Origin: an uncultured Actinomycetes bacterium
Lineage (GTDB): Bacteria > Chloroflexota > Dormibacteria > CF-121
DNA length: 41,724 nucleotides
Reading direction: 5' to 3'
Assembly (NCBI GenBank): GCA_964601135.1
Contig: CAZRMD010000005.1
Coordinates: 1-41,724, forward strand
Part shown: positions 1-41,724 of the stretch, piece after piece
How the letters are laid out: each line of letters opens with the position of its first letter
Position numbering within the stretch: position 1 is the stretch's first letter
Notes under the pieces: model-generated
Seen by the model: the letters and a program-made list of their open reading frames with translations, nothing else
The model's database searches: none
What the model was told of the DNA's origin: nothing
Program-made: the position numbers and the translations under genes

Positions 1-856
1 AGCGAAATCGTATCGTGTCCCCAGGCCGCGCCTGCGCCAGCAAGGGCAGGTCGGCGCGAATCACGGTCGCGATCACGGGGTAGCCGCCGGTCGTCGGATG
101 ATCGACCAGCAGGGCGATCAGCTCGCCCGACGGCGTCACCTGGATCGCGCCGGCCGTGACCGGCGTTGTGAGAATTTCGCCCGCGTCGACGTGGAGGCCA
201 GGCGTTTCCAGGCGTAACCCCATGCGATCGACAGCAGGCGTGACCCGGCAGGCGGTGGCGCTCAAGCGGTCGAGCGTCCCGTCATCGAAGGCATCGGTAT
301 GCGGTCCAGCGAGCACGCGGATCTCCCAGGGGCCGCGCAGGGGCAGACGGTGGGACACCGGCCATGCCTTGGTGAGTGGCTCTGCCGCCGTCAGCTTGCC
401 GATCGCCACCTGGTCGCGCTGACGTAGCGCGCGGCCAAAGCCACCGCCGAACGCGCCGCGGGCGCAAAGCGACCGGCTGCCCAGCACCTTTGGGACCTCG
501 AGTCCTCCACGGACCGCGATGTATGCCCGCAGCCCGGGAGCCACCGGACCGAGGTTCAATAGGGAACCCTTCGCGATGGCGCTTGCCGACCAACCTGCCT
601 GCCCGGTCCAACCGCTGACCACCTGACAGTCGCCGCCGGTAATGGCGATGGTGCAATCCCGGTGAAAACGCAAGGTTGGGGCAACGGCCGTGGCTTCAAA
701 GAGCGCCGCGTCAGGACGATTGCCAACGAGCCGGTTCCCCACCGCCGCGGCGAACCAGTCGGCGGCGCCGCCCGGCGGAACGCCGAAGGATTCAAGTCCG
801 GGTCGACCATCGTCCTGGATCGACGTGTATCGGCCTGGGTCGACGACCTCGATCAC
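1..856 (-). CDS. pxpC: 5-oxoprolinase subunit C / KipA-type protein (allophanate hydrolase subunit 2 family); C-terminal part runs off the window
   Basis: Manual minus-strand translation from the GTG at 856 (GTGA overlap with the pxpB stop) gives VIEVVDPGRYTSIQDDGRPG...HPTTGGYPVIATVIRADLPLLAQARPGDTIRF, typical of KipA/PxpC. It is absent from the ORF track because it leaves the window. Confidence 0.8.
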   Translation of the reverse strand, partial: MIEVVDPGRYTSIQDDGRPGLESFGVPPGGAADWFAAAVGNRLVGNRPDAALFEATAVAPTLRFHRDCTIAITGGDCQVVSGWTGQAGWSASAIAKGSLLNLGPVAPGLRAYIAVRGGLEVPKVLGSRSLCARGAFGGGFGRALRQRDQVAIGKLTAAEPLTKAWPVSHRLPLRGPWEIRVLAGPHTDAFDDGTLDRLSATACRVTPAVDRMGLRLETPGLHVDAGEILTTPVTAGAIQVTPSGELIALLVDHPTTGGYPVIATVIRADLPLLAQARPGDTIRFR

Positions 857-1491
857 GCCGAACGGGGAACAAAGCGGATGCGATCGCCGGGCTTCAATCG
901 CGCCGGTGGTGTCGCGCCGACATCGAAGAGCTGGACATCCGTGCGCCCGATCAGGTTCCAACCGCCCGGGCTCTCCACGGCATAGACCCCGGTCTGCCGC
1001 CCGGCGATCCCGACCGAGCCCGCCGGAACCCTGGTCCGCGGAGTCGTCCGTCGAGATACAGAAAGCTCAGCCGGCAGCTCGCCGCAGTAGGTAAACCCAG
1101 GCGCGAACCCGATGCAGTAGACGAGAAACTCGTGCTTGGCGTGGACCTCGATGACGTCGTTGACCGCCAGGCTGGTCTTTGCGGCGACCTCCTCTAAATC
1201 AGGTCCGTCGTAGCGCGTTGGGATCTCGAGCGTGGTCCCCGTCGTCAGTGACGGTTCCAGCTTGCCCTCGAAGGCCCGGATTCGCTGCTCCAGGCTTGGG
1301 CCGTCCGTCTGTTCAGGATCGAAGCGGCACAGCAGCGAGGCATAAGCCGGCACCGTACTGATGAGGCCGCTCGGTCGCTGCTCTTTGAGTGCACGCTCGA
1401 GCGCGACGACCTCGCCGAGGAGTGCCGGGTCGATGGTGATACCGAGGATGATCAGGAGCGCCTGGTCACCGGCCGGCGCGATGCGCCACAT
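853..1491 (-). CDS. pxpB: 5-oxoprolinase subunit B / KipI-type protein (allophanate hydrolase subunit 1 family)
   Basis: The 212-aa ORF has family-typical segments (EIPTRYDGPDLEEVA, VYCIGFAPGFTYCG, VPAGSVGIAGRQTGVY, GGWNLIGRT). It is translationally coupled to pxpC. Confidence 0.85.
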   Translation of the reverse strand: MWRIAPAGDQALLIILGITIDPALLGEVVALERALKEQRPSGLISTVPAYASLLCRFDPEQTDGPSLEQRIRAFEGKLEPSLTTGTTLEIPTRYDGPDLEEVAAKTSLAVNDVIEVHAKHEFLVYCIGFAPGFTYCGELPAELSVSRRTTPRTRVPAGSVGIAGRQTGVYAVESPGGWNLIGRTDVQLFDVGATPPARLKPGDRIRFVPRSA

Positions 1492-1514
1492 TCCGTGGAC
1501 TGTACGGTAAGCGG

Positions 1515-2426
1515 ATGGACAACCGACTCTCCCCTGGATTCCGCGTCGGCCATTTCACGCATCCCGGGGGAGAAACCGGCTGCACCGTGATTCTTCCTCC
1601 GCGTGGCAACGTCTGCTCCTATGACCTGCGGGGATCCTCGCCGGGATCGCGCGAGCTCGCCTCGCTCGACCTGGAACGGCGGGCGACCGAGGTCCACGGC
1701 ATCCTCCTCACCGGCGGCAGCGCTTTTGGGCTGGCCGCCGCGGATGGCGTGATGGCCTGGCTGGAGGAACACCGAGTCGGTTATCAGACCGAGATCGCGA
1801 CGATCCCGGTGGTGCCGGCGGCTGTCATCTTCGACATGGGCGCCGCCAAATCACATGGCCGTCCCGACGCGGCGGCTGGCTACGCCGCATGCGAAGCTGC
1901 TGTCGAAGCGCCGGTCCAGGTCGGCAACGTCGGCGCCGGAACGGGGGCAACGGTCGGCAAGTGGGCAGGCCGGGAATTCCGCTCGCCGGGCGGCCTCGGA
2001 TTGGCGGTCATGGAACGGGACGGCGTCAGCCTCGCCGCGCTCGCCGTCGTCAATGCATTGGGCGATGTCATCGCCGAGGACGGATCGGTGCTGGCCGGTA
2101 CCACGGCGCCCAATCCGACCTTTCGTCCGCCACCGGCACCAACCGAGACTGCCGTCGCCAGTAACACGGTGCTGGCCGTCGTCACGACCAACGCCGCACT
2201 GGACAAGAGCCAGGTTCGATTCCTGGCAGCGCGGGGCTCTGATGGCATCACGAAGGCGATTCGTCCGGCGCACACGCGCTCTGACGGCGACGTCGTCTTC
2301 GCGGTCGCGGGTCGGCCGCCAGCCAGTGAACCACCGGCAAATCTCGACGTGCTCGGCGTCGTCGCGGCTGAGGCGGTGGCGACCGCGATCCGGAACGCAG
2401 TCAAACCGGAATTTCCTCAGCGTTGA
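1515..2426 (+). CDS. P1/S58 family peptidase (DmpA-like L-aminopeptidase/D-esterase)
   Basis: The 303-aa ORF has GFRVGHFTHPGGETGCTVIL, the GSAFGL motif and a TNAxLDK segment characteristic of the DmpA/S58 family. Confidence 0.8.
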   Translation: MDNRLSPGFRVGHFTHPGGETGCTVILPPRGNVCSYDLRGSSPGSRELASLDLERRATEVHGILLTGGSAFGLAAADGVMAWLEEHRVGYQTEIATIPVVPAAVIFDMGAAKSHGRPDAAAGYAACEAAVEAPVQVGNVGAGTGATVGKWAGREFRSPGGLGLAVMERDGVSLAALAVVNALGDVIAEDGSVLAGTTAPNPTFRPPPAPTETAVASNTVLAVVTTNAALDKSQVRFLAARGSDGITKAIRPAHTRSDGDVVFAVAGRPPASEPPANLDVLGVVAAEAVATAIRNAVKPEFPQR

Positions 2427-3643
2427 CCCCGGCCACCAGGCGCGTGGCGGTGGGCACGCTGGTCCTTCTTTATGCGGCGGCCTGGGCAATTGGCGGTGCG
2501 CTGTGGACCTCCCCGCCAAGCGACCTCGACAATTTTTTGCTGCCGGCTTCCCGCATCGCGCTTGATGGTCACCCGCTGGACATCTACAGAGTCCGGTTTC
2601 AAGACATCTACCCGAATGACAACGGACCCGTGAGCCTGGCGCCGGTAACGGCGGTGGCTGGGCTCGCGTCCTGGCTCGGCTGGCTGGCCGACGAGCGATT
2701 CCGGCGGGCGATTATCGCCGCGGCGTTCTCGATCTTCAGCCTGCTGATGGCACGGGAAGCGGTGATGGCGATCGACCGGTTGCGGGGGACTCGCCTGGCC
2801 GGGCGCTCGCGACTCTTGACCTACGCCGTCTTCGCGGCCTCTCCCACGCTGTGGCAGGGCGTGCTCGGGTATGGCCATGTCGACGTTCCCATCACGATCT
2901 GGTTGCTCCTCTATGCGGTTCGCTCGCTTGCCACCGACCAGCCGTTGAAAGCGGGCTTTGGCTTCGGGGTCGCCGTGCTGACGCGAAGCATTGCCGCGCT
3001 GGAAGTGATTCCCCTCGCCCTCCTGCTGCTGGCGAGGCGTCGCTGGCGGACGGTGACCTGGATGAGCGGGATCACCGCGCTGACGGTTTTGCTTGGATTG
3101 CTACCGTTCCTGCTCGCCGATCGAACCAACGTGCTGTACTCACTCGTCACGAGCCGGGCCAACCTCCCCATGGTCAACGGGTCGTTGTGGCAACTGGTCA
3201 GGGCGACACCCTACGAGTGGATCGCCCAACGAAACGATCTGCTTTTCATCGTTGGGGCCGCGGCTGTTCTCAGTGTCATCATCATCCGCGCCCGGGATGA
3301 TCTGACTCCGGGATCAAGGGATGTCTATGGATTACTGACGCTGTCGGCGCTCACATTGCCCTTGCTCGCGAAGAGCGTGTGGCCGTATTACTTCACGGAG
3401 GCCTACGTGTTCGCAGCTGTTTGGTGGCTGGGACAGCCTGGCTCGCTGATCGCTGGGCGCCGCTGGATGGGGGCGGTACTCCCGATCGTCGTCACGATCG
3501 CCGCACTGGTCCCCGAGCTGGGCATCGCAGACAGCGGTCCAACTCCGCGGCTTCTCGAGGGCGTCGGGATAGGCCTGGTGCTGCTCGGCCTGATGCTGCT
3601 GGTGGTGTATCGGCTGGGCGCGCGCCGCTGGAGATTTGCTTAG
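2423..3643 (+). CDS. Polytopic membrane protein, GT-C-type glycosyltransferase-like (DUF2029/GT87-like)
   Basis: The 406-aa ORF has about 10 hydrophobic segments. Its N-terminal loop (DLDNFLLPASRIALDGHPLDIY...YPNDNGP) resembles GT87/DUF2029 mannosyltransferase-like proteins. The TTG start overlaps the upstream stop (TTGA). Confidence 0.5.
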   Translation: MTPATRRVAVGTLVLLYAAAWAIGGALWTSPPSDLDNFLLPASRIALDGHPLDIYRVRFQDIYPNDNGPVSLAPVTAVAGLASWLGWLADERFRRAIIAAAFSIFSLLMAREAVMAIDRLRGTRLAGRSRLLTYAVFAASPTLWQGVLGYGHVDVPITIWLLLYAVRSLATDQPLKAGFGFGVAVLTRSIAALEVIPLALLLLARRRWRTVTWMSGITALTVLLGLLPFLLADRTNVLYSLVTSRANLPMVNGSLWQLVRATPYEWIAQRNDLLFIVGAAAVLSVIIIRARDDLTPGSRDVYGLLTLSALTLPLLAKSVWPYYFTEAYVFAAVWWLGQPGSLIAGRRWMGAVLPIVVTIAALVPELGIADSGPTPRLLEGVGIGLVLLGLMLLVVYRLGARRWRFA

Positions 3644-3757
3644 GGCCAGTCCGAGTTAACCAGTTCTTGACTGAAAGAGCCGGTTCCCGTAGCCCTGAGC
3701 GGGAAGCGTTGGCACGTCTCGAGATGTGTTCTCGAGCTCACTGGAAGGGAGGTAACT

Positions 3758-5362
3758 ATGCGACTGTCGTCCTCTGTCCGTCGCCTCATAAGCGTCGTGG
3801 GGACCGCGGGTTTAGCTGCGCTGTCTGGCCTTTCTGGAGCGGGATCGGCGTCGACCGTCGCCTTCGCGGCCGGGCCCACGCAGAATTACCTGGTCGTGTT
3901 CAAGGCAGCACAGATTCCGCCCGGCCAGGCCGCGAAGTTTGCCCAGGCAGGCGGCCAGCTGATCACGACTTATGACCAGATCGGCGTCGCGCTGGTTCGC
4001 TCCAACAACGTGAATTTCCGAAATGCCGTACTGGCCGATGCCAATGTCGATGACGCATCATCGACCGCCGGCCTCGGCTACAAGCTGCCCGACGCCCAGG
4101 CCGGATCCGATTCAGACTCCGGGCCGCCACCAGGTGGCCTGCCAAATTCGCCCGCGACGGACAGCGATACCCTGTCGCCGTTGCAGTGGGATATGCGCCA
4201 GATCAAGACGCCACAGGCTCACGCCATCACGGGCGGCAGCCCCGCGGTGCTGGTGGGCGATATCGACACCGGGGTTGACTTCAACCATCCCGATCTGCGA
4301 CAGAACCTGGACGTCGCCGACAGCGCGAACTGCCTGAGCGGCACGGCGGTACCGGGGACTGCTGCGCAGGACGATCACGGCCATGGCACCCATACGGCGG
4401 GGACGATCGCGGCTGCTGCCAATGGAATCGGTATCGTCGGCGTCGCACCGAATGTCCACCTGGCGGCAATCAAGGCCGGAGATTCACAGGGATTCTTCTT
4501 CCCCGAAGCCGTCGTCTGCGCCTTCATGTGGGCGGGCACGCATCACATGGACGTGACCAACAACAGTTACTTCGCCGACCCCTGGTACTTCAACTGCCGG
4601 AATGACGCAACGCAACGGGCGATCTGGAAGGCCGAGGACCGCGCGATTCGTTTTGCGATGCAGGAGGGCGTAACCGTCGTCGCGGCCGAGGGTAACTTCA
4701 GCGATGACCTCGCGCATCCGACCCAGGACGTGATCAGCCCCGACACCAATCCCGCGCCCCCTCCGCGCCGGGTGACGAATGCCTGCGTCGTCATCCCGGT
4801 CGAGATTCCGGGCGTCATCGGGGTGACGGCCGACGGGAACCAGCGCCAGGATACATCCAATCCCAATAGCGGCTACCTGAAGTCGTTCTACTCGAACTAC
4901 GGTGTCAGCGTGACCCAGGTCGTCGCGCCTGGCGGCGACAGCATCTTCGGAAGGACGGCTGAAGCGCCGAACGGCCGCGTCCTTTCTACCTGGCCGCCGA
5001 ACATTCCCTGCCGGCGGAGCAAGAAAGAAACTGGTGACGTCGAGGAACCGACGGCCGGCTACTGCTACCTGCAGGGAACGTCGATGGCCTCGCCGCACGT
5101 GACCGGGGTCGCCGCGCTGATCATCAGCCAATTCGGTGAGGCATCCAGCAACAAGGGCAAGCTGAACCCCGGCCAGGTCGAGGCTTTCATCGATCAGACC
5201 GCTGATCCGCAGCCATGCCCCACGACGCTGCCGCCCGGCTACCTGGCGTTCACCTCGGTTAGCAATGGCGCGGTTCAGCAGTGCCAGGGTGGACCCGGCT
5301 ACAACAGTTGGTACGGCCACGGGCAGGTGGATGCGCTCAACGCCGTAACGCATACGCCCTGA
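3758..5362 (+). CDS. Secreted subtilisin-like serine protease (peptidase S8) with N-terminal propeptide
   Basis: A signal peptide is present (LISVVGTAGLAALSGLSGAGSA). The catalytic triad motifs are DTGVDFNHPDL, HGHGTHTAGTIAA and GTSMASPHVTGVAAL. A GGAAGGGAGG RBS lies upstream. Confidence 0.9.
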   Translation: MRLSSSVRRLISVVGTAGLAALSGLSGAGSASTVAFAAGPTQNYLVVFKAAQIPPGQAAKFAQAGGQLITTYDQIGVALVRSNNVNFRNAVLADANVDDASSTAGLGYKLPDAQAGSDSDSGPPPGGLPNSPATDSDTLSPLQWDMRQIKTPQAHAITGGSPAVLVGDIDTGVDFNHPDLRQNLDVADSANCLSGTAVPGTAAQDDHGHGTHTAGTIAAAANGIGIVGVAPNVHLAAIKAGDSQGFFFPEAVVCAFMWAGTHHMDVTNNSYFADPWYFNCRNDATQRAIWKAEDRAIRFAMQEGVTVVAAEGNFSDDLAHPTQDVISPDTNPAPPPRRVTNACVVIPVEIPGVIGVTADGNQRQDTSNPNSGYLKSFYSNYGVSVTQVVAPGGDSIFGRTAEAPNGRVLSTWPPNIPCRRSKKETGDVEEPTAGYCYLQGTSMASPHVTGVAALIISQFGEASSNKGKLNPGQVEAFIDQTADPQPCPTTLPPGYLAFTSVSNGAVQQCQGGPGYNSWYGHGQVDALNAVTHTP

Positions 5363-5380
5363 TCAGTCGTCGATAGACCG

Positions 5381-5414
5381 GACCTGGCCCTCCTTAGTTC
5401 GGGAGGGTCAGGTC
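5381..5414 (+). terminator. GC-rich hairpin between convergent genes (putative intrinsic terminator)
   Basis: gacctggccctcc / ggagggtcaggtc forms a 13-bp stem with one G-U pair and an 8-nt loop, followed by GATTTG. It lies between the S8 protease stop (5362) and the LLM oxidoreductase stop (5423). Confidence 0.45.
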
Positions 5415-5422
5415 GATTTGCC

Positions 5423-6289
5423 CTAGCGCGTCAGGGCAACAAGCGTGCTGCGGAGGTCGGCCAGCGATTCGGCCGCTGCGGCAGCGACCCGCCCGTGATC
5501 GGGACCCTGGCAGTTGATGATGTGCTCGGTGAAACCGGCTTCGGCGTAGCGGGAGATGCGATCGATCAACGCGGTCCGCTCCCGCCCATCCCAGACGTAC
5601 TGTGCCGACCAGCGGATCTGCGCGGGGTCTCGGCCGATCTTCTGGCAAGCCTCCTCGAGCTTGCGGCCCAGCTCGGCCGCCGCCTCCCCGGTGGACACGC
5701 CGGTGACGTTCCAGACGTCCGCGTAGCGGGCGACGAGGGATAACATCTGGTCCCCGCCGGCGCCGATCCAGATCGGTGGATGCGGCTTTTGGATTGGCCT
5801 GGGGTTGCCGATCGCGTTGTCGAAGTGGTAATAGCGACCCTGAAGCGTCGTCCGCTCCCTGGTCCACAGGGAGATGATGGCTTCGAGCGACTCCCGGAGC
5901 CGCCCCACTCGATGATCGAGGCCCTCGATGCCGTACATCTGATGTTCGGCTTCGGCCCAGCCGGCGCCGATGCCAAATTCCAGCCGGCCGCCGGAGAGAT
6001 GATCGACGGTGACTGCCATCTTGGCCAGCACCGCTGGATGACGGTAGGTGTTGCCGGTCACCAGACAGCCGAACCGCACCCGCTTGGTCGAGGCGGCGAT
6101 CGCCGCCAGCAGCATCCAGCCTTCATAAATGGGTCGATCCGTGCCGTCAGCGCCGATCGAGGCGAAGTGATCGAAATCCCAGACGTGATCGAAGCCCGCC
6201 TCGTCGGCGATCCGCCAGACGTCCTTGAGTCCCTGGATGGTCGTTGCCATGCCGGAATTTTTCAGCCCGAATCGCAATGGCTTTTCCAT
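5423..6289 (-). CDS. LLM-class (luciferase-like) F420-dependent oxidoreductase
   Basis: The ORF is typical of luciferase-like monooxygenase / F420-dependent oxidoreductases (FDHVWDFDHF, GRLEFGIGAGW, HPPIWIGAGG). The start is set at the internal MEKPLRFG (ATG 6289). Confidence 0.8.
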   Translation of the reverse strand: MEKPLRFGLKNSGMATTIQGLKDVWRIADEAGFDHVWDFDHFASIGADGTDRPIYEGWMLLAAIAASTKRVRFGCLVTGNTYRHPAVLAKMAVTVDHLSGGRLEFGIGAGWAEAEHQMYGIEGLDHRVGRLRESLEAIISLWTRERTTLQGRYYHFDNAIGNPRPIQKPHPPIWIGAGGDQMLSLVARYADVWNVTGVSTGEAAAELGRKLEEACQKIGRDPAQIRWSAQYVWDGRERTALIDRISRYAEAGFTEHIINCQGPDHGRVAAAAAESLADLRSTLVALTR

Positions 6290-6431
6290 GCTGCACAGCG
6301 TATCGTGCCGACAGCGCAACCGAGCTCAATCGATCTCGGGGAATCCGGTAGCATACGCCTCGCGGTCGCGTGGGGCGCCGCCGAGACCGCTTCCGATCAC
6401 GGCGCCAAGTCCGCCCTGGGAGGGGAATTCC

Positions 6432-7433
6432 ATGCTCGGAAAGCGCTCGCTTTTATCGTTACTCATCCTTCCCGCGCTGCTGCTGGCGGCCTGCGGTTCG
6501 CAATCGACGGGGACAGGTTCGTCCGCCAAGTACACGGGAACCATCCATATCGCCTCGTCGACCTGGACCGGGTACGCGCCCCTGTACATCGCCACCTCGA
6601 AGGGCATCTGGAGCAAACACGGCCTCAACGTGGATTTCACGGACGTCGAGGACCCGGTCCAGCGTCTGAATGCCCTGAACGCCGGCCAGCTGCAGGGGAT
6701 GGCGTCGACCGTTGATGCCTTCGCTCGCGCTCAATCGCAGGGGGTGCCAGCGGTTGAGATCTTGCCGATCGACGCCTCGGTTGGCGGAGACGGCATCCTG
6801 GCCAAAAACACGATTCAGAGCGTCAAGGACCTGAAGGGCAAGACGGTTGCCGTCAACCAGGGTTCCGTCTCGGAGTGGTTCCTGGCCCAGGTCCTGAAGA
6901 AGAACGGGATGTCCCTCTCCGATGTCACGGAGGAGAACATGACCTCCGGCAACGCCGGCTCGACCTTCGTCGCGGGCCGAGTCGATGTGGCGGTCACCTG
7001 GGAGCCCTGGTTGACGCGGGCCTCGAAGACCGCGTTCGGGCACGTGCTGGTGTCGTCGGCACAATACCCGGACCTGATCATGGACTCGTTTGCCTTCCGC
7101 AAAGACTTCATCAGCAAGTACCCGGGCTCGGTGTCCGACTTCGTCAAGGCGTATTACGAGGCCGTCAACTATCTGCAGACCAATCCGGATGACGCCCAGG
7201 CCGTCGTCGGTACCGCCGTCAAAGAGTCGGCAGCGGACGTCAAGGGCGACCTGAGCACGATGAAGATCTTCGGGCTGAGTGATGCCAAGCAGATCATGGG
7301 GACATCGAGCAGCCACGGCAAGATCTACGACAACGTCAAGGCCGCCGCCGACTTCTGGAAGCAGCAAGGAAAGATCAGCAGCACGGTGGATCCCGACGAC
7401 GCGGTGAACCCAACCTTCATCCAGAACGCCTGA
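6432..7433 (+). CDS. ABC transporter substrate-binding lipoprotein, NitT/TauT (NMT1/SsuA-like) family
   Basis: The start is the ATG at 6432, preceded by a GGGAGGGG RBS. Lipoprotein signal: MLGKRSLLSLLILPALLLAACGS. The body is NMT1/SsuA-like (IHIASSTWTGYAPLYIA, GKTVAVNQGSVSEW). Confidence 0.8.
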   Translation: MLGKRSLLSLLILPALLLAACGSQSTGTGSSAKYTGTIHIASSTWTGYAPLYIATSKGIWSKHGLNVDFTDVEDPVQRLNALNAGQLQGMASTVDAFARAQSQGVPAVEILPIDASVGGDGILAKNTIQSVKDLKGKTVAVNQGSVSEWFLAQVLKKNGMSLSDVTEENMTSGNAGSTFVAGRVDVAVTWEPWLTRASKTAFGHVLVSSAQYPDLIMDSFAFRKDFISKYPGSVSDFVKAYYEAVNYLQTNPDDAQAVVGTAVKESAADVKGDLSTMKIFGLSDAKQIMGTSSSHGKIYDNVKAAADFWKQQGKISSTVDPDDAVNPTFIQNA

Positions 7434-7434
7434 G

Positions 7435-8298
7435 ATGAGCGAGCGGGTCAGCGCGACCCGCTCGCCTTCGGCGTCGCCCGCCGCGCCACGGCGGCGCCGT
7501 GGGTTTCTCGCGACCTATCTCACGCCCAAGCGATCGATCCCGCGCTCGACCATCCTCCTGCTGGGCATTGCCGGGTTCGTGGTGATCGTGGCGGTCTGGT
7601 GGCTGATCGCCCTGTTGACGGACAATGTCTCGCTGGTCCCCTTCCCCCAATCGATCGTTCCGGCCTGGATCGACATGGTCTTGCATCAGGGCTTTCTCGC
7701 CGACATGGCGTGGAGCACCTTTAGGATCGTGGCGGGCTTCGCGCTCGCCGCGCTGGTCGCCGTCCCGTTGGGTCTGCTGATGGGCTCGTTCGAGATCGTT
7801 CGCGCGTTCTTCCAGCCGCCGATCAACGCCATTCGATACATGCCGGCCTCCGCTTTCATCCCGCTGCTCATCCTGTTGCAGGGACTCGGTGAGAACGAGA
7901 AGTTGACCGTCATCTGGATCGGCGTCTTCTTCCAGCTCGTCCTGATGGTGATGGACATCGCCCACCGGGTGCCGGATGAGATGCTGAACGTCGCCTACAC
8001 GCTGGGCGCGTCGCGGTGGACCGTGTTTCGCAAAGTCTTCCTGCCGGCGACCTTGCCCGAAGTGGTCGACGCGCTACGGATCACGATCGGCTGGGCGTGG
8101 ACCTACCTGATCGTGGCCGAACTGGTTGCGGCGCAAGCGGGCATCGGCAACTTCATCTTGATCCAGGAGCGCTACTTCCGGCCTGATCGGATCATTGCCG
8201 CCATCCTAACGATCGGCGTGCTGGGCCTGATCACGGACTCTCTTTTTGCCCTCTATCACCGCTGGGCCTTCCCCTATGTCGAACGGGTGCATGCATGA
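7435..8298 (+). CDS. ABC transporter permease, NitT/TauT family
   Basis: The 287-aa ORF has 6 predicted TM segments and a BPD-type permease EAA-like loop (AYTLGASRWTVFRKVFLP). It starts 2 nt after the SBP stop. Confidence 0.85.
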   Translation: MSERVSATRSPSASPAAPRRRRGFLATYLTPKRSIPRSTILLLGIAGFVVIVAVWWLIALLTDNVSLVPFPQSIVPAWIDMVLHQGFLADMAWSTFRIVAGFALAALVAVPLGLLMGSFEIVRAFFQPPINAIRYMPASAFIPLLILLQGLGENEKLTVIWIGVFFQLVLMVMDIAHRVPDEMLNVAYTLGASRWTVFRKVFLPATLPEVVDALRITIGWAWTYLIVAELVAAQAGIGNFILIQERYFRPDRIIAAILTIGVLGLITDSLFALYHRWAFPYVERVHA

Positions 8299-9086
8299 GT
8301 GAGATCCGCCTGATCGATGTGGCGATGCGCTTCACGAGCCGGAAACGGCAGGTCCAGGCGCTGGAGCGGATCTCGTTGACGGTCCCGGATGGCCAGTTTG
8401 CCTGCATCGTCGGGCCTTCGGGTTGCGGCAAGTCGACGCTCCTGATGGTGGCCGCCGGATTGGTCGAGCCCACGGAAGGGGAGGTACTCGTCGACGGCCG
8501 GCCCGCCACCCAACCTGGAGCGGACCGCGGCATGGTGTTCCAGTCCTATTCGCTCTATCCCTGGCTTTCGGTCCGGCACAACATCGAATTCGGACTGGGG
8601 ATCAAGAAAGTGCCGAAGCCTGGGCGGCTCCAACGGTCGAGCGAGCTCATCAGGTTGATGAAGCTCGACGGTTTTGCCGACGCCTATCCGAAGGCGCTCT
8701 CGGGCGGGATGAAGCAGCGGGCCGCCATCGCCCGAGCCCTGGCAAACGATCCGCAAGTCTTATTGATGGATGAGCCCTTCGGCGCCCTGGACGCGCTCAC
8801 CCGCCAGATCATGCAGGAAATGCTCACCGACCTGTGGCAGCGCTATCGGAAGACGGTCATCTTCGTAACCCATGACATCGACGAGGCCGTCTTTTTGGGT
8901 GACGTCATCTATATCATGACCAACCGCCCGGGTAGGATCCGCACCACGCTGCAGGTCGATCTTCCGCGGCCCCGAACCTTCGAGATGGTGAGCACCGAGA
9001 AGTTTGCGGGGTTGCGCAACCAGGTGGTGGGCATCATCCACGAGGAGAGCCTGAAGGCGGTGGAGTCCGAGCTGGCGCGTGCCTGA
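8295..9086 (+). CDS. ABC transporter ATP-binding protein, NitT/TauT family
   Basis: Motifs: Walker A GPSGCGKST, signature LSGGMKQR, Walker B LLMDEPFGALD. An ATGA overlap joins it to the permease gene. Confidence 0.9.
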   Translation: MSEIRLIDVAMRFTSRKRQVQALERISLTVPDGQFACIVGPSGCGKSTLLMVAAGLVEPTEGEVLVDGRPATQPGADRGMVFQSYSLYPWLSVRHNIEFGLGIKKVPKPGRLQRSSELIRLMKLDGFADAYPKALSGGMKQRAAIARALANDPQVLLMDEPFGALDALTRQIMQEMLTDLWQRYRKTVIFVTHDIDEAVFLGDVIYIMTNRPGRIRTTLQVDLPRPRTFEMVSTEKFAGLRNQVVGIIHEESLKAVESELARA

Positions 9087-10071
9087 GCAACCCCCGCCCT
9101 CCCCCACGGGGGGACGGAGATATCGACCGGTCGATGCCATGAAGGCGCCGCGCTTTACCGGCATCGGGAGCTTCATGCGGCTGCCGCAGGTAAGCGACAT
9201 GACCGGCGTTGACGCCGCGATCGTCGGCATTCCATTCGACACCGGCGTCAGTTATCGCGTCGGCGGTCGCTTTGCGCCGGCCGCGATCCGCGAGGCATCA
9301 CGCTTGCTGCGCCCCTACCACGTCGAACACGAAATCGAGATTTTCGATCACCTGTCCGTAATTGACGCGGGGGATCTGTCAGTCGTTCCCGGAAACATCC
9401 AGGCCACCTATGCCGTCATCGTGGACGGCCTGCGCCCGATCCTCGATGCAGGCGTCATTCCGCTATCGATCGGCGGCGATCATGGCATCACGCTCGGGGA
9501 GCTGCGTGCCGTGGCCAACCGGCATGGGCCGGTCGGGTTGATCGACTTCGACTCGCACACCGACACCTGGGACAGCTACTGGGGCGAGCGTTACACCCAT
9601 GGAACGTGGTGCAAGCGGGCCATCGAGGAAGGCCTGATCGACACTGGCCGCGCGATTCAGCTGGGCATCCGCGGGGCACTCTACGGCTCAGAGGATCGCG
9701 GCGGCGCCCGCGCCCTGGGACTGCAGCTGGTGCCGACCGAGGAATTGCTCACCCAAGGGGTGGACGATGTCATCGCAGACGTCCGGCGGCGGATTGGCAG
9801 CCGCCCGGTCTTCCTGACCTTCGACATCGACTTCATCGACCCTGGGTTTGCCCCTGGAACCGGCACGCCGGAAGTCGGCGGTCCGAGCAGCCGGGACGCG
9901 CTGCGGCTCGTTCGCGGATTGCGCGGCCTGAACTTTGTCGGCTTCGACCTGGTCGAAGTGTTGCCCCAGTACGACTCTGGGGAGGTCACCTCGCTGCTGG
10001 CGGGGACCTTGCTCCACGAATTCCTGGCGCTGCTCGCCCTCTGTCGGCGGGACGGGAAAGCCGAACCCTGA
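9079..10071 (+). CDS. Agmatinase-family ureohydrolase (agmatinase / guanidino-acid hydrolase)
   Basis: Arginase-fold Mn-binding motifs are present: GGDHGITL, DFDSHTDTW, LTFDIDFIDPGFAPGTGTPEVGG. It overlaps the ATPase gene by 8 nt. An alternative start is M at 9139. Confidence 0.85.
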   Translation: MPEQPPPSPTGGRRYRPVDAMKAPRFTGIGSFMRLPQVSDMTGVDAAIVGIPFDTGVSYRVGGRFAPAAIREASRLLRPYHVEHEIEIFDHLSVIDAGDLSVVPGNIQATYAVIVDGLRPILDAGVIPLSIGGDHGITLGELRAVANRHGPVGLIDFDSHTDTWDSYWGERYTHGTWCKRAIEEGLIDTGRAIQLGIRGALYGSEDRGGARALGLQLVPTEELLTQGVDDVIADVRRRIGSRPVFLTFDIDFIDPGFAPGTGTPEVGGPSSRDALRLVRGLRGLNFVGFDLVEVLPQYDSGEVTSLLAGTLLHEFLALLALCRRDGKAEP

Positions 10072-10098
10072 CCACGGCTCCGTCATAATTCGCAAGAC

Positions 10099-11127
10099 GT
10101 GGATCTGACGTCCGCCGCCATCCTCATCATGGGCGTTTGGGTGATTGCGATCGTTGCCGCCGGCCTGGTGCTGGCGCTGCGACCGGGTGGTGTCGGGGTG
10201 CGTTTCAACCCGGCGGCCGACTCCCCGGCAACCGGACAGCGAGACGAAATCCCCCTGGGCGGCCCGGCCGAGGTGCTGGGTAATGTGCGTGGACGAGTCC
10301 GCGCCGTACTGGTCGATCCCAAGACACGACAGCTGGTCGCCATCCGGCTAGCGACCGGGATCGAAGATGAGGACGTCCCGGCCAGCGCGATTCTTGGTGC
10401 GGACGGCCAGACGGTGTGGCTGGCCGATGCCTGGCCCGAGAGCTCGCCCGATGGAAATGATTTGTCGATGGCCGTGCTCCGACAGGGGATGCCCGTCGTG
10501 AGCGCCGATGGCAAACGCCTGGGGCGCGTGCAAGCCGTCGGCGTCGATTCGACGTCACGCGCGGTTCTGTCACTGGTCGTCGATGGCCGCCTGGGTCGGC
10601 GCATCGTGCCGTTCGATCGCGTCACGGAAGCCGGCGCCGATCGGATTATGACCAGCCTGCAGGCTACTGAATCGAGCAGCTTGCACGCGTTTGCCACCGA
10701 CTGGGAAATCCGGCAGGGGATCCTCGCCGCACTCGCAAGCGATCCGGCGATTCGGCCGGTGCAGCGCTCGCTCCGGATCGACGTCACTGATCAGCGGGTG
10801 CGCGTCAGCGGATATGTTGACAATCGCGCGCAGGCCGACCAGGTCGAGCGGGCAGTGCGCGGCGTTCCGGGCGTGCTGCAGCCTGATCTACAACTGATCA
10901 CCGACGACGGGTTGGCGGACGCGGTAGGGGACGCCATCGCGCGTGAGTCATCGACCGCCTCCGCGCGGGTGCGGGTGACCGCACATTCGGGAGTCGTCGA
11001 CATCACCGGCGACGTGCCCGATCGAGTTACGGCCCGTCGCATCGACGCGGTGGCCCGCCAGGTGGCAGGCGTTCAGGCCGTGCACAACATGGTCGCGATT
11101 CGACCGGCGGAGACAGCCGCCTCCTAG
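10099..11127 (+). CDS. Membrane-anchored protein with two PRC-barrel-like and two BON domains
   Basis: There is an N-terminal TM segment. PRC-like segments: VRAVLVDPKTRQLVAIRL and GRVQAVGVDSTSRAVLSLVV. Two BON-like repeats: VRVSGYVDNRAQADQVERAVRGVPGV and VVDITGDVPDRVTARRIDAVARQVAGVQAV. GTG start. Confidence 0.6.
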   Translation: MDLTSAAILIMGVWVIAIVAAGLVLALRPGGVGVRFNPAADSPATGQRDEIPLGGPAEVLGNVRGRVRAVLVDPKTRQLVAIRLATGIEDEDVPASAILGADGQTVWLADAWPESSPDGNDLSMAVLRQGMPVVSADGKRLGRVQAVGVDSTSRAVLSLVVDGRLGRRIVPFDRVTEAGADRIMTSLQATESSSLHAFATDWEIRQGILAALASDPAIRPVQRSLRIDVTDQRVRVSGYVDNRAQADQVERAVRGVPGVLQPDLQLITDDGLADAVGDAIARESSTASARVRVTAHSGVVDITGDVPDRVTARRIDAVARQVAGVQAVHNMVAIRPAETAAS

Positions 11128-11561
11128 GCTTCGGCCTCGCTCAGAATTCGGTGGTCGAAGAGGATTTCGCAACCGCCCTGGCCTAGTTCGATGGTGCCGC
11201 CGACCGCGCAATAGCGTTTGGTCGCCAGTCGGGTCGCCTTGCGCACGAGTGCCTCGTCGAATGCGCCATCGCCCGAGATTTCGTAGAGGAGCCGAATGGT
11301 GGTGAAGGCTTTGGGCCAATCGGCCTGACGGTCGCCCTCGGCCTTGACGGTGAGAGATCGCAACGGCTGCTTCATCTTCCGCAGGAGCGACACCGCCGTG
11401 ATCCCGGTGCAGGCGCAGAGCGCCGCGAGCAGCAGGTCCGCTGGATCCATCCCGGTGTCGGCGCCCAAGGGCGGCGGCTCATCAGCTATGGCGGTGTGCG
11501 ATCGGTCGTCTGATAGCTCGAACCGAAAGCCCTCGCCGGACCAGCGGGCACTCGCCGCCAT
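11124..11561 (-). CDS. OsmC/Ohr family protein
   Basis: The 145-aa ORF has OsmC-like segments (PADLLLAALCACTGITAVSLLRK, RYCAVGGTI). Confidence 0.75.
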   Translation of the reverse strand: MAASARWSGEGFRFELSDDRSHTAIADEPPPLGADTGMDPADLLLAALCACTGITAVSLLRKMKQPLRSLTVKAEGDRQADWPKAFTTIRLLYEISGDGAFDEALVRKATRLATKRYCAVGGTIELGQGGCEILFDHRILSEAEA

Positions 11562-11572
11562 CCGAAAAGTTT

Positions 11573-11597
11573 AGGGGCCGGATCTGCTCCGGCCCCT
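11573..11597 (-). terminator. Putative intrinsic terminator downstream of the phosphoesterase gene
   Basis: A perfect 10-bp GC-rich stem (aggggccgga / tccggcccct) has a 5-nt loop. On the minus strand it is followed by AAACTTTTC. Confidence 0.5.
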
Positions 11598-11617
11598 AGC
11601 TGTTCAACGTGCTGCGA

Positions 11618-13261
11618 CTACGGCGATGGTGCCGGGCACGACGTCGGCATCGAGTCAGTTGGCTGCGCTCGCTCGCCGGTACATGGATTGAGGAAGAGCT
11701 TATTTGGCCCGCCTACGGGTCCGCTCCGGGTGAACGTCAGCATGTTCATCAGCGATCCGGCTTTATGATCGAACGAGAAGAGCCCGTTGCGTGCTCCGCT
11801 CAGCCAGTTGTCTTCGATGAAGCGCAGGATCGAGGTTTGATCCGTGACGCTGTGATCGACGAAATTGCTCTTGGCAAAGGGCGAGACGATCAGCAACGGC
11901 TGGCGCGGACCGTAGCCGCAGCGATCCTGGAGACCGCCCATGATGTTTTCAGGCTTGCTTCCGCAGTTTGTCCCAGCCAGCGCGTCAACCGTCGAGTCGT
12001 GTGACTGATTGACGATGGGACCCATCTGATGGTCGTACCAGCCATCGGAGTCGTCGTAGGCGATGACGACGGCCGTGCTGTTCCAGTATGGCGTCTGCTC
12101 GAGCCGATTAATGGTGTTAACCAGGAACACCTGCTCGTCCAGCGGATCGGAATATCCGGCGTGGCCGTCCTGGTAAGCCGGGGCCTTGAGGAAATTGACA
12201 GCCGGCATGTTGTGAGCGTCCACCGCCTGCCAGAACCACTTGAGGTCGTACTGATGGTTGGCGAGGCCGTCATGACCAACTTCGGCAACCGAGGCCGGTG
12301 ACGTATGCGCCGGGTTAGCGGTGGAAGCGTAGTACTGGAACGGTTCGTGATGGGGGATGTAGTCCTTGCTCACGATCCCCGCCATGTTGGCATGGCTCTG
12401 CGCGCAACTGGCGAAGCCACCCTGGAACCAGCCCCATGTGATGCCCTTTTCCCTGAGCATCGTGCCGATGTTTTGCTGGTTGCTGGCATCGGCGGTCGTG
12501 GTATCCCGGCTATTGCAGACATCGCCGAACGGCTGAGGATCCCCGATGACGGTTCGATTCGGGGTCACGGCATTGAATGTCGGGTCCGGGGTAAAGCCGT
12601 GGGTCTGGCCAGAAATCAGGTTCAGCGCACCCGGGGTAGACGGACCGAAGACCGTGTCGTAGGAGTTGTCGCTCATGGCGAAGTTCTGCGCATAGTTCCA
12701 CAGCGCGGTGACCGTATTCCCGTCGTAGTAGCCCATGACGAGCCCCTTGCCATGCCCGTAGTCCGTACAGGGGCGGGTCGTCGGAGGAGGCGGATTGCCG
12801 CGTCCGACCGTCTCAACGAACAGATCCATGAGCCCGTGGTCGAAGGCCCTCTGCTCGTTGGTGTAGCCATGATCCTGGTCGCAGGTCTCAAACTGCGCGC
12901 GTGTCAAGCGGAAGGGCTGCACGGAATTGGGGTTGTTCGGAGCCTGCAATGGAGTGTTGAGCCCGTTGACCGACGGTGTCTCCGCCGTCGCGCTGAAGGG
13001 CTCACCGTCGGTATTCGGGGCGACAGGATAGGTCGCGAAATAGTGGTCGAAGGAGACGTTCTCCTGGAAAATCACCACGAGGTGCTGGATCGGCGTAACA
13101 CCGCCGGTATCCTGCCCCGGTGGCGCGTTGCTGGCCCCGACGACCGACCCGGTTGACAATGCGAGAGCGGCAACGCCGAGCAAGGGCAAACGGATACGAA
13201 GACCTGTTCGCACGTCCTCCTCCTTCCAAAACGAACGGGCTGACTTCTTGGGCCAGAGCAC
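11618..13261 (-). CDS. Secreted phosphoesterase family protein (AcpA / non-hemolytic phospholipase C family)
   Basis: A signal peptide is followed by IQHLVVIFQENVSFDHYFATYP and later by the YDDSDGWYDH and DQTSILRFIEDNW segments typical of the phosphoesterase (PF04185-type) family. Confidence 0.8.
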   Translation of the reverse strand: MLWPKKSARSFWKEEDVRTGLRIRLPLLGVAALALSTGSVVGASNAPPGQDTGGVTPIQHLVVIFQENVSFDHYFATYPVAPNTDGEPFSATAETPSVNGLNTPLQAPNNPNSVQPFRLTRAQFETCDQDHGYTNEQRAFDHGLMDLFVETVGRGNPPPPTTRPCTDYGHGKGLVMGYYDGNTVTALWNYAQNFAMSDNSYDTVFGPSTPGALNLISGQTHGFTPDPTFNAVTPNRTVIGDPQPFGDVCNSRDTTTADASNQQNIGTMLREKGITWGWFQGGFASCAQSHANMAGIVSKDYIPHHEPFQYYASTANPAHTSPASVAEVGHDGLANHQYDLKWFWQAVDAHNMPAVNFLKAPAYQDGHAGYSDPLDEQVFLVNTINRLEQTPYWNSTAVVIAYDDSDGWYDHQMGPIVNQSHDSTVDALAGTNCGSKPENIMGGLQDRCGYGPRQPLLIVSPFAKSNFVDHSVTDQTSILRFIEDNWLSGARNGLFSFDHKAGSLMNMLTFTRSGPVGGPNKLFLNPCTGERAQPTDSMPTSCPAPSP

Positions 13262-13379
13262 GGGGTGGTCCGGCCTCCCGCTCCCTTATACGCGATTACG
13301 TGGAAGAAATGAAGAAGATCTGGTTAAGGGATGACCGGGACGGGCTGCTATCAGGAAGTCTCCGCCGGGATGCCGCGAA

Positions 13380-14441
13380 TTAGTACCAGGCCGGGGCAGA
13401 GGTCGCAGTGAGATCGACGCCCTGGGTTACCTGGACCGGCGTCGGTTGCGGCGTCGGGAAGACGACGGCGGCGGGCGAGGCCCCAGCGGCCACGGCTGAG
13501 GGCGCAGTGGGAAGCGCCAGGTACCACAACTGGAAATGGCCGGTGGCACCCACGGGCGCAAAGTAGGCGAGGGCTTGCCCATCGGGCTCCCAGGTGGGCT
13601 CCGCATAAAGGCCACCGTCGAGCAGGATGCGCGCCGGGCCCAAAGAACTGCCATCGAAGGGCGCAAGCTCCAGGCGCGTGGTTTGGTTGCCCGCCCGGCA
13701 GATCATCGCCAGCTGGGTGCCGTCTGGTGAAAGCGAGGGTTGGCTGCAGTCGTCGGCCGGGTTGGTGAGCGGCTTGCCAATGGCCCCCGGGCGGCTCTGC
13801 AGGAAGATCGTCGAGTGGACCACCGTCGACGGGTCGATCGAGTGAGAAACATAGAGGATGCCGGTGGACGAGATCGGCACAGGATTCGTATCGCCACCAG
13901 TGTTGTGGTTGCCCTGCGTCCGCAGCCTCGCCTGCCACTGGCCGCCGTTCAACGGCATGCTCCAGACGGAGAAGTCAACGGTGTAACCGAACTTCGGGCT
14001 GTCGTAGCTGTAGACGACCGTCGAGCCATCGGGGGTCACCCGCGGGTAGAAGGCCCAGTGGTTGCCGTCGATGATCCGTGAACCATCATTGGTCAGCCGC
14101 TTGATCATGTTGCCGTTGACGTCGAGGAGATACAGGTCGCTGGCGAAGACGTTGTGGTTGACGGCCACGAGCTTTGTGTGATCAGCCGTCAACGCCGGCT
14201 GTGACCAGTCGCCCGCGGGTCCGATCTCGCTGAAGCCCCCGTCTTTCAGTTTGAAGAGGCGCCCCGCCTGAACCACGAACATCGTCCCCGGCAGGACGAA
14301 CCTCGGCTTGGTCGAGGTCGGCAGCTGTGCCTGCTCTTTGACCACCTTGCTCTTCAGCGTCCCCAGGTACAGGTAAACACCCGAGCCAAATGCCAGCATC
14401 AGCGGCACAAACAAAATGGCGGCCAAGCGGCGAAGGATCAC
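13380..14441 (-). CDS. Membrane-anchored TolB-like beta-propeller (WD40-like repeat) protein
   Basis: An N-terminal TM segment is followed by repeated S-PDG-type propeller blades (TPDGSTVVYS, SPDGTQLAMI, EPDGQALAYF). The start is placed at the GTG at 14441, which forms a GTGA overlap with the LCP gene stop. Confidence 0.65.
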   Translation of the reverse strand: MILRRLAAILFVPLMLAFGSGVYLYLGTLKSKVVKEQAQLPTSTKPRFVLPGTMFVVQAGRLFKLKDGGFSEIGPAGDWSQPALTADHTKLVAVNHNVFASDLYLLDVNGNMIKRLTNDGSRIIDGNHWAFYPRVTPDGSTVVYSYDSPKFGYTVDFSVWSMPLNGGQWQARLRTQGNHNTGGDTNPVPISSTGILYVSHSIDPSTVVHSTIFLQSRPGAIGKPLTNPADDCSQPSLSPDGTQLAMICRAGNQTTRLELAPFDGSSLGPARILLDGGLYAEPTWEPDGQALAYFAPVGATGHFQLWYLALPTAPSAVAAGASPAAVVFPTPQPTPVQVTQGVDLTATSAPAWY

Positions 14442-15451
14442 GGGAAGTTCTCCTGGGTCACGGCCAGAATTTGCGACCACCGCGGAAACACCACGCTTTG
14501 CGACCCCACCCAGCCGTAGTCCGTGTAGAGCCCGGTGTAGAGAACGATCTGCTTGACGTTCGCGGGGTCGAAGGCGTCAGCGAGGCTCAAGAGACTGCGA
14601 ACGCGATCCAGGTGCATGCTGGTTTGGAACTCGCCCTTCATGGCGTTGACGATGTCGGGCAGGTCGGCGGCGTTCAGCGTGCTCGCCTTTGCCTTGAGGG
14701 CGAGGAGCACCTGCTGCTGGCGAGCCGATCGCCCGAAGTCGCCGTTGATGTCGTCGTGGCGCGAGCGAACGTATTGCATCGCGTGCATGCCGTCCAGGTG
14801 CTGCGGACCCGGTAGCACCGCCACCCGCTCGTAGCCATAGGGATTCTTGACGTCGATGTCGTTCGGATAGAAGTCATCGAGGACAGGATTGGTGACGTTG
14901 ACGTCGACGCCACCGAGCCGGTCGATCAGCTTGATCAATCCCTTGAGCCCGATCCAGGCGTACTCGTCAACATGGACGTGGAAGTTGCGCTGCACGGTGG
15001 CGATGGCGGCGGCCGCACCTCCGTACGAGTAGGCGCCGTCGATCTTGCCACTGCCGCCGGTTGATAGCGGCACCCACAGATCGCGTGGGATGGACTCCAT
15101 GGTGACGTGCTTGCTCGAGGGATCGACGCGCACCAGGATCATCGACTGGGTCAGCACGTGATGGGGATCGAATTTGAGGTCGTCGTCGGACCCGAGCAGG
15201 AGCACGGTGAACGGCGCGCCAGCAGCAGCGCTGCTGGCGGCAGCCGGCTTGGTGTCGGAACTCGAGCTGGGTGGCGGAATGATCACCGTCTGCCCGGTCT
15301 GTCCGAGACCGGCGACGACGACCGGAAAGAAGTAGGCGGCCGCCCCCGCCGTCCCTGACAGCAGCAGGCAGAACAGGGTGAGGACGATGAGGCGCACAGG
15401 ATGCAAACGGGAGGCGCGCCGGCGCCTTGCAGGCGGTTGTCCAGCCATCAC
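14438..15451 (-). CDS. LytR-CpsA-Psr (LCP) family cell-envelope glycopolymer ligase
   Basis: An N-terminal TM segment is followed by FTVLLLGSDD, TQSMILVRVDP, IPRDLWV and YVRSRH segments typical of LCP proteins. Confidence 0.85.
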   Translation of the reverse strand: MMAGQPPARRRRASRLHPVRLIVLTLFCLLLSGTAGAAAYFFPVVVAGLGQTGQTVIIPPPSSSSDTKPAAASSAAAGAPFTVLLLGSDDDLKFDPHHVLTQSMILVRVDPSSKHVTMESIPRDLWVPLSTGGSGKIDGAYSYGGAAAAIATVQRNFHVHVDEYAWIGLKGLIKLIDRLGGVDVNVTNPVLDDFYPNDIDVKNPYGYERVAVLPGPQHLDGMHAMQYVRSRHDDINGDFGRSARQQQVLLALKAKASTLNAADLPDIVNAMKGEFQTSMHLDRVRSLLSLADAFDPANVKQIVLYTGLYTDYGWVGSQSVVFPRWSQILAVTQENFP

Positions 15452-15602
15452 TCGGTGCTCAGAATCATGCGCTATCTGTCATGGGATTTTGATAAGAGAC
15501 GAACTCCAGTGGTCACGAGCCCTTCACACGAGGAACGCGAGAACGGCGCGAAAAGTTCCCATGCTGCTACCAGCGCTGTCCCGATTGGTGAAGCCGGGGG
15601 TC

Positions 15603-16682
15603 TCAGGGTTGGTGAATCAGCGAGCTCTTGAGGGCGGCCATCAACCGCGCGTTCTCTTCCGGGCGGCGGACCGTAATGCGAATGTAGTCGGCAAGCACGG
15701 AGGTGGCAGGAAAGGTGCGGACGACCAGGCCCTGGCGCAGCAAGAGGGATGCTGCCTCTTTCCCGGCCTTTACCAGCAAGAAGTTCGCCGCCGACTCGCG
15801 TACCTCGAGGCCCAGGGCAGCGAGCTCAGCCTGGAGCCCGTCACGCTCCGTCCTGATGCGGCGGACCCGATCACGCATGCCGTTGGGGTCGGCCACCGCC
15901 TGCACGGCCAGCGCCGCCGACAGGCCGCTGACGCTTCCCGGCGGCCGGACCTTCCGGAGCACGGCGCTGATGGCGGGTCCGGCCAGCGCGTAGCCGACCC
16001 GGACGCCGGCCAGGCCGAAGCCCTTGCTCAGGGTTCGGACCACGACGACGTTGGGATGGTCGTCGATCAGCGGCAGCGCCGTGACGCCGGAGATCTCGAA
16101 ATAGGCCTCGTCGACCACGACCACGCCGCCGGCCCACCGAGCGAGCTCTTCAATAAACTCGAACGGCAGGAGCTCGCCAGTCGGATTGTTCGGGTTGCTG
16201 AGCCAGGTGAGGCTGGCGCGACCGGCATGTTCGAGAAACGCCTTGCGGTCGAGCCGAAGATCGGCAGCGGGGACAGCGTCGATGGAGCCGCCGGCCATCT
16301 CGGTCAGTACGGTGAACATCGGATAGGTCGGCGTCGAGATCACCACCGTGGCCGAATCGCCGATGTAGGAGCGGGCGACCATGTCGAGCACCTCGTCCGC
16401 CCCGGCCCCAACCGTGATCCGATCGATTGGCACGTCGGTGTACTGGGCGATAGCCTCGGTCAGCGCCCCGTAGGACGTGTCCGGGTATTCGTTCAGTGGC
16501 GTTGGCGGCAGCTGGTCGAGCGAGGCGCCGGGCCAGGGGAACGTATTCGTGTCGAAGCGGATCACCTGGTCCTCCGGCACCCCCGCCTGGCGAGCGATCG
16601 CGGCGCTGGGCGGCTCCCACTCGTAAGGACGCATGCGCCGAATTGCCTGGCGCGGCTCGGGAGCAGGAGGATCGGGCGCCAT
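15603..16682 (-). CDS. hisC: Histidinol-phosphate aminotransferase
   Basis: The 359-aa class-II aminotransferase has NPNNPTG, VVVDEAY and RTLSKGFGLAG(V)R (PLP lysine) motifs. Confidence 0.85.
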   Translation of the reverse strand: MAPDPPAPEPRQAIRRMRPYEWEPPSAAIARQAGVPEDQVIRFDTNTFPWPGASLDQLPPTPLNEYPDTSYGALTEAIAQYTDVPIDRITVGAGADEVLDMVARSYIGDSATVVISTPTYPMFTVLTEMAGGSIDAVPAADLRLDRKAFLEHAGRASLTWLSNPNNPTGELLPFEFIEELARWAGGVVVVDEAYFEISGVTALPLIDDHPNVVVVRTLSKGFGLAGVRVGYALAGPAISAVLRKVRPPGSVSGLSAALAVQAVADPNGMRDRVRRIRTERDGLQAELAALGLEVRESAANFLLVKAGKEAASLLLRQGLVVRTFPATSVLADYIRITVRRPEENARLMAALKSSLIHQP

Positions 16683-16707
16683 ACCTTACATATATTGGAG
16701 GTCGCCA

Positions 16708-17616
16708 ATGGAGCAGGTTCAGGCCGGCACGGCGTTTCGGCCCGCGGGCAAGGCCACGGCGGCGCTCTTCTCGGTTCTCGTCAACCTGCTGTTGATCGCC
16801 GGCAAGCTGGTCGTCGGCCTGCTTACCGGGAGCGTGGCCATCCTGGCCGATGCCGCTCATTCATTCCTCGATCTTTCCGCCAGCATCTTTGCCTTCGCCG
16901 GGATCCGGGCCGCCGCCAAACCGGCAGATGAAGACCATGCCTGGGGCCATGCCAAGGCGGAGAACATCTCGAGCTTGATTCAGATGTTCCTGCTGGGGGC
17001 CACCTGCATCGCGATCGTCATCGAGTCGGTCCGCCGCCTGGTCGTCGCAGCGCCGGTGCGGGTGGCCTGGTACTCCTTCGGCGTCGTGGGGGCGGCGATC
17101 GTCATCGACATCGTGGTGAGCCGGTACCTGCAGCAGGTGTCACGCGCGCACGGGGGCAGCGCGGCCCTCGAAGCTGACGCCTTGCACTTTTCCTCCGATC
17201 TGTGGGCGTCGATCGCCGTGCTGATCGGACTCACCCTGGTGGCGTTCTTCGGCTTGCGGATCGCGGACCCGTTGGCCGGCATCGCGGTCGCCATCATCAT
17301 CGGGACGACCGCCATCGAACAGGGCCGGCGCACGACCCAGGTGCTGCTGGACGCGATGCCGGATCGCGACACGCTGGCGGCCATCGAAAAGATCCTGGAG
17401 AGCGATCCTCGATTGCACGGCTACCACGCGCTGCGCGCGCGGCAGGCGGGGAAGCGGGTGATGCTCGACGTTTCGGTGCATGTCGACGGCGCCCTGTCCC
17501 TCACGCAGGCGCACGAGGTGGGACACGCCGTCTCGGAGCGGATCCAGCGCGAGCTCCCGATTGTGGCCGACGCGGTGGTGCACGTCGAACCGGTCGACGA
17601 CGCCGCCCACGGCTAG
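16708..17616 (+). CDS. Cation diffusion facilitator (CDF) family metal efflux transporter
   Basis: The ATG at 16708 is preceded by a GGAGG RBS. CDF motifs are present: SVAILADAAHSFLDL, HAWGHAKAE, ALHFSSDLWAS, plus a C-terminal cytoplasmic domain. Confidence 0.85.
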   Translation: MEQVQAGTAFRPAGKATAALFSVLVNLLLIAGKLVVGLLTGSVAILADAAHSFLDLSASIFAFAGIRAAAKPADEDHAWGHAKAENISSLIQMFLLGATCIAIVIESVRRLVVAAPVRVAWYSFGVVGAAIVIDIVVSRYLQQVSRAHGGSAALEADALHFSSDLWASIAVLIGLTLVAFFGLRIADPLAGIAVAIIIGTTAIEQGRRTTQVLLDAMPDRDTLAAIEKILESDPRLHGYHALRARQAGKRVMLDVSVHVDGALSLTQAHEVGHAVSERIQRELPIVADAVVHVEPVDDAAHG

Positions 17617-17626
17617 CGGCGGCGAG

Positions 17627-17803
17627 CTACGTCCCCAGCCCGCCGCTGATGTTGCAGAAGACGTTCTGCACCTGGTTGCCCAGGACGATCAGGACGACGA
17701 TGACCACGACGGCGATCAGGACCAGGATGAGGGCGTATTCGACCATGCCCTGACCGTCCTCGCCGGCCAGGCAATCGAGCAGACGGCGGAAAACTCGGGG
17801 CAC
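17627..17803 (-). CDS. flp: Flp-family type IVb (Tad) prepilin, 58 aa
   Basis: The GTG at 17803 is preceded by a GGAG RBS 8 nt upstream. Sequence: (M)PRVFRRLLDCLAGEDGQGMVEYALILVLIAVVVIVVLIVLGNQVQNVFCNISGGLGT. It has the Flp G/xxxxEY processing motif followed by a hydrophobic helix. The 151-aa track ORF is an upstream over-extension. Confidence 0.8.
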   Translation of the reverse strand: MPRVFRRLLDCLAGEDGQGMVEYALILVLIAVVVIVVLIVLGNQVQNVFCNISGGLGT

Positions 17804-17900
17804 CGTGCGTTCTCCATGTTCTATAACGTTCCGGGCCCAAACGGTCCGCTTGCCTGGACGTGGTCGTTTCCAGCCTGTGACCGCCGGGTATCCTCGGACG

Positions 17901-18935
17901 ATGCGGATGGACGCCCGCGACATCCTTCTCATCTTCCTCTTAGTGTTTGGCATCGCTGGCTGCACGGTGCACACGACGGACAATCCCATCGCCGTGAGGA
18001 CCGCAACGCCGGCCACAACCATCGCGACGGGGAGCGATCCCGTCCTGAATCCGCTCGCCATCGACGCGATGCGCCAGCGCAACTATCCGGGGAGCGATCT
18101 CACGATTGAGCAGAGCCTGTCGCCGGGCAGCAACTACCGTCAGTACATCGCCTCGTACCGGTCTGACGGCCTCAAGATCTTCGGGCTGCTCACGGTGCCC
18201 GCAGGCGCCCGGCCGAAGACCGGCTGGCCGGTGATCATCTTCAATCACGGCTACATCCCGCCGGCCCAATACCGGACAACCGAGCGCTACGTGGCCTACG
18301 TCGACGGCTTCGCGCGCTCGGGATACATCGTCTTCAAGCCGGACTACCGCGGGCATGGCAGCTCCGAGGGACAGCCATCCAGCGCCTATGGCTCACCCGC
18401 CTACACGGTCGACGTGATCAACGCTGTGACCACGCTGCAGCGCTATCTGGACGCCGACCCGAACCGGATCGGCATGTGGGGACACTCGATGGGCGGCAAC
18501 ATCACACTGCGGGCCCTCGTCATCGATCCGCGCATCAAGGTCGCCGTCATCTGGGCCGGCGTGACGGCCAGCTATCAGGACCTGCTCGAGAACTGGCACC
18601 CACCGCCTGGCAGCGGACCGCCGCCATCGACGACGCGCAGCTGGCGGCAGGATTGGGTCGCCCGCTATGGCCCGCCCCAAGAAAACCCGGGGTTCTGGGA
18701 TTCGATCTCGCCCATGTCGTACCTGAGTGACATCAGCGCGCCGGTCGAGATCCATCACGGCACGGCCGACGTCGAGGTGCCGCTGGCGTTCTCGCAGAAA
18801 CTCGCCGACGGCCTGCGTGCGGATGGCAAGACCGTCTCGCTCTACACCTATCCGGGTTCCGATCACAACATCGCCCAGGGGTTTTCGCTGGCGATGGCAC
18901 GGTCGGTCGCATTCTTCGACCAGTACTTGAAGTAG
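17901..18935 (+). CDS. Lipoprotein alpha/beta hydrolase, prolyl oligopeptidase (S9)/dienelactone hydrolase-like
   Basis: The start is at ATG 17901, with a lipobox (LLVFGIAGC). A nucleophile elbow (GHSMGG) and a C-terminal HHGTADxxVP...DH catalytic arrangement are present. Confidence 0.75.
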   Translation: MRMDARDILLIFLLVFGIAGCTVHTTDNPIAVRTATPATTIATGSDPVLNPLAIDAMRQRNYPGSDLTIEQSLSPGSNYRQYIASYRSDGLKIFGLLTVPAGARPKTGWPVIIFNHGYIPPAQYRTTERYVAYVDGFARSGYIVFKPDYRGHGSSEGQPSSAYGSPAYTVDVINAVTTLQRYLDADPNRIGMWGHSMGGNITLRALVIDPRIKVAVIWAGVTASYQDLLENWHPPPGSGPPPSTTRSWRQDWVARYGPPQENPGFWDSISPMSYLSDISAPVEIHHGTADVEVPLAFSQKLADGLRADGKTVSLYTYPGSDHNIAQGFSLAMARSVAFFDQYLK

Positions 18936-18955
18936 ACGGGCTCGCTAAGCTAGGC

Positions 18956-19906
18956 GTGATGCGCGCGGCCGTCATCGAGCGCTACGGCGAACCACCGGTT
19001 GTCCGGGACATCGACGAGCCGAAGGCCGACTCGGATCGCCTGATCGAGGTCTCTGGCGCGCCGCTGAACCCGGTGGATATTTCGATGGCCAGTGGGAAGT
19101 TTTATGCCACACCGCCGCCGACCCCGTACGTGCCGGGCGGCGAGGGAATCGGTCGGCCATTGCACGCCGGCAAACCTGGACCCCGGGTATATTTCCGGGC
19201 CGCGCTGCCGAATGGCGCGCTCGCCGAGCGAGCCGTGAGCAGCGGCCAGACGGTGCAGCTTCCCGATTCCGTCGACGATGGCGTTGCCGCAGCCTTGGGA
19301 ACGCCGGGAATCTCGGCATATCTCTCACTGACGTTGCGCGCCCGCCTCCAGAAGGGCGAGACCGTCCTCGTTCTGGGGGCCAGCGGCGTCGTGGGAATCA
19401 TTGCCGTCCAGCTGGCCAAGTTGCTCGGCGCTGCACGGGTGGTCGCAGCGGCCCGCAACGAAGCCGGGCTACAGCGGGCTCAGCAGTTGGGAGCCGATGC
19501 GACAGTCGATCTCAAGCAGATCGATGGATTGACCGACCGGATTCGGGAGGCAAGTGGCGGAACCTTGAACGTCGTACTGGATCCCGTCTGGGGCGTTCCG
19601 GGCGTGGCCGCGCTGGAGGCCATGAGCCCGCACGGCCGGTTTGTCCAGATGGGTCAATCGGCCGGTGCCGAGGCTACCGTCAAGTCGGGGACGATCCGGG
19701 GACGTTATCTTTCGGTTCTTGGATACACGAGCTTCCAGGTCGCCTGGGAAGAGCAAGCGACCGCTTATCGAACGCTCCTCGACCATGCCACAGCCGGAAG
19801 GATCAAGGTTGAGTACGAGGTCTTGCCCCTGAACGCGGCGCCCGAAGCATGGAAACAGCAAGCGGCTTCGCCCCATCGCAAGCTGGTCCTGTCACCCCAA
19901 CGCTGA
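18956..19906 (+). CDS. Zinc-type alcohol dehydrogenase / quinone oxidoreductase (MDR superfamily)
   Basis: The 316-aa ORF has a GroES-like N-domain and a Rossmann motif (VLVLGASGVVG). An alternative start is ATG 18959. Confidence 0.8.
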   Translation: MMRAAVIERYGEPPVVRDIDEPKADSDRLIEVSGAPLNPVDISMASGKFYATPPPTPYVPGGEGIGRPLHAGKPGPRVYFRAALPNGALAERAVSSGQTVQLPDSVDDGVAAALGTPGISAYLSLTLRARLQKGETVLVLGASGVVGIIAVQLAKLLGAARVVAAARNEAGLQRAQQLGADATVDLKQIDGLTDRIREASGGTLNVVLDPVWGVPGVAALEAMSPHGRFVQMGQSAGAEATVKSGTIRGRYLSVLGYTSFQVAWEEQATAYRTLLDHATAGRIKVEYEVLPLNAAPEAWKQQAASPHRKLVLSPQR

Positions 19907-19919
19907 CAACACCGCAGCC

Positions 19920-21269
19920 TTAAGCCCGGATTGCGCCCGTCGCGGCCGGCGCCGGATGGCGTTTTTGCTCGCGCATCGACTGGATTGCTTCGCCAACCAG
20001 GTACAGGGACCCGCAGACGAGCACGATGCCATCTCGACCGGCAATCTGTCGAGCGGCGTCGATGGCGCCGAGCACCGAGTTCGCGATGATCGTCGAGCCG
20101 GTGTCGGGAATCTCGCCCTCGAATTGCTGGTCGAATCGATAGGCGAGCTCGGCGGGGGAGGCGGCGCGGTGCCAGTTGATCGGACTGAAAATCACCGGAC
20201 CTCCCATGGAACGCAGCTGGCCCAGCATCGTGGGTAAATCCTTGTCTTTCATGGCGCCGAAAACGATGACCACTTGCCGATCCGATGCCAGCTTGTCGAC
20301 AGCAGCCAGCGAACGTTCAAGAGCGGCGGGATTATGGGCGCCGTCGATCAGGACGATGGGATGGCGATGGATCACCTCGAGCCGGCCGGGCCAGCGGGCT
20401 CGCGCCAGGCCGTCGCGCAGGGCGCCGTCGGAGATGTCCCAGCCACGCGAGCGCAGGGCGTCGATGGCGGCCACGGCGAGGGCGGCGTTCTCCGCCTGGT
20501 AAATCCCGAGCAGCGGAATCCGGAGCCGTTGATAGCTGCCACGCGGTGTCGTGACGCTGGCTTCAACGCCCGCCCACCCGTTGTCGATGGCCGATACGGT
20601 GATTTCCTGGCCAAGCCGGAGGAGCGGGATGGCGACGTGCTGTGCCGCACCTTCGATGACCGCCAGCGCCGGCGGCTTCGCCCCGGTGATGGCAATGCTC
20701 TCCGGTTTGAGAATGCCGGCTTTCTCCCCTGCGATCGCTTCGAGGCTCGACCCGAGGTGCTGGGTGTGATCGAGGGCGATGTTCGTGATCACGTTGACGC
20801 CCAGATCGAGGACGTTGGTCGAGTCCAGGCGGCCGCCGAGGCCGACTTCGCAAACGAGCAGATCGATGCCGGCACGGGCAAAGTAATAGAGCGTGGCTGT
20901 GGTCAGGATCTCGAATTCCGTGGGCGGACCAAGCTTGGCCGCAACCTTATTGATGGCGGGCTGGATTTCGGTGAGCAGATCGGCGAAGTCCGCCTCGGCA
21001 ATGGGTCGCTGATCGACCTGGATCCGCTCGGTGTACGAGACCAGGTGCGGCTTTGGCATCAGGCCCACGCGATAGCCCGCGGCCTGCAGGACGCTGGCGA
21101 GCATGGCGCAGACCGATCCTTTGCCGTTCGTTCCGGCCACAAGCACGCCCTGGAACAGCTCGTGCGGATCGCCAAGCTCGTGGAGGATCGCGGTCGTGCG
21201 CTCCAGGCCCAGCTTGATGCCGAAGCGCCCCAGCGAGGTCAGATAATCGAGCGCCTCTTGATAGGTCAT
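19920..21269 (-). CDS. folC: Bifunctional folylpolyglutamate synthase / dihydrofolate synthase
   Basis: Mur-ligase family features: P-loop VAGTNGKGS, then VCEVGLGGRLDSTNV, and a FolC-type C-terminal domain. Confidence 0.9.
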   Translation of the reverse strand: MTYQEALDYLTSLGRFGIKLGLERTTAILHELGDPHELFQGVLVAGTNGKGSVCAMLASVLQAAGYRVGLMPKPHLVSYTERIQVDQRPIAEADFADLLTEIQPAINKVAAKLGPPTEFEILTTATLYYFARAGIDLLVCEVGLGGRLDSTNVLDLGVNVITNIALDHTQHLGSSLEAIAGEKAGILKPESIAITGAKPPALAVIEGAAQHVAIPLLRLGQEITVSAIDNGWAGVEASVTTPRGSYQRLRIPLLGIYQAENAALAVAAIDALRSRGWDISDGALRDGLARARWPGRLEVIHRHPIVLIDGAHNPAALERSLAAVDKLASDRQVVIVFGAMKDKDLPTMLGQLRSMGGPVIFSPINWHRAASPAELAYRFDQQFEGEIPDTGSTIIANSVLGAIDAARQIAGRDGIVLVCGSLYLVGEAIQSMREQKRHPAPAATGAIRA

Positions 21270-22120
21270 GCCTGGTCGATGTGCTGTCGGAAAGCGCGGT
21301 ATGTGTTGACGAGCAGCATCGCGATCGTCATCGGGCCGACGCCACCAGGCACCGGTGAGAGCGCGCTTGCGACTGCCTCGACAGTGGCCCGGTCGACGTC
21401 ACCGGTGAGCTTGCCACTTTCGGGGTCCCGGGTGATGCCGACGTCAATGACCACCGCGCCCGGCTTGACGTGATCGCCGGTGATGAGTCCACGCTTGCCG
21501 GTGGCGCTGACCAGGACGTCGGCGCTCTTGGTGATCGCAGGAAGGTCGGTCGTTTGCGAGTGGGCGATGGTCACGGTCGCATGGTTCTGAAGGAGGAGAA
21601 GTGCCAGCGGCCGGCCGACGAGCCGGGAACGCCCGACAACGACGGCATGTTTGCCCGTGGGATCGATGTGCTCCCGCCGAAGTAGCTCGAGCACGCCCAG
21701 CGGGGTGGCCGGGACGAAGGTTGGCTGGCCCTGGGCGAGCCGGCCCGCGTTATAGGGGTGGAGGCCGTCGACATCTTTATGTGGCGGGATCTGCTCGAGC
21801 GCCTGGTCGGCATCGAGCCCATCCGGCAGGGGCAACTGCAGCAGGATGCCGTCGATCGACGGGTCGGTAGCAAGCCTCGAAATCCGTTCGTGCAATCCCC
21901 GCTGCGTGATGGTTTGGAAGTGCTCGATCACGGACCTGAAGCCAACCTCCTCAGCCGCCCGGTTCTTGCCCCGAACGTAGGTCGTCGACGCAGGGTCGTC
22001 GCCGATCTGGATGACGGTAATGCCGGGTGGGCGCTGGTTGGGATTGCCTTGGACGGCGCGTTTCAGTTCCTCCTGGATAGCGCGCGCGTGGGCGCGGCCG
22101 TCGATCAGTCGTGCAGGCAT
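21266..22120 (-). CDS. folD: Bifunctional methylenetetrahydrofolate dehydrogenase / methenyl-THF cyclohydrolase
   Basis: The start is at MPARLIDGRAHA (ATG 22120). FolD motifs are present: YVRGKNRAAEEVG, ILLQLPLP, VVVGRSRLVGRPLA, PVPGGVGPMT. A 4-nt overlap joins it to folC. Confidence 0.9.
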   Translation of the reverse strand: MPARLIDGRAHARAIQEELKRAVQGNPNQRPPGITVIQIGDDPASTTYVRGKNRAAEEVGFRSVIEHFQTITQRGLHERISRLATDPSIDGILLQLPLPDGLDADQALEQIPPHKDVDGLHPYNAGRLAQGQPTFVPATPLGVLELLRREHIDPTGKHAVVVGRSRLVGRPLALLLLQNHATVTIAHSQTTDLPAITKSADVLVSATGKRGLITGDHVKPGAVVIDVGITRDPESGKLTGDVDRATVEAVASALSPVPGGVGPMTIAMLLVNTYRAFRQHIDQA

Positions 22121-22130
22121 GGGCTCGAGT

Positions 22131-22571
22131 CTACTGAGGCAGCTTTCGCACCTCGGCAGGACGCGTGATTTCAACCGCGAAGCCGGCCAGATTGGCCATC
22201 GGCGGCTGCTTGCTGACGCGGACCGTCACCTGCACCACGTATGGCTGCTTGAGGACGGCGGTTGCGATCCGTTCGGCGACGGTCTCCAAGAGGTTGGCCG
22301 GCTTGCCCTCGAGGATCTGGCGAGCGATCTTCTCCAGGACCGGGTAGCTAACGGTGTCACGGAGGTGATCGCTGGCTGCCGCCCGCTGGGTATCGAGCAT
22401 GACCTCGAGGTCCGCCGTGAAGGTCTGGCCGAGTTTGCGCTCGGCGGGGTTGTTGCCGTGATAGCCGTAGGCCTTCAGGCCGGACAGAATGAGGCGTCCC
22501 GTCGGCATACTGGCGCCTGGTTTGGCATTGGATTGGTTGCCGGGAGCCGGCTTAGACGATTTTGTAGGCAT
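22131..22571 (-). CDS. folB: Dihydroneopterin aldolase
   Basis: The FolB core is LKAYGYHGNNPAERKLGQTFTADLEV...DTVSY. The 21-aa low-complexity N-terminal extension may not be translated; an alternative start is ATG 22508. Confidence 0.8.
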   Translation of the reverse strand: MPTKSSKPAPGNQSNAKPGASMPTGRLILSGLKAYGYHGNNPAERKLGQTFTADLEVMLDTQRAAASDHLRDTVSYPVLEKIARQILEGKPANLLETVAERIATAVLKQPYVVQVTVRVSKQPPMANLAGFAVEITRPAEVRKLPQ

Positions 22572-22574
22572 GCC

Positions 22575-22603
22575 TTGACAAATATACGAGGTCGTGTAAG
22601 AAT
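22575..22603 (+). promoter_or_regulatory. Sigma-70-like promoter for the XRE regulator, probably producing a leaderless mRNA
   Basis: TTGACA (22575-22580), a 17-nt spacer, then AAGAAT (22598-22603). The ATG at 22610 lies 7 nt after the -10 element and has no SD sequence. Confidence 0.4.
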
Positions 22604-22609
22604 GCCAAA

Positions 22610-22879
22610 ATGAATGTCGAGGTTCGGGCGACCGGGCTGCGTGCCATGCGCGAGAAGAAAGGGCTCACGCAGCGCGAGCTGGCACACCACCTGGGCATCA
22701 GCCAGAACTATATTCCGGCACTCGAGTCGGGAGCGAGGCGACCTGGACCAAAGCTGCGGCAGGCGTTGATGAAATTCTTCAACGTCAATTTCGAAGAACT
22801 CTTCGAGGTGGTCATGGTGAACCCGGAGAGCGCCAGCGAGCAGGTCCTCGAGCCACGCGACGAGCGTCGCGCCGGCTGA
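22610..22879 (+). CDS. XRE-family helix-turn-helix transcriptional regulator
   Basis: The 89-aa ORF has a Cro/C1-type HTH (LRAMREKKGLTQRELAHHLGISQNYIPALESGARRP). Confidence 0.8.
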   Translation: MNVEVRATGLRAMREKKGLTQRELAHHLGISQNYIPALESGARRPGPKLRQALMKFFNVNFEELFEVVMVNPESASEQVLEPRDERRAG

Positions 22880-22961
22880 TCGATCGGCATAGAGGGGGGT
22901 GATCGATAACAATCACTGAGTGACGCAGGGGCCACAGAGGGCTGGATAGAATAGCCGGTGC

Positions 22962-23037
22962 GCCTGCATAGCTCAGTTGGTAGAGCAGCTGACTCTTAAT
23001 CAGTTGGTCCCGGGTTCGAATCCTGGTGCAGGCACCA
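22962..23037 (+). tRNA. tRNA-Lys (anticodon CTT)
   Basis: A manual cloverleaf fits. The acceptor GCCTGCA pairs with TGCAGGC. The D arm is GCTC-AGTTGGTA-GAGC and the anticodon arm is GCTGA-CTCTTAA-TCAGT. The T arm is CCGGG-TTCGAAT-CCTGG. The discriminator is A and the CCA end is encoded. Confidence 0.9.
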
Positions 23038-23148
23038 ATTCCCCGAGCACTGAGCGGGTCGCTGCGCGTCAAACAAGAACAGCGCAGCTCAACACTGAAT
23101 CTCACCCACAACTCCGCAGCTGACACCTCGCGCTGAGCATTCGACGAC

Positions 23149-23167
23149 ACCTGAAGGGGGTTCAGGT
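23149..23167 (+). promoter_or_regulatory. Stem-loop presenting the Shine-Dalgarno sequence of the first Tad/T4SS operon gene
   Basis: A perfect 7-bp stem (acctgaa / ttcaggt) has a GGGGG loop. It ends 2 nt before the ATG at 23170. Confidence 0.3.
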
Positions 23168-23169
23168 CA

Positions 23170-24522
23170 ATGCGCGGAGTTCGGATTCCTCAAGATCTCA
23201 ACGGCGAAGACCAGTTCGTTCTTGGCCTTTCGGTTCCCCGTCTCGCGGCTGTCTTACTCGGACTGCTAGCCGCGTACACCATCCTTCATCTCTCGCTTCC
23301 CGCCCCACTGCAGATCGGTGCGGCGTCATTTGCCGCGCTCGCCGGCGCCATCGTCGCCTGGGTGCGTCCGGAAGGACGTTCGCTGATCCATTGGGCCGTG
23401 GCCGCGATCGAGTTCAAACTGGGCGAGCGCCCAGCTCGAGTTGGGCGCGACGTCCACGAGCCGTCAAGCCCTGTATCAGCCGTTCCCCAGCGTCGGGTGA
23501 TCTCCAAGCCGGTAGCAGCCTCACCAAGTCTTCGGGTTCTGAGGGCTGCTTCGGACTCGCCGCAACCTCGTAGCCCAGAGATTTCGGCGGATCCCGAGGT
23601 GCTTGAAATCAGCGGCGAGCCTGACGTTGGACTGGCCGACCCGGAGGTTGCGGATGAGGCCGGTCGCCTGCTACCGGCTCCGGTGTACCTTGGCGGCCCG
23701 CAGTTGATCGCGTTCTTTTCCACGAAGGGCGGAACGGGCCGGACAACCCTGGCTACGGAGATCGCCTCATTGCTGGCAATGAAGGGTCGCTATCGCGAGT
23801 CACCGTCGAGCGGACCTCAGCGGCTCCGCGTCGCCTTGATCGATTTCGACCTGGCTTCGGCCAACGTTTCCGCTCGGTTCGGGCTCGCCCAGCCAACGAT
23901 GCTCGATTACCTGTCTGACGCCAGCGTGCCGCACCCCGATCCACGGGACTTTCTGATCCGTCATCCGGCAACCAGCGTCGATGTGCTGCTGGGCCCCTCA
24001 AAGTGCCTTGCCGGCGACCGCTCGGACCTCATGGGTGTCGCCCAAGCTGCGCACATCCTGAGCGCCTTGAAGGCAGCGGGGTATCAGTACCTGGTTCTCG
24101 ACCTCGCTGCGGCTCTGGGAGATCTCGAGACGTACCTGCTGGAAGCGGCCACCCGGATCTATTGCGTGGTGACGCCCACGGCCGGCTCGATTCAGTCGCT
24201 CTATCGGGGGGTTGAGGCTCTTCGACGGCTCGGCCTCGGGGCAAAGCTGCACTACGTCGCCAACAAGATGCGCGACGGCATCAGCCTCGCCGAACCCATG
24301 GGTGACCTCAACGGGTCGCTCGTCGCTCGCATTCCCTATGACCCTGCCTTTGAAGCCGCAGAGAATCGGCATCAACCGCTTGCCACCTATGGAAATGGGC
24401 CAACCCTTGACGCGCTGATGCAACTGGCCGCCGCGATCTACCCCGCATTGCAGGTTCCTCCGGCCGGCCGGTCCGCAGTGTCGCCATTCGCCTGGTTCGC
24501 AAGACGACGCCGTGCTGGCTGA
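23170..24522 (+). CDS. Fusion protein: N-terminal PrgI-family (VirB3-like) membrane domain, Pro/Ser/Glu-rich linker, C-terminal TadZ/CpaE-like MinD/ParA-type ATPase
   Basis: The N-terminus (RIPQDLNGEDQFVLGLSVPRLAAVLLGLLAAYTIL) plus a second hydrophobic segment matches the PrgI-family pattern. The linker contains DPEV repeats. The C-domain has the deviant Walker A FSTKGGTGRTT and a MinD/CpaE-like body (LIDFDL, YLVLDL, IPYDP). Confidence 0.75.
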   Translation: MRGVRIPQDLNGEDQFVLGLSVPRLAAVLLGLLAAYTILHLSLPAPLQIGAASFAALAGAIVAWVRPEGRSLIHWAVAAIEFKLGERPARVGRDVHEPSSPVSAVPQRRVISKPVAASPSLRVLRAASDSPQPRSPEISADPEVLEISGEPDVGLADPEVADEAGRLLPAPVYLGGPQLIAFFSTKGGTGRTTLATEIASLLAMKGRYRESPSSGPQRLRVALIDFDLASANVSARFGLAQPTMLDYLSDASVPHPDPRDFLIRHPATSVDVLLGPSKCLAGDRSDLMGVAQAAHILSALKAAGYQYLVLDLAAALGDLETYLLEAATRIYCVVTPTAGSIQSLYRGVEALRRLGLGAKLHYVANKMRDGISLAEPMGDLNGSLVARIPYDPAFEAAENRHQPLATYGNGPTLDALMQLAAAIYPALQVPPAGRSAVSPFAWFARRRRAG

Positions 24523-25822
24523 CGTATCTGCCCGCCCCGTGCCGCCGACACCCGAGGAGCTGCGACAATTCGTGCGCTCGCAGCTCACCCTGCAGGTGGA
24601 CCCGGAAATCATCAACCCGTTCTCCACCAATCCGAATCGTCAACAGATCCTCAGGGACCGGATTCGCCACGCCGTCATACAACGGCAACTGCTGCCGACC
24701 GCCGAGCTGGTCGACACGCTCTTCGATGAGATCGTCGGCCTGGGCCCGCTTGAGCCGCTCATGGCCGATCCCGACATCACAGACATCCTGGTGAATCGGT
24801 TCGACGAAATCTATGTCGAGCGGCGAGGCCGGCTCGAGTTCGTACCTTGCGCATTTCGCGACGACGCCCAGCTCGAGCAGGTGATTCACAAGATCGTGGC
24901 GCTCGTTGGCCGCGAGATCAACATCGACAAGCCGCTAGTCGACGCCAGGATGGTGGATGGGAGCCGCGCCAATGCGGTCTACGCGCCCGTTGGGGGACCG
25001 ACCTTGTGCATTCGAAAGTTCAGTCGGGTGCGGCTGGCGCTGGTCCCGGATGAGCGACGCCCAGATCTCCCCAGCTGGGTCAGCACGGGTGGCCTGTCGT
25101 CACAGATGGGCGCATTCCTCGAAGCCATGGGGGTGGCCCGGGCGAACATCTTGATCGCTGGCGCCACCGGAAGCGGCAAGAGTACCTTGCTTCGTTCCAT
25201 CGTCAGCGCCTTTCCCGAGGACGAGCGCGTGATCACGATCGAGGACACCGCCGAACTAGAGCTGGAGAACCCGCATTGGGTCAAGCTCGAGTGCGTGCAT
25301 TCCAGGGAACTGGCCGGCAAGACCACCCAGGAGCGGCGACTCGATGTTGCCGACCTGGTCCAGAACGCGCTCCGGATGCGACCGGACCGTTTGATCATCG
25401 GAGAGATCCGCCACAGCAAAGAGGCCTACTACGTGCTCGAAGCCCTGAACACCGGGCACGATGGCTCGGCGACCACCATCCATGCCAGCAGTTGCGATGA
25501 CGCCCTGGCACGGCTGGAGTTGTTGGTGAGTCGGGACTTTGGGCAATTGAGTGCGGGAGAAATCCGCCGTTATGTCGCCCGCGTCTTCGACCTTGTCGTC
25601 TTCGTCAGCCGGTTGCGGAATGGCCGCCGTTATGTCCTTGAAATTGCCGAGCTGCGCGGCATCGACCCCGATGGACAGTACCTGCTGATGCCAGTCTTCG
25701 TGGGGGATATCACCAACGGGCATCACGGGATCAGCGTTGATTTCAGAAGTCTTCCGGATTATCGACCCGGTACCCGCCTGAATCGGAAGCTCGAGCTGCA
25801 AGGGATGCGATGGCTTTCCTAG
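24512..25822 (+). CDS. tadA: TadA/CpaF-family secretion ATPase (T2SSE/VirB11 superfamily)
   Basis: Motifs: GLGPLEPLMADPDITDILVN, Walker A GATGSGKST, Walker B RPDRLIIGEIR, His box LNTGHDGSATTIHA. It overlaps the upstream gene by 11 nt. Confidence 0.9.
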   Translation: MLADVSARPVPPTPEELRQFVRSQLTLQVDPEIINPFSTNPNRQQILRDRIRHAVIQRQLLPTAELVDTLFDEIVGLGPLEPLMADPDITDILVNRFDEIYVERRGRLEFVPCAFRDDAQLEQVIHKIVALVGREINIDKPLVDARMVDGSRANAVYAPVGGPTLCIRKFSRVRLALVPDERRPDLPSWVSTGGLSSQMGAFLEAMGVARANILIAGATGSGKSTLLRSIVSAFPEDERVITIEDTAELELENPHWVKLECVHSRELAGKTTQERRLDVADLVQNALRMRPDRLIIGEIRHSKEAYYVLEALNTGHDGSATTIHASSCDDALARLELLVSRDFGQLSAGEIRRYVARVFDLVVFVSRLRNGRRYVLEIAELRGIDPDGQYLLMPVFVGDITNGHHGISVDFRSLPDYRPGTRLNRKLELQGMRWLS

Positions 25823-26664
25823 CCGCGGCCTGCGTGGCGATGGCGATCCTCACTCTGGGCCTGGCAATTCCGGCTGGCCACCAGCGTGACCAGCGACGAT
25901 GGATCGATTCGCTCCTGGACCGCAGCCGGGAGCGGCTGGTACAGGCGCGCATCGCCGGAGACCCGCGCACCTATCTCGCCCTGCAATTGCTGGCCCCGGT
26001 CGGGTTATTTGCGATCGGCTGGCTCCAATCGCCGGTTCTCGCGGTGGCCGGCGCTGTCGCTGGACTTTTGACTCCGCGCATGTACGTGGCCTGGTTGATA
26101 CGTACCCAGTCTCGGCGAAGCGAGGCGGAGGCGCCGCATTTGCTCCAGGCGCTGTTAACAGGTCTCAGCGCTAGCGGAACATACCTGGACGCGCTTCGGC
26201 AGGCCAGGCTCAGCTGTTCTGATTCCTGGCTGCAGCAGGACCTCGACTCCATCATCCAGCGATTCCTGCTCGACACACCGCTCCACGAGAGCCTGGAGGA
26301 GGTTCTTGGCCGGACGACGACCCGAAATCTCCGACTCATCTGGGAAACGCTGCGGATCTGCACCGAGAACCATTTGCCGACGGAGAAAGCCCGAAGCCTT
26401 TTCATGGAACTGTCCTCGACCGTGCAGTTCAATCTGCAGCTCGCCAACGAAGTGCGCGCTCGCTCCACGGGCCAGCGAGCCCAGATCTGGCTGCTGGCCA
26501 TCATCGTTCCGGCCATGTATCTCTACCTGCGATTGATGAGCCCGCAGCTGCTGACTGTCCTCGATGACACCATCGTGGGCCGCGTTGTTTTGTTTCCGCT
26601 GGCGGTGGCATTGGAACTCGGCGGTATCGTCCTCAGCTGGCGGATTGCTCGGTTCGAAGCATGA
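25810..26664 (+). CDS. tadB: TadB-like pilus platform protein (T2SSF domain)
   Basis: The 284-aa ORF has an N-terminal TM segment, a central soluble T2SSF-like helical domain and C-terminal TM segments. It overlaps tadA by 13 nt. Confidence 0.8.
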   Translation: MAFLAAACVAMAILTLGLAIPAGHQRDQRRWIDSLLDRSRERLVQARIAGDPRTYLALQLLAPVGLFAIGWLQSPVLAVAGAVAGLLTPRMYVAWLIRTQSRRSEAEAPHLLQALLTGLSASGTYLDALRQARLSCSDSWLQQDLDSIIQRFLLDTPLHESLEEVLGRTTTRNLRLIWETLRICTENHLPTEKARSLFMELSSTVQFNLQLANEVRARSTGQRAQIWLLAIIVPAMYLYLRLMSPQLLTVLDDTIVGRVVLFPLAVALELGGIVLSWRIARFEA

Positions 26665-27563
26665 TGGTGGGAGCGCTCTGCGCCGGGCTCGCCTGCTTTC
26701 TCGGCCTTCAGGCCGTTTTGATGGGTCCGCCGAAACGCTCGCTTGCCAGTCGAGAGTTGATTCGGGCGAGCACCCTTTCCCCGGTGGAATGGCGACTGCA
26801 TCAACAGGCCCGCCTGGATTGGTATCAACGCTGGCTGCGCCCGACGGTGTTGCTCTCGGCCGCTCGACTCCATCTTCGACCCAGCCGGATGGACCCGCTG
26901 TACTTCATTCAGGCGGGAATCAATCCGGAGCACGTCGATGGCACGGAGCTGCGCGTCATTCGATTGATGGCTGGGATTGCCGGCGCCGCAGCCGGCGGTC
27001 TCCTCGCTCTGTTCGTGTCGGGCGGTCTCGCCATCATTCCGTTGCTGGCATGGGTCGGCTACATTGCGCCGGCGCGCGCCATCGCGGCCCGGCGGCGGCA
27101 GCGCCAGTCGGCCCTTCAGCGTGAGCTGGCGCAACTGATCAGCATGCTCCGCGCCTTCATCACGGCCGGGATGCCACTCGAGCGGACGCTGCACATCCTG
27201 TCCGCAAGCTCGCGGCCCGACAGCATCCTCAAGCAGGAGATCCGGCACGCCTTGGGGCGGTACGGGCTTGGATTGAGCATCGAGCAGGCTCTGCAGGAAA
27301 TTGGACCCCGCACCGGCGTCGACGACCTCAGCGGATTTGTTGCCGCAGTCAGCCAGGCCAAGCGCGCGGGGAGCAGCCTGGAGGCAACGCTGCGCGATCA
27401 GGAGTTGATGGTTCGAATGAATCAGCGCAACCGGGCCACAGCGCAGGCCGCGGCGGTAAGCACCAAACTGCTCGCGGTGGTGGGCGGAGTCTACCTGCCG
27501 GAATTCGTGATCTTGATCATCGTTCCACTGTTCTGGGGAATCATGCGGCGGGCGTTTGGATGA
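26661..27563 (+). CDS. tadC: TadC-like pilus platform protein (T2SSF domain)
   Basis: The 300-aa ORF has a T2SSF-like segment (LAQLISMLRAFITAGMPLERTLHIL...LEATLRDQ) and flanking TM segments. An ATGA overlap joins it to tadB. Confidence 0.8.
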   Translation: MMVGALCAGLACFLGLQAVLMGPPKRSLASRELIRASTLSPVEWRLHQQARLDWYQRWLRPTVLLSAARLHLRPSRMDPLYFIQAGINPEHVDGTELRVIRLMAGIAGAAAGGLLALFVSGGLAIIPLLAWVGYIAPARAIAARRRQRQSALQRELAQLISMLRAFITAGMPLERTLHILSASSRPDSILKQEIRHALGRYGLGLSIEQALQEIGPRTGVDDLSGFVAAVSQAKRAGSSLEATLRDQELMVRMNQRNRATAQAAAVSTKLLAVVGGVYLPEFVILIIVPLFWGIMRRAFG

Positions 27564-27611
27564 AGCGGCGACCGATCCGTATTTCGTGAGGGGTTTAGTG
27601 GGAGGAAGCGC

Positions 27612-27764
27612 ATGAACACGTTGAAACGCGGACAGTCGACACTCGAATGGGTCATTGGTGCGGCGATCATTCTCGGCACGCTCGTGGTCGGCGTCATGGC
27701 TTGGAACCAGGGACTCGTGGCAAAGATGGGTCAGATGGTCCAGCGCCTGACGCAGACCCAATGA
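27612..27764 (+). CDS. flp: Flp-like / actinobacterial-type (DUF4244-like) prepilin, 50 aa, not in the ORF track
   Basis: The ATG at 27612 is preceded by a GGGAGGAAG RBS. Sequence: MNTLKRGQSTLEWVIGAAIILGTLVVGVMAWNQGLVAKMGQMVQRLTQTQ. It has a short basic leader, a G/QSTLEW class III processing motif with Glu at +5, then a hydrophobic helix. Its position after tadC matches actinobacterial tad loci. Confidence 0.75.
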   Translation: MNTLKRGQSTLEWVIGAAIILGTLVVGVMAWNQGLVAKMGQMVQRLTQTQ

Positions 27765-27792
27765 CAGCGGTCTTTCCGGCGCCGAACGCGCG

Positions 27793-28185
27793 ATGAGGCG
27801 ACGACGCCAGCAAGGCCAGGAAACGCTGCAGGCGATCCTGGTCGTCGCGTTCATGCTCCTGCCGGTCCTTTTCGGCATCATCGAGCTCGGCAGCGTGATC
27901 CAGGCGTGGATCGGCCAGCAATCTGCCACGGCGCTGGGGGCACGGGTCGCCGGTGAGCGCGGTGAGGACGACGCGACGGTCCGAGACCGTATTGCCGCTG
28001 AGCTACGGGCTGCCGGCCTTGACCCTGCGAAGGTTCAGGTACGCGTGATGCCCGCCTACGTGCCGTGGGGCCAGCCCATCACGGTTCGCCTGGTGAGCCA
28101 ACGCCGGGTGGCTATACCGTTCTTGTTCAGTCGCGACGTGACGCTGACGTCGACCTATGTGGGACGCGGAGAGATAAATCATTGA
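27793..28185 (+). CDS. tadE: TadE-like pseudopilin / pilus assembly protein
   Basis: The 130-aa ORF has the N-terminal TadE signature RRQQGQETLQAILVVAFMLLPVLFGIIELG. Confidence 0.75.
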   Translation: MRRRRQQGQETLQAILVVAFMLLPVLFGIIELGSVIQAWIGQQSATALGARVAGERGEDDATVRDRIAAELRAAGLDPAKVQVRVMPAYVPWGQPITVRLVSQRRVAIPFLFSRDVTLTSTYVGRGEINH

Positions 28186-28691
28186 CCGGGTCCGCGCGCT
28201 TGCGTTATCACCTGGTGCCCTGTAGGCGCCGCGGCCAGAGCGTCCTCTACGCGGTTCTCCTGATGCCCACGCTATTTCTCGTACTCGCCCTCGCCATCGA
28301 TATGGCGGGTCTGCAGCTCGACAAACTGCGAGTTCGATACGCGCTCGACATGGCAACCATCACCGGGGCGACGGCCGTCGACCGCAACACCTATATCCAA
28401 ACCGGTCGGCTGCGGCTCGATCCGAACGCTGCGACATCGGTGACCCGGGAATACCTGCTGCGAAACCTGAAAGCGCTGCCGGACACGCCGACGCCAGAAG
28501 AGGTCGCGGCGGGGGCCGACATCACGGTTGTCAACCGGGTTCCCGCCCACGATCCGTACACCGGCCTGGTACTGGACCGCCCGGCAATCTGTGCTCGCAT
28601 CAAGCTGCGCCACCGTTTTGACCTGCTTGGGTGGGTTGGTATGAACGCCATCAACTTCTCGGTCACATCGACAGCGGAGATCCGTACCTGA
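28182..28691 (+). CDS. TadG/TadF-like (Tad N-terminal domain) pseudopilin-like protein
   Basis: RRRGQSVLYAVLLMPTLFLVLALAIDMAGLQ resembles the TadE/G-like N-terminal domain. The start is uncertain: TTG 28182 (TTGA overlap with the tadE stop), TTG 28200 or GTG 28215. The ATG at 28065 in the track is an out-of-context extension. Confidence 0.65.
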   Translation: MTGSARLRYHLVPCRRRGQSVLYAVLLMPTLFLVLALAIDMAGLQLDKLRVRYALDMATITGATAVDRNTYIQTGRLRLDPNAATSVTREYLLRNLKALPDTPTPEEVAAGADITVVNRVPAHDPYTGLVLDRPAICARIKLRHRFDLLGWVGMNAINFSVTSTAEIRT

Positions 28692-29962
28692 CCAGGCTGC
28701 GAATCATCAAACGCTCGCTCGCCGGAGTCCTCGGTCTCAGCTTCCTGGCCGCCTCATCAGCCAGCGGCCAGACCGCAGCAGGGCCGAGTGTCAGCGTCAG
28801 CATCACCGCCGTATCCGGCGAGGCCGGGCATGCATTCGTGTATGCGCAGGTAAGCGATTTTTTGGCCACATTTCCCGCTCCTACCGGCACCACCCACCTG
28901 TCACCGTATTACTCGGAGTGGATTGAAGAACCCTTCGCGACCCCGTCCTGTCCGTGGATCTGGGCGGTATACGTGTTCAATCGCTGGACGAATGAACAGG
29001 TGAACACTCCTCCGCCAGGTGCGCCGCTGCCTACGTTCGGGACGACGACGCGAGTATGCGCCAGCCCGACAAGCACCCCGGTCGATCAGCCGCCGGTTGC
29101 AAATGCTTCCGCAGAGCTTGACCTGGATCTGCAGGTCAGCATGTCACCGCCGGTTGCGATCGCCGGGTCGACGACCCTGGTGTCGGCCAGTCTCAGTAGT
29201 GCACTGACCCAGGATCTAAACCTGTATCTGAGCATGGGCATCGCGGACTGGTCGGTGAGCGGCTGGTCGGTCGAGTTCGGTGACGGCCAGGCCGCGCGCC
29301 TCCATGGCGGCAGCGCAACGGCGATCCAGGTTCCCCACGTGTACCGCTCGGCCGGGACCTACGACACCCGAGTCGTCGCCTCGATATCTGGTCATGCGCA
29401 GGCGGCGGTCTACGATCGCTTCGGAAGCGTCCAGCTCATCCGCCGGCCGTTCAATGTCGACGTCGCCAATCATGCCCTGGCGACGACCCGTTCGCAGCCG
29501 GCACGGAGATACGTGCCGCCCGAGGCGACCGTGACCGTTTCGCCCAGCCTGGGCTTCGCAGCGGGGGACGCCAGTGCACCCGGTTTCCGCCAAATTGACG
29601 CGCTGCGCGGTTCGCTGACGACGCTAGCCGTCCACCTGCTCCTCATACGCGAAGGCCAACTGACCGTCGATGGCCGGTCGCGCGGCTACGGCCGCTCGCG
29701 CCTCACGGGCTGGCGTCTCGACGGCTCGCCTTCGGACGCCCCGCCAGGAAGTGGGACGATTCCCGGACCCATCCATGCCGCCGGTGATCTCCTGCGGCTG
29801 CAATGGAATGCGCCCGACCACGTCATCGGCGGGCAGCCGACCGACTACATCGTGCCCATGACGCTCTACATCGAGACGCGTTTTCCAGATGGCCATGTTG
29901 GGTCGTATGCCATGTCATCGAGCTTTTCAGTATCGGTTGGTTTTTCTGCACAGAGTGGCTAG
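28631..29962 (+). CDS. Secreted protein of unknown function with a PKD-like domain
   Basis: A Sec-type signal is present (RSLAGVLGLSFLAASSASG). A central segment (VEFGDGQAARLHGGSATAIQVPHVYRSAGTYDTRVVA) matches the PKD-domain consensus pattern. The start is uncertain; ATG 28631 overlaps the upstream gene by 61 nt. Confidence 0.6.
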   Translation: MGWYERHQLLGHIDSGDPYLTRLRIIKRSLAGVLGLSFLAASSASGQTAAGPSVSVSITAVSGEAGHAFVYAQVSDFLATFPAPTGTTHLSPYYSEWIEEPFATPSCPWIWAVYVFNRWTNEQVNTPPPGAPLPTFGTTTRVCASPTSTPVDQPPVANASAELDLDLQVSMSPPVAIAGSTTLVSASLSSALTQDLNLYLSMGIADWSVSGWSVEFGDGQAARLHGGSATAIQVPHVYRSAGTYDTRVVASISGHAQAAVYDRFGSVQLIRRPFNVDVANHALATTRSQPARRYVPPEATVTVSPSLGFAAGDASAPGFRQIDALRGSLTTLAVHLLLIREGQLTVDGRSRGYGRSRLTGWRLDGSPSDAPPGSGTIPGPIHAAGDLLRLQWNAPDHVIGGQPTDYIVPMTLYIETRFPDGHVGSYAMSSSFSVSVGFSAQSG

Positions 29963-29970
29963 GAGGGGAT

Positions 29971-30627
29971 ATGAAGCGGAGCATCTATTTGTCGGTGTGC
30001 GTTGTGCTTGCGGCCGCCGCCGGATTTTTCTACTACAGCCAAACCCGCCAGTCGACGGCGGTCGTTGCGACCCGCGATCTCAGTGTTGGCGTCCGCATTC
30101 AGGACGCCGACGTAACCACGCGATCGGTGAATCCACTGTCGCTCGACGGCCAGATGCTTCGAACACCCGATCAGGCCATCGGCCAGGTGGTCGCCTTTCC
30201 GATTCTGCAAGGACAGTTCATCGGTGCACGGCAGGTTGCGCCATCAAAGAACGCCGCGATGCTGACCGCAGGATTGCAGGTGCCGGCAGGCTACCGCGTC
30301 ATCGGCGTACCCATTGCACCGGCCACCGCGGTGGGCGGCGTGCTCAAGCCCGGTGATCTGGTCGATGTCATGGCAATCCCTAATCCATCGAAGGCCACGG
30401 GGATCATCGATGAAGCCACGCCCACGCCGACCACGATCGGCAAGAATGTGCTGGTGCTCGGGCTTCGGACTGATCAGGGGGCGCAGGTCGACCAGTCCGA
30501 CCATGGACTGACCGTCGGCAATAGCAAGCCGGAGAGCGTCCTGCTGGCAATCCCGGAGGCCGAGGAAACAACCTACTCGCACGCCATTGCCAGCTCGACC
30601 TTCGTCCTGGCTCTGAGCACCGACTGA
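29971..30627 (+). CDS. cpaB: CpaB/RcpC-family Flp pilus assembly protein (SAF plus RcpC-like domains)
   Basis: The ATG at 29971 is preceded by an AGGAGGGG RBS. An N-terminal TM segment is followed by a SAF-like segment (VVATRDLSVGVRIQDADV) and YRVIGVPIAPATAVGGVLKPGDLVDVM, typical of CpaB. Confidence 0.75.
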   Translation: MKRSIYLSVCVVLAAAAGFFYYSQTRQSTAVVATRDLSVGVRIQDADVTTRSVNPLSLDGQMLRTPDQAIGQVVAFPILQGQFIGARQVAPSKNAAMLTAGLQVPAGYRVIGVPIAPATAVGGVLKPGDLVDVMAIPNPSKATGIIDEATPTPTTIGKNVLVLGLRTDQGAQVDQSDHGLTVGNSKPESVLLAIPEAEETTYSHAIASSTFVLALSTD

Positions 30628-30637
30628 GCGGTCGTCG

Positions 30638-32860
30638 ATGGTCAGACTGTTTCACCGGGCGGGCTTTGGCGGCGAGGTATCGGCCGTCCGCGACGGTCTC
30701 CTGATGCTCAGGAGCGGCTCACCCCGGGCGCTGATCGCGACCTCCTCCTTGAATTTCGAAGGTCTCGCCCCCGAGCACCAGCTGCGCGCCGTGCAAGCTT
30801 TTCGAGACCTCTTGCACGCTCAGGCCGGCCCGTTACAGCTGTATCTTCGAGTCCGGCGGCTTCCGGCAGGTGACGCCCAGGAGCCCGAGGCTGACCGCTT
30901 CGCTTACCGGCGCGATTATCTCGCGGCCTCGACGCGCAGCTTCATCAATGCCCATCTGCAGGACACCCCGGTCTACCAGCGAGAGGTCCTCATCGTTCTG
31001 GCGCCAATCGAGTCCGGGCGTCAGCTGCTCCGTTCGTGGCGCTTTCGCTTTGACCGCTCGAATGAGGCAGCCTATGTCGCGACCGACCTCGGACAGCCGC
31101 TCAAGGCTCGCGCCCACTCCTTGATCGACCAGTTGCGCCGGATCGGGCTCAAGGGTGAGCTGCTCGACGACCGCGCGCTGACCCTCCTGGTCGAGGATCT
31201 CTACGGCAAGGGGTGGCCAATCGAGTCGGGTGCGCGCCAGGACTTTGCCAATCGAGCCGACAGCCTGGAAATCCAGGGTCGCCGATACGTCTCGTTCGTG
31301 GTTGACCGCTATCCCGGCGAAGAGATCGAACCCGGCTGGCTCCTGCCGCTGCTGAGCTTTAAGGGCGAGCTCCATGTCGGCATTCACATTCAGCCGCTGG
31401 AGACGGATCGGATGCTGGCCATTCTTCATCACCGCATCCGTGACCTCCGGGCCGACGACATGGCGAATCAGGAGTCAGGTGCACTGCGACGAGGCGCGGT
31501 GGGTACCCTTCCAGATGCGCTCACCATGCATCAGGCGCTCGCGCGCAACGAGGAGAAGGCCTTCGCCGTCAGCTTTTATCTGACGGTCGGCGCCGACGAT
31601 CCAGTCCAGCTCCGCAGCCAGGTTGACGCGCTGCGCACAAGCTGCCGGCGAATGATGCTGCATACCGTGCAGCCGTACTTCGAGATGCGGCAGGGCCTCC
31701 TGTCCTGCTGGCCACTGGGAACCGATCTCCTCGCTCGGCAGAGCATCCTCCACACGAGTGCCGTCGCGACGATGTTTCCCTGGTTGCAGGAAGACCTGGC
31801 CGATCCGGAGGGGCACTACTGGGGCTACAACAAAGACACCGGCGGCCTGTGCGTCTTCGATCCCTTCGACGAAAGCCGTTTTACCAATGCCAACATCGCG
31901 GTGCTGGCGCATTCGGGAGCGGGCAAGAGCTATGCGGCGGCCTCCGTGGTGCTCAGCGGCTATACGCGCGGGCTCGGTGCGATCGTTCTGGATCCGGAGG
32001 CCGAGTATGGGGGCATGATCCGCAACCTGGGCGGCACGTACTTTCACCTGGCGGCCGGTTCGGGCCACGCCATCAACGTCCTCGACCCATTGCTCTTTGC
32101 CCTCGATTCGGAAGAGCCGACGGATCAGTTGGCCGACGTGTTGGATCTGATCGCCTTGATGTGCGGCCGGCTCGACGAGTTCGAACGGGCACAGATCGAG
32201 ACGGTCATCCGTTCGGTCCTCGCCAGCGGCGACACGACCCCCGTGCTCCGGGACGTCTGGCGGCGTCTGGACGCGACCCACCCCGGATCACGCCCCAGCA
32301 CCATTCTTCGACGCTGGGTAACGGGGGATCTGGGAGGACTGTTCAGCGCACCAACCAATGTCGATCTGAGTACGGCGATCGTTGGTTTCAACCTGCGCGA
32401 CCTGAGCGATGAACTGATCCCTCCGGCGTATCTCATCCTGGCCAACTGGTTATGGGCATCGCTAAGACGGCAACGGAGACCTCGGCATCTTCTGATCGAC
32501 GAGGCCGGGCTCCTGCTTGAACACGAACCCATCCGCCGATTCCTGATCAGGCTGGCGCGTCGCATCCGAAAGTATGGCGGGAGTTTGATCCTGGTCAGCC
32601 AGAACCCCGGAGACTTCTTCGAAACCAAGGACGGTGCGGTCCTGGCGACCAACCCCAGCATCCTGCTCCTCGGGTCGCAGAAGCACTCAGAGGCTGTCAA
32701 GCTGCAGAAGGCCTTCAACCTGACGGAACGGCAGCTGAACTATCTCGAAACGGCTGAGCGCGGTGACTTCCTCCTGGTTGCCGGACCCAATCGGGTGCCG
32801 GTCCACATCATGGCCCCTCCCTGGATGGATGAAATGATCGTGACTTCCCGCGGACATTGA
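30638..32860 (+). CDS. VirB4/PrgJ/TrsE-like type IV secretion ATPase (DUF87/TraC-VirB4 family)
   Basis: The 740-aa ORF has an N-terminal domain typical of Gram-positive VirB4 homologues (LIATSSLNFEGLAPEHQLRAVQAFRDLLHAQAGPLQLYLRVRRL). Motifs: Walker A HSGAGKSY, ILDPEAEYGGMIRNLGGTYFHL, INVLDP, Walker B LLIDEAGLLL, and RKYGGSLILVSQNPGDF. Confidence 0.8.
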   Translation: MVRLFHRAGFGGEVSAVRDGLLMLRSGSPRALIATSSLNFEGLAPEHQLRAVQAFRDLLHAQAGPLQLYLRVRRLPAGDAQEPEADRFAYRRDYLAASTRSFINAHLQDTPVYQREVLIVLAPIESGRQLLRSWRFRFDRSNEAAYVATDLGQPLKARAHSLIDQLRRIGLKGELLDDRALTLLVEDLYGKGWPIESGARQDFANRADSLEIQGRRYVSFVVDRYPGEEIEPGWLLPLLSFKGELHVGIHIQPLETDRMLAILHHRIRDLRADDMANQESGALRRGAVGTLPDALTMHQALARNEEKAFAVSFYLTVGADDPVQLRSQVDALRTSCRRMMLHTVQPYFEMRQGLLSCWPLGTDLLARQSILHTSAVATMFPWLQEDLADPEGHYWGYNKDTGGLCVFDPFDESRFTNANIAVLAHSGAGKSYAAASVVLSGYTRGLGAIVLDPEAEYGGMIRNLGGTYFHLAAGSGHAINVLDPLLFALDSEEPTDQLADVLDLIALMCGRLDEFERAQIETVIRSVLASGDTTPVLRDVWRRLDATHPGSRPSTILRRWVTGDLGGLFSAPTNVDLSTAIVGFNLRDLSDELIPPAYLILANWLWASLRRQRRPRHLLIDEAGLLLEHEPIRRFLIRLARRIRKYGGSLILVSQNPGDFFETKDGAVLATNPSILLLGSQKHSEAVKLQKAFNLTERQLNYLETAERGDFLLVAGPNRVPVHIMAPPWMDEMIVTSRGH

Positions 32861-32987
32861 CCGGCCGGCCTCATTGATTTTTACCGCCTTACGCCTAATA
32901 ATTAGCGGCTGAATTTGCGCTGAGCGTCACCGCGGGAGCGGGGTCGGGCGCGCGTGGCTGGGGACGCCATGGAAAGGGGAAAAGACG

Positions 32988-33194
32988 GTGCAGGACCTCA
33001 CTGATCGTCGCAATGAGGAGGCCCGCGAGGTCCGGGATTTGCTGGCTGCCAAGCTCAAGATGCACCCCATCTGGCTGGGCGGGCTCGAGACCCAGGCAGC
33101 GCGACATATCTATCTGTTCATCCAGGCGCTGGAAGGGCGCAAGCCATTCGGGCGGGTGCGGCGGCAGCGGGCGCCCAACCTGACGCTAGACTGA
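32988..33194 (+). CDS. Hypothetical small protein (68 aa)
   Basis: The GTG start is preceded by a purine-rich GGAAAGGGGAAAAG tract. There is a strong G/C bias at third codon positions. I recognise no family. Confidence 0.4.
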   Translation: MQDLTDRRNEEAREVRDLLAAKLKMHPIWLGGLETQAARHIYLFIQALEGRKPFGRVRRQRAPNLTLD

Positions 33195-33267
33195 CGGCGA
33201 TCTGGAGCTGATACCACGCGCCGACCAGCAGGCCGGCACCTTCACCCTGCTTGCCTCCGACCGCCCC

Positions 33268-35298
33268 GTGGTTCGGCGCGCCCGCTGCGGGGTCAAGCTC
33301 AACAGCCAGTGGTTTTGGAGCAGCGCGGCGCCAGTGGCGCACGCTGATCCTCTCGCTCTTCAGTGGCAGGCCGGACCGGCGCTCGCCACTGTCCGACTAA
33401 CTCCCCACGAGGGCGGGGTTGTCATCGAGTGCGAGCTCAACAATTCCGGCGATGCGCCCTTGACCTTCAATGGCTGGCGGCCGCTGGCCATCGAAGGCGA
33501 GGGTGCGGCGCTGTACGTGGGCGAGGAGCCCTGGCGCGCCAGCGTGCTCATCAATGGCTACCAATCATGGGACTACGCCGGCATCCATCCGCTCGATGAG
33601 GCGATCAAGGAGGGCGACTACCGGCCCGCTCCCACCTCGTGGTGGACCGCGGCCGTGTGCGATGGGCACGCGATGTTCGTCGCCCAGGTCCTCAAGGCCA
33701 GCCGTTTCGCCACCGCCTTTCGCTGGCACTATCACCGTGACGAACACAAGGGCGAGGCGCTCCCCACGGAAATTCCCGTCTTCGTCGCGGAGCAATACGG
33801 TTCGCCGCTCTCACATCCAGAGCAGCGCAGCGGTCTGCCGGAAGAATTGCAGCTCACGGTTCCACCGCAGAGCGGCCTGGTCTCCGATCCGATTTTCGTC
33901 GCCTACGGTGACGACGGCACCGCGACCCTTCGCCGGGCACTGACCGCGGCCGGCCAGGCCACCGGGGCGCGATCGTTTCGGACGGTGCCACGCGGCTGGT
34001 GCAGCTGGTACCACCTGGGGCTCGCCGTCACGGAGTCCGACATCGCGCGCAATGCGGCGTTCCTCGCCAAGCGCCTGCCCGAGCTGGTCAAGACATCGAC
34101 CAATGGCTACCGGCCCGTGATCCAGCTGGACGACGGCTGGATGCCGCGCTGGCAGCGCTGGGGCGACTGGATGGCGAATGAATTCTTCAGCAACGGCTTG
34201 AAAGCCCTGGCCACGAAGGTTCATCGCCACCGGCTCGAGATCGGCATCTGGCTGGCGCCATTCCATGTGGCCGCTGACTCGCAGCTCGCAACGGCGCATC
34301 CGGAATGGCTGCTCAAGGCCAAAGATGCTTCGCTGCTGATCGACCCCCGGCTCGGCAAGCCGTACTACATCCTCGACCCCACCCATCCCGGCGCCCAGAC
34401 GTTCCTCACCGACCTCTTCCAGGGCTTGCGCCGCGACGGCTTCACGTATTACAAGCTCGATTTCCTGTACGGCGGCGCTTACGAGGCGGTGCGCCACGAC
34501 CCGGAGGTCACCGGGACGCAGGCGTTGCGGCTGGGATTGAAGCACATCACCGACGCCGTCAACCCACCGGGCAAGCCCGAGACATCCTTTGTCCTGGCGT
34601 GCGGCGCGCCACTGATGCCCGTTGTCGGATTGGTCCATGGCGCGCGCACTGGTGGCGACGTCGGCTTTCCCACGATCGAAGATGGCAAGGCGGGGCCGCC
34701 CAATCTCGGCTTCGGCCTGATCCTTTCCATGGCGCGCAACCAGGCGGCGCGGCTGTTCTTCGATCGGTCGCTCTTCGCCGTGGATGCGGATGTGGTGATG
34801 GCAACGGCACCGCAGCTCACGCCGGATGAGACTCGGGTGATGATGACGATCGCCGCCCTCTCGGGTGGGGTCTTCATGCTCAGCGATGATCTGGAGACGC
34901 TTGCCGCGGACCGGCTTACGTTGCTGCGCAATCCCAATGTGCTCGGCCTGGTGGGCGGACCCGCAGCCGAACCGGTGCATCTCTTCAGCGCCCCGGAACG
35001 CGAGGCCAAGGATCACTGGTTCGCCTTTCCCCAGGAGCTTCCCCCGCTCTGGGTTCGTCCCGAAGACGATGGCGCCGCCGTCGTCGCCGTGTATAACTGG
35101 AGCGACGACGAGCGACCGTACCGGCTGCATTTCGGCGAGGTGACGGGCGCCGGCGGCACCTACGAGATCAGCGATTTATGGTCGTCGCGGCGCGGCGGCC
35201 GGAGCCTCGGCACAAAGACGGACAGTCTGCGATTGACCCTGGCTCCGCACAGCGTTCGACTACTTAAAATGAAACCCGCCGCCGACGCGCGGCGCTGA
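33268..35298 (+). CDS. Glycoside hydrolase family 36-like alpha-galactosidase (melibiase family)
   Basis: GWCSWYHLG, IQLDDGWM and the YYKLDFLYGG and GARTGGDVG segments fit the GH27/36 catalytic (beta/alpha)8 domain. The start codon is uncertain (GTG 33268 or downstream). Confidence 0.7.
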   Translation: MVRRARCGVKLNSQWFWSSAAPVAHADPLALQWQAGPALATVRLTPHEGGVVIECELNNSGDAPLTFNGWRPLAIEGEGAALYVGEEPWRASVLINGYQSWDYAGIHPLDEAIKEGDYRPAPTSWWTAAVCDGHAMFVAQVLKASRFATAFRWHYHRDEHKGEALPTEIPVFVAEQYGSPLSHPEQRSGLPEELQLTVPPQSGLVSDPIFVAYGDDGTATLRRALTAAGQATGARSFRTVPRGWCSWYHLGLAVTESDIARNAAFLAKRLPELVKTSTNGYRPVIQLDDGWMPRWQRWGDWMANEFFSNGLKALATKVHRHRLEIGIWLAPFHVAADSQLATAHPEWLLKAKDASLLIDPRLGKPYYILDPTHPGAQTFLTDLFQGLRRDGFTYYKLDFLYGGAYEAVRHDPEVTGTQALRLGLKHITDAVNPPGKPETSFVLACGAPLMPVVGLVHGARTGGDVGFPTIEDGKAGPPNLGFGLILSMARNQAARLFFDRSLFAVDADVVMATAPQLTPDETRVMMTIAALSGGVFMLSDDLETLAADRLTLLRNPNVLGLVGGPAAEPVHLFSAPEREAKDHWFAFPQELPPLWVRPEDDGAAVVAVYNWSDDERPYRLHFGEVTGAGGTYEISDLWSSRRGGRSLGTKTDSLRLTLAPHSVRLLKMKPAADARR

Positions 35299-35321
35299 TC
35301 GACCGCACTCAATACCACACC

Positions 35322-35918
35322 ATGCGCCGTGTCCTGTTCTACCGCCTGTACGATGTCGCCCCTGCTCGGCTTTCCGAGTTGGAGAAAGAGGGCCGGGCAT
35401 TCTCCCGCGGCCGCGCCTGGCGCGGAGATGCGTTCTGGCTGGCAACCGAGAATTCAACCGACCTGTTCGCCATGGAGTACTTCCGCCACGCTCGTGACGA
35501 AGAAGGGCCATCACTGTCGGCGGCGGGATTCCTTCGCATGCTCGGTGATGAAACCGATGCCATCGCCACCCTCTATTTCCTCAACGACGCGGCGCAGCGC
35601 TTCCACGCGCGGGCGACGCTCCGCGACGACGAGAATCCGATCGCCAAGCTTCGCAACCTGGAGATCCGGCAGGGTCGACTGCCGTCCGGGTTGCCCATCG
35701 AGGACGTGCTGGCGGCGCGGCCGGTGATCAAGAAGATGGAGGGCGAGCCGATCACCTTCTATCCGCCCACCTACCGCCCCAACGCCTATTTCCGGCGTGA
35801 CAAGCCTGGAATGTGGGGATTCAGCCTCAAAGGGATCCGCGACTTCGCCCCCTCGTTCCTGGAAGCCGAGGCGGAAGCGATGCGCATCTATCGAGGATTC
35901 CGCCAGCTCAACCCGTGA
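35322..35918 (+). CDS. Hypothetical protein (198 aa), no family recognised
   Basis: This is a long ORF with coding-like codon bias. Its stop overlaps the GTG start of the downstream hydrolase (GTGA). Confidence 0.55.
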   Translation: MRRVLFYRLYDVAPARLSELEKEGRAFSRGRAWRGDAFWLATENSTDLFAMEYFRHARDEEGPSLSAAGFLRMLGDETDAIATLYFLNDAAQRFHARATLRDDENPIAKLRNLEIRQGRLPSGLPIEDVLAARPVIKKMEGEPITFYPPTYRPNAYFRRDKPGMWGFSLKGIRDFAPSFLEAEAEAMRIYRGFRQLNP

Positions 35919-36781
35919 ACGAATCGACGGCCACGCTCGAAAGCACCGACGGCCTCGATCTCTTTGTCCGCCGCTGGCACACCGACGGCGTGGCACATCA
36001 ATGGACCATCGTCATCGTCCACGGCATCGGCGACCATGGTGGCCGCTTCCGGCATTTCGCGGAATGGTTCACCCCCTTGGGCGGCACGGTCTACGCCGTT
36101 GACTATCGCGGGCATGGCCGCAGTGGCGGACAGCGCGGGCACACTCCGAGCCTGAACGCCCTGCTGGACGACGTCGACATCGTCGTGCAGCGTGCGCGTA
36201 CCGAGACTGGCGGGCCCATCGTTCTGGTCGGGCACTCGCTGGGCGGTTTGCTCGCGATCGCGTACGCGCTTCAGCGACCCGAGCGTGTCGACAAAGCCGT
36301 CTTCAGTGCCCCCATGCTGATTCTCAAACTGAAGGTTCCGACATGGAAGCAGCCGCTGGCCAGGGTGCTGCCCAAAGTGGCGCCGAAGCTCAGCCTGGCG
36401 AACGAAGTGGACCCCGCGCTCCTCAGCCACGATCCGGCGATCGCCGTCGCGTACCGCAGCGATCCGCTGGTGCATGACCGGATTACCGGGAGTTTCTACG
36501 CCAGCACCGTCGCCCGCGGCGAAGAGTTCCTCGCCAGAGCACCGGAGCTTCGGGTGCCATTCCTGTTGCTGCATGGTCGCGATGACCAGATCGTGGATCC
36601 GGTCGGGAGCCAGCGGTTCTTCGCCCGGGCAACGGCGCCGGGCCGGGCCTTCTGCCTCTATCCCGGCATGTATCACGAGATCTTCAATGAGGTCGAGCAC
36701 GAGAAAGTCTTTGCCGACGTCGAGAGCTGGCTGACCAATCGCACGGACGCGCATCTGACCGGCTGGAACCCGCCACCCTGA
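35915..36781 (+). CDS. Alpha/beta hydrolase, monoacylglycerol lipase / lysophospholipase-like
   Basis: The start is at the GTG at 35915. IVIVHGIGDHGGRF, YRGHGRSGG, the nucleophile elbow GHSLGG and the C-terminal HGRDDQIVD...YHEIFNE are typical of this family. Confidence 0.8.
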   Translation: MNESTATLESTDGLDLFVRRWHTDGVAHQWTIVIVHGIGDHGGRFRHFAEWFTPLGGTVYAVDYRGHGRSGGQRGHTPSLNALLDDVDIVVQRARTETGGPIVLVGHSLGGLLAIAYALQRPERVDKAVFSAPMLILKLKVPTWKQPLARVLPKVAPKLSLANEVDPALLSHDPAIAVAYRSDPLVHDRITGSFYASTVARGEEFLARAPELRVPFLLLHGRDDQIVDPVGSQRFFARATAPGRAFCLYPGMYHEIFNEVEHEKVFADVESWLTNRTDAHLTGWNPPP

Positions 36782-36788
36782 GCCGCTG

Positions 36789-37247
36789 ATGCGCGCAGTG
36801 CTGCAGCGCGTCAGCGAGGCGTCGGTTCGGTGGGAGGGTGGTGAAGCCGCGATCGGGCCCGGCTACTGCATTCTCTTGGGCGTCGCGGACACCGACCATG
36901 AACGTGACGCCGACTCCCTCGCGGACAAGATCCTCAAGCTTCGGGTCTTCAGCGATGACGCCGGCAAATTCAACCTGAGCGCCACGCAGGTCAACGCCGA
37001 CCTGCTGGTCGTGTCACAATTCACGCTCTTCGCCGACGCCCGGGGCCAGAACCGACCGAGCTTCCTGCGCGCGGCCCGGCCCGAGGTCGGACGGCCGTTG
37101 CTCGACCGCTTCATCGAGCGGCTGCGGCTCAGCGGGTTGCTGGTCAAGACCGGTTCGTTCGGGGCGACGATGGCGGTCCGGCTGGTCAACGACGGACCGG
37201 TCACCATCGTCCTCAGCACCGACCCCTGGGAGCCACGGATCGGCTGA
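36789..37247 (+). CDS. dtd: D-aminoacyl-tRNA deacylase
   Basis: MRAVLQRVSEASV...LLGV..DD, SQFTLFAD and NDGPVTIVL are hallmark Dtd segments. Confidence 0.9.
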   Translation: MRAVLQRVSEASVRWEGGEAAIGPGYCILLGVADTDHERDADSLADKILKLRVFSDDAGKFNLSATQVNADLLVVSQFTLFADARGQNRPSFLRAARPEVGRPLLDRFIERLRLSGLLVKTGSFGATMAVRLVNDGPVTIVLSTDPWEPRIG

Positions 37248-37422
37248 GCAAAAGCGTGCGGTCGATCGGCCGACTCCTCTACAGAAGACGCCGTATTCAC
37301 GTGTGAATTGATTGTGGCCGTCCATTGATGCCGCGCCACGAGGTGCTGGCAATGGGTGACGAAAGGTTCATCGCAACGTCATGGCGCGCCGGTACCGATA
37401 GGCTGGAACCGAGGCGATTGAC

Positions 37423-37953
37423 GTGATCATCAGCATGACGAACCGGCTGCTCGCGGTGGTCATCGCCATGGCGCTCTCCAGCGGGATCGCCGCCCACGCC
37501 GCCCAGGCACCACAGCGTCCCCTGGCGCCGGTCTCGCTGCCGACGGCCAGCAGCCTGCCGATGGCGCTGCAAACCACCATCAGCCGGATCGGTGAGACCG
37601 CGACAAGCACGTTCGATCCCGCGGCCGCGATCCGCGACGCTTATCAGCGCGATCACGTCGCCCTCGAGCACCTGCGCCAGCAGGCTTCCCAGTTGAAGGG
37701 CAGCGCGCATCCGGCATTCGAGCAGCTGATCTCGGACGACGAGAGTGCATTGACCGACATCGAGCGGACGGCGCTGGCAACCAGCCGTCCAGCAGCCGAC
37801 AACACGATCGCGGTGATGGACCAGCTGGTCGCTTCGGCAGAAGCCGAGCTCAATCAGCAGCTGTCGATCACGTCAAAAAGCTCCACGCCTTCGGGCGAGC
37901 CGCAGAACGGCCATCGCTCGGGGTCCAACAGCGGCCAGTCTGGCAGCCACTAA
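37423..37953 (+). CDS. Hypothetical secreted protein
   Basis: A signal peptide is present (MTNRLLAVVIAMALSSGIAAHAAQA). The body is helical, with a low-complexity S/G/N-rich tail. I recognise no family. Confidence 0.5.
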   Translation: MIISMTNRLLAVVIAMALSSGIAAHAAQAPQRPLAPVSLPTASSLPMALQTTISRIGETATSTFDPAAAIRDAYQRDHVALEHLRQQASQLKGSAHPAFEQLISDDESALTDIERTALATSRPAADNTIAVMDQLVASAEAELNQQLSITSKSSTPSGEPQNGHRSGSNSGQSGSH

Positions 37954-37961
37954 CGCCGTCA

Positions 37962-38609
37962 TCAGGCGGTCGCGGGCTGCATCCGCCGGCCCCACCGCAG
38001 CCGGATTGCAAGGTAGCCCGCCGTGAGAACCGGCAACGTGAACAGCACGACGAGCGCGACCACGCCGAGCACGTTGCCGATGACATCGACCGCCGACGGC
38101 CCTGTGCACACGGTCTGAATGACATCCCCGTTCGAGTCAGCGCCCCCGCCGCAGTGATACAGACCACCACTTCCTGAGCCGGAGTGAGCGGCGTAGAGTC
38201 CCAGGATAAAGATGAAGGGATAGCCGCCCAACGAGAAGACCGTGCCGATGATCTTGTCGCGAACCTTCCACGCCGGCGACATCCACAGCAGGATGACACC
38301 GATCACCCAGATAAACGGCAGCAGCGCCACTGCCGCAACCTCGAGCAGCCCCGGGCGGTAGGCAGTCTCAACTTTCAGTCCCAGTCGCTCGCGCGTCTCG
38401 GCAACGACGACAGCCGGCTCACCCAGGCGGTCGAGGATGTTCAGGATCGTTGCATCCGTCTCATCAGACTCGCGTGCCCGCGCCTCGGCGATGTGCGAGC
38501 GCATGTCGGCGATCAGTTCGTCGCGGGCGCTGCTGGGCAGGTCGCTTGCTGCGGCCCGCAGTCGGGCGAGGTAGCCGTCGATCAGCTGGTCGGCATGCGG
38601 GGCGGTCAT
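37962..38609 (-). CDS. DUF1700/HAAS-like membrane protein partnered with PadR
   Basis: The start is at MTAPHADQLIDGYLARLRAAASDLPSSARDELIADMRSHI (ATG 38609, ATGA overlap with the padR stop). This N-terminal helix pattern followed by multiple TM segments is typical of PadR-adjacent DUF1700 proteins. Confidence 0.65.
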   Translation of the reverse strand: MTAPHADQLIDGYLARLRAAASDLPSSARDELIADMRSHIAEARARESDETDATILNILDRLGEPAVVVAETRERLGLKVETAYRPGLLEVAAVALLPFIWVIGVILLWMSPAWKVRDKIIGTVFSLGGYPFIFILGLYAAHSGSGSGGLYHCGGGADSNGDVIQTVCTGPSAVDVIGNVLGVVALVVLFTLPVLTAGYLAIRLRWGRRMQPATA

Positions 38610-38917
38610 GATTTGGTCGCCTCCTTCAGGATTCCGTCGACAGCGGCGCGAAACGTCGTCCACTCACTTCGAAAGGCCGTCAGGGCGCGGCGCCCGTCGG
38701 CCGTCAGCTCGTAGTAGCGCCGTGGCGGCCCGTCGCTCGATTCCCGCCACTCGGTCCTGACCAGGCCGTCGCGTCGCAAGCGGCTGAGCAGCGGATACAA
38801 CGTGCCCTCGGTGGTCAGCATGCCGGTCTGTCCGAGGGCCTCGATCATCTCGAACGCGTATCGCGGTGTGTGCTGGATCAGTGCCATGACGCAATACTCC
38901 AGTGCCCCGCGGCGCAT
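38606..38917 (-). CDS. PadR-family transcriptional regulator
   Basis: MRRGALEYCVMALIQHTPRYAFEMIEAL...GTLYPLLSRLRRDGLV...RRYYELT is a textbook PadR winged helix. The upstream ATG at 38962 is an alternative start. Confidence 0.85.
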   Translation of the reverse strand: MRRGALEYCVMALIQHTPRYAFEMIEALGQTGMLTTEGTLYPLLSRLRRDGLVRTEWRESSDGPPRRYYELTADGRRALTAFRSEWTTFRAAVDGILKEATKS

Positions 38918-39057
38918 CTGGCTGACGAGTCCATCCGCCGGCACGCTTGCAATGTAGCACAAGCTTCCTTGCTGCGCAAGGTACTACCGGTGACATCACC
39001 ATTACGGAGCCTTTGGTCGCTGGTGCCCGACCGTTGCCGGGTGTATTCTGCGGCCAC

Positions 39058-40155
39058 TTGAAGCGCATCGCCTTGATTCCGATCGCTTTCGTACCCCTGC
39101 TGGCGGCGTGCTCCGGTCCGAGTGCCGCGACCGGGACCAGCCCGATCGCCGCGCTCGCCGCGCCCACTCCCGCCCATGCTCCAACCCCTACCCCGAAGCC
39201 GACGCCGGCGGCGTTGAGCCTGGCGAGCATCTTCGGCACCGACAAGCCCGACCTGAGCCAGTACGATCCGTCGCAACTGCGGGTCATCATCGCCACCGGT
39301 GACGTGATCCCGGCCCGGGAGGTCAATTACCAGGTCCTGCTCCACAAAGACTTCCGGTATCCCTGGCTGAAGACGGCCGGCTACCTGAAGACGGGCGACC
39401 TCCTGTACATCAACCTCGAGTCCCCGCTGATCAAGAACTGCCCGGTGATCCACGGCGGCTTCAAGTTCTGCGGTGACGCCCGGTCGATCGCCGGCCTCGA
39501 TTACGCGGGCGTCAACGTGGCCAACCTGGCCAACAACCACCTGACGAATTTCGGGCCCGCCGGCACCAACGAGACCGAGATTATTTTGTCAAAGCACGGC
39601 ATCGGCATCTCCGGCCTGGGCAACTATGAGATTCGCGACATCCGTGGGATCAAGTTTGCTTTCCTGGGGTTCAACGGCGTCGGGGCTCATGTCGACCGGG
39701 CCGAGATGAAGCGCGAGATCGACCTGGTGCGGCCGAAAGCCGACGTCGTGGTGGTGCAGTTCCACTGGGGCAAGGAATACGAGCTCATGCCCCAGCCCGC
39801 GGCCGGCATCGCGCCGGATAATCCCCGGGAGATTGGCCATCTCGCCATCGATGACGGCGCAGACCTGGTGATCGGCAACCATCCGCATACCGTCCAGCCG
39901 GTCGAGATCTACAACGGCAAGCTGATCACCTATGCCCACGGCAATTTCATCTTCGATCAGATGTGGTCGCAGGAGACCCGCGAAGGCGTGGTCGGGCGCT
40001 ACACCTTCTACGGCAATCGGCTGGTCCGCGTCGATTACCGGCCGCTTGTGATCGACGGCTATGCGCAGCCTCGCTGGCTCGATGAGGCGAGCGGCGAAGG
40101 CAAGGTCATCCTCGACCGGATGGCTAACGCATCGGCGCAGCTGGCGGCAGGCTGA
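39058..40155 (+). CDS. CapA/PgsA-family metallophosphatase-fold lipoprotein (poly-gamma-glutamate capsule synthesis-like)
   Basis: A lipobox is present (IAFVPLLAACSG). CapA segments: IIATGDVIP, LLYINLESPL, VANLANNHLTNFG, VQFHWGKEY, ADLVIGNHPHTVQP, YAHGNFIFDQ. The start is uncertain (TTG 39058 or TTG 39013). Confidence 0.75.
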   Translation: MKRIALIPIAFVPLLAACSGPSAATGTSPIAALAAPTPAHAPTPTPKPTPAALSLASIFGTDKPDLSQYDPSQLRVIIATGDVIPAREVNYQVLLHKDFRYPWLKTAGYLKTGDLLYINLESPLIKNCPVIHGGFKFCGDARSIAGLDYAGVNVANLANNHLTNFGPAGTNETEIILSKHGIGISGLGNYEIRDIRGIKFAFLGFNGVGAHVDRAEMKREIDLVRPKADVVVVQFHWGKEYELMPQPAAGIAPDNPREIGHLAIDDGADLVIGNHPHTVQPVEIYNGKLITYAHGNFIFDQMWSQETREGVVGRYTFYGNRLVRVDYRPLVIDGYAQPRWLDEASGEGKVILDRMANASAQLAAG

Positions 40156-41230
40156 CCACCCCGCCCGTCATCCCGGCCTCAGCCGTAAAGGGTTCCACGG
40201 CAACCGCGCCGTGCCGGTAGACGGCGAGGTAGCGCTCCGCCATGTGCCGAGGGCCGAAACGCTCTCGGGCGACCTGGGCACAGCGGCTCCGATCGATCTC
40301 GTCGATGTGTCTCGTCCAGTGCACCAGGGTATCCAGGTCCTCCGCGAGATACCCGGTAACGCCGTGCTCGATCAGCTCGGGGGTCGAGCCGGTGCGCAGG
40401 GCGAGGACGGGGGTCCCCGCCACCATGCATTCGACCATCGCCAGTCCGAACGGTTCCGCCCACTGCAGGGGGAAGATGCCGGCAGCCGCGCGCGAGATCA
40501 AGCGCGCTTTCTGGGCGCCGGCGACGTTCGGGTAATACTCGATCGACGGTCCGAGGAACGGCTCGACCTTGTCTTCGAAGTATTCCTCACCCATGCCGCT
40601 TCGCTCCACCTTGCCGGCCAGGATCAGCTTGCGGCCGGTGCGGCGGGCGACCTCGATGGCGAGGTGCTGGCCCTTGTCCGGCGTGATGCGAGCCACCTCG
40701 ACCAGGTAGCGCTCGTGTGTCAGGCTGGGCGGCGCCTCGGGCAGCTCGACGGCGTTGTGCACGATGCCCGCCAGCTTGAGCCCCGGAGCGCTGGTCGCCT
40801 GGCTGACGCTGATGGCGCACAGCCGGACGCGATCCATGACTTCTTTGTAAAACGTGCAGACAGGCTCGAGCAGCTCGCCATGGATGGTGTGGACGACGAC
40901 CGGCGCGACCCCGCTGTGAAGCGCCAGCAAGACCCCGCTGAAACCGGCGTGGTCGTGGATGACGTCAAAGCGCTCGCCCTGCAGGCGGTCGTAAACCCTG
41001 GCCAGGTAGGTCGCGAATCGCAGACGTTCGTCCGGCCCACCGAGGTCGTGGCTCCAGGCGTCGGGAGCCAGCACCGTCACTCCTGGCGTCGAGCCCTCCG
41101 CGCCGAAGGTCGTGACCTGGTGACCCATCCGCCGCAGCTCGGTATGCAGGAGGTGGACGACCAGCTCGGTCCCGCCATAGCCGCGTGGGGGAAGCGGGTA
41201 CCAGGGGGGTGCGACGATAGCGATCCGCAT
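40124..41230 (-). CDS. Glycosyltransferase family 4 (GT-B fold)
   Basis: The start is at MRIAIVAPPWYPLPPRGYGGTE (ATG 41230). The C-terminal E-x7-E-type region (FPLQWAEPFGLAMVECMVAGTPV) is typical of GT4. Its 3' end overlaps capA convergently by 32 nt. Confidence 0.8.
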   Translation of the reverse strand: MRIAIVAPPWYPLPPRGYGGTELVVHLLHTELRRMGHQVTTFGAEGSTPGVTVLAPDAWSHDLGGPDERLRFATYLARVYDRLQGERFDVIHDHAGFSGVLLALHSGVAPVVVHTIHGELLEPVCTFYKEVMDRVRLCAISVSQATSAPGLKLAGIVHNAVELPEAPPSLTHERYLVEVARITPDKGQHLAIEVARRTGRKLILAGKVERSGMGEEYFEDKVEPFLGPSIEYYPNVAGAQKARLISRAAAGIFPLQWAEPFGLAMVECMVAGTPVLALRTGSTPELIEHGVTGYLAEDLDTLVHWTRHIDEIDRSRCAQVARERFGPRHMAERYLAVYRHGAVAVEPFTAEAGMTGGVVSLPPAAPMR

Positions 41231-41310
41231 CGCGTCGCTCGCCCAGCTCACCTCCCCTGTGGCCTTCGCCGACCGCCCACGATGATAGCGATCAAAAACA
41301 CCGGACCATT

Positions 41311-41326
41311 TATCAAAAATTTGATA
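41311..41326. promoter_or_regulatory. AT-rich 7-2-7 palindrome in a divergent intergenic region (candidate operator)
   Basis: TATCAAA-AA-TTTGATA is a perfect inverted repeat. A related half-site copy (GCGATCAAA) lies at 41288-41296. This is an isolated AT-rich patch in a GC-rich genome, between the GT4 gene and a divergent membrane-protein gene. Confidence 0.3.
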
Positions 41327-41398
41327 GCACGACCGTGAAGATCATGGTCCTTTGATGGGTGTCGTCTTTCTGAGCCAGCTTGGGTAGAGTTATCTAAA

Positions 41399-41660
41399 GT
41401 GACCGACGCGCTGCGGATCGTGCAGGCCGCCGTCAGCCTCAGCTTTCTCGCCCTCGGTCTCTTCACGGTTGTCGAGTGGTTGCGCCATCGCGAGCGCAGT
41501 CACGGCTACCTGGCGCTGGCTCTTGGAACGCTGGGGATGGCCAGTATTCTCGGCCAGGTCAACCGGCTAACCGGCTACGCGGGGGATCTGCTGGTCACCG
41601 ACGTCAGTGTCGTGCTCTTGATGACCTCGGGCTATGCTCTCCTGCTCTTCCGGGACGCTG
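41399..41660 (+). CDS. Hypothetical integral membrane protein, N-terminal fragment only
   Basis: The GTG at 41399 opens VTDALRIVQAAVSLSFLALGLFTVVEWL...ALALGTLGMASIL...VSVVLLMTSGYALLLFRD (3 hydrophobic segments). After about 41655 the frame turns Arg-rich and non-native, suggesting a sequence junction. Confidence 0.4.
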
Positions 41661-41663
41661 AAC

Positions 41664-41724
41664 CTTACAGGCAAGAAGGTGCAGGACATCTTCGATACCG
41701 TGGGGATCACCGTCAACCGAAACT
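41664..41724 (+). pseudogene. glyA: Fragment resembling an internal part of serine hydroxymethyltransferase (glyA)
   Basis: This frame reads LTGKKVQDIFDTVGITVNRN. It matches the conserved SHMT segment LTGK-x7-D-x-VGITVNKN as I recall it from bacterial GlyA sequences. The frame is closed upstream by a TGA near 41622 and differs from the frame of the preceding ORF. Confidence 0.45.

What the first reader, a model, noticed from the sequence alone, without database searches (positions are those of the whole stretch)
23170..32860. Single operon combining a complete Tad (type IVc) pilus core with VirB3-like and VirB4-like T4SS components
SEEN: ten same-strand genes are tightly packed, with overlaps of 4-61 nt or gaps of 48 nt or less. 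They follow the actinobacterial Tad order: TadZ-like, TadA/CpaF, TadB, TadC, Flp-like pilin, TadE-like, TadG-like. A secreted PKD-like protein and CpaB come next. The first gene carries an N-terminal PrgI-family (VirB3-like) membrane domain. The last gene encodes a 740-aa VirB4/PrgJ/TrsE-like ATPase. The operon therefore encodes three P-loop NTPases: MinD-like, CpaF-like and VirB4-like. I find no relaxase, VirD4/TcpA-type coupling protein, VirB6-like channel, VirB8/TcpC-like protein, peptidoglycan hydrolase or integrase in the window.

ESTABLISHED: type IV filament machines (T4P, T2SS, Tad, Com, archaeal pili) use PilB/CpaF-type ATPases. T4SS are defined by VirB4. The two are treated as evolutionarily separate machineries, and PrgI-type genes normally sit directly upstream of VirB4 genes in Gram-positive conjugation modules.

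INFERENCE: the tight coupling and intact ORFs argue for one functional hybrid apparatus rather than a decayed ICE next to a pilus locus. One attractive hypothesis is a DNA exchange or uptake device. The analogies are Sulfolobus, where Ups type IV pili cooperate with the Ced system whose motor CedB is VirB4-like, and the Tad-dependent natural transformation reported in Micrococcus luteus. Protein or effector export through a Tad-scaffolded conduit is an alternative. I do not know of a described system class with this composition.
Basis: partly seen in the sequence, partly recalled or inferred. Interest (0 to 1): 0.9.

Follow-up and report, generated by a model that had tools for sequence, protein, structure and literature searches.

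The report
Tad pilus operon with VirB3/VirB4 motor
An uncultured soil bacterium of the phylum Dormibacterota carries a chromosomal operon that joins a complete Tad adhesion-pilus machine to the VirB3/VirB4 motor of conjugation systems. The pairing is conserved across deeply diverged relatives, so it is probably one undescribed hybrid machine and not a broken mobile element.

Summary
Ten tightly packed same-strand genes (23170-32860) encode PrgI(VirB3-like)::TadZ, CpaF, TadB, TadC, Flp, TadE, TadG, an Ig/PKD membrane protein, CpaB and a true VirB4 ATPase. The flanks are housekeeping genes. The window has no relaxase, coupling protein, VirB6/VirB8 homologue or integrase.

The organism belongs to Dormibacterota (AD3), not Actinobacteria. 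All ten genes, in the same order, are present in all 15 species-representative contigs long enough to span the locus. The operon minus the PKD gene, including the PrgI::TadZ fusion, recurs in a lineage whose VirB4 is only about 31-34% identical.

Other lineages keep Flp-TadE-TadG-CpaB-VirB4, or PrgI::TadZ-VirB4. The largest clade keeps only a free-standing prgI-virB4 pair at the same chromosomal position. Relatives outside the phylum are ordinary T4SS or conjugation modules with VirB2-like pilins, VirB6, a coupling protein and a relaxase.

My best reading is one chromosomally fixed composite machine. The VirB3-like hairpin fused to TadZ would tether the VirB4 hexamer to the Tad platform. The cargo is unknown; I favour DNA or another macromolecule, but nothing here tests that. 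I found no published description. The nearest precedents are PAPI-1-type T4P/VirB4 chimeras, Cutibacterium acnes tad plasmids, Patescibacteria T4SS and Ced/Ups.

The parts
22610..22879 (+). XRE-type HTH regulator. It is a conserved upstream neighbour and a candidate regulator of the operon.
   Evidence: Pfam HTH_3, 51.4 bits. It is 84-99% identical in type A loci, more conserved than any operon gene. It is also next to the PrgI::TadZ-VirB4 locus L087. A regulatory role is inferred, not shown.
22962..23037 (+). tRNA-Lys (CTT) immediately upstream of g1.
   Evidence: ARAGORN. The same tRNA lies next to prgI in 12 of the 14 type A loci scanned (+ strand) and in two type C loci (- strand). No att-like direct repeat of it occurs downstream of VirB4. 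It is therefore conserved synteny, not a recent integration scar.
23170..24522 (+). g1: a fusion protein. It has an N-terminal VirB3-like PrgI membrane hairpin, a Pro/Ser-rich linker, and a TadZ/CpaE-like MinD/ParA ATPase domain with a KGGTGR variant Walker A.
   Evidence: Pfam PrgI 30.1 bits (above GA), CbiA and AAA_31. NCBIfam minD_arch and 'KGGVGR-motif variant'. PF12666 is recorded for nearly all of 120 homologues. It aligns end to end with the L085 fusion at 33% identity and with the L087 fusion at 27%.
23182..23430 (+). PrgI/VirB3-like domain of g1 (aa 5-87), with two hydrophobic helices.
   Evidence: Pfam covers positions 1-87 of the 91-position profile. It is 28-42% identical to free-standing ~100-aa PrgI genes that lie directly upstream of VirB4 in type C loci. 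It aligns with a Pfam-annotated PrgI of a Patescibacteria-type T4SS locus.
23704..24441 (+). MinD/ParA-type (TadZ-like) domain of g1 (aa 179-424). There is no room for the receiver-like N-terminal domain of classical TadZ.
   Evidence: AAA_31 at 179-342 and minD_arch at 179-424. Best PDB matches are FleN and MinD.
24512..25822 (+). g2: CpaF/TadA secretion ATPase (VirB11/PulE superfamily).
   Evidence: T2SSE 155 bits. NCBIfam best hit is TIGR03819, 'TadA family conjugal transfer-associated ATPase', at 242 bits (below its cutoff of 373); VirB11 scores 199 bits. Best plasmid matches are annotated CpaF at about 40% identity.
25810..26664 (+). g3: TadB-like platform protein.
   Evidence: T2SSF is weak (19.8 bits, below GA). 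Its position and conservation next to TadC hold in all full operons.
26661..27563 (+). g4: TadC-like platform protein.
   Evidence: T2SSF 48.7 bits.
27612..27764 (+). g5: Flp-type pilin (50 aa).
   Evidence: No Pfam hit. The sequence has a class III signal-like KRG|QSTLEW followed by a hydrophobic helix. It is 62-94% identical in loci down to L085 and is the most conserved operon protein.
27793..28185 (+). g6: TadE-like minor pilin.
   Evidence: TadE 21.0 bits (GA 22.9). Conserved in types A and B and in L084-L086 and L088.
28182..28691 (+). g7: TadG-like / Tad-domain minor pilin. The start is uncertain; the longest ORF starts at 28065.
   Evidence: Tad 17.9 bits (GA 22.3). A TTG at 28182 gives a 4-nt overlap with the g6 stop. 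The L002 homologue is 157 aa.
28631..29962 (+). g8: membrane-anchored Ig/PKD beta-sandwich protein. Its true start is probably about 57 nt further downstream.
   Evidence: PKD 24.5 bits. The AF2 model (pLDDT 72) shows an N-terminal helix followed by all-beta domains. Foldseek against the PDB gives only Ig/PKD-like matches, none with E <= 1e-3 and none VirB8/TcpC-like. The gene is found in type A and L084 and is absent from L085, L086 and type B.
29971..30627 (+). g9: CpaB/RcpC, always immediately upstream of VirB4 in Tad-linked loci.
   Evidence: RcpC 46.5 bits and SAF 31.3. TIGR03177 scores 75.9, above its cutoff. CpaB-VirB4 adjacency, with gaps of 1-85 nt, is seen in types A and B and in L083-L086 and L088.
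30638..32860 (+). g10: VirB4-family T4SS ATPase (740 aa) with intact Walker A (GAGKS) and Walker B (IDE).
   Evidence: PDB 4AG5 VirB4, E = 1.8e-35. NCBIfam CD1110-family VirB4 scores 237.7 bits (below its cutoff of 325); TraC and VirB4_CagE score 95-117 bits. Catalytic residues are invariant in a 21-sequence alignment that goes down to 28% identity.
35322..35918 (+). unk198: a conserved cytoplasmic protein of unknown fold. It follows VirB4 across the phylum. Whether it belongs to the system is uncertain.
   Evidence: 45-52% identical between type A and type C loci, where it lies directly after VirB4. No Pfam hit and no PDB sequence hit. The single-sequence AF2 model failed (pLDDT 36).
35813..36781 (+). 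Alpha/beta hydrolase (Hydrolase_4 / S33). It is a conserved neighbour downstream of VirB4 and unk198. Whether it belongs to the system is uncertain.
   Evidence: Hydrolase_4 239 bits. A homologue follows VirB4 in types A, B and C. It is absent next to VirB4 in L084-L086 and L088.

Best explanation
This is a chromosomally fixed composite envelope machine of the monoderm phylum Dormibacterota. A complete monoderm-type Tad (type IVc) pilus apparatus is present: CpaF motor, TadB/TadC platform, Flp pilin, TadE/TadG minor pilins, a CpaB ring protein and an Ig-like surface protein. The VirB3-VirB4 motor module of a Gram-positive-type type IV secretion system has been built into it.

Proposed mechanism:
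1. The VirB3-like two-helix hairpin normally anchors VirB4 to the membrane. Here it is fused to the N-terminus of TadZ, the ParA/MinD-like protein that organises the Tad platform, and it replaces TadZ's usual localisation domain.
2. This fusion acts as a physical adaptor that docks a VirB4 hexamer at the cytoplasmic face of the Tad platform, next to the VirB11-superfamily ATPase CpaF.
3. CpaF builds and retracts the Flp filament through the CpaB ring. VirB4 supplies the function it has in every T4SS, which is to energise movement of a macromolecule across the membrane. The Tad filament and CpaB conduit stand in for the missing VirB2 pilus and VirB6/VirB8 channel.
4. The system is chromosomal, vertically inherited and lacks a relaxase or coupling protein nearby. 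It therefore serves the cell, not a mobile element. My preferred cargo is DNA, as in Ced-type exchange or uptake between cells held together by the pili.

What is shown and what is inferred:
- Shown: gene content, the fusion, conservation, chromosomal context and homology.
- Inferred: physical docking, co-action of the two motors and any cargo.

Rough probabilities: one co-functioning machine 0.75; DNA cargo 0.35; protein or other cargo 0.25; VirB4 acts only in pilus dynamics 0.25. The confidence of 0.55 given for this entry is for the composite, translocating machine as described, whatever the cargo.
For: 1. Domain assignments are solid for the key parts: PrgI above the Pfam gathering score, T2SSE, T2SSF, CpaB above the NCBIfam cutoff, and VirB4 matching PDB 4AG5 at E = 1.8e-35.

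2. All ten genes, in the same order, are present in all 15 Dormibacterota species-representative contigs that span the locus. There are no counter-examples, and the flanks are always FolC-FolD-FolB-HTH-tRNA-Lys and (melibiase)-unk198-hydrolase-Dtd.

3. The linkage is deep. L085 has VirB4 at 31-34% identity and still has PrgI::TadZ-CpaF-TadB-TadC-Flp-TadE-TadG-CpaB-VirB4. Its fusion protein aligns end to end with g1. L086 shows the same order, truncated by the contig end.

4. Partial forms keep exactly the parts predicted to interact.
- L087 retains only PrgI::TadZ (with a degenerate Walker A) directly upstream of VirB4.
- Seven lineage samples retain CpaB-VirB4 adjacency.
- The largest clade retains prgI-virB4.

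5. The g1 N-terminus is homologous (28-42% identity) to free-standing PrgI genes that sit in the canonical position before VirB4.

6. VirB4 is under strong constraint. At the deepest type A comparison (L018) it is 61% identical, against 44-48% for TadB, TadC, TadG, PKD and CpaB. Walker A, Walker B and arginine residues are invariant.

7. Relatives outside the phylum are conventional T4SS: T4SS_pilin, TrbL/VirB6, PrgI and VirB4, with or without T4CP and a relaxase. In Dormibacterota the Tad genes therefore occupy the place of VirB2/VirB6.

8. Tight coupling, with 4-13 nt overlaps and a 10-nt CpaB-VirB4 gap, fits co-translation.

9. Established knowledge: VirB3 binds and anchors VirB4 and is sometimes fused to it (PMC12102498, section 13). 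Chimeric VirB4/T4P and VirB4/T7SS transfer systems exist (PMC12857230, section 21).
Against: - There is no experimental or transcript evidence. The promoter and terminator scans were uninformative.
- No VirB6-, VirB8- or T4CP-like protein was found in the operon or in the rest of the window, so there is no obvious route for a substrate. The g8 model shows no VirB8/TcpC-like fold.
- In about 50 species (type C) prgI-virB4 stands alone with no Tad gene within 10 kb. VirB4 therefore has some role that does not need adjacent Tad genes. I could not check whether those genomes carry Tad loci elsewhere.
- Type B loci show no PrgI or TadZ within 10 kb.
- Nothing in the locus points specifically to DNA: there is no ComEC, relaxase, nuclease or SSB.
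- The TadZ Walker A is a K-to-R variant, and its first lysine is not conserved in L085 or L087. Its ATPase activity is doubtful, although that still fits a scaffold role.
- Docking of VirB4 on the fusion protein was not modelled.
Confidence: 0.55

Rival explanations
1. VirB4 acts as a second pilus motor and not as a substrate translocase. In conjugative T4SS, VirB4 extracts small hydrophobic VirB2 pilins from the membrane to feed pilus growth. Here it would do the same for the short Flp pilin, or drive retraction. It would work with or instead of CpaF, and the PrgI::TadZ fusion would hold it at the platform. The output would be a special Tad pilus for adhesion, aggregation or motility, with no cargo.
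For: - Type B loci and L084 and L088 contain only pilins, CpaB and VirB4, with no CpaF, TadB or TadC within 10 kb.
- Outgroup VirB4 genes sit next to VirB2-like pilin genes, so pilin handling is plausibly the ancestral role.
- No channel or coupling protein is present.
- Flp is the most conserved protein of the operon.
Against: - CpaF alone is known to power both extension and retraction of Tad pili (PMC6920026), so a second motor is not needed in full operons.
- Type C loci keep prgI-virB4 with no pilin gene nearby.
- No case is known of a VirB4 acting on a type IV pilin.
Confidence: 0.25
2. This is a domesticated remnant that merely lies beside a pilus locus. An ancient conjugative element integrated at tRNA-Lys and decayed to prgI-virB4. 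A Tad operon later landed between the two genes. The PrgI::TadZ fusion and the adjacency are then tolerated accidents. VirB4 has an unrelated housekeeping role, perhaps with unk198 and the alpha/beta hydrolase, or no role at all.
For: - tRNA-Lys lies next to prgI in both type A and type C loci, and tRNA genes are classic ICE integration sites.
- In the largest clade prgI-virB4-unk198-hydrolase stands without Tad genes.
- The closest mobile relatives are ordinary conjugation modules.
Against: - A decayed gene would not stay intact, with invariant catalytic residues, over divergence down to about 30% identity.
- The fusion is kept in three deep lineages, and in L087 it is the only Tad component retained next to VirB4.
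- In the NJ tree, Tad-linked lineages lie both basal to and beside the prgI-virB4-only clade. Loss of Tad genes is therefore more parsimonious than insertion.
- There are no att repeats, no integrase and no compositional break.
Confidence: 0.1
3. This is part of an ordinary conjugative element or T4SS whose other genes lie outside the window. The relaxase, T4CP, VirB6 and VirB8 would be encoded elsewhere, and the Tad pilus would serve as the mating-pair stabiliser, as the R64 thin pilus and PAPI-1 pilus do.
For: - T4CP genes are often encoded far from virB4 (PMC12102498).
- C. acnes plasmids carry a tad locus beside FtsK-like, VirB4 and TcpC genes (PMC5696575).
- L087 has a TrbL_4 (VirB6-like) gene 1.4 kb downstream of VirB4, and CHAP and SLT wall hydrolases upstream.
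Against: - At least 23 kb upstream and 9 kb downstream in the window are housekeeping genes.
- The same chromosomal synteny is seen in contigs of 219 and 266 kb and across the phylum. This means vertical inheritance, not a mobile element.
- No mobility gene was found within 10 kb of the locus in any of the loci I annotated.
Confidence: 0.1

Closest known systems
Tad / Flp (type IVc) pilus of monoderms (e.g. Mycobacterium tuberculosis Rv3654c-Rv3660c, Bifidobacterium breve, Micrococcus luteus)
   Same: The gene set and order match: TadZ-TadA/CpaF-TadB-TadC-Flp-TadE-TadG, with no secretin. A CpaB/SAF-domain protein is present and the pilin is short and Flp-like.
   Different: TadZ carries a VirB3-like membrane hairpin in place of its usual N-terminal domain. 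A VirB4 ATPase is the last gene of the operon. No prepilin peptidase is in the window.
Gram-positive / MPF-FATA-type T4SS (pCF10 PrgI-PrgJ, CD1110-family VirB4; actinobacterial plasmid modules such as Embleya NZ_CP108778.1)
   Same: The VirB4 is homologous to these (CD1110 family 237.7 bits). The VirB3-like PrgI partner is present. The lineage is monoderm.
   Different: There is no VirB6/PrgH, VirB8/PrgL/TcpC, wall hydrolase, T4CP or relaxase. PrgI is a domain of another protein and lies 7.5 kb away from virB4. The locus is chromosomal and vertically inherited. VirB4 scores below the family cutoff of 325.
PAPI-1 / ICE-type chimeric transfer systems (type IVb pilus plus VirB4 plus VirD4) and the pRAW T4SS/ESX chimera (PMC12857230, section 21)
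   Same: A VirB4 ATPase works with a type IV-filament machine, or another non-T4SS machine, in place of a canonical VirB channel.
   Different: Those systems are on mobile elements, have a T4CP and a relaxase, and use a T4bP (PilB-type) pilus. They have no VirB3 fusion and their genes are not in one pilus operon. The present system is Tad-type, chromosomal and lacks a T4CP.
Cutibacterium acnes linear plasmids (p15.1.R1 family) with a tad locus adjacent to FtsK-like, VirB4 and TcpC genes (PMC5696575)
   Same: Tad genes and a VirB4-family gene are neighbours in a monoderm. The authors asked whether the Flp pili are linked to the transfer apparatus.
   Different: That case is plasmid-borne, with two separate loci and additional FtsK-like and TcpC components. 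The link was left 'unclear'. I could not retrieve the record to compare the proteins.
Chromosomal T4SS of Patescibacteria (PMC12102498)
   Same: It comes from the sister monoderm lineage. It is chromosomal, mostly lacks a relaxase and includes PrgI and VirB4. Patescibacterial VirB4s (P0386, 30% identity over the full length) are among the nearest outgroups.
   Different: The Patescibacteria system has VirB2-like pilin arrays, a TrsD/TraC-like protein and VirB6, and no Tad genes.
Ced DNA-import system plus Ups type IV pili of Sulfolobales (PMC9905601, PMC11868833)
   Same: The concept is shared: a chromosomal, relaxase-free VirB4-like motor cooperates with type IV pili for exchange of cellular DNA.
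   Different: Ced and Ups are separate loci. Ced has its own VirB2-like and VirB6-like proteins. The present ATPase scores only 24 bits on CedD against up to 238 bits on bacterial VirB4 models.
Myxococcus Kil Tad pilus working with a needle-less T3SS* (PMC12075869)
   Same: It is a precedent for a Tad pilus cooperating with the core of a different secretion system in a contact-dependent process.
   Different: The partner system is different (T3SS). It is encoded separately, the organism is a diderm, and the function is predation.

Membership tests
Tad (type IVc) pilus system | CpaF/TadA secretion ATPase | tested here: met
   T2SSE 155.5 bits. Closest NCBIfam models are TadA- and VirB11-type. 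Plasmid homologues are annotated CpaF.
Tad (type IVc) pilus system | Two GspF-family platform proteins (TadB, TadC) | tested here: met
   g4 T2SSF scores 48.7 bits, above GA. g3 T2SSF scores 19.8, below GA, but g3 is the conserved paralogous neighbour.
Tad (type IVc) pilus system | Flp-type pilin with the G/xxxxE-Y(W) processing motif, plus TadE/TadF-like minor pilins | tested here: inconclusive
   g5 has no Pfam hit, but the motif RG|QSTLEW is visible. g6 TadE (21.0) and g7 Tad (17.9) are just below GA. L037 and L085 homologues give Tad hits.
Tad (type IVc) pilus system | TadZ/CpaE ParA-like organiser | tested here: met
   CbiA and AAA_31 score above GA and the gene is in first position. The Walker A is the variant KGGTGR, and the N-terminal domain is replaced by PrgI.
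Tad (type IVc) pilus system | CpaB/RcpC | tested here: met
   TIGR03177 scores 75.9, above its cutoff of 71. RcpC scores 46.5.
Tad (type IVc) pilus system | Prepilin peptidase TadV/CpaA | tested here: not met
   No A24-type peptidase was found among the window ORFs scanned. It may be encoded elsewhere in the genome, as is usual in monoderm Tad systems (my own knowledge).
Tad (type IVc) pilus system | Secretin RcpA (diderm systems only) | tested here: not met
   None in the window. This is expected, because Dormibacteraeota are placed in a monoderm clade (bioRxiv 10.1101/2021.05.31.446380).
Type IV secretion system / conjugative MPF (FATA type) | VirB4 ATPase | tested here: met
   PDB 4AG5, E = 1.8e-35. 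VirB4 NCBIfam models score 95-238 bits, all below their equivalog cutoffs. Pfam P-loop_TraG scores 43.1, above GA.
Type IV secretion system / conjugative MPF (FATA type) | VirB3/PrgI membrane partner | tested here: met
   Pfam PrgI scores 30.1, above GA 27. It is a domain fused to TadZ, not a separate gene. It is homologous to free-standing PrgI genes.
Type IV secretion system / conjugative MPF (FATA type) | Channel components VirB6/PrgH and VirB8/PrgL/TcpC, and a wall hydrolase | tested here: not met
   No Pfam hit in any window ORF. The g8 model is Ig/PKD-like, not NTF2/VirB8-like.
Type IV secretion system / conjugative MPF (FATA type) | Coupling protein (VirD4/TcpA) and relaxase, required for a conjugative system | tested here: not met
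   None in the 41.7-kb window, and none within 10 kb in the related loci I annotated. Whole genomes were not searchable.
HerA/FtsK or Ced-type ATPase (alternative identity of g10) | Best profile match to HerA, FtsK or CedB/CedD and not to VirB4 | tested here: not met
   CedD scores 24.4 bits and HerA models score 16-22 bits, against 95-238 bits for VirB4 models. PDB HerA hits have E > 0.1.
Integrative conjugative element | Integrase, att repeats, compositional island, variable presence among relatives | tested here: not met
   There is no integrase and no repeat of the tRNA-Lys 3' end. GC is a flat 0.62-0.65 across the locus. The locus is fixed at the same chromosomal site in all relatives.
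Chimeric VirB4 + type IV pilus transfer systems (PAPI-1 type) | VirB4 encoded together with a type IV-filament machine that is needed for transfer | tested here: inconclusive
   Co-encoding is met, and is tighter than in PAPI-1 because it is one operon. The T4CP and relaxase of PAPI-1 are absent. A requirement for transfer cannot be tested with these tools.

The most novel reading that the evidence does not exclude
Dormibacterota possess a distinct, phylum-wide class of envelope machine. A T4SS VirB3-VirB4 motor has permanently replaced its own VirB2 pilus and VirB6/VirB8 channel with a Tad type IV filament apparatus, joined through a VirB3::TadZ fusion. This would be the first case of the two supposedly separate machine superfamilies merging into one structure. 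It would be used for chromosomal DNA exchange or uptake, or for another host-beneficial transfer. In the pilin-CpaB-VirB4 'half operons' (type B, L084, L088), VirB4 might even be the motor that assembles a type IV pilin filament.
Probability: 0.3. Interest if true: 0.92.

Novelty: new variant of a known kind. Interest (0 to 1): 0.8.

Why it matters
Type IV filament machines (PilB/CpaF motors) and type IV secretion systems (VirB4 motors) are taught as evolutionarily and mechanistically separate. Known cases of cooperation, such as R64, PAPI-1 and Ced/Ups, involve separately encoded modules, mostly on mobile elements.

Here the two are joined at the level of an operon, and even of a single polypeptide (VirB3::TadZ). 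The arrangement is fixed in the chromosome and has been maintained over deep divergence in a whole, widespread, uncultured soil phylum.

If the machine is real:
- It gives a natural experiment on what the minimal VirB3-VirB4 unit does when stripped of the rest of a T4SS.
- It shows how a VirB4 can be plugged into a foreign platform.
- It bears on how monoderm bacteria without known competence or conjugation genes might exchange DNA.
- It provides an evolutionary series (full operon, half operon, VirB3::TadZ-VirB4, VirB3-VirB4) that can be used to test which contacts are essential.
- It may shed light on the still unexplained relaxase-free T4SS of the sister phylum Patescibacteria.

Tried and rejected
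- **Recent ICE integration at tRNA-Lys.** No att-like repeat, no integrase and no GC break. The tRNA is conserved next to prgI across the phylum. Rejected.
- **g8 as a hidden VirB8/TcpC-like or channel component.** The AF2 model (pLDDT 72) is a TM helix plus Ig/PKD sandwiches. No Foldseek PDB hit has E <= 1e-3, and the PDB sequence search gave nothing. Rejected.
- **unk198 as a TrsD-like or VirB4 N-terminal-like protein, or fused to the longer hydrolase of type B loci.** hhalign against the L028 hydrolase N-terminus gave probability 0.15. A profile search against PDB sequences found nothing. Unresolved.
- **Genome scan with a 21-sequence VirB4 alignment.** It failed for lack of conserved stretches. 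A 7-sequence alignment worked.
- **Promoter and terminator scan.** Counts were at chance level and gave no information.
- **Retrieving the C. acnes tad plasmid to compare directly.** The accession I recalled is not in the collection. A CpaF search of plasmids returned only proteobacterial CpaF in the listed rows.
- **Literature searches for a Tad-VirB4, TadZ-VirB3 or Dormibacterota pilus/T4SS description.** Nothing matched this composition.
- **Not possible with the remaining caps.** I could not check whether type B and type C genomes carry TadZ, CpaF, TadB and TadC elsewhere, or a T4CP, relaxase or VirB6.

Full report
**1. Observation**

The region 23170-32860 contains ten same-strand ORFs.
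- g1 has a PrgI-family domain at aa 5-87 (30.1 bits, above the gathering score of 27), followed by a MinD/ParA-type domain.
- g2 is a CpaF/TadA-type T2SSE ATPase (155 bits).
- g3 and g4 are GspF-family platform proteins. g4 scores above threshold and g3 is weak.
- g5 is a 50-aa protein with a Flp-like processing motif, KRG|QSTLEW.
- g6 and g7 give near-threshold TadE and Tad hits.
- g8 has a PKD domain.
- g9 is CpaB/RcpC and scores above the NCBIfam cutoff.
- g10 is a 740-aa VirB4.

The VirB4 call is firm. The best solved-structure match is the VirB4 C-terminal domain of Thermoanaerobacter (4AG5, E = 1.8e-35). NCBIfam VirB4 models score 95-238 bits, against 16-24 bits for CedD and HerA models. 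Walker A, Walker B and arginine residues are invariant in an alignment that reaches 28% identity.

With plausible start codons the genes overlap by 4-13 nt or are separated by at most 48 nt.

The rest of the 41.7-kb window encodes housekeeping functions. There is no relaxase, coupling protein, VirB6/VirB8, integrase or prepilin peptidase. GC content is flat. A tRNA-Lys lies just upstream, but no att-type repeat of it occurs downstream.

**2. Organism and conservation**

Homologues of VirB4, g1 and g8 come from soil metagenomes and from MAGs labelled Chloroflexi/Chloroflexota or Candidatus Dormibacteraeota. A scan of one genome per GTDB species returned 209 relatives. The best 80 all belong to Dormibacterota MAGs, apart from a few evidently mislabelled bins. 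This phylum is placed in a monoderm clade with Chloroflexi and CPR (bioRxiv 10.1101/2021.05.31.446380), which explains why there is no secretin.

I mapped the window's proteins onto these loci with tblastn and annotated selected loci. This gave a clear series.
- **Type A** (VirB4 57-87% identical). All ten genes are present in the same order in all 15 species-representative contigs that span the locus. The flanks are always FolC-FolD-FolB-HTH-tRNA-Lys and (melibiase)-unk198-hydrolase-Dtd.
- **Deep full operons.** L085 (VirB4 about 31-34% identical) has PrgI::TadZ-CpaF-TadB-TadC-Flp-TadE-TadG-CpaB-VirB4. Its first protein aligns end to end with g1 at 33% identity, including the N-terminal hairpin. 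L086 shows the same order but is cut by the contig end.
- **Half operons.** Type B loci and L084 and L088 have Flp-TadE-TadG-(PKD)-CpaB-VirB4, with no CpaF, TadB or TadC within 10 kb.
- **L087.** A PrgI::TadZ protein with a degenerate Walker A sits directly upstream of VirB4, followed by unk198 and Dtd.
- **Type C** (about 50 species, VirB4 35-44% identical). A free-standing ~100-aa PrgI gene, 28-42% identical to the g1 N-terminus, lies immediately upstream of VirB4. unk198 and the same alpha/beta hydrolase follow. No Tad gene and no other T4SS gene lies within 10 kb. Neighbours are a LuxR-STAND regulator, GNAT, MFS and PadR genes, and FolB/D/C a few kb away.

tRNA-Lys lies next to prgI in both type A and type C loci. 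Only one MAG (CF_140) has both a type A and a type C locus, so the types are essentially alternative states of one chromosomal locus.

A neighbour-joining tree rooted on a Patescibacteria VirB4 places A, B and C as sister clades, with further Tad-linked lineages more basal. This makes Tad linkage the likelier ancestral state and type C a deletion product. An NJ tree is weak evidence, however.

**3. Relatives outside the phylum**

The nearest relatives outside Dormibacterota are conventional.
- A Patescibacteria-type locus has an array of VirB2-like pilins, PrgI, a TraC/TrsD-like gene and VirB4.
- An actinobacterial-type locus has a T4SS pilin, TrbL/VirB6, VirB4 and a T4CP.
- A third locus has TrbL, a pilin, VirB4 and a relaxase.

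The best plasmid matches are at most 32% identical and mostly lie on conjugative plasmids of Firmicutes and Actinomycetota. An Embleya plasmid shows PrgI-x-VirB4-T4CP-relaxase-NlpC/P60, and a Miltoncostaea plasmid shows PrgI-x-VirB4. None has Tad genes next to VirB4. In Dormibacterota, therefore, the Tad genes occupy the genomic place that VirB2/VirB6 occupy elsewhere.

**4. Interpretation**

Several observations argue that the VirB3-VirB4 module and the Tad machine work together and are not accidental neighbours:
- The locus is fixed at one chromosomal site.
- VirB4 is conserved more strongly than most Tad components. At the deepest type A comparison it is 61% identical, against 44-48% for TadB, TadC, TadG, PKD and CpaB.
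- The VirB3::TadZ fusion persists in three deep lineages.
- In L087 that fusion is the only Tad-derived gene kept beside VirB4.
- CpaB-VirB4 adjacency is near-universal in Tad-linked loci.

VirB3 is the membrane anchor and binding partner of VirB4 and is fused to VirB4 in some systems (PMC12102498). A two-helix hairpin leaves both ends in the cytoplasm, so fusing it to the cytoplasmic TadZ ATPase is topologically sound. The hairpin also replaces the localisation domain that classical TadZ proteins carry (my own knowledge of TadZ architecture).

I therefore propose that g1 is an adaptor that docks the VirB4 hexamer on the Tad platform next to CpaF. CpaF is itself a VirB11-superfamily ATPase (VirB11 model, 199 bits).

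What VirB4 then does is inferred only. CpaF alone can extend and retract Tad pili (PMC6920026), so I favour a translocation role. The locus is chromosomal and relaxase-free, and Ced/Ups and the Patescibacteria T4SS offer analogies. On that basis I favour exchange or uptake of DNA or another macromolecule for the benefit of the cell. A pure pilus-motor role is a serious rival, especially for the half operons.

The main weaknesses are these:
- There is no recognisable channel protein. The g8 model is Ig/PKD-like, not VirB8-like.
- prgI-virB4 stands alone in the largest clade.
- I could not search whole genomes for the missing parts.

**5. Comparison with the literature**

Full-text searches found no description of a Tad operon containing VirB3/VirB4, and no account of Dormibacterota pili or T4SS. 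Related concepts do exist:
- A 2025 review lists chimeric systems in which VirB4 works with a type IV pilus (PAPI-1) or an ESX system (pRAW) (PMC12857230).
- Cutibacterium acnes linear plasmids carry a tad locus beside FtsK-like, VirB4 and TcpC genes, and the functional link was left open (PMC5696575).
- Patescibacteria have a chromosomal, mostly relaxase-free T4SS (PMC12102498).
- The Myxococcus Kil Tad pilus cooperates with a T3SS-like core (PMC12075869).

The present system differs from all of these. It is a single operon joined by a domain fusion. It is Tad-type, chromosomal and vertically inherited, and it lacks a T4CP, a relaxase and VirB6/VirB8.

**6. Verdict**

The 'one hybrid apparatus' reading is well supported by comparative genomics but has not been tested experimentally. 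The specific function is open. I class the system as a new variant of the known kind 'chimeric VirB4-plus-other-machine assemblies', with a real chance that it deserves a class of its own. Interest is high (0.8).

Noticed in passing
window 35322-35918 and 35813-36781; e.g. L035:12000-13419, L068:11598-13014: A 198-aa cytoplasmic protein has no Pfam or PDB match. It is 45-52% identical across the phylum, which is better conserved than VirB4. It and a Hydrolase_4 alpha/beta hydrolase follow VirB4 in type A and C loci. Type B loci have the hydrolase but no detected unk198 homologue. In type A loci an alpha-galactosidase gene is inserted between VirB4 and this pair. It may be an unrecognised part of the VirB4 module.
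   Followed up: partly
window 22962-23037; L035:9469-9544 (-); L068:9070-9145 (-): tRNA-Lys (CTT) lies next to the prgI sequence both in Tad-linked loci (same strand) and in loci with prgI-virB4 only (opposite strand). This could be the trace of a very old integration event, or simply conserved synteny.
   Followed up: partly
window 22610-22879: The XRE-family HTH gene just upstream is 84-99% identical across type A loci, more conserved than any operon protein. A 60%-identical copy sits beside the PrgI::TadZ-VirB4 locus L087. It is a likely dedicated regulator.
   Followed up: partly
L001:12270-16037; probably also the ~4-kb inserts after VirB4 in L007, L010, L015: In some type A genomes a 1255-aa protein with CLIPPER repeats and a sortase domain is inserted directly after virB4. 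It may be a surface adhesin or anchoring enzyme associated with the system.
   Followed up: no
L087:13447-14391, L087:1-1220: This lineage has PrgI::TadZ (degenerate Walker A) followed by VirB4. A TrbL_4 (VirB6-like) gene lies 1.4 kb downstream of VirB4, and CHAP and SLT wall-hydrolase genes lie 9-10 kb upstream. This hints that some lineages combine the module with T4SS-type channel parts.
   Followed up: partly
window 23704-23745 (g1 aa 179-192); L085, L087 homologues: The TadZ-like Walker A is KGGTGRTT, with the second lysine replaced by arginine. The first lysine is not conserved either (NGGTGR in L085, EPAVGR in L087). This suggests a scaffold and not an active ATPase.
   Followed up: partly
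L005 and L063 (both from MAG CF_140, VBIW01): One MAG carries both a type A (Tad-linked) and a type C (prgI-virB4 only) locus, each with its own unk198 and hydrolase. This is either true paralogy or a mixed bin.
   Followed up: no
L029, L030, L036, L038, L043 (record titles): Several contigs with typical Dormibacterota synteny belong to MAGs labelled Acidoferrum, Eisenbacteria or Nitrosotalea. These are probably mis-binned or mislabelled assemblies.
   Followed up: no
L028:13572-15002, L037:7537-9093: In type B loci a PocR-GAF-GGDEF diguanylate cyclase follows VirB4 and the hydrolase. A hydrolase/adenylate-cyclase fusion lies upstream on the opposite strand. This hints at cyclic-nucleotide control.
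   Followed up: no
window 32861-33267: A 407-nt gap with no annotated gene separates virB4 from the alpha-galactosidase gene. L002 has a called 106-aa ORF at the equivalent place. It was not examined further.
   Followed up: no

What the first reader, a model, noticed from the sequence alone, without database searches (positions are those of the whole stretch)
23170..24522. PrgI/VirB3-like membrane domain fused to the TadZ/CpaE-type organiser ATPase
SEEN: residues 1 to about 85 carry the PrgI-type signature (RIPQDLNGEDQFVLGLSVPRLAAVLLGLLAAYTIL plus a second hydrophobic helix). A linker of about 90 aa, rich in Pro/Ser/Glu and containing DPEV repeats, follows. The rest is a MinD/ParA-type domain with the deviant Walker A KGGTGRTT.

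ESTABLISHED: canonical TadZ/CpaE proteins are cytoplasmic, with an N-terminal receiver-like domain. VirB3-like proteins are small membrane partners of VirB4 and are fused to VirB4 in some lineages.

INFERENCE: the fusion would tether the Tad organiser to the membrane through a domain whose known partner is VirB4. That gives a concrete physical link between the two halves of the locus.
Basis: partly seen in the sequence, partly recalled or inferred. Interest (0 to 1): 0.75.

Follow-up and report, generated by a model that had tools for sequence, protein, structure and literature searches.

The report
VirB3-like anchor fused to pilus ATPase organiser
One intact, widely conserved gene joins the small membrane piece of a type IV secretion system (VirB3/PrgI) to a MinD/ParA-type organiser protein, at the head of an operon that mixes Tad (Flp) pilus genes with a VirB4 secretion ATPase; this suggests, but does not prove, that the two machines are physically joined.

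Summary
ORF 23170-24522 is intact (450 aa). Residues 5-87 match Pfam PrgI above its curated cut-off and model as two membrane helices plus a short third helix. Residues about 88-171 are a disordered, fast-evolving tether. Residues about 172-430 are a MinD/FleN/FlhG-like P-loop domain with Walker A KGGTGRTT.

The gene opens a 10-gene operon (TadA, TadB, TadC, pilin-like genes, CpaB, VirB4). This operon is syntenic in at least 17 Dormibacterota species and sits among housekeeping genes, so it is not a mobile element.

The fusion is not unique to this contig. At least 71 clusters (50% identity level) carry both domains, in about 8 subfamilies from Dormibacterota, Chloroflexota and one Acidimicrobiia MAG.

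A VirB4 gene lies in cis in 40 of 53 informative loci. In 14 of those loci it directly follows the fusion gene and no Tad ATPase is nearby. Chloroflexota relatives add a VirB2-like pilin, a possible VirB6, a cell-wall hydrolase, a coupling-ATPase-like gene and a Replic_Relax gene, which together look like a conjugative module.

The "TadZ/CpaE" label rests on gene position and fold only. I found no paper describing this fusion.

The parts
22610..22879 (+). XRE-family HTH gene just upstream; candidate regulator. Context only; a role in this operon was not tested.
   Evidence: Pfam HTH_3 51.4 bits. It is 91-99% identical across Dormibacterota loci, more conserved than any neighbouring gene.
22962..23037 (+). 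tRNA-Lys(CTT), 132 nt upstream of the fusion gene.
   Evidence: ARAGORN. Present at the same position in 6 related loci. No second copy of its 3' end and no att-like direct repeat flanks the operon.
23170..24522 (+). Fusion gene (450 aa): PrgI/VirB3-like hairpin, disordered tether, MinD/ParA-type domain.
23182..23430 (+). PrgI/VirB3-like membrane module (residues 5-87): TM helix 22-39, TM helix 45-64, helix 72-84.
   Evidence: Pfam PF12666 30.1/34.5 bits against cut-off 27. AF2 helices with block pLDDT about 91-98. Hydropathy and charge distribution. G19 and W75 are invariant across 50 diverse family members.
23431..23682 (+). Variable, predicted-disordered tether (residues 88-171) with a short semi-conserved motif (D/E)V(I/L)E(L/I)(P/S) at about residues 143-148.
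   Evidence: Almost all of residues 90-165 have pLDDT below 50. Mean pairwise identity is 18% against 35% for the flanking domains, and length is 18-167 aa in the family. Some members have about 250-390 aa here with no further Pfam domain. Motif seen.
23683..24459 (+). MinD/FleN/FlhG-like P-loop domain (residues 172-430); Walker A KGGTGRTT at 23725-23748.
   Evidence: Pfam CbiA and AAA_31. Foldseek hits FleN, MinD and FlhG with target TM-score 0.77-0.82. The family profile hits MinD at E 1.8e-26. Walker A variation is tabulated.
24512..25822 (+). TadA/CpaF-type secretion ATPase; its start overlaps the fusion gene's stop by 11 nt.
   Evidence: Pfam T2SSE 155.5 bits. NCBIfam TIGR03819 'TadA family' 242.5 bits and VirB11 199 bits, both below their cut-offs.
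25810..26664 (+). TadB-like platform protein.
   Evidence: Pfam T2SSF is weak (19.8 bits, below cut-off). Polytopic by hydropathy. Conserved position in all loci.
26661..27563 (+). TadC-like platform protein.
   Evidence: Pfam T2SSF 48.7 bits.
27612..27764 (+). 50-aa candidate Flp-type pilin (KRG/QSTLEW followed by a hydrophobic helix).
   Evidence: Sequence features. It is 82-94% conserved across Dormibacterota loci and 51% identical to the small gene at the same position in Chloroflexota loci. It has no Pfam Flp_Fap hit and no similarity to the Flp_Fap gene of L040, so the pilin call is an inference.
27793..28185 (+). TadE-like pseudopilin.
   Evidence: Pfam TadE 21 bits, just below the cut-off of 22.9. 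N-terminal G/QETLQ followed by a hydrophobic helix.
28065..28691 (+). Second TadE/TadG-like protein. The true start is probably near 28200-28230.
   Evidence: Pfam Tad/TadE weak hits at 17-18.5 bits. In several related loci (L001, L013, L017, L061) the match begins at about residue 53-56; in most others it spans the whole ORF, in part over the overlapping upstream gene.
28631..29962 (+). PKD-domain protein with an N-terminal signal/anchor; conserved member of the operon.
   Evidence: Pfam PKD 24.5 bits. 27% identical to the 393-aa protein at the same position in Chloroflexota operons.
29803..30627 (+). CpaB/RcpC-like protein. The true start is probably ATG 29971 (MKRSIYLS...).
   Evidence: Pfam RcpC 46.5 bits and SAF; NCBIfam TIGR03177 75.9 bits against cut-off 71. 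In several loci the match begins at residue 55-58.
30638..32860 (+). VirB4-family ATPase (740 aa), last gene of the operon.
   Evidence: NCBIfam 'VirB4-like conjugal transfer ATPase, CD1110 family' 237.7 bits (cut-off 325) over residues 202-722. PDB 4ag5, a VirB4 C-terminal domain, at E 1.8e-35 and 8e-41 with the profile. Walker A GAGKS and Walker B LLIDE are invariant. Of 853 plasmid hits, 585 are on plasmids typed conjugative.

Best explanation
What is shown. The gene encodes an inner-membrane protein made of three parts. The first is a VirB3/PrgI-type two-helix hairpin followed by a short helix. The second is a flexible tether whose length varies widely across the family. The third is a cytoplasmic MinD/FleN-type P-loop domain with a degenerate Walker A. 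The gene sits where tadZ/cpaE sits in Tad operons, directly upstream of tadA. The operon also ends in a VirB4 ATPase.

What I infer (mechanism). The protein is a membrane-anchored assembly adaptor for hexameric secretion ATPases. The ParA-type domain would dimerise and recruit or position TadA, as TadZ is reported to do. The VirB3-type module would insert next to VirB4 and bind it, as VirB3 does in type IV secretion systems. TadA, the TadB/C platform and VirB4 would then be held in one envelope complex.

What I infer (function). In Chloroflexota relatives the same core is embedded in a conjugative-element-like module, so the ancestral role was probably DNA transfer by a Tad/T4SS chimera. The Dormibacterota copy in this window has lost the DNA-processing and channel genes and is chromosomally fixed. 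It most likely builds or operates a Flp-type pilus, with VirB4 as a second motor. Its substrate and use (adhesion, DNA uptake or export) are unknown.
For: Architecture and topology.

Match to the published description of VirB3. PMC12857230 describes VirB3 as a small protein with two TM helices and a C-terminal helix, encoded next to virB4 and binding VirB4 1:1.

Conservation.
- 278 or more close homologues share the architecture.
- 71 of the best 150 cluster representatives carry both domains.
- Pfam PrgI matches 31 of 50 diverse members and CbiA matches 46 of 50.
- The N-terminal domain is as constrained as the ATPase domain.

Gene context.
- The full operon is syntenic in 14 of 14 informative Dormibacterota loci.
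- The fusion gene is directly followed by VirB4, with no TadA/B/C nearby, in 13 of 13 group-4 loci and in L106.
- The same order, from the fusion gene to CpaB then VirB4, occurs in L060 and in 11 Chloroflexota loci.
- Every fusion gene examined lies next to a TadA-type ATPase, a VirB4-type ATPase, or both.

Chloroflexota elements. They add T4SS_pilin (27 bits, cut-off 26.6), a polytopic protein, an SLT+M23 hydrolase, a DUF87/TrwB-like ATPase and Replic_Relax at 59 bits.

TadZ as a recruiting hub. PMC6668835 describes TadZ as a FleN-subfamily ATPase with an atypical Walker A and as a hub that recruits other Tad components.

The window flanks are housekeeping genes with no T4CP, relaxase or integrase.
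Against: - No interaction was tested or modelled.
- 13 of 53 loci lack VirB4 within 10 kb, including 9 Chloroflexota loci that still keep the VirB2-like and polytopic genes.
- The first ~200 residues of the window's VirB4-like protein match no known VirB4 N-terminal model.
- No CpaE/TadZ-specific model matched the ATPase domain, and no solved TadZ structure appeared among the PDB matches.
- The signature lysine of the deviant Walker A is kept in only 15 of 50 family members, so ATP-dependent dimerisation is uncertain.
- No prepilin peptidase is in the operon, and the 50-aa 'pilin' has no Pfam Flp hit.
- The locus counts are not phylogenetically independent.
Confidence: 0.5

Rival explanations
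1. Anchor only. The PrgI-derived hairpin survives merely as a membrane anchor for a TadZ-like organiser. In this lineage it replaces the receiver-like domain or an amphipathic helix. The VirB4 gene in the operon is an evolutionary leftover of a conjugative ancestor and works independently or not at all.
For: 13 of 53 loci have the fusion plus TadA/B/C and no VirB4 within 10 kb. Tether length is unconstrained, from 18 to about 390 aa.
Against: The N-terminal module is as conserved as the catalytic domain (35% against 35%), with G19 and W75 invariant. VirB4 is the best-conserved protein of the operon apart from TadA (57-87% identity) and keeps its Walker A and B motifs. In 14 loci the fusion gene and VirB4 are kept together while TadA/B/C are absent.
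Confidence: 0.28
2. T4SS component, not a pilus organiser. The ParA-type domain acts like Agrobacterium VirC1 or plasmid ParA proteins, recruiting a DNA or protein substrate to the VirB3/VirB4 entry site. Its position next to tadA would be incidental.
For: In minimal modules the fusion gene pairs with VirB4 without TadA. Pfam VirC1 matches 3 of 50 family members weakly. Chloroflexota relatives carry Replic_Relax and a coupling-ATPase-like gene. That VirC1 is a ParA-like recruiter is from my own knowledge.
Against: In 39 of 53 loci tadA follows the fusion gene directly or within about 1 kb, often with overlapping stop and start codons, which is the tadZ position. 13 loci have Tad genes and no T4SS ATPase. 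The window has no relaxase or coupling protein that could supply a DNA substrate.
Confidence: 0.17
3. Artefact. Two separate genes, prgI and tadZ, were merged by a sequencing or assembly frameshift.
For: None found.
Against: The ORF is continuous. The same single ORF is present in hundreds of independent assemblies from several sources and phyla. The linker varies in sequence and length but stays in frame.
Confidence: 0.01

Closest known systems
PrgI of pCF10 and other VirB3 subunits of type IV secretion systems (Pfam PF12666)
   Same: Two membrane helices plus a following helix. The Pfam match spans the full model length and scores above the cut-off. The gene lies in an operon with a VirB4 gene and is directly adjacent to it in paralogous modules.
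   Different: It is not a free-standing 10-15 kDa protein. It carries a tether of about 85 aa and a ParA domain of about 260 aa. In the window the gene is 6 kb from virB4, and some family members have no virB4 nearby. For comparison, the Pontibacillus plasmid has the canonical form: a free 116-aa PrgI/TraL-like gene one gene upstream of virB4.
TadZ/CpaE, the ParA/MinD-superfamily organiser of Tad (type IVc) pili
   Same: First gene before tadA-tadB-tadC. MinD/FleN-like fold. Atypical Walker A, which PMC6668835 also reports for TadZ.
   Different: The N-terminal receiver-like domain of TadZ (my knowledge) is replaced by a membrane hairpin and tether. No CpaE/TadZ-specific sequence model matched. 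The protein would be permanently membrane-bound.
VirB3-VirB4 fusion proteins of some conjugative systems (mentioned in PMC12102498)
   Same: VirB3 is covalently joined to a P-loop ATPase of the same machine.
   Different: Here the fused partner is a MinD/ParA-type domain, not VirB4. VirB4 remains a separate gene.
Chimeric T4SS + type IV pilus transfer systems (PAPI-1 island, IncI plasmid R64), as reviewed in PMC12857230
   Same: A VirB4-containing transfer apparatus is combined with a type IV pilus machine. The Chloroflexota relatives also carry coupling-ATPase-like and relaxase-like genes.
   Different: Those systems are proteobacterial, their pilus is not of the Tad/Flp (type IVc) kind, and in R64 the pilus and T4SS genes lie in two separate clusters. 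No fusion protein linking the two machines is described in that review. Here the pilus is Tad/Flp type, the genes are interleaved in one operon, and the hosts are Chloroflexota and Dormibacterota.
SCO6880 family (NCBIfam NF042935) of Actinomycetota
   Same: Its N-terminal ~80 residues align weakly with the same PrgI-like region (E 1.8e-4, profile positions 12-82 of 477). This suggests another VirB3-like hairpin carrying a long C-terminal extension.
   Different: The score (20.6 bits) is far below the cut-off (60). The C-terminal parts do not align, so it is not a ParA fusion.
MinD / FlhG / FleN
   Same: Closest solved structures and sequences for residues 172-430.
   Different: Those proteins bind the membrane reversibly through a C-terminal amphipathic helix (my knowledge). 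This protein is anchored by an N-terminal hairpin, and the P-loop lysine is Arg.

Membership tests
PrgI/VirB3 family (PF12666) | Sequence match to the family model above the curated threshold | tested here: met
   30.1 bits for the whole protein and 34.5 bits for residues 1-100, against a cut-off of 27, covering profile positions 1-87 of 91. 31 of 50 diverse family members match at E <= 0.01.
PrgI/VirB3 family (PF12666) | Two transmembrane helices plus a C-terminal helix, with both ends cytoplasmic | tested here: met
   AF2 helices 22-39, 45-64 and 72-84 with block pLDDT about 91-98. Hydropathy and a positively charged C-terminal flank. Topology is inferred, not measured.
PrgI/VirB3 family (PF12666) | Small free-standing protein (10-15 kDa) | tested here: not met
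   450-aa fusion protein.
PrgI/VirB3 family (PF12666) | Gene adjacent to virB4 | tested here: inconclusive
   Window: same operon but 6.1 kb apart. Groups 4 and 5: directly adjacent in 14 of 14 loci. 13 of 53 loci have no virB4 within 10 kb.
PrgI/VirB3 family (PF12666) | Binds the N-terminal domain of VirB4 (1:1) | not testable with these tools
   No multimer prediction was available. The VirB4 N-terminus (residues 1-200) matches no model.
TadZ/CpaE | ParA/MinD-superfamily fold with an atypical Walker A | tested here: met
   Foldseek target TM-score about 0.8 to MinD, FleN and FlhG. Walker A is KGGTGRTT. The signature Lys is kept in 15 of 50 members, and the P-loop position is R in 31 and K in 19.
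TadZ/CpaE | Gene immediately upstream of tadA in a tad operon | tested here: met
   The stop of the fusion gene overlaps the tadA start (24512 against 24522). The same order occurs in 39 of 53 loci.
TadZ/CpaE | N-terminal receiver-like domain | tested here: not met
   The N-terminus is a PrgI-like hairpin followed by a disordered linker, with no Response_reg hit.
TadZ/CpaE | Match to a CpaE/TadZ-specific sequence model | tested here: not met
   NCBIfam returned only BcsQ, MinD, KGGVGR-variant and ParA models, all below their cut-offs. No solved TadZ structure appeared among the PDB matches. Some source databases label homologues 'CpaE'.
Tad (type IVc) pilus system | TadA ATPase, TadB/TadC platform, Flp pilin, TadE/F pseudopilins, CpaB; prepilin peptidase | tested here: inconclusive
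   TadA, TadC and CpaB are clear. TadB and the TadE-like genes score below cut-off. The 50-aa pilin is inferred from its features only. No prepilin peptidase or secretin is in the window.
Conjugative type IV secretion system (monoderm MPF-FA/FATA type) | VirB4 plus VirB3, VirB6, VirB8, a cell-wall hydrolase, a coupling protein and a relaxase | tested here: not met
   The window has only VirB4 and the VirB3-like domain. Chloroflexota relatives have VirB2-like, hydrolase, coupling-ATPase-like and Replic_Relax genes, and a polytopic protein with only a non-significant TrbL/VirB6 hit at E 0.098.

The most novel reading that the evidence does not exclude
The fusion marks an undescribed class of envelope machine: a Tad-pilus/T4SS chimera in Chloroflexota, Dormibacterota and some Actinomycetota. 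In it, a single polypeptide (VirB3 hairpin, tether, ParA domain) docks the VirB4 hexamer and the TadA motor on one platform. In Chloroflexota this would drive conjugative transfer through or along a Flp pilus. In Dormibacterota it has been domesticated as a chromosomal system. It has also been reduced to a three-gene unit (Flp pilin, fusion gene, VirB4) in which VirB4 may itself handle the Flp pilin.
Probability: 0.35. Interest if true: 0.85.

Novelty: new variant of a known kind. Interest (0 to 1): 0.7.

Why it matters
How type IV secretion ATPases cooperate with type IV pilus machines in chimeric transfer systems such as PAPI-1 is flagged as an open question in the 2025 T4SS review (PMC12857230).

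A conserved covalent fusion of a VirB3 module to the organiser-position ATPase of a Tad operon gives a concrete hypothesis for that coupling. It is testable by modelling and by two-hybrid assays.

The gene set involved is small: three genes in the minimal modules. It also points to a large group of T4SS-related loci in poorly studied soil phyla for which I found no description in the searchable literature. Their conjugative-element relatives may matter for gene flow in Chloroflexota.

Tried and rejected
- First structure prediction. A shallow alignment (22 sequences at 65% identity or more) gave a poor model with pLDDT 43.5. It was superseded by the model built on the diverse alignment.
- Sequence search of the N-terminal profile against the PDB found only chance membrane hits, with best E 0.12. 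No solved VirB3 was recovered.
- hhalign of the N-terminal profile against the free-standing PrgI/TraL-like protein of the Pontibacillus plasmid was uninformative (probability 4%, single-sequence template).
- The search for related loci with the 50-sequence diverse alignment failed because no stretch was conserved enough. Subfamily alignments were used instead.
- The scan with the Dormibacterota VirB4 alignment returned almost only the same phylum.
- tblastn of the fusion proteins against plasmids gave only one weak ParA-domain hit each. The Pontibacillus hit is a ParA-like protein without a PrgI domain, next to a canonical T4SS.
- ICE inserted at tRNA-Lys in the window: rejected. There is no att-like repeat, no integrase, relaxase or coupling protein, and both flanks are syntenic in many species.
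- Extra domains in the long family members (600-755 aa): none found, only longer linkers.
- The window's 50-aa pilin candidate shows no similarity to the Flp_Fap pilin of the minimal modules.
I worked around this.
- Literature searches for a VirB3-TadZ/ParA fusion, for Tad+VirB4 operons, and for pili in Dormibacterota found nothing relevant.
Full report
**1. The observation**

The ORF 23170..24522 (+) is intact, starts with ATG and encodes 450 aa. A GAAGGGGG ribosome-binding sequence lies about 10 nt upstream.

Pfam places PrgI (PF12666) on residues 5-87. The score is 30.1 bits against a curated cut-off of 27, or 34.5 bits when residues 1-100 are scanned alone. The match covers positions 1-87 of the 91-position model. 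Other membrane families reach only E of 0.035 or worse, so the hit is not a composition effect.

Hydropathy shows two hydrophobic segments joined by a short uncharged loop. The flank after the second helix carries six K/R. From this I infer an N-in/C-in hairpin.

The next ~85-90 residues are Pro/Ala/Val/Ser-rich and contain DPEV twice.

Residues 179-345 match CbiA (36.5 bits) and AAA_31 (32.9 bits). The Walker A is KGGTGRTT, so the canonical P-loop lysine is Arg. This is invariant in 26 close relatives.

A first AlphaFold2 run on a shallow alignment was poor. A second run on 50 diverse homologues gave mean pLDDT 82.4. Helices 22-39, 45-64 and 72-84 have block pLDDT of about 91-98, residues 90-165 are disordered, and the P-loop domain is confident. 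Foldseek and a profile search put that domain closest to FleN, MinD and FlhG, with target TM-score about 0.8 and MinD at E 1.8e-26.

Two TM helices plus a C-terminal helix is the form described for VirB3 subunits in PMC12857230.

**2. The operon and its setting**

Downstream, with overlapping or nearly abutting boundaries, lie:
- a TadA/CpaF-type ATPase (24512-25822);
- TadB- and TadC-like platform proteins;
- a 50-aa pilin-like gene;
- two TadE-like genes;
- a PKD-domain protein;
- CpaB/RcpC;
- a 740-aa VirB4-family ATPase (30638-32860).

The VirB4 call rests on three results. NCBIfam 'VirB4-like conjugal transfer ATPase, CD1110 family' scores 237.7 bits, below its cut-off of 325. PDB 4ag5 matches at E 1.8e-35. 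The Walker A and B motifs are invariant.

Upstream are folD, folB, an XRE-type HTH gene and tRNA-Lys(CTT). Downstream are an alpha-galactosidase, a hydrolase and Dtd.

The rest of the window is housekeeping. It holds no coupling protein, relaxase, VirB6, VirB8 or integrase.

The whole arrangement, including both flanks, recurs in Dormibacterota MAGs. VirB4 is present in all 14 loci that extend far enough. The tRNA is conserved in place and there is no att-like repeat. This is therefore a vertically inherited chromosomal operon, not a mobile element.

**3. How far the fusion extends**

The word-indexed search returned 278 proteins, and all 120 listed (65% identity or more to the query) match CbiA and AAA_31; PrgI is also recorded for all but eight of them.

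An exhaustive profile search of 1.84 billion cluster representatives gave 1465 hits at E of 1e-3 or better. Among the best 150, 71 carry both an N-terminal PrgI-like domain and the ParA-type domain by local HMMs. They fall into about eight subfamilies at 24-40% identity to the window protein.

Pfam PrgI matches 31 of 50 diverse members, and CbiA matches 46 of 50.

Across these 50, the N-terminal module is as conserved as the ATPase domain (35% against 35% mean pairwise identity), while the linker is at 18% and ranges from 18 to 167 aa. Some members have linkers of about 250-390 aa with no extra domain.

The signature lysine of the deviant Walker A survives in only 15 of 50. The P-loop position is R in 31 and K in 19.

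Named sources place the family in three groups:
- Dormibacterota;
- Chloroflexota, including Limnocylindria;
- one Acidimicrobiia MAG.

**4. Gene context across the family**

Three layouts recur.

(A) Full hybrid: fusion gene, TadA, TadB, TadC, pilin, TadE-like genes, (PKD-like), CpaB, VirB4. This is the window type (14 of 14 loci), L060 and 11 of 20 informative Chloroflexota loci.

(B) Minimal: (Flp_Fap pilin), fusion gene, VirB4, with no TadA/B/C within 10 kb. This holds in 13 of 13 loci of a Dormibacterota subfamily and in L106. L040 (minimal) and L060 (full) share the same upstream neighbours. The minimal form therefore looks like a reduction at the same chromosomal site.

(C) Tad only: fusion gene, TadA/B/C, with or without pilins and CpaB. 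This is L042, L043, L104, L105 and 9 of 20 Chloroflexota loci.

In total, VirB4 is in cis in 40 of 53 informative loci and TadA in 39 of 53. Every fusion gene examined sits beside at least one of the two ATPases. These counts are not phylogenetically independent.

**5. The Chloroflexota relatives**

Their operon begins with a T4SS_pilin gene (VirB2-like; 27 bits against a cut-off of 26.6). Next comes a ~370-aa polytopic protein with only a non-significant TrbL/VirB6 hit (E 0.098), then the fusion gene.

After VirB4 come an SLT+M23 cell-wall hydrolase, a ~730-aa DUF87/TrwB_AAD_bind ATPase that resembles a coupling protein, and a Replic_Relax protein at 59 bits.

Flanks carry toxin-antitoxin, Fic, Shedu, TIR and methylase genes. 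Some MAGs hold three or four copies. In L102, a Pnkp/Hen1 cassette sits between CpaB and VirB4.

Together this looks like a conjugative element whose mating apparatus interleaves Tad and T4SS genes. I did not test mobility.

**6. Interpretation**

Shown: the architecture, its conservation, its position in front of tadA, and its strong but not universal linkage to VirB4.

Taken from the literature:
- VirB3 binds the VirB4 N-terminal domain 1:1, and its gene lies next to virB4 (PMC12857230).
- TadZ is a FleN-subfamily ATPase with an atypical Walker A that acts as a recruiting hub for Tad components (PMC6668835).

Inferred: the protein is a permanently membrane-anchored adaptor. Its cytoplasmic domain would organise TadA and its hairpin would engage VirB4, joining both motors in one complex.

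The main rival is that the hairpin is now only an anchor. That reading is favoured by the 13 VirB4-less loci and by the unconstrained tether length. It is disfavoured by the strong conservation of the hairpin and by the retention of the fusion-VirB4 pair where the Tad genes are gone.

A second rival is a VirC1-like substrate recruiter. It fits the minimal modules but not the Tad-only loci or the window, which lacks DNA-processing genes.

An assembly artefact is excluded.

**7. Comparison with known systems and novelty**

VirB3-VirB4 fusions are known (mentioned in PMC12102498). T4SS-plus-type-IV-pilus chimeras such as PAPI-1 and R64 are recognised as non-canonical transfer systems whose coupling is not understood (PMC12857230). 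Cutibacterium acnes plasmids carry a Tad locus together with VirB4-like genes (PMC5696575).

I found no description of a VirB3/PrgI-ParA (TadZ-position) fusion or of this interleaved operon. Databases label the proteins 'MinD-like ATPase', 'ParA family', 'CpaE' or 'PrgI family protein'.

I rate it a new variant of known kinds.

**8. Limits**

- No multimer modelling was possible.
- Topology is inferred, not measured.
- The pilin assignment of the 50-aa gene is by features only.
- The first ~200 residues of the VirB4-like protein are unassigned.
- Taxonomy rests on MAG labels.
- Locus counts come from pattern-based scans and from a handful of look-ups.

Noticed in passing
window 22610-22879 (+): The 89-aa XRE/HTH_3 gene upstream of the operon is 91-99% identical across Dormibacterota species whose neighbouring genes are only 50-85% identical. 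That is unusually strong constraint for a small regulator. It may control the operon.
   Followed up: partly
window 22962-23037 (+): tRNA-Lys(CTT) sits between the HTH gene and the fusion gene and is conserved there in six related species. No att-like repeat of its 3' end exists in the window, so there is no sign of recent integration. An ancient insertion at this tRNA cannot be excluded.
   Followed up: yes
window about 23596-23613 (residues 143-148, VLEISG); same alignment columns in A1 and A5: Inside the otherwise unconserved linker there is a short semi-conserved hydrophobic/acidic motif, (D/E)V(I/L)E(L/I)P, about 25-30 residues before the ATPase domain. It could be a short linear binding motif.
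   Followed up: no
L040 9699-13309; L045-L056; L106 6178-9251: Other Dormibacterota carry a three-gene unit (Flp_Fap pilin, PrgI-ParA fusion, VirB4-like ATPase) with no TadA/B/C within 10 kb. L040 shares its upstream neighbours (Transgly ... MerR, Glyco_transf_20, Aldedh) with L060, which has the full operon. L106 also has an Aldedh gene directly upstream.
   Followed up: partly
L101 273-16450; L061/L062 8509-18067; L086: Chloroflexota loci interleave T4SS-like genes (VirB2-like pilin, polytopic protein, VirB4, SLT+M23 hydrolase, coupling-ATPase-like gene, Replic_Relax) with a complete Tad gene set. They occur in up to four copies per MAG and are flanked by defence and toxin-antitoxin genes. 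They are probably conjugative elements.
   Followed up: partly
L102 5749-9731: A Pnkp/Hen1 RNA-repair cassette is inserted on the opposite strand between CpaB and VirB4 in one Chloroflexota element.
   Followed up: no
window 28065-28691 and 29803-30627: The mechanical ORF starts of the second TadE-like gene and of CpaB are probably too far upstream, because they overlap the preceding genes by 121 and 160 nt. Likely true starts are near 28200-28230 and at ATG 29971. Homologue matches begin at about residues 53-58 in only some loci.
   Followed up: partly
L105 5160-10148: The closest out-group member of the window's subfamily (P0123, about 40% identity) has the fusion gene plus TadA/B/C next to a serine recombinase and a VirD4-type coupling protein (T4SS-DNA_transf, TraG-D_C) on the opposite strand. 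This suggests a mobile-element context.
   Followed up: no

Follow-up and report, generated by a model that had tools for sequence, protein, structure and literature searches.

The 41.7-kb stretch of DNA analysed here (the window), from a soil-dwelling member of the Dormibacterota, carries a chromosomal, monoderm-type Tad operon whose last gene encodes a VirB4 ATPase. Because this operon starts with a VirB3/PrgI domain fused to an ATPase and ends in VirB4, it suggests a hybrid pilus/type IV secretion machine without DNA-processing genes. Type IV secretion has VirB4 as its signature ATPase, and Tad pili are members of the separate type IV filament superfamily; only loose cooperation between the two is known, with the Ups/Ced pair and the thin pilus of R64 as examples. 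If the arrangement proposed below is true, a conserved fusion of the VirB4 membrane anchor to TadZ, in an operon that VirB4 itself closes, would for the first time link the two machine families in a hard-wired way. A non-exhaustive literature search found no description of VirB4 within tad operons, of a PrgI-TadZ fusion, or of secretion systems or pili in Dormibacterota.

The virB4 gene (30638..32860, forward strand) begins with an ATG after a 10-nt spacer that follows the cpaB stop, which ends at 30627, and encodes a 740-aa protein whose N-terminal part is a VirB4 domain and whose C-terminal part is a RecA-like ATPase. The ATPase domain contains Walker A, Walker B and motif C (RK...Q); by residue, the motifs are SGAGKS (Walker A, aa 426-431), DPEAEY (452-457), LGG (464-466), INVLDP (479-484), LLIDEAG (Walker B, 618-624) and RKYGGSLILVSQNPGDF (644-660), and for most of these residues at least 90% of the sequences agree in a 129-sequence family alignment. 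The original prediction had described a VirB4-like protein with these motifs, 10 nt after cpaB, at the end of a pilus operon, and this description held: every motif was located, the spacer was verified, and CpaB lies directly upstream with the tad genes 5' of it.

Searches with the protein returned the VirB4-like CD1110 family of NCBIfam (2.4e-70 over aa 202-722) and PDB entry 4AG5, the C-terminal domain of a Thermoanaerobacter VirB4 (1.8e-35), and NCBI labels its relatives “VirB4 family type IV secretion system protein”. Pfam DUF87 also matches, and the NCBIfam CedD model does so weakly (1.1e-5). Curated cut-offs were not reached (NF045971, 237.7 bits, cut-off 325; TIGR00929, 94.6 bits, cut-off 643), which places the protein in a divergent clade outside every curated equivalog. 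An earlier AlphaFold model was discarded for its shallow alignment (20 sequences, all >70% identity; pLDDT 59), and the model used here was built from the 129-sequence alignment (pLDDT 87). Compared by Foldseek, it matched full-length TrwK/VirB4 with E 2.5e-30 over about 795 columns (TM 0.70/0.66) and 4ag5 with a target TM of 0.82 and an rmsd of 2.9, against values for HerA no better than 1e-11 in the fold comparison and 1e-5 in sequence searches; a best match to a non-T4SS ATPase, the outcome that the original prediction had named as adverse, was not seen. Judged from its sequence and predicted structure, the product of 30638-32860 is a genuine VirB4, monoderm (Gram-positive-like) in type, and the matches to this family far exceed what chance would give. 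Purifying selection acts on the gene (dN/dS 0.07-0.11) and is similarly strong on tadA (0.09-0.12).

The other end of the operon encodes the PrgI-TadZ fusion (23170..24522, forward strand), in which a PrgI/VirB3-like domain is joined to a ParA/MinD-type ATPase in the TadZ/CpaE position. Residues 5-87 form a PrgI/VirB3-like hairpin of two transmembrane segments, followed by a linker of about 85 aa rich in Pro, Ser, Ala and Glu, and then by the ATPase, with Walker A KGGTGRTT. Pfam matched PrgI (PF12666) at 30.1 bits (cut-off 27) along with CbiA and AAA_31, and NCBIfam matched an SCO6880 N-terminus and a KGGVGR-motif ATPase; the TadZ-position ATPase was thus matched by generic models only, and its N-terminal domain is PrgI-like, not receiver-like. 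The PrgI domain scores 30.3 and 27.7 bits in the related loci L001 and L010. It aligns with annotated plasmid PrgI proteins and with the stand-alone PrgI of relatives that have no tad genes, where prgI overlaps virB4 by 4 nt and scores 22.8-26.7 bits, slightly under the Pfam cut-off. PrgI and TadZ form a single ORF in 18/18 related loci, down to 39% protein identity, with dN/dS of 0.13-0.14 against the three closer orthologues compared (L001-L003). A PrgI profile searched against PDB sequences retrieved no VirB3 or PrgI structure. In 72,556 plasmids, tblastn with PrgI-TadZ found nothing at E 1e-4, so that plasmids of this collection do not carry the fusion. Since VirB3 (PrgI) is encoded in the operon of VirB4 itself, as the N-terminal domain of the TadZ-like ATPase, the label “orphan” given in the original prediction is wrong, and so is its suggestion that the PrgI-like domain substitutes for a missing partner: the domain is homologous to the stand-alone PrgI whose gene overlaps virB4, and is the normal partner, re-wired. 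We also considered whether the C-terminal part of a 286-aa PrgI protein at the distant locus L016 could be a decayed TadZ, which would have favoured an ancestral tad operon and its later loss, and found this unsupported (an HMM score near 0, with E 0.04 for two targets, and BLAST segments at E 0.36-0.8).

Between the fusion and virB4, all on the forward strand, lie genes for a TadA/CpaF-type hexameric pilus ATPase of the VirB11/PilB superfamily (24512..25822; Pfam T2SSE 2e-45; NCBIfam TadA family conjugal-transfer-associated ATPase 6.7e-72 and VirB11 9.2e-59), a TadB-like platform protein (25810..26664; a weak Pfam T2SSF match, 8e-4, with position and conservation as in L001-L004 and L010) and a TadC-like platform protein (26661..27563; T2SSF 9.4e-13). 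A 50-aa Flp-type pilin (27612..27764) carries a G-XXXXE(W) processing-site-like motif (MNTLKRG/QSTLEW...) and is 80-94% conserved in L001-L004 and L010; as it has no Pfam or NCBIfam match, its assignment rests on size, motif and position. Two pseudopilins follow, one TadE-like (27793..28185; Pfam TadE 3.7e-4) and one TadE/TadG-like (28218..28691; Pfam Tad 3.9e-3, TadE 0.01), the second with an uncertain start, as its ORF opens at 28065 and its homologues have about 157 aa. The next gene (28631..29962, start uncertain) encodes a PKD-domain protein with a hydrophobic N-terminus (Pfam PKD 2.7e-5) that is kept in all tad-embedded loci and may be a pilus-associated surface protein. CpaB/RcpC (29971..30627; Pfam RcpC 4.1e-12 and SAF; NCBIfam pilus_cpaB 75.9 bits, cut-off 71) has its likely start at MKRSIYL, 29971, in an ORF that opens at 29803. 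The genes overlap or are closely spaced, and a convincing internal terminator is absent, although the terminator scan gave counts at chance level across the region and is uninformative. No secretin, TadD or TadV was found in the tad locus, and no prepilin peptidase (Pfam Peptidase_A24) among the candidate genes of the window or in related loci. The first conserved gene of the locus encodes an Xre-family HTH regulator (22610..22879, forward strand; Pfam HTH_3 1.1e-13), which keeps its position in L001-L004 at 89-99% identity. A weak, consensus-only sigma-70-like promoter match lies 5' of it (22575..22603, forward strand; 10/12 hexamer matches), and the number of promoter-like sites in the region is at chance level.

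The absence of DNA-processing partners, which the original prediction had noted over a shorter distance, extends to the whole window. Candidate genes were picked across the 41.7 kb by third-position G+C and length, and none of them matched a relaxase, T4CP, VirB6, VirB8 or integrase in Pfam; plasmid-encoded T4CP, relaxase, VirB6-like and NlpC/P60 queries gave no tblastn match either. No T4CP or relaxase was found in 95 loci by tblastn or HMM with plasmid queries, a search of limited sensitivity for very divergent relaxases. Neither the window nor the other tad-embedded loci have a VirB6-like channel, a VirB8-like protein or a cell-wall hydrolase; the distant locus L016 alone has a TrbL_4 match (45 bits), with CHAP and SLT genes close by. 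The window holds no ComEC, ComEA, DprA or nuclease, and thus no pointer to DNA. Its flanks consist of housekeeping genes, with folC-folD-folB upstream and a melibiase, an alpha/beta hydrolase and dtd downstream, and no integrase, repeats or compositional break were found at the locus.

A scan of genome contigs with a single protein recovered 4 loci only, and the broader survey came from a metagenome scan, which covered just two subfamilies. All named members of the VirB4 clade, which stands apart from plasmid VirB4s, are Dormibacterota. Among named relatives beyond the clade, those of Patescibacteria score best (27-30% identity in full-length alignment), and the closest plasmid VirB4 found is that of Embleya (NZ_CP108778; 31.6% identity). 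CpaB lies directly 5' of VirB4 in 32 loci, and the full tad operon was present in 17/17 of the CpaB-VirB4 loci with sufficient flank. In most sampled subfamilies VirB4 has no adjoining tad genes: 47 loci without tad hold a stand-alone prgI-virB4-orf196 cassette, with PrgI directly upstream of virB4, and one subfamily has VirB4 alone, with PrgI and orf196 not nearby. The phylogenetic profiling that the original prediction had proposed thus gave a split answer: tad genes always neighbour the homologues at 52% identity and above (17/17 testable loci) and never those at 36-44% (0/47). Retention of VirB4 without tad, and in one subfamily without PrgI and orf196 as well, indicates that its core function needs no adjacent Tad system. 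The surroundings (folB upstream; orf196, hydrolase and dtd downstream) are kept at 46% VirB4 identity and in the loci without tad, and the fusion and operon order are maintained across two subfamilies with saturated dS. Synteny down to 46% identity argues against recent insertion of a conjugative element, the other adverse outcome named in advance. On an unsupported neighbour-joining tree of the sequences, the tad operon was probably inserted into a prgI-virB4 cassette, rather than lost repeatedly.

The explanation we favour, tentatively and at somewhat less than an even chance, is that this VirB4 serves as the ATPase of a relaxase-less VirB3/VirB4 cassette that was domesticated and became fixed in the chromosome, and that the PrgI-TadZ fusion tethers it to the Tad machine. 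In the lineage of the window, a complete tad operon (TadZ, TadA, TadB, TadC, Flp, two pseudopilins, the PKD-domain protein and CpaB) sits exactly between prgI and virB4, and the prgI reading frame is fused to tadZ. By analogy with other systems, the VirB3-like hairpin would sit in the membrane and bind the N-terminal domain of VirB4 as VirB3 does in canonical T4SS, and the ParA/MinD domain would bind the TadA/TadBC assembly as TadZ/CpaE does. The fusion could then hold a VirB4 hexamer beside the Tad motor and platform, giving a two-motor machine that resembles the VirB4 and VirB11 pair of classical T4SS, in which TadA would extend and retract the Flp pilus for contact or capture and VirB4 would power the movement of a macromolecule across the membrane without a relaxosome or coupling protein. 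Our favoured guess for the substrate is DNA, imported or exchanged, by analogy with ComB and with Ups plus Ced; protein is an equally open choice. PrgI-TadZ with VirB4 and TadA makes a concrete candidate complex.

The tad genes might instead have landed by chance inside a cassette whose function is unrelated to the pilus, so that the two are co-located without mechanical coupling and the fusion serves only to anchor TadZ. The prgI-virB4(-orf196) cassette does occur without tad in most sampled subfamilies, and the N-terminal localisation domain of canonical TadZ is replaceable. However, the fusion is present in 18/18 loci and the operon order in 17/17, across the two subfamilies with saturated dS, and it is hard to ascribe to chance both an anchor taken from the partner of VirB4 itself and a virB4 kept 10 nt after cpaB. 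We regard this explanation as unlikely.

About as unlikely, in our estimate, is that VirB4 is an accessory pilus motor and no substrate translocase, extracting Flp pilins from the membrane or reinserting them, either in assembly or in place of the missing Tad retraction ATPase. Its position at the end of a pilus operon and its tethering through PrgI-TadZ would suit such a role, VirB4 acts in the biogenesis of conjugative pili (PMC12102498), and passages in two reports describe Tad systems without a dedicated retraction ATPase, in which CpaF is bifunctional (PMC11300603, PMC12019362). But in other Tad systems TadA alone suffices, Flp pilins are unrelated to VirB2 pilins, and the same VirB4 clade occurs in at least 47 loci without nearby pilin or tad genes.

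It is very improbable, and largely refuted by the data, that the locus is the decaying remnant of an integrated conjugative element of actinobacterial type, in which a T4SS module and a tad locus lay side by side. The model for this is the Embleya plasmid, whose module encodes a VirB6-like protein, PrgI, VirB4, T4CP, relaxase and NlpC/P60, followed some 10 kb further on by a full tad locus, and Cutibacterium acnes plasmids are similar. Against it stand the dN/dS of about 0.1, the conservation of the ATPase motifs at 90% or above over 129 sequences, conserved lengths, the synteny between chromosomal housekeeping genes across sampled subfamilies, the lack of integrase, repeats or a compositional break, and a clade apart from the plasmid VirB4s. 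Finally, the view that a non-T4SS ASCE ATPase, of the HerA type or of the mad8 type in MADS defence or repair, was misread as VirB4 is refuted, as is the defence-system reading that goes with it: although PADLOC matched mad8 (2.2e-20, P-loop domain only), HerA matched weakly and DUF87 matched in Pfam, the full-length VirB4 match is about 18 orders of magnitude better than HerA, the N-terminal VirB4 domain and the PrgI partner are both there, and no other MADS or HerA-partner genes (NurA, Sir2, mad) were found.

Several known systems resemble parts of the tethered VirB3/VirB4 cassette that we favour. The canonical Tad/Flp (type IVc) locus has the TadZ-position ATPase, TadA, TadB, TadC, Flp, TadE-like proteins and CpaB in the same usual order, whereas the window has no secretin, TadD or TadV in its locus, a VirB3-like hairpin as the N-terminal domain of TadZ, and VirB4 last. 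Helicobacter pylori ComB is a DNA-import T4SS with ComB3 (VirB3) and ComB4 (VirB4) and without a relaxase or coupling protein. In this use of VirB3 and VirB4 without a relaxase it is like the system in the window, but it is a diderm apparatus of VirB2, 3, 4 and 6-10, with none of the Tad or other type IV pilus genes and no fusion. The actinobacterial plasmids (Embleya NZ_CP108778; Cutibacterium acnes linear plasmids, PMC5696575) are, like the window, from high-G+C monoderms and have PrgI and VirB4 no more than about 10 kb from a full tad locus, but as separate modules, with VirB6-like, T4CP, relaxase and cell-wall hydrolase genes and with PrgI unfused to TadZ. The archaeal DNA importers Ced and Ted are T4SS derivatives, domesticated to act together with Ups type IV pili, and ParA/MinD genes are frequent in Ted loci (PMC9905601). 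They share with the window a VirB4-like motor that has no relaxase and functions alongside a type IV-family pilus, and differ in having VirB6-like CedA/TedA and VirB2-like CedA1/TedC, with the pilus genes in a separate operon; in the window a Tad-type pilus is in the operon of VirB4 itself, and VirB3 is fused to a ParA-like protein.

A chromosomal VirB4/PrgI system without a relaxase is present in the Patescibacteria, which PMC12102498 describes as a sister lineage to Chloroflexota and Dormibacterota. Like the system described here, this MPF-FATA-type T4SS is chromosomal and lineage-wide, with VirB4 and PrgI/VirB3 nearby and a relaxase not close, and it is thought to have been co-opted for a non-conjugative role (PMC12102498). 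Its loci commonly also have TrsD, VirB6 and VirB2-like pilins, none of which the window has, and the searched text of PMC12102498 reports no PrgI-TadZ fusion, no orf196 partner and no tad operon separating prgI from virB4. In Dormibacterota, an abundant uncultured soil phylum, a VirB3/VirB4 cassette without a relaxase is a core trait of the chromosome, which extends the Patescibacteria result to free-living relatives of that group and bears on the domestication of conjugation machinery and on macromolecule exchange or uptake in Dormibacterota. A bolder reading, to which we give a rather low probability, is that the operon represents a new class of hybrid nanomachine, in which the VirB3-TadZ fusion hard-wires a T4SS VirB3/VirB4 motor to the platform of a type IVc (Tad) pilus. 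Bacteria would then have, within one operon, a counterpart of the archaeal Ups plus Ced pair for DNA exchange, derived from a vertically inherited VirB3/VirB4/orf196 chromosomal cassette, the Dormibacterota core trait, whose ancestry may be common to that of the Patescibacteria chromosomal T4SS.

Two genes downstream of virB4 also recur in its relatives. A small protein encoded by orf68 (32988..33194, forward strand), 3' of virB4 in the subfamily of the window, is 94-98.5% conserved and has no match in NCBIfam, PHROGs or PADLOC, and its membership in the system is uncertain. The conserved cytoplasmic protein encoded by orf196 (35322..35918, forward strand), which has no match in Pfam, NCBIfam, PHROGs, PADLOC or PDB sequences, is separated from virB4 by the melibiase gene in the window, and its stop codon runs into the start codon of the alpha/beta hydrolase gene that follows (GTGA). 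In relatives without tad genes orf196 lies directly 3' of virB4 (prgI-virB4-orf196); it was adjacent in 38/40 loci and present in 19/19, and is a candidate new VirB4 partner.

The virB4 open reading frame (30638-32860, +) is real: it opens with ATG, encodes 740 aa and carries every VirB4 motif of the original prediction, namely Walker A SGAGKS (aa 426-431), DPEAEY (aa 452-457), LGG (aa 464-466), INVLDP (aa 479-484), Walker B LLIDEAG (aa 618-624) and RKYGGSLILVSQNPGDF (aa 644-660). It does begin 10 nt past cpaB, whose stop ends at 30627. Pfam matches were P-loop_TraG, DUF87 and AAA_10. The top NCBIfam model was the VirB4-like CD1110 family (2.4e-70, aa 202-722), followed by Mycoplasma VirB4, TraC-F and VirB4_CagE, and since every NCBIfam VirB4-type match scores under its curated cut-off, this VirB4 belongs to a divergent clade; CedD and HerA models scored 1e-5 or worse. 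A shallow alignment gave a poor AlphaFold model (pLDDT 59), its structural matches all being VirB4, and 129 diverse homologues gave a confident one (pLDDT 87.2, pTM 0.84). With the latter, the first Foldseek match was full-length TrwK/VirB4 of R388 (E 2.5e-30, TM 0.70/0.66, ~795 columns) and the second was 4AG5, the Thermoanaerobacter VirB4 C-terminal domain (target TM 0.82, rmsd 2.9 Å); 4AG5 was also the top PDB sequence match (1.8e-35), and R388 structures 8RTB and 7O41 were among the Foldseek matches. DndH-C (1e-12), HerA (1e-11) and the coupling protein TrwB (1e-7) lay far behind, a ranking that rules out a non-T4SS ASCE ATPase. Identity as a VirB4 is not new as such: NCBI calls some relatives "VirB4 family type IV secretion system protein".

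The operon genes 5' of virB4 lie on one strand (+), overlapping or tightly spaced. They encode an Xre-type HTH protein (22610-22879), a 450-aa PrgI-TadZ fusion protein (23170-24522), TadA/CpaF (24512-25822), TadB (25810-26664), TadC (26661-27563), a 50-aa Flp-like pilin (27612-27764), two TadE-like pseudopilins, a PKD-domain protein of ~400-440 aa (28631-29962) and CpaB (about 29971-30627); no secretin, TadD or prepilin peptidase gene was found in the operon. The PKD-domain protein is conserved inside the tad operon, and weakly matches the Patescibacteria pilus protein PamR model (0.0027).

In the fusion protein, the central feature of the operon, residues 5-87 reach 30.1 bits with Pfam PrgI (gathering score 27) and also match the N-terminal region of the actinobacterial SCO6880 family. 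After two hydrophobic helices come a Pro/Ser/Ala/Glu-rich linker of ~85 residues and then a ParA/MinD-type ATPase (KGGTGRTT), which occupies the usual tadZ/cpaE place. PrgI is the VirB3 equivalent in monoderm T4SS. VirB4 had been called an orphan, incorrectly, because PrgI is encoded in the same operon, joined to another protein; nor is this domain a stand-in for a missing membrane partner, as had been proposed, being itself the canonical one.

Against orthologues with saturated dS (1.1-1.9), dN/dS was 0.07-0.11 for VirB4, 0.09-0.12 for TadA, 0.13-0.14 for PrgI-TadZ and 0.04-0.10 for orf196, a conserved gene further 3'; all four are under purifying selection. The VirB4 values rule out a relic, and virB4 is, judged by these ratios, a functional gene.

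Window G+C is ~65%, with no compositional break at the virB4 locus, and the flanking genes identified by Pfam are housekeeping or ordinary metabolic ones, among them folC-folD-folB and genes for an aminotransferase, a cation-efflux protein, a melibiase, alpha/beta hydrolases, D-Tyr-tRNA deacylase and glycosyltransferases. The claim that no relaxase or T4CP lies near virB4 extends to the whole 41.7-kb window, where Pfam searches of candidate genes found no relaxase, T4CP, VirB6, VirB8 or integrase, and tblastn queries taken from an actinobacterial plasmid (its T4CP, relaxase, VirB6-like and NlpC/P60 proteins) gave no match.

Gene neighbourhoods were profiled in 95 related loci, drawn from contigs encoding homologues, a genome scan and a metagenome scan, using HMMs that were derived from the window and related loci; two further loci of subfamily c were taken from gene tables. 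In the tad-embedded arrangement (type A; subfamilies at 52-100% and 46% identity), CpaB lies directly 5' of VirB4 (32 loci), PrgI, TadZ, TadA, TadB, TadC and Flp are present in 17/17 loci whose upstream sequence spans 7.6 kb or more, and orf196 lies downstream in 19/19. PrgI and TadZ form one uninterrupted ORF in 18/18, including the window and, at 39% protein identity, L010. A minimal cassette (type B; subfamilies at 36-44% identity, 47 loci) has a separate PrgI gene of 108-123 aa, with a 4-nt overlap between it and the start of virB4; the HMM scan found no tad genes in these 47 loci. In type C (one subfamily, 3 loci) a lone VirB4 is followed by an alpha/beta hydrolase. PrgI is the usual immediate neighbour of this clade's VirB4, and in two sister subfamilies the tad operon fills precisely the interval from prgI to virB4, prgI and tadZ being fused in frame. 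All three types lie in one chromosomal setting, marked by folB and/or orf196, a Hydrolase_4 gene and dtd, which indicates vertical inheritance of the locus rather than repeated acquisition. Close relatives are syntenic and tad-embedded rather than set in complete conjugative modules, so this copy is not a recent insertion. The original observation is confirmed and its interpretation holds in part: the VirB4 ends a tad operon free of DNA-processing partners, yet it is no orphan, and its tad association is constant in type A but lineage-specific, not general. The tree topology tentatively suggests that prgI-virB4-orf196 is ancestral and tad was inserted; a decayed TadZ, sought in a tad-less locus, was not found. 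The distant Dormibacterota-type locus L016 (2951-4586, 9144-10004 and 13187-14332) represents a fuller minimal T4SS in that chromosomal position, with TrbL_4 (VirB6-like, 45 bits) and CHAP and SLT cell-wall hydrolases near prgI-virB4-orf196-dtd; its 286-aa PrgI has an unexplained C-terminal extension of ~200 aa, and a 79-aa two-TM protein is also encoded.

The orf196 product (35322-35918, +; ~196 aa, cytoplasmic) matched no library. Its gene lies directly 3' of virB4 in 38/40 type B loci and in L011-L013, L015 and L016, its motifs GDE.D and AP..EAE.E are invariant and it diverges in step with VirB4; its product is a candidate for a new partner of VirB4. Just 3' of virB4, orf68 (32988-33194, +; 68 aa, no family match) is 94-98.5% identical across loci where VirB4 is only 72-87% identical, far above its neighbours. 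In the close relative L002, the gene for a 1255-aa sortase-domain protein with CLIPPER repeats (12270-16037) is inserted directly 3' of virB4, separating it from orf68. The lysophospholipase-like Hydrolase_4 gene (35915-36781, +) overlaps the orf196 stop (GTGA) and precedes dtd (36789-37247, +). Whatever the arrangement, it comes after virB4 or orf196 wherever downstream genes were annotated, lone-VirB4 loci included, which may reflect simple synteny or a functional link.

Soil metagenomes contain many close VirB4 homologues (71-96% identity), which carry the labels Chloroflexota, Dehalococcoidia or Candidatus Dormibacterota. Among 1.84 billion representatives the close family formed one cluster, the next relatives being at 46%, 39% and 35-37% identity. 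A neighbour-joining tree, crude and without support values, set a clade of ~35 clusters (50% identity) apart from all other VirB4s; its named members are Candidatus Dormibacteria/Dormibacterota, except that some labels are of Chloroflexota type and one MAG is labelled Candidatus Solibacter. A chromosomal, relaxase-less VirB4 clade specific to Dormibacterota exists. The top-scoring named VirB4s outside it are from Patescibacteria (Colwellbacteria, Parcubacteria, "Patescibacteria group"), at 27-30% identity over a full-length alignment (aa 15-736). The nearest plasmid VirB4, from Embleya (31.6% identity, tblastn), falls outside the best 70 (200 bits or more) of the Patescibacteria-led ranking.

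This structural and evolutionary description is well supported. TadA scores 9.2e-59 with the NCBIfam VirB11 model and belongs to the VirB11/PilB superfamily, so VirB4 plus TadA echoes the classical T4SS pair of VirB4 and VirB11. In Tad systems the motor has TadZ/CpaE as its positioning partner. Because VirB3 is VirB4's membrane anchor in canonical systems (PMC12102498; R388 structures 8RTB and 7O41), the PrgI-TadZ fusion probably serves to tether VirB4 to the Tad machine, and a tethered two-motor machine is a plausible mechanism. Nothing in the window supports DNA specifically as the transported substrate. DNA is a guess, drawn from the analogues ComB, archaeal Ups with Ced (PMC9905601) and the Tad-dependent transformation reported in Micrococcus (PMC4322843).

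We found no description in the literature of a VirB4 within a tad operon or of a PrgI-TadZ fusion, and the fusion had no tblastn match among 72,556 plasmids. Of the systems described so far, the closest is the chromosomal MPF-FATA-like T4SS of Patescibacteria, likewise relaxase-less and with a PrgI, which there adjoins VirB4; the window, however, lacks its VirB6, TrsD and VirB2-like genes (PMC12102498), and differs in its embedded tad operon, PrgI-TadZ fusion and orf196. Actinobacterial plasmids also pair a full T4SS with a tad locus, but as separate modules with T4CP and relaxase. On the Embleya linear plasmid NZ_CP108778 (274386-297069; MOB-suite type 'non-mobilizable'), genes for VirB6-like, PrgI, XF1762, VirB4, T4CP, replication-relaxation and NlpC/P60 proteins are followed ~10 kb 3' by a complete tad locus, a pairing that resembles Cutibacterium acnes plasmids.
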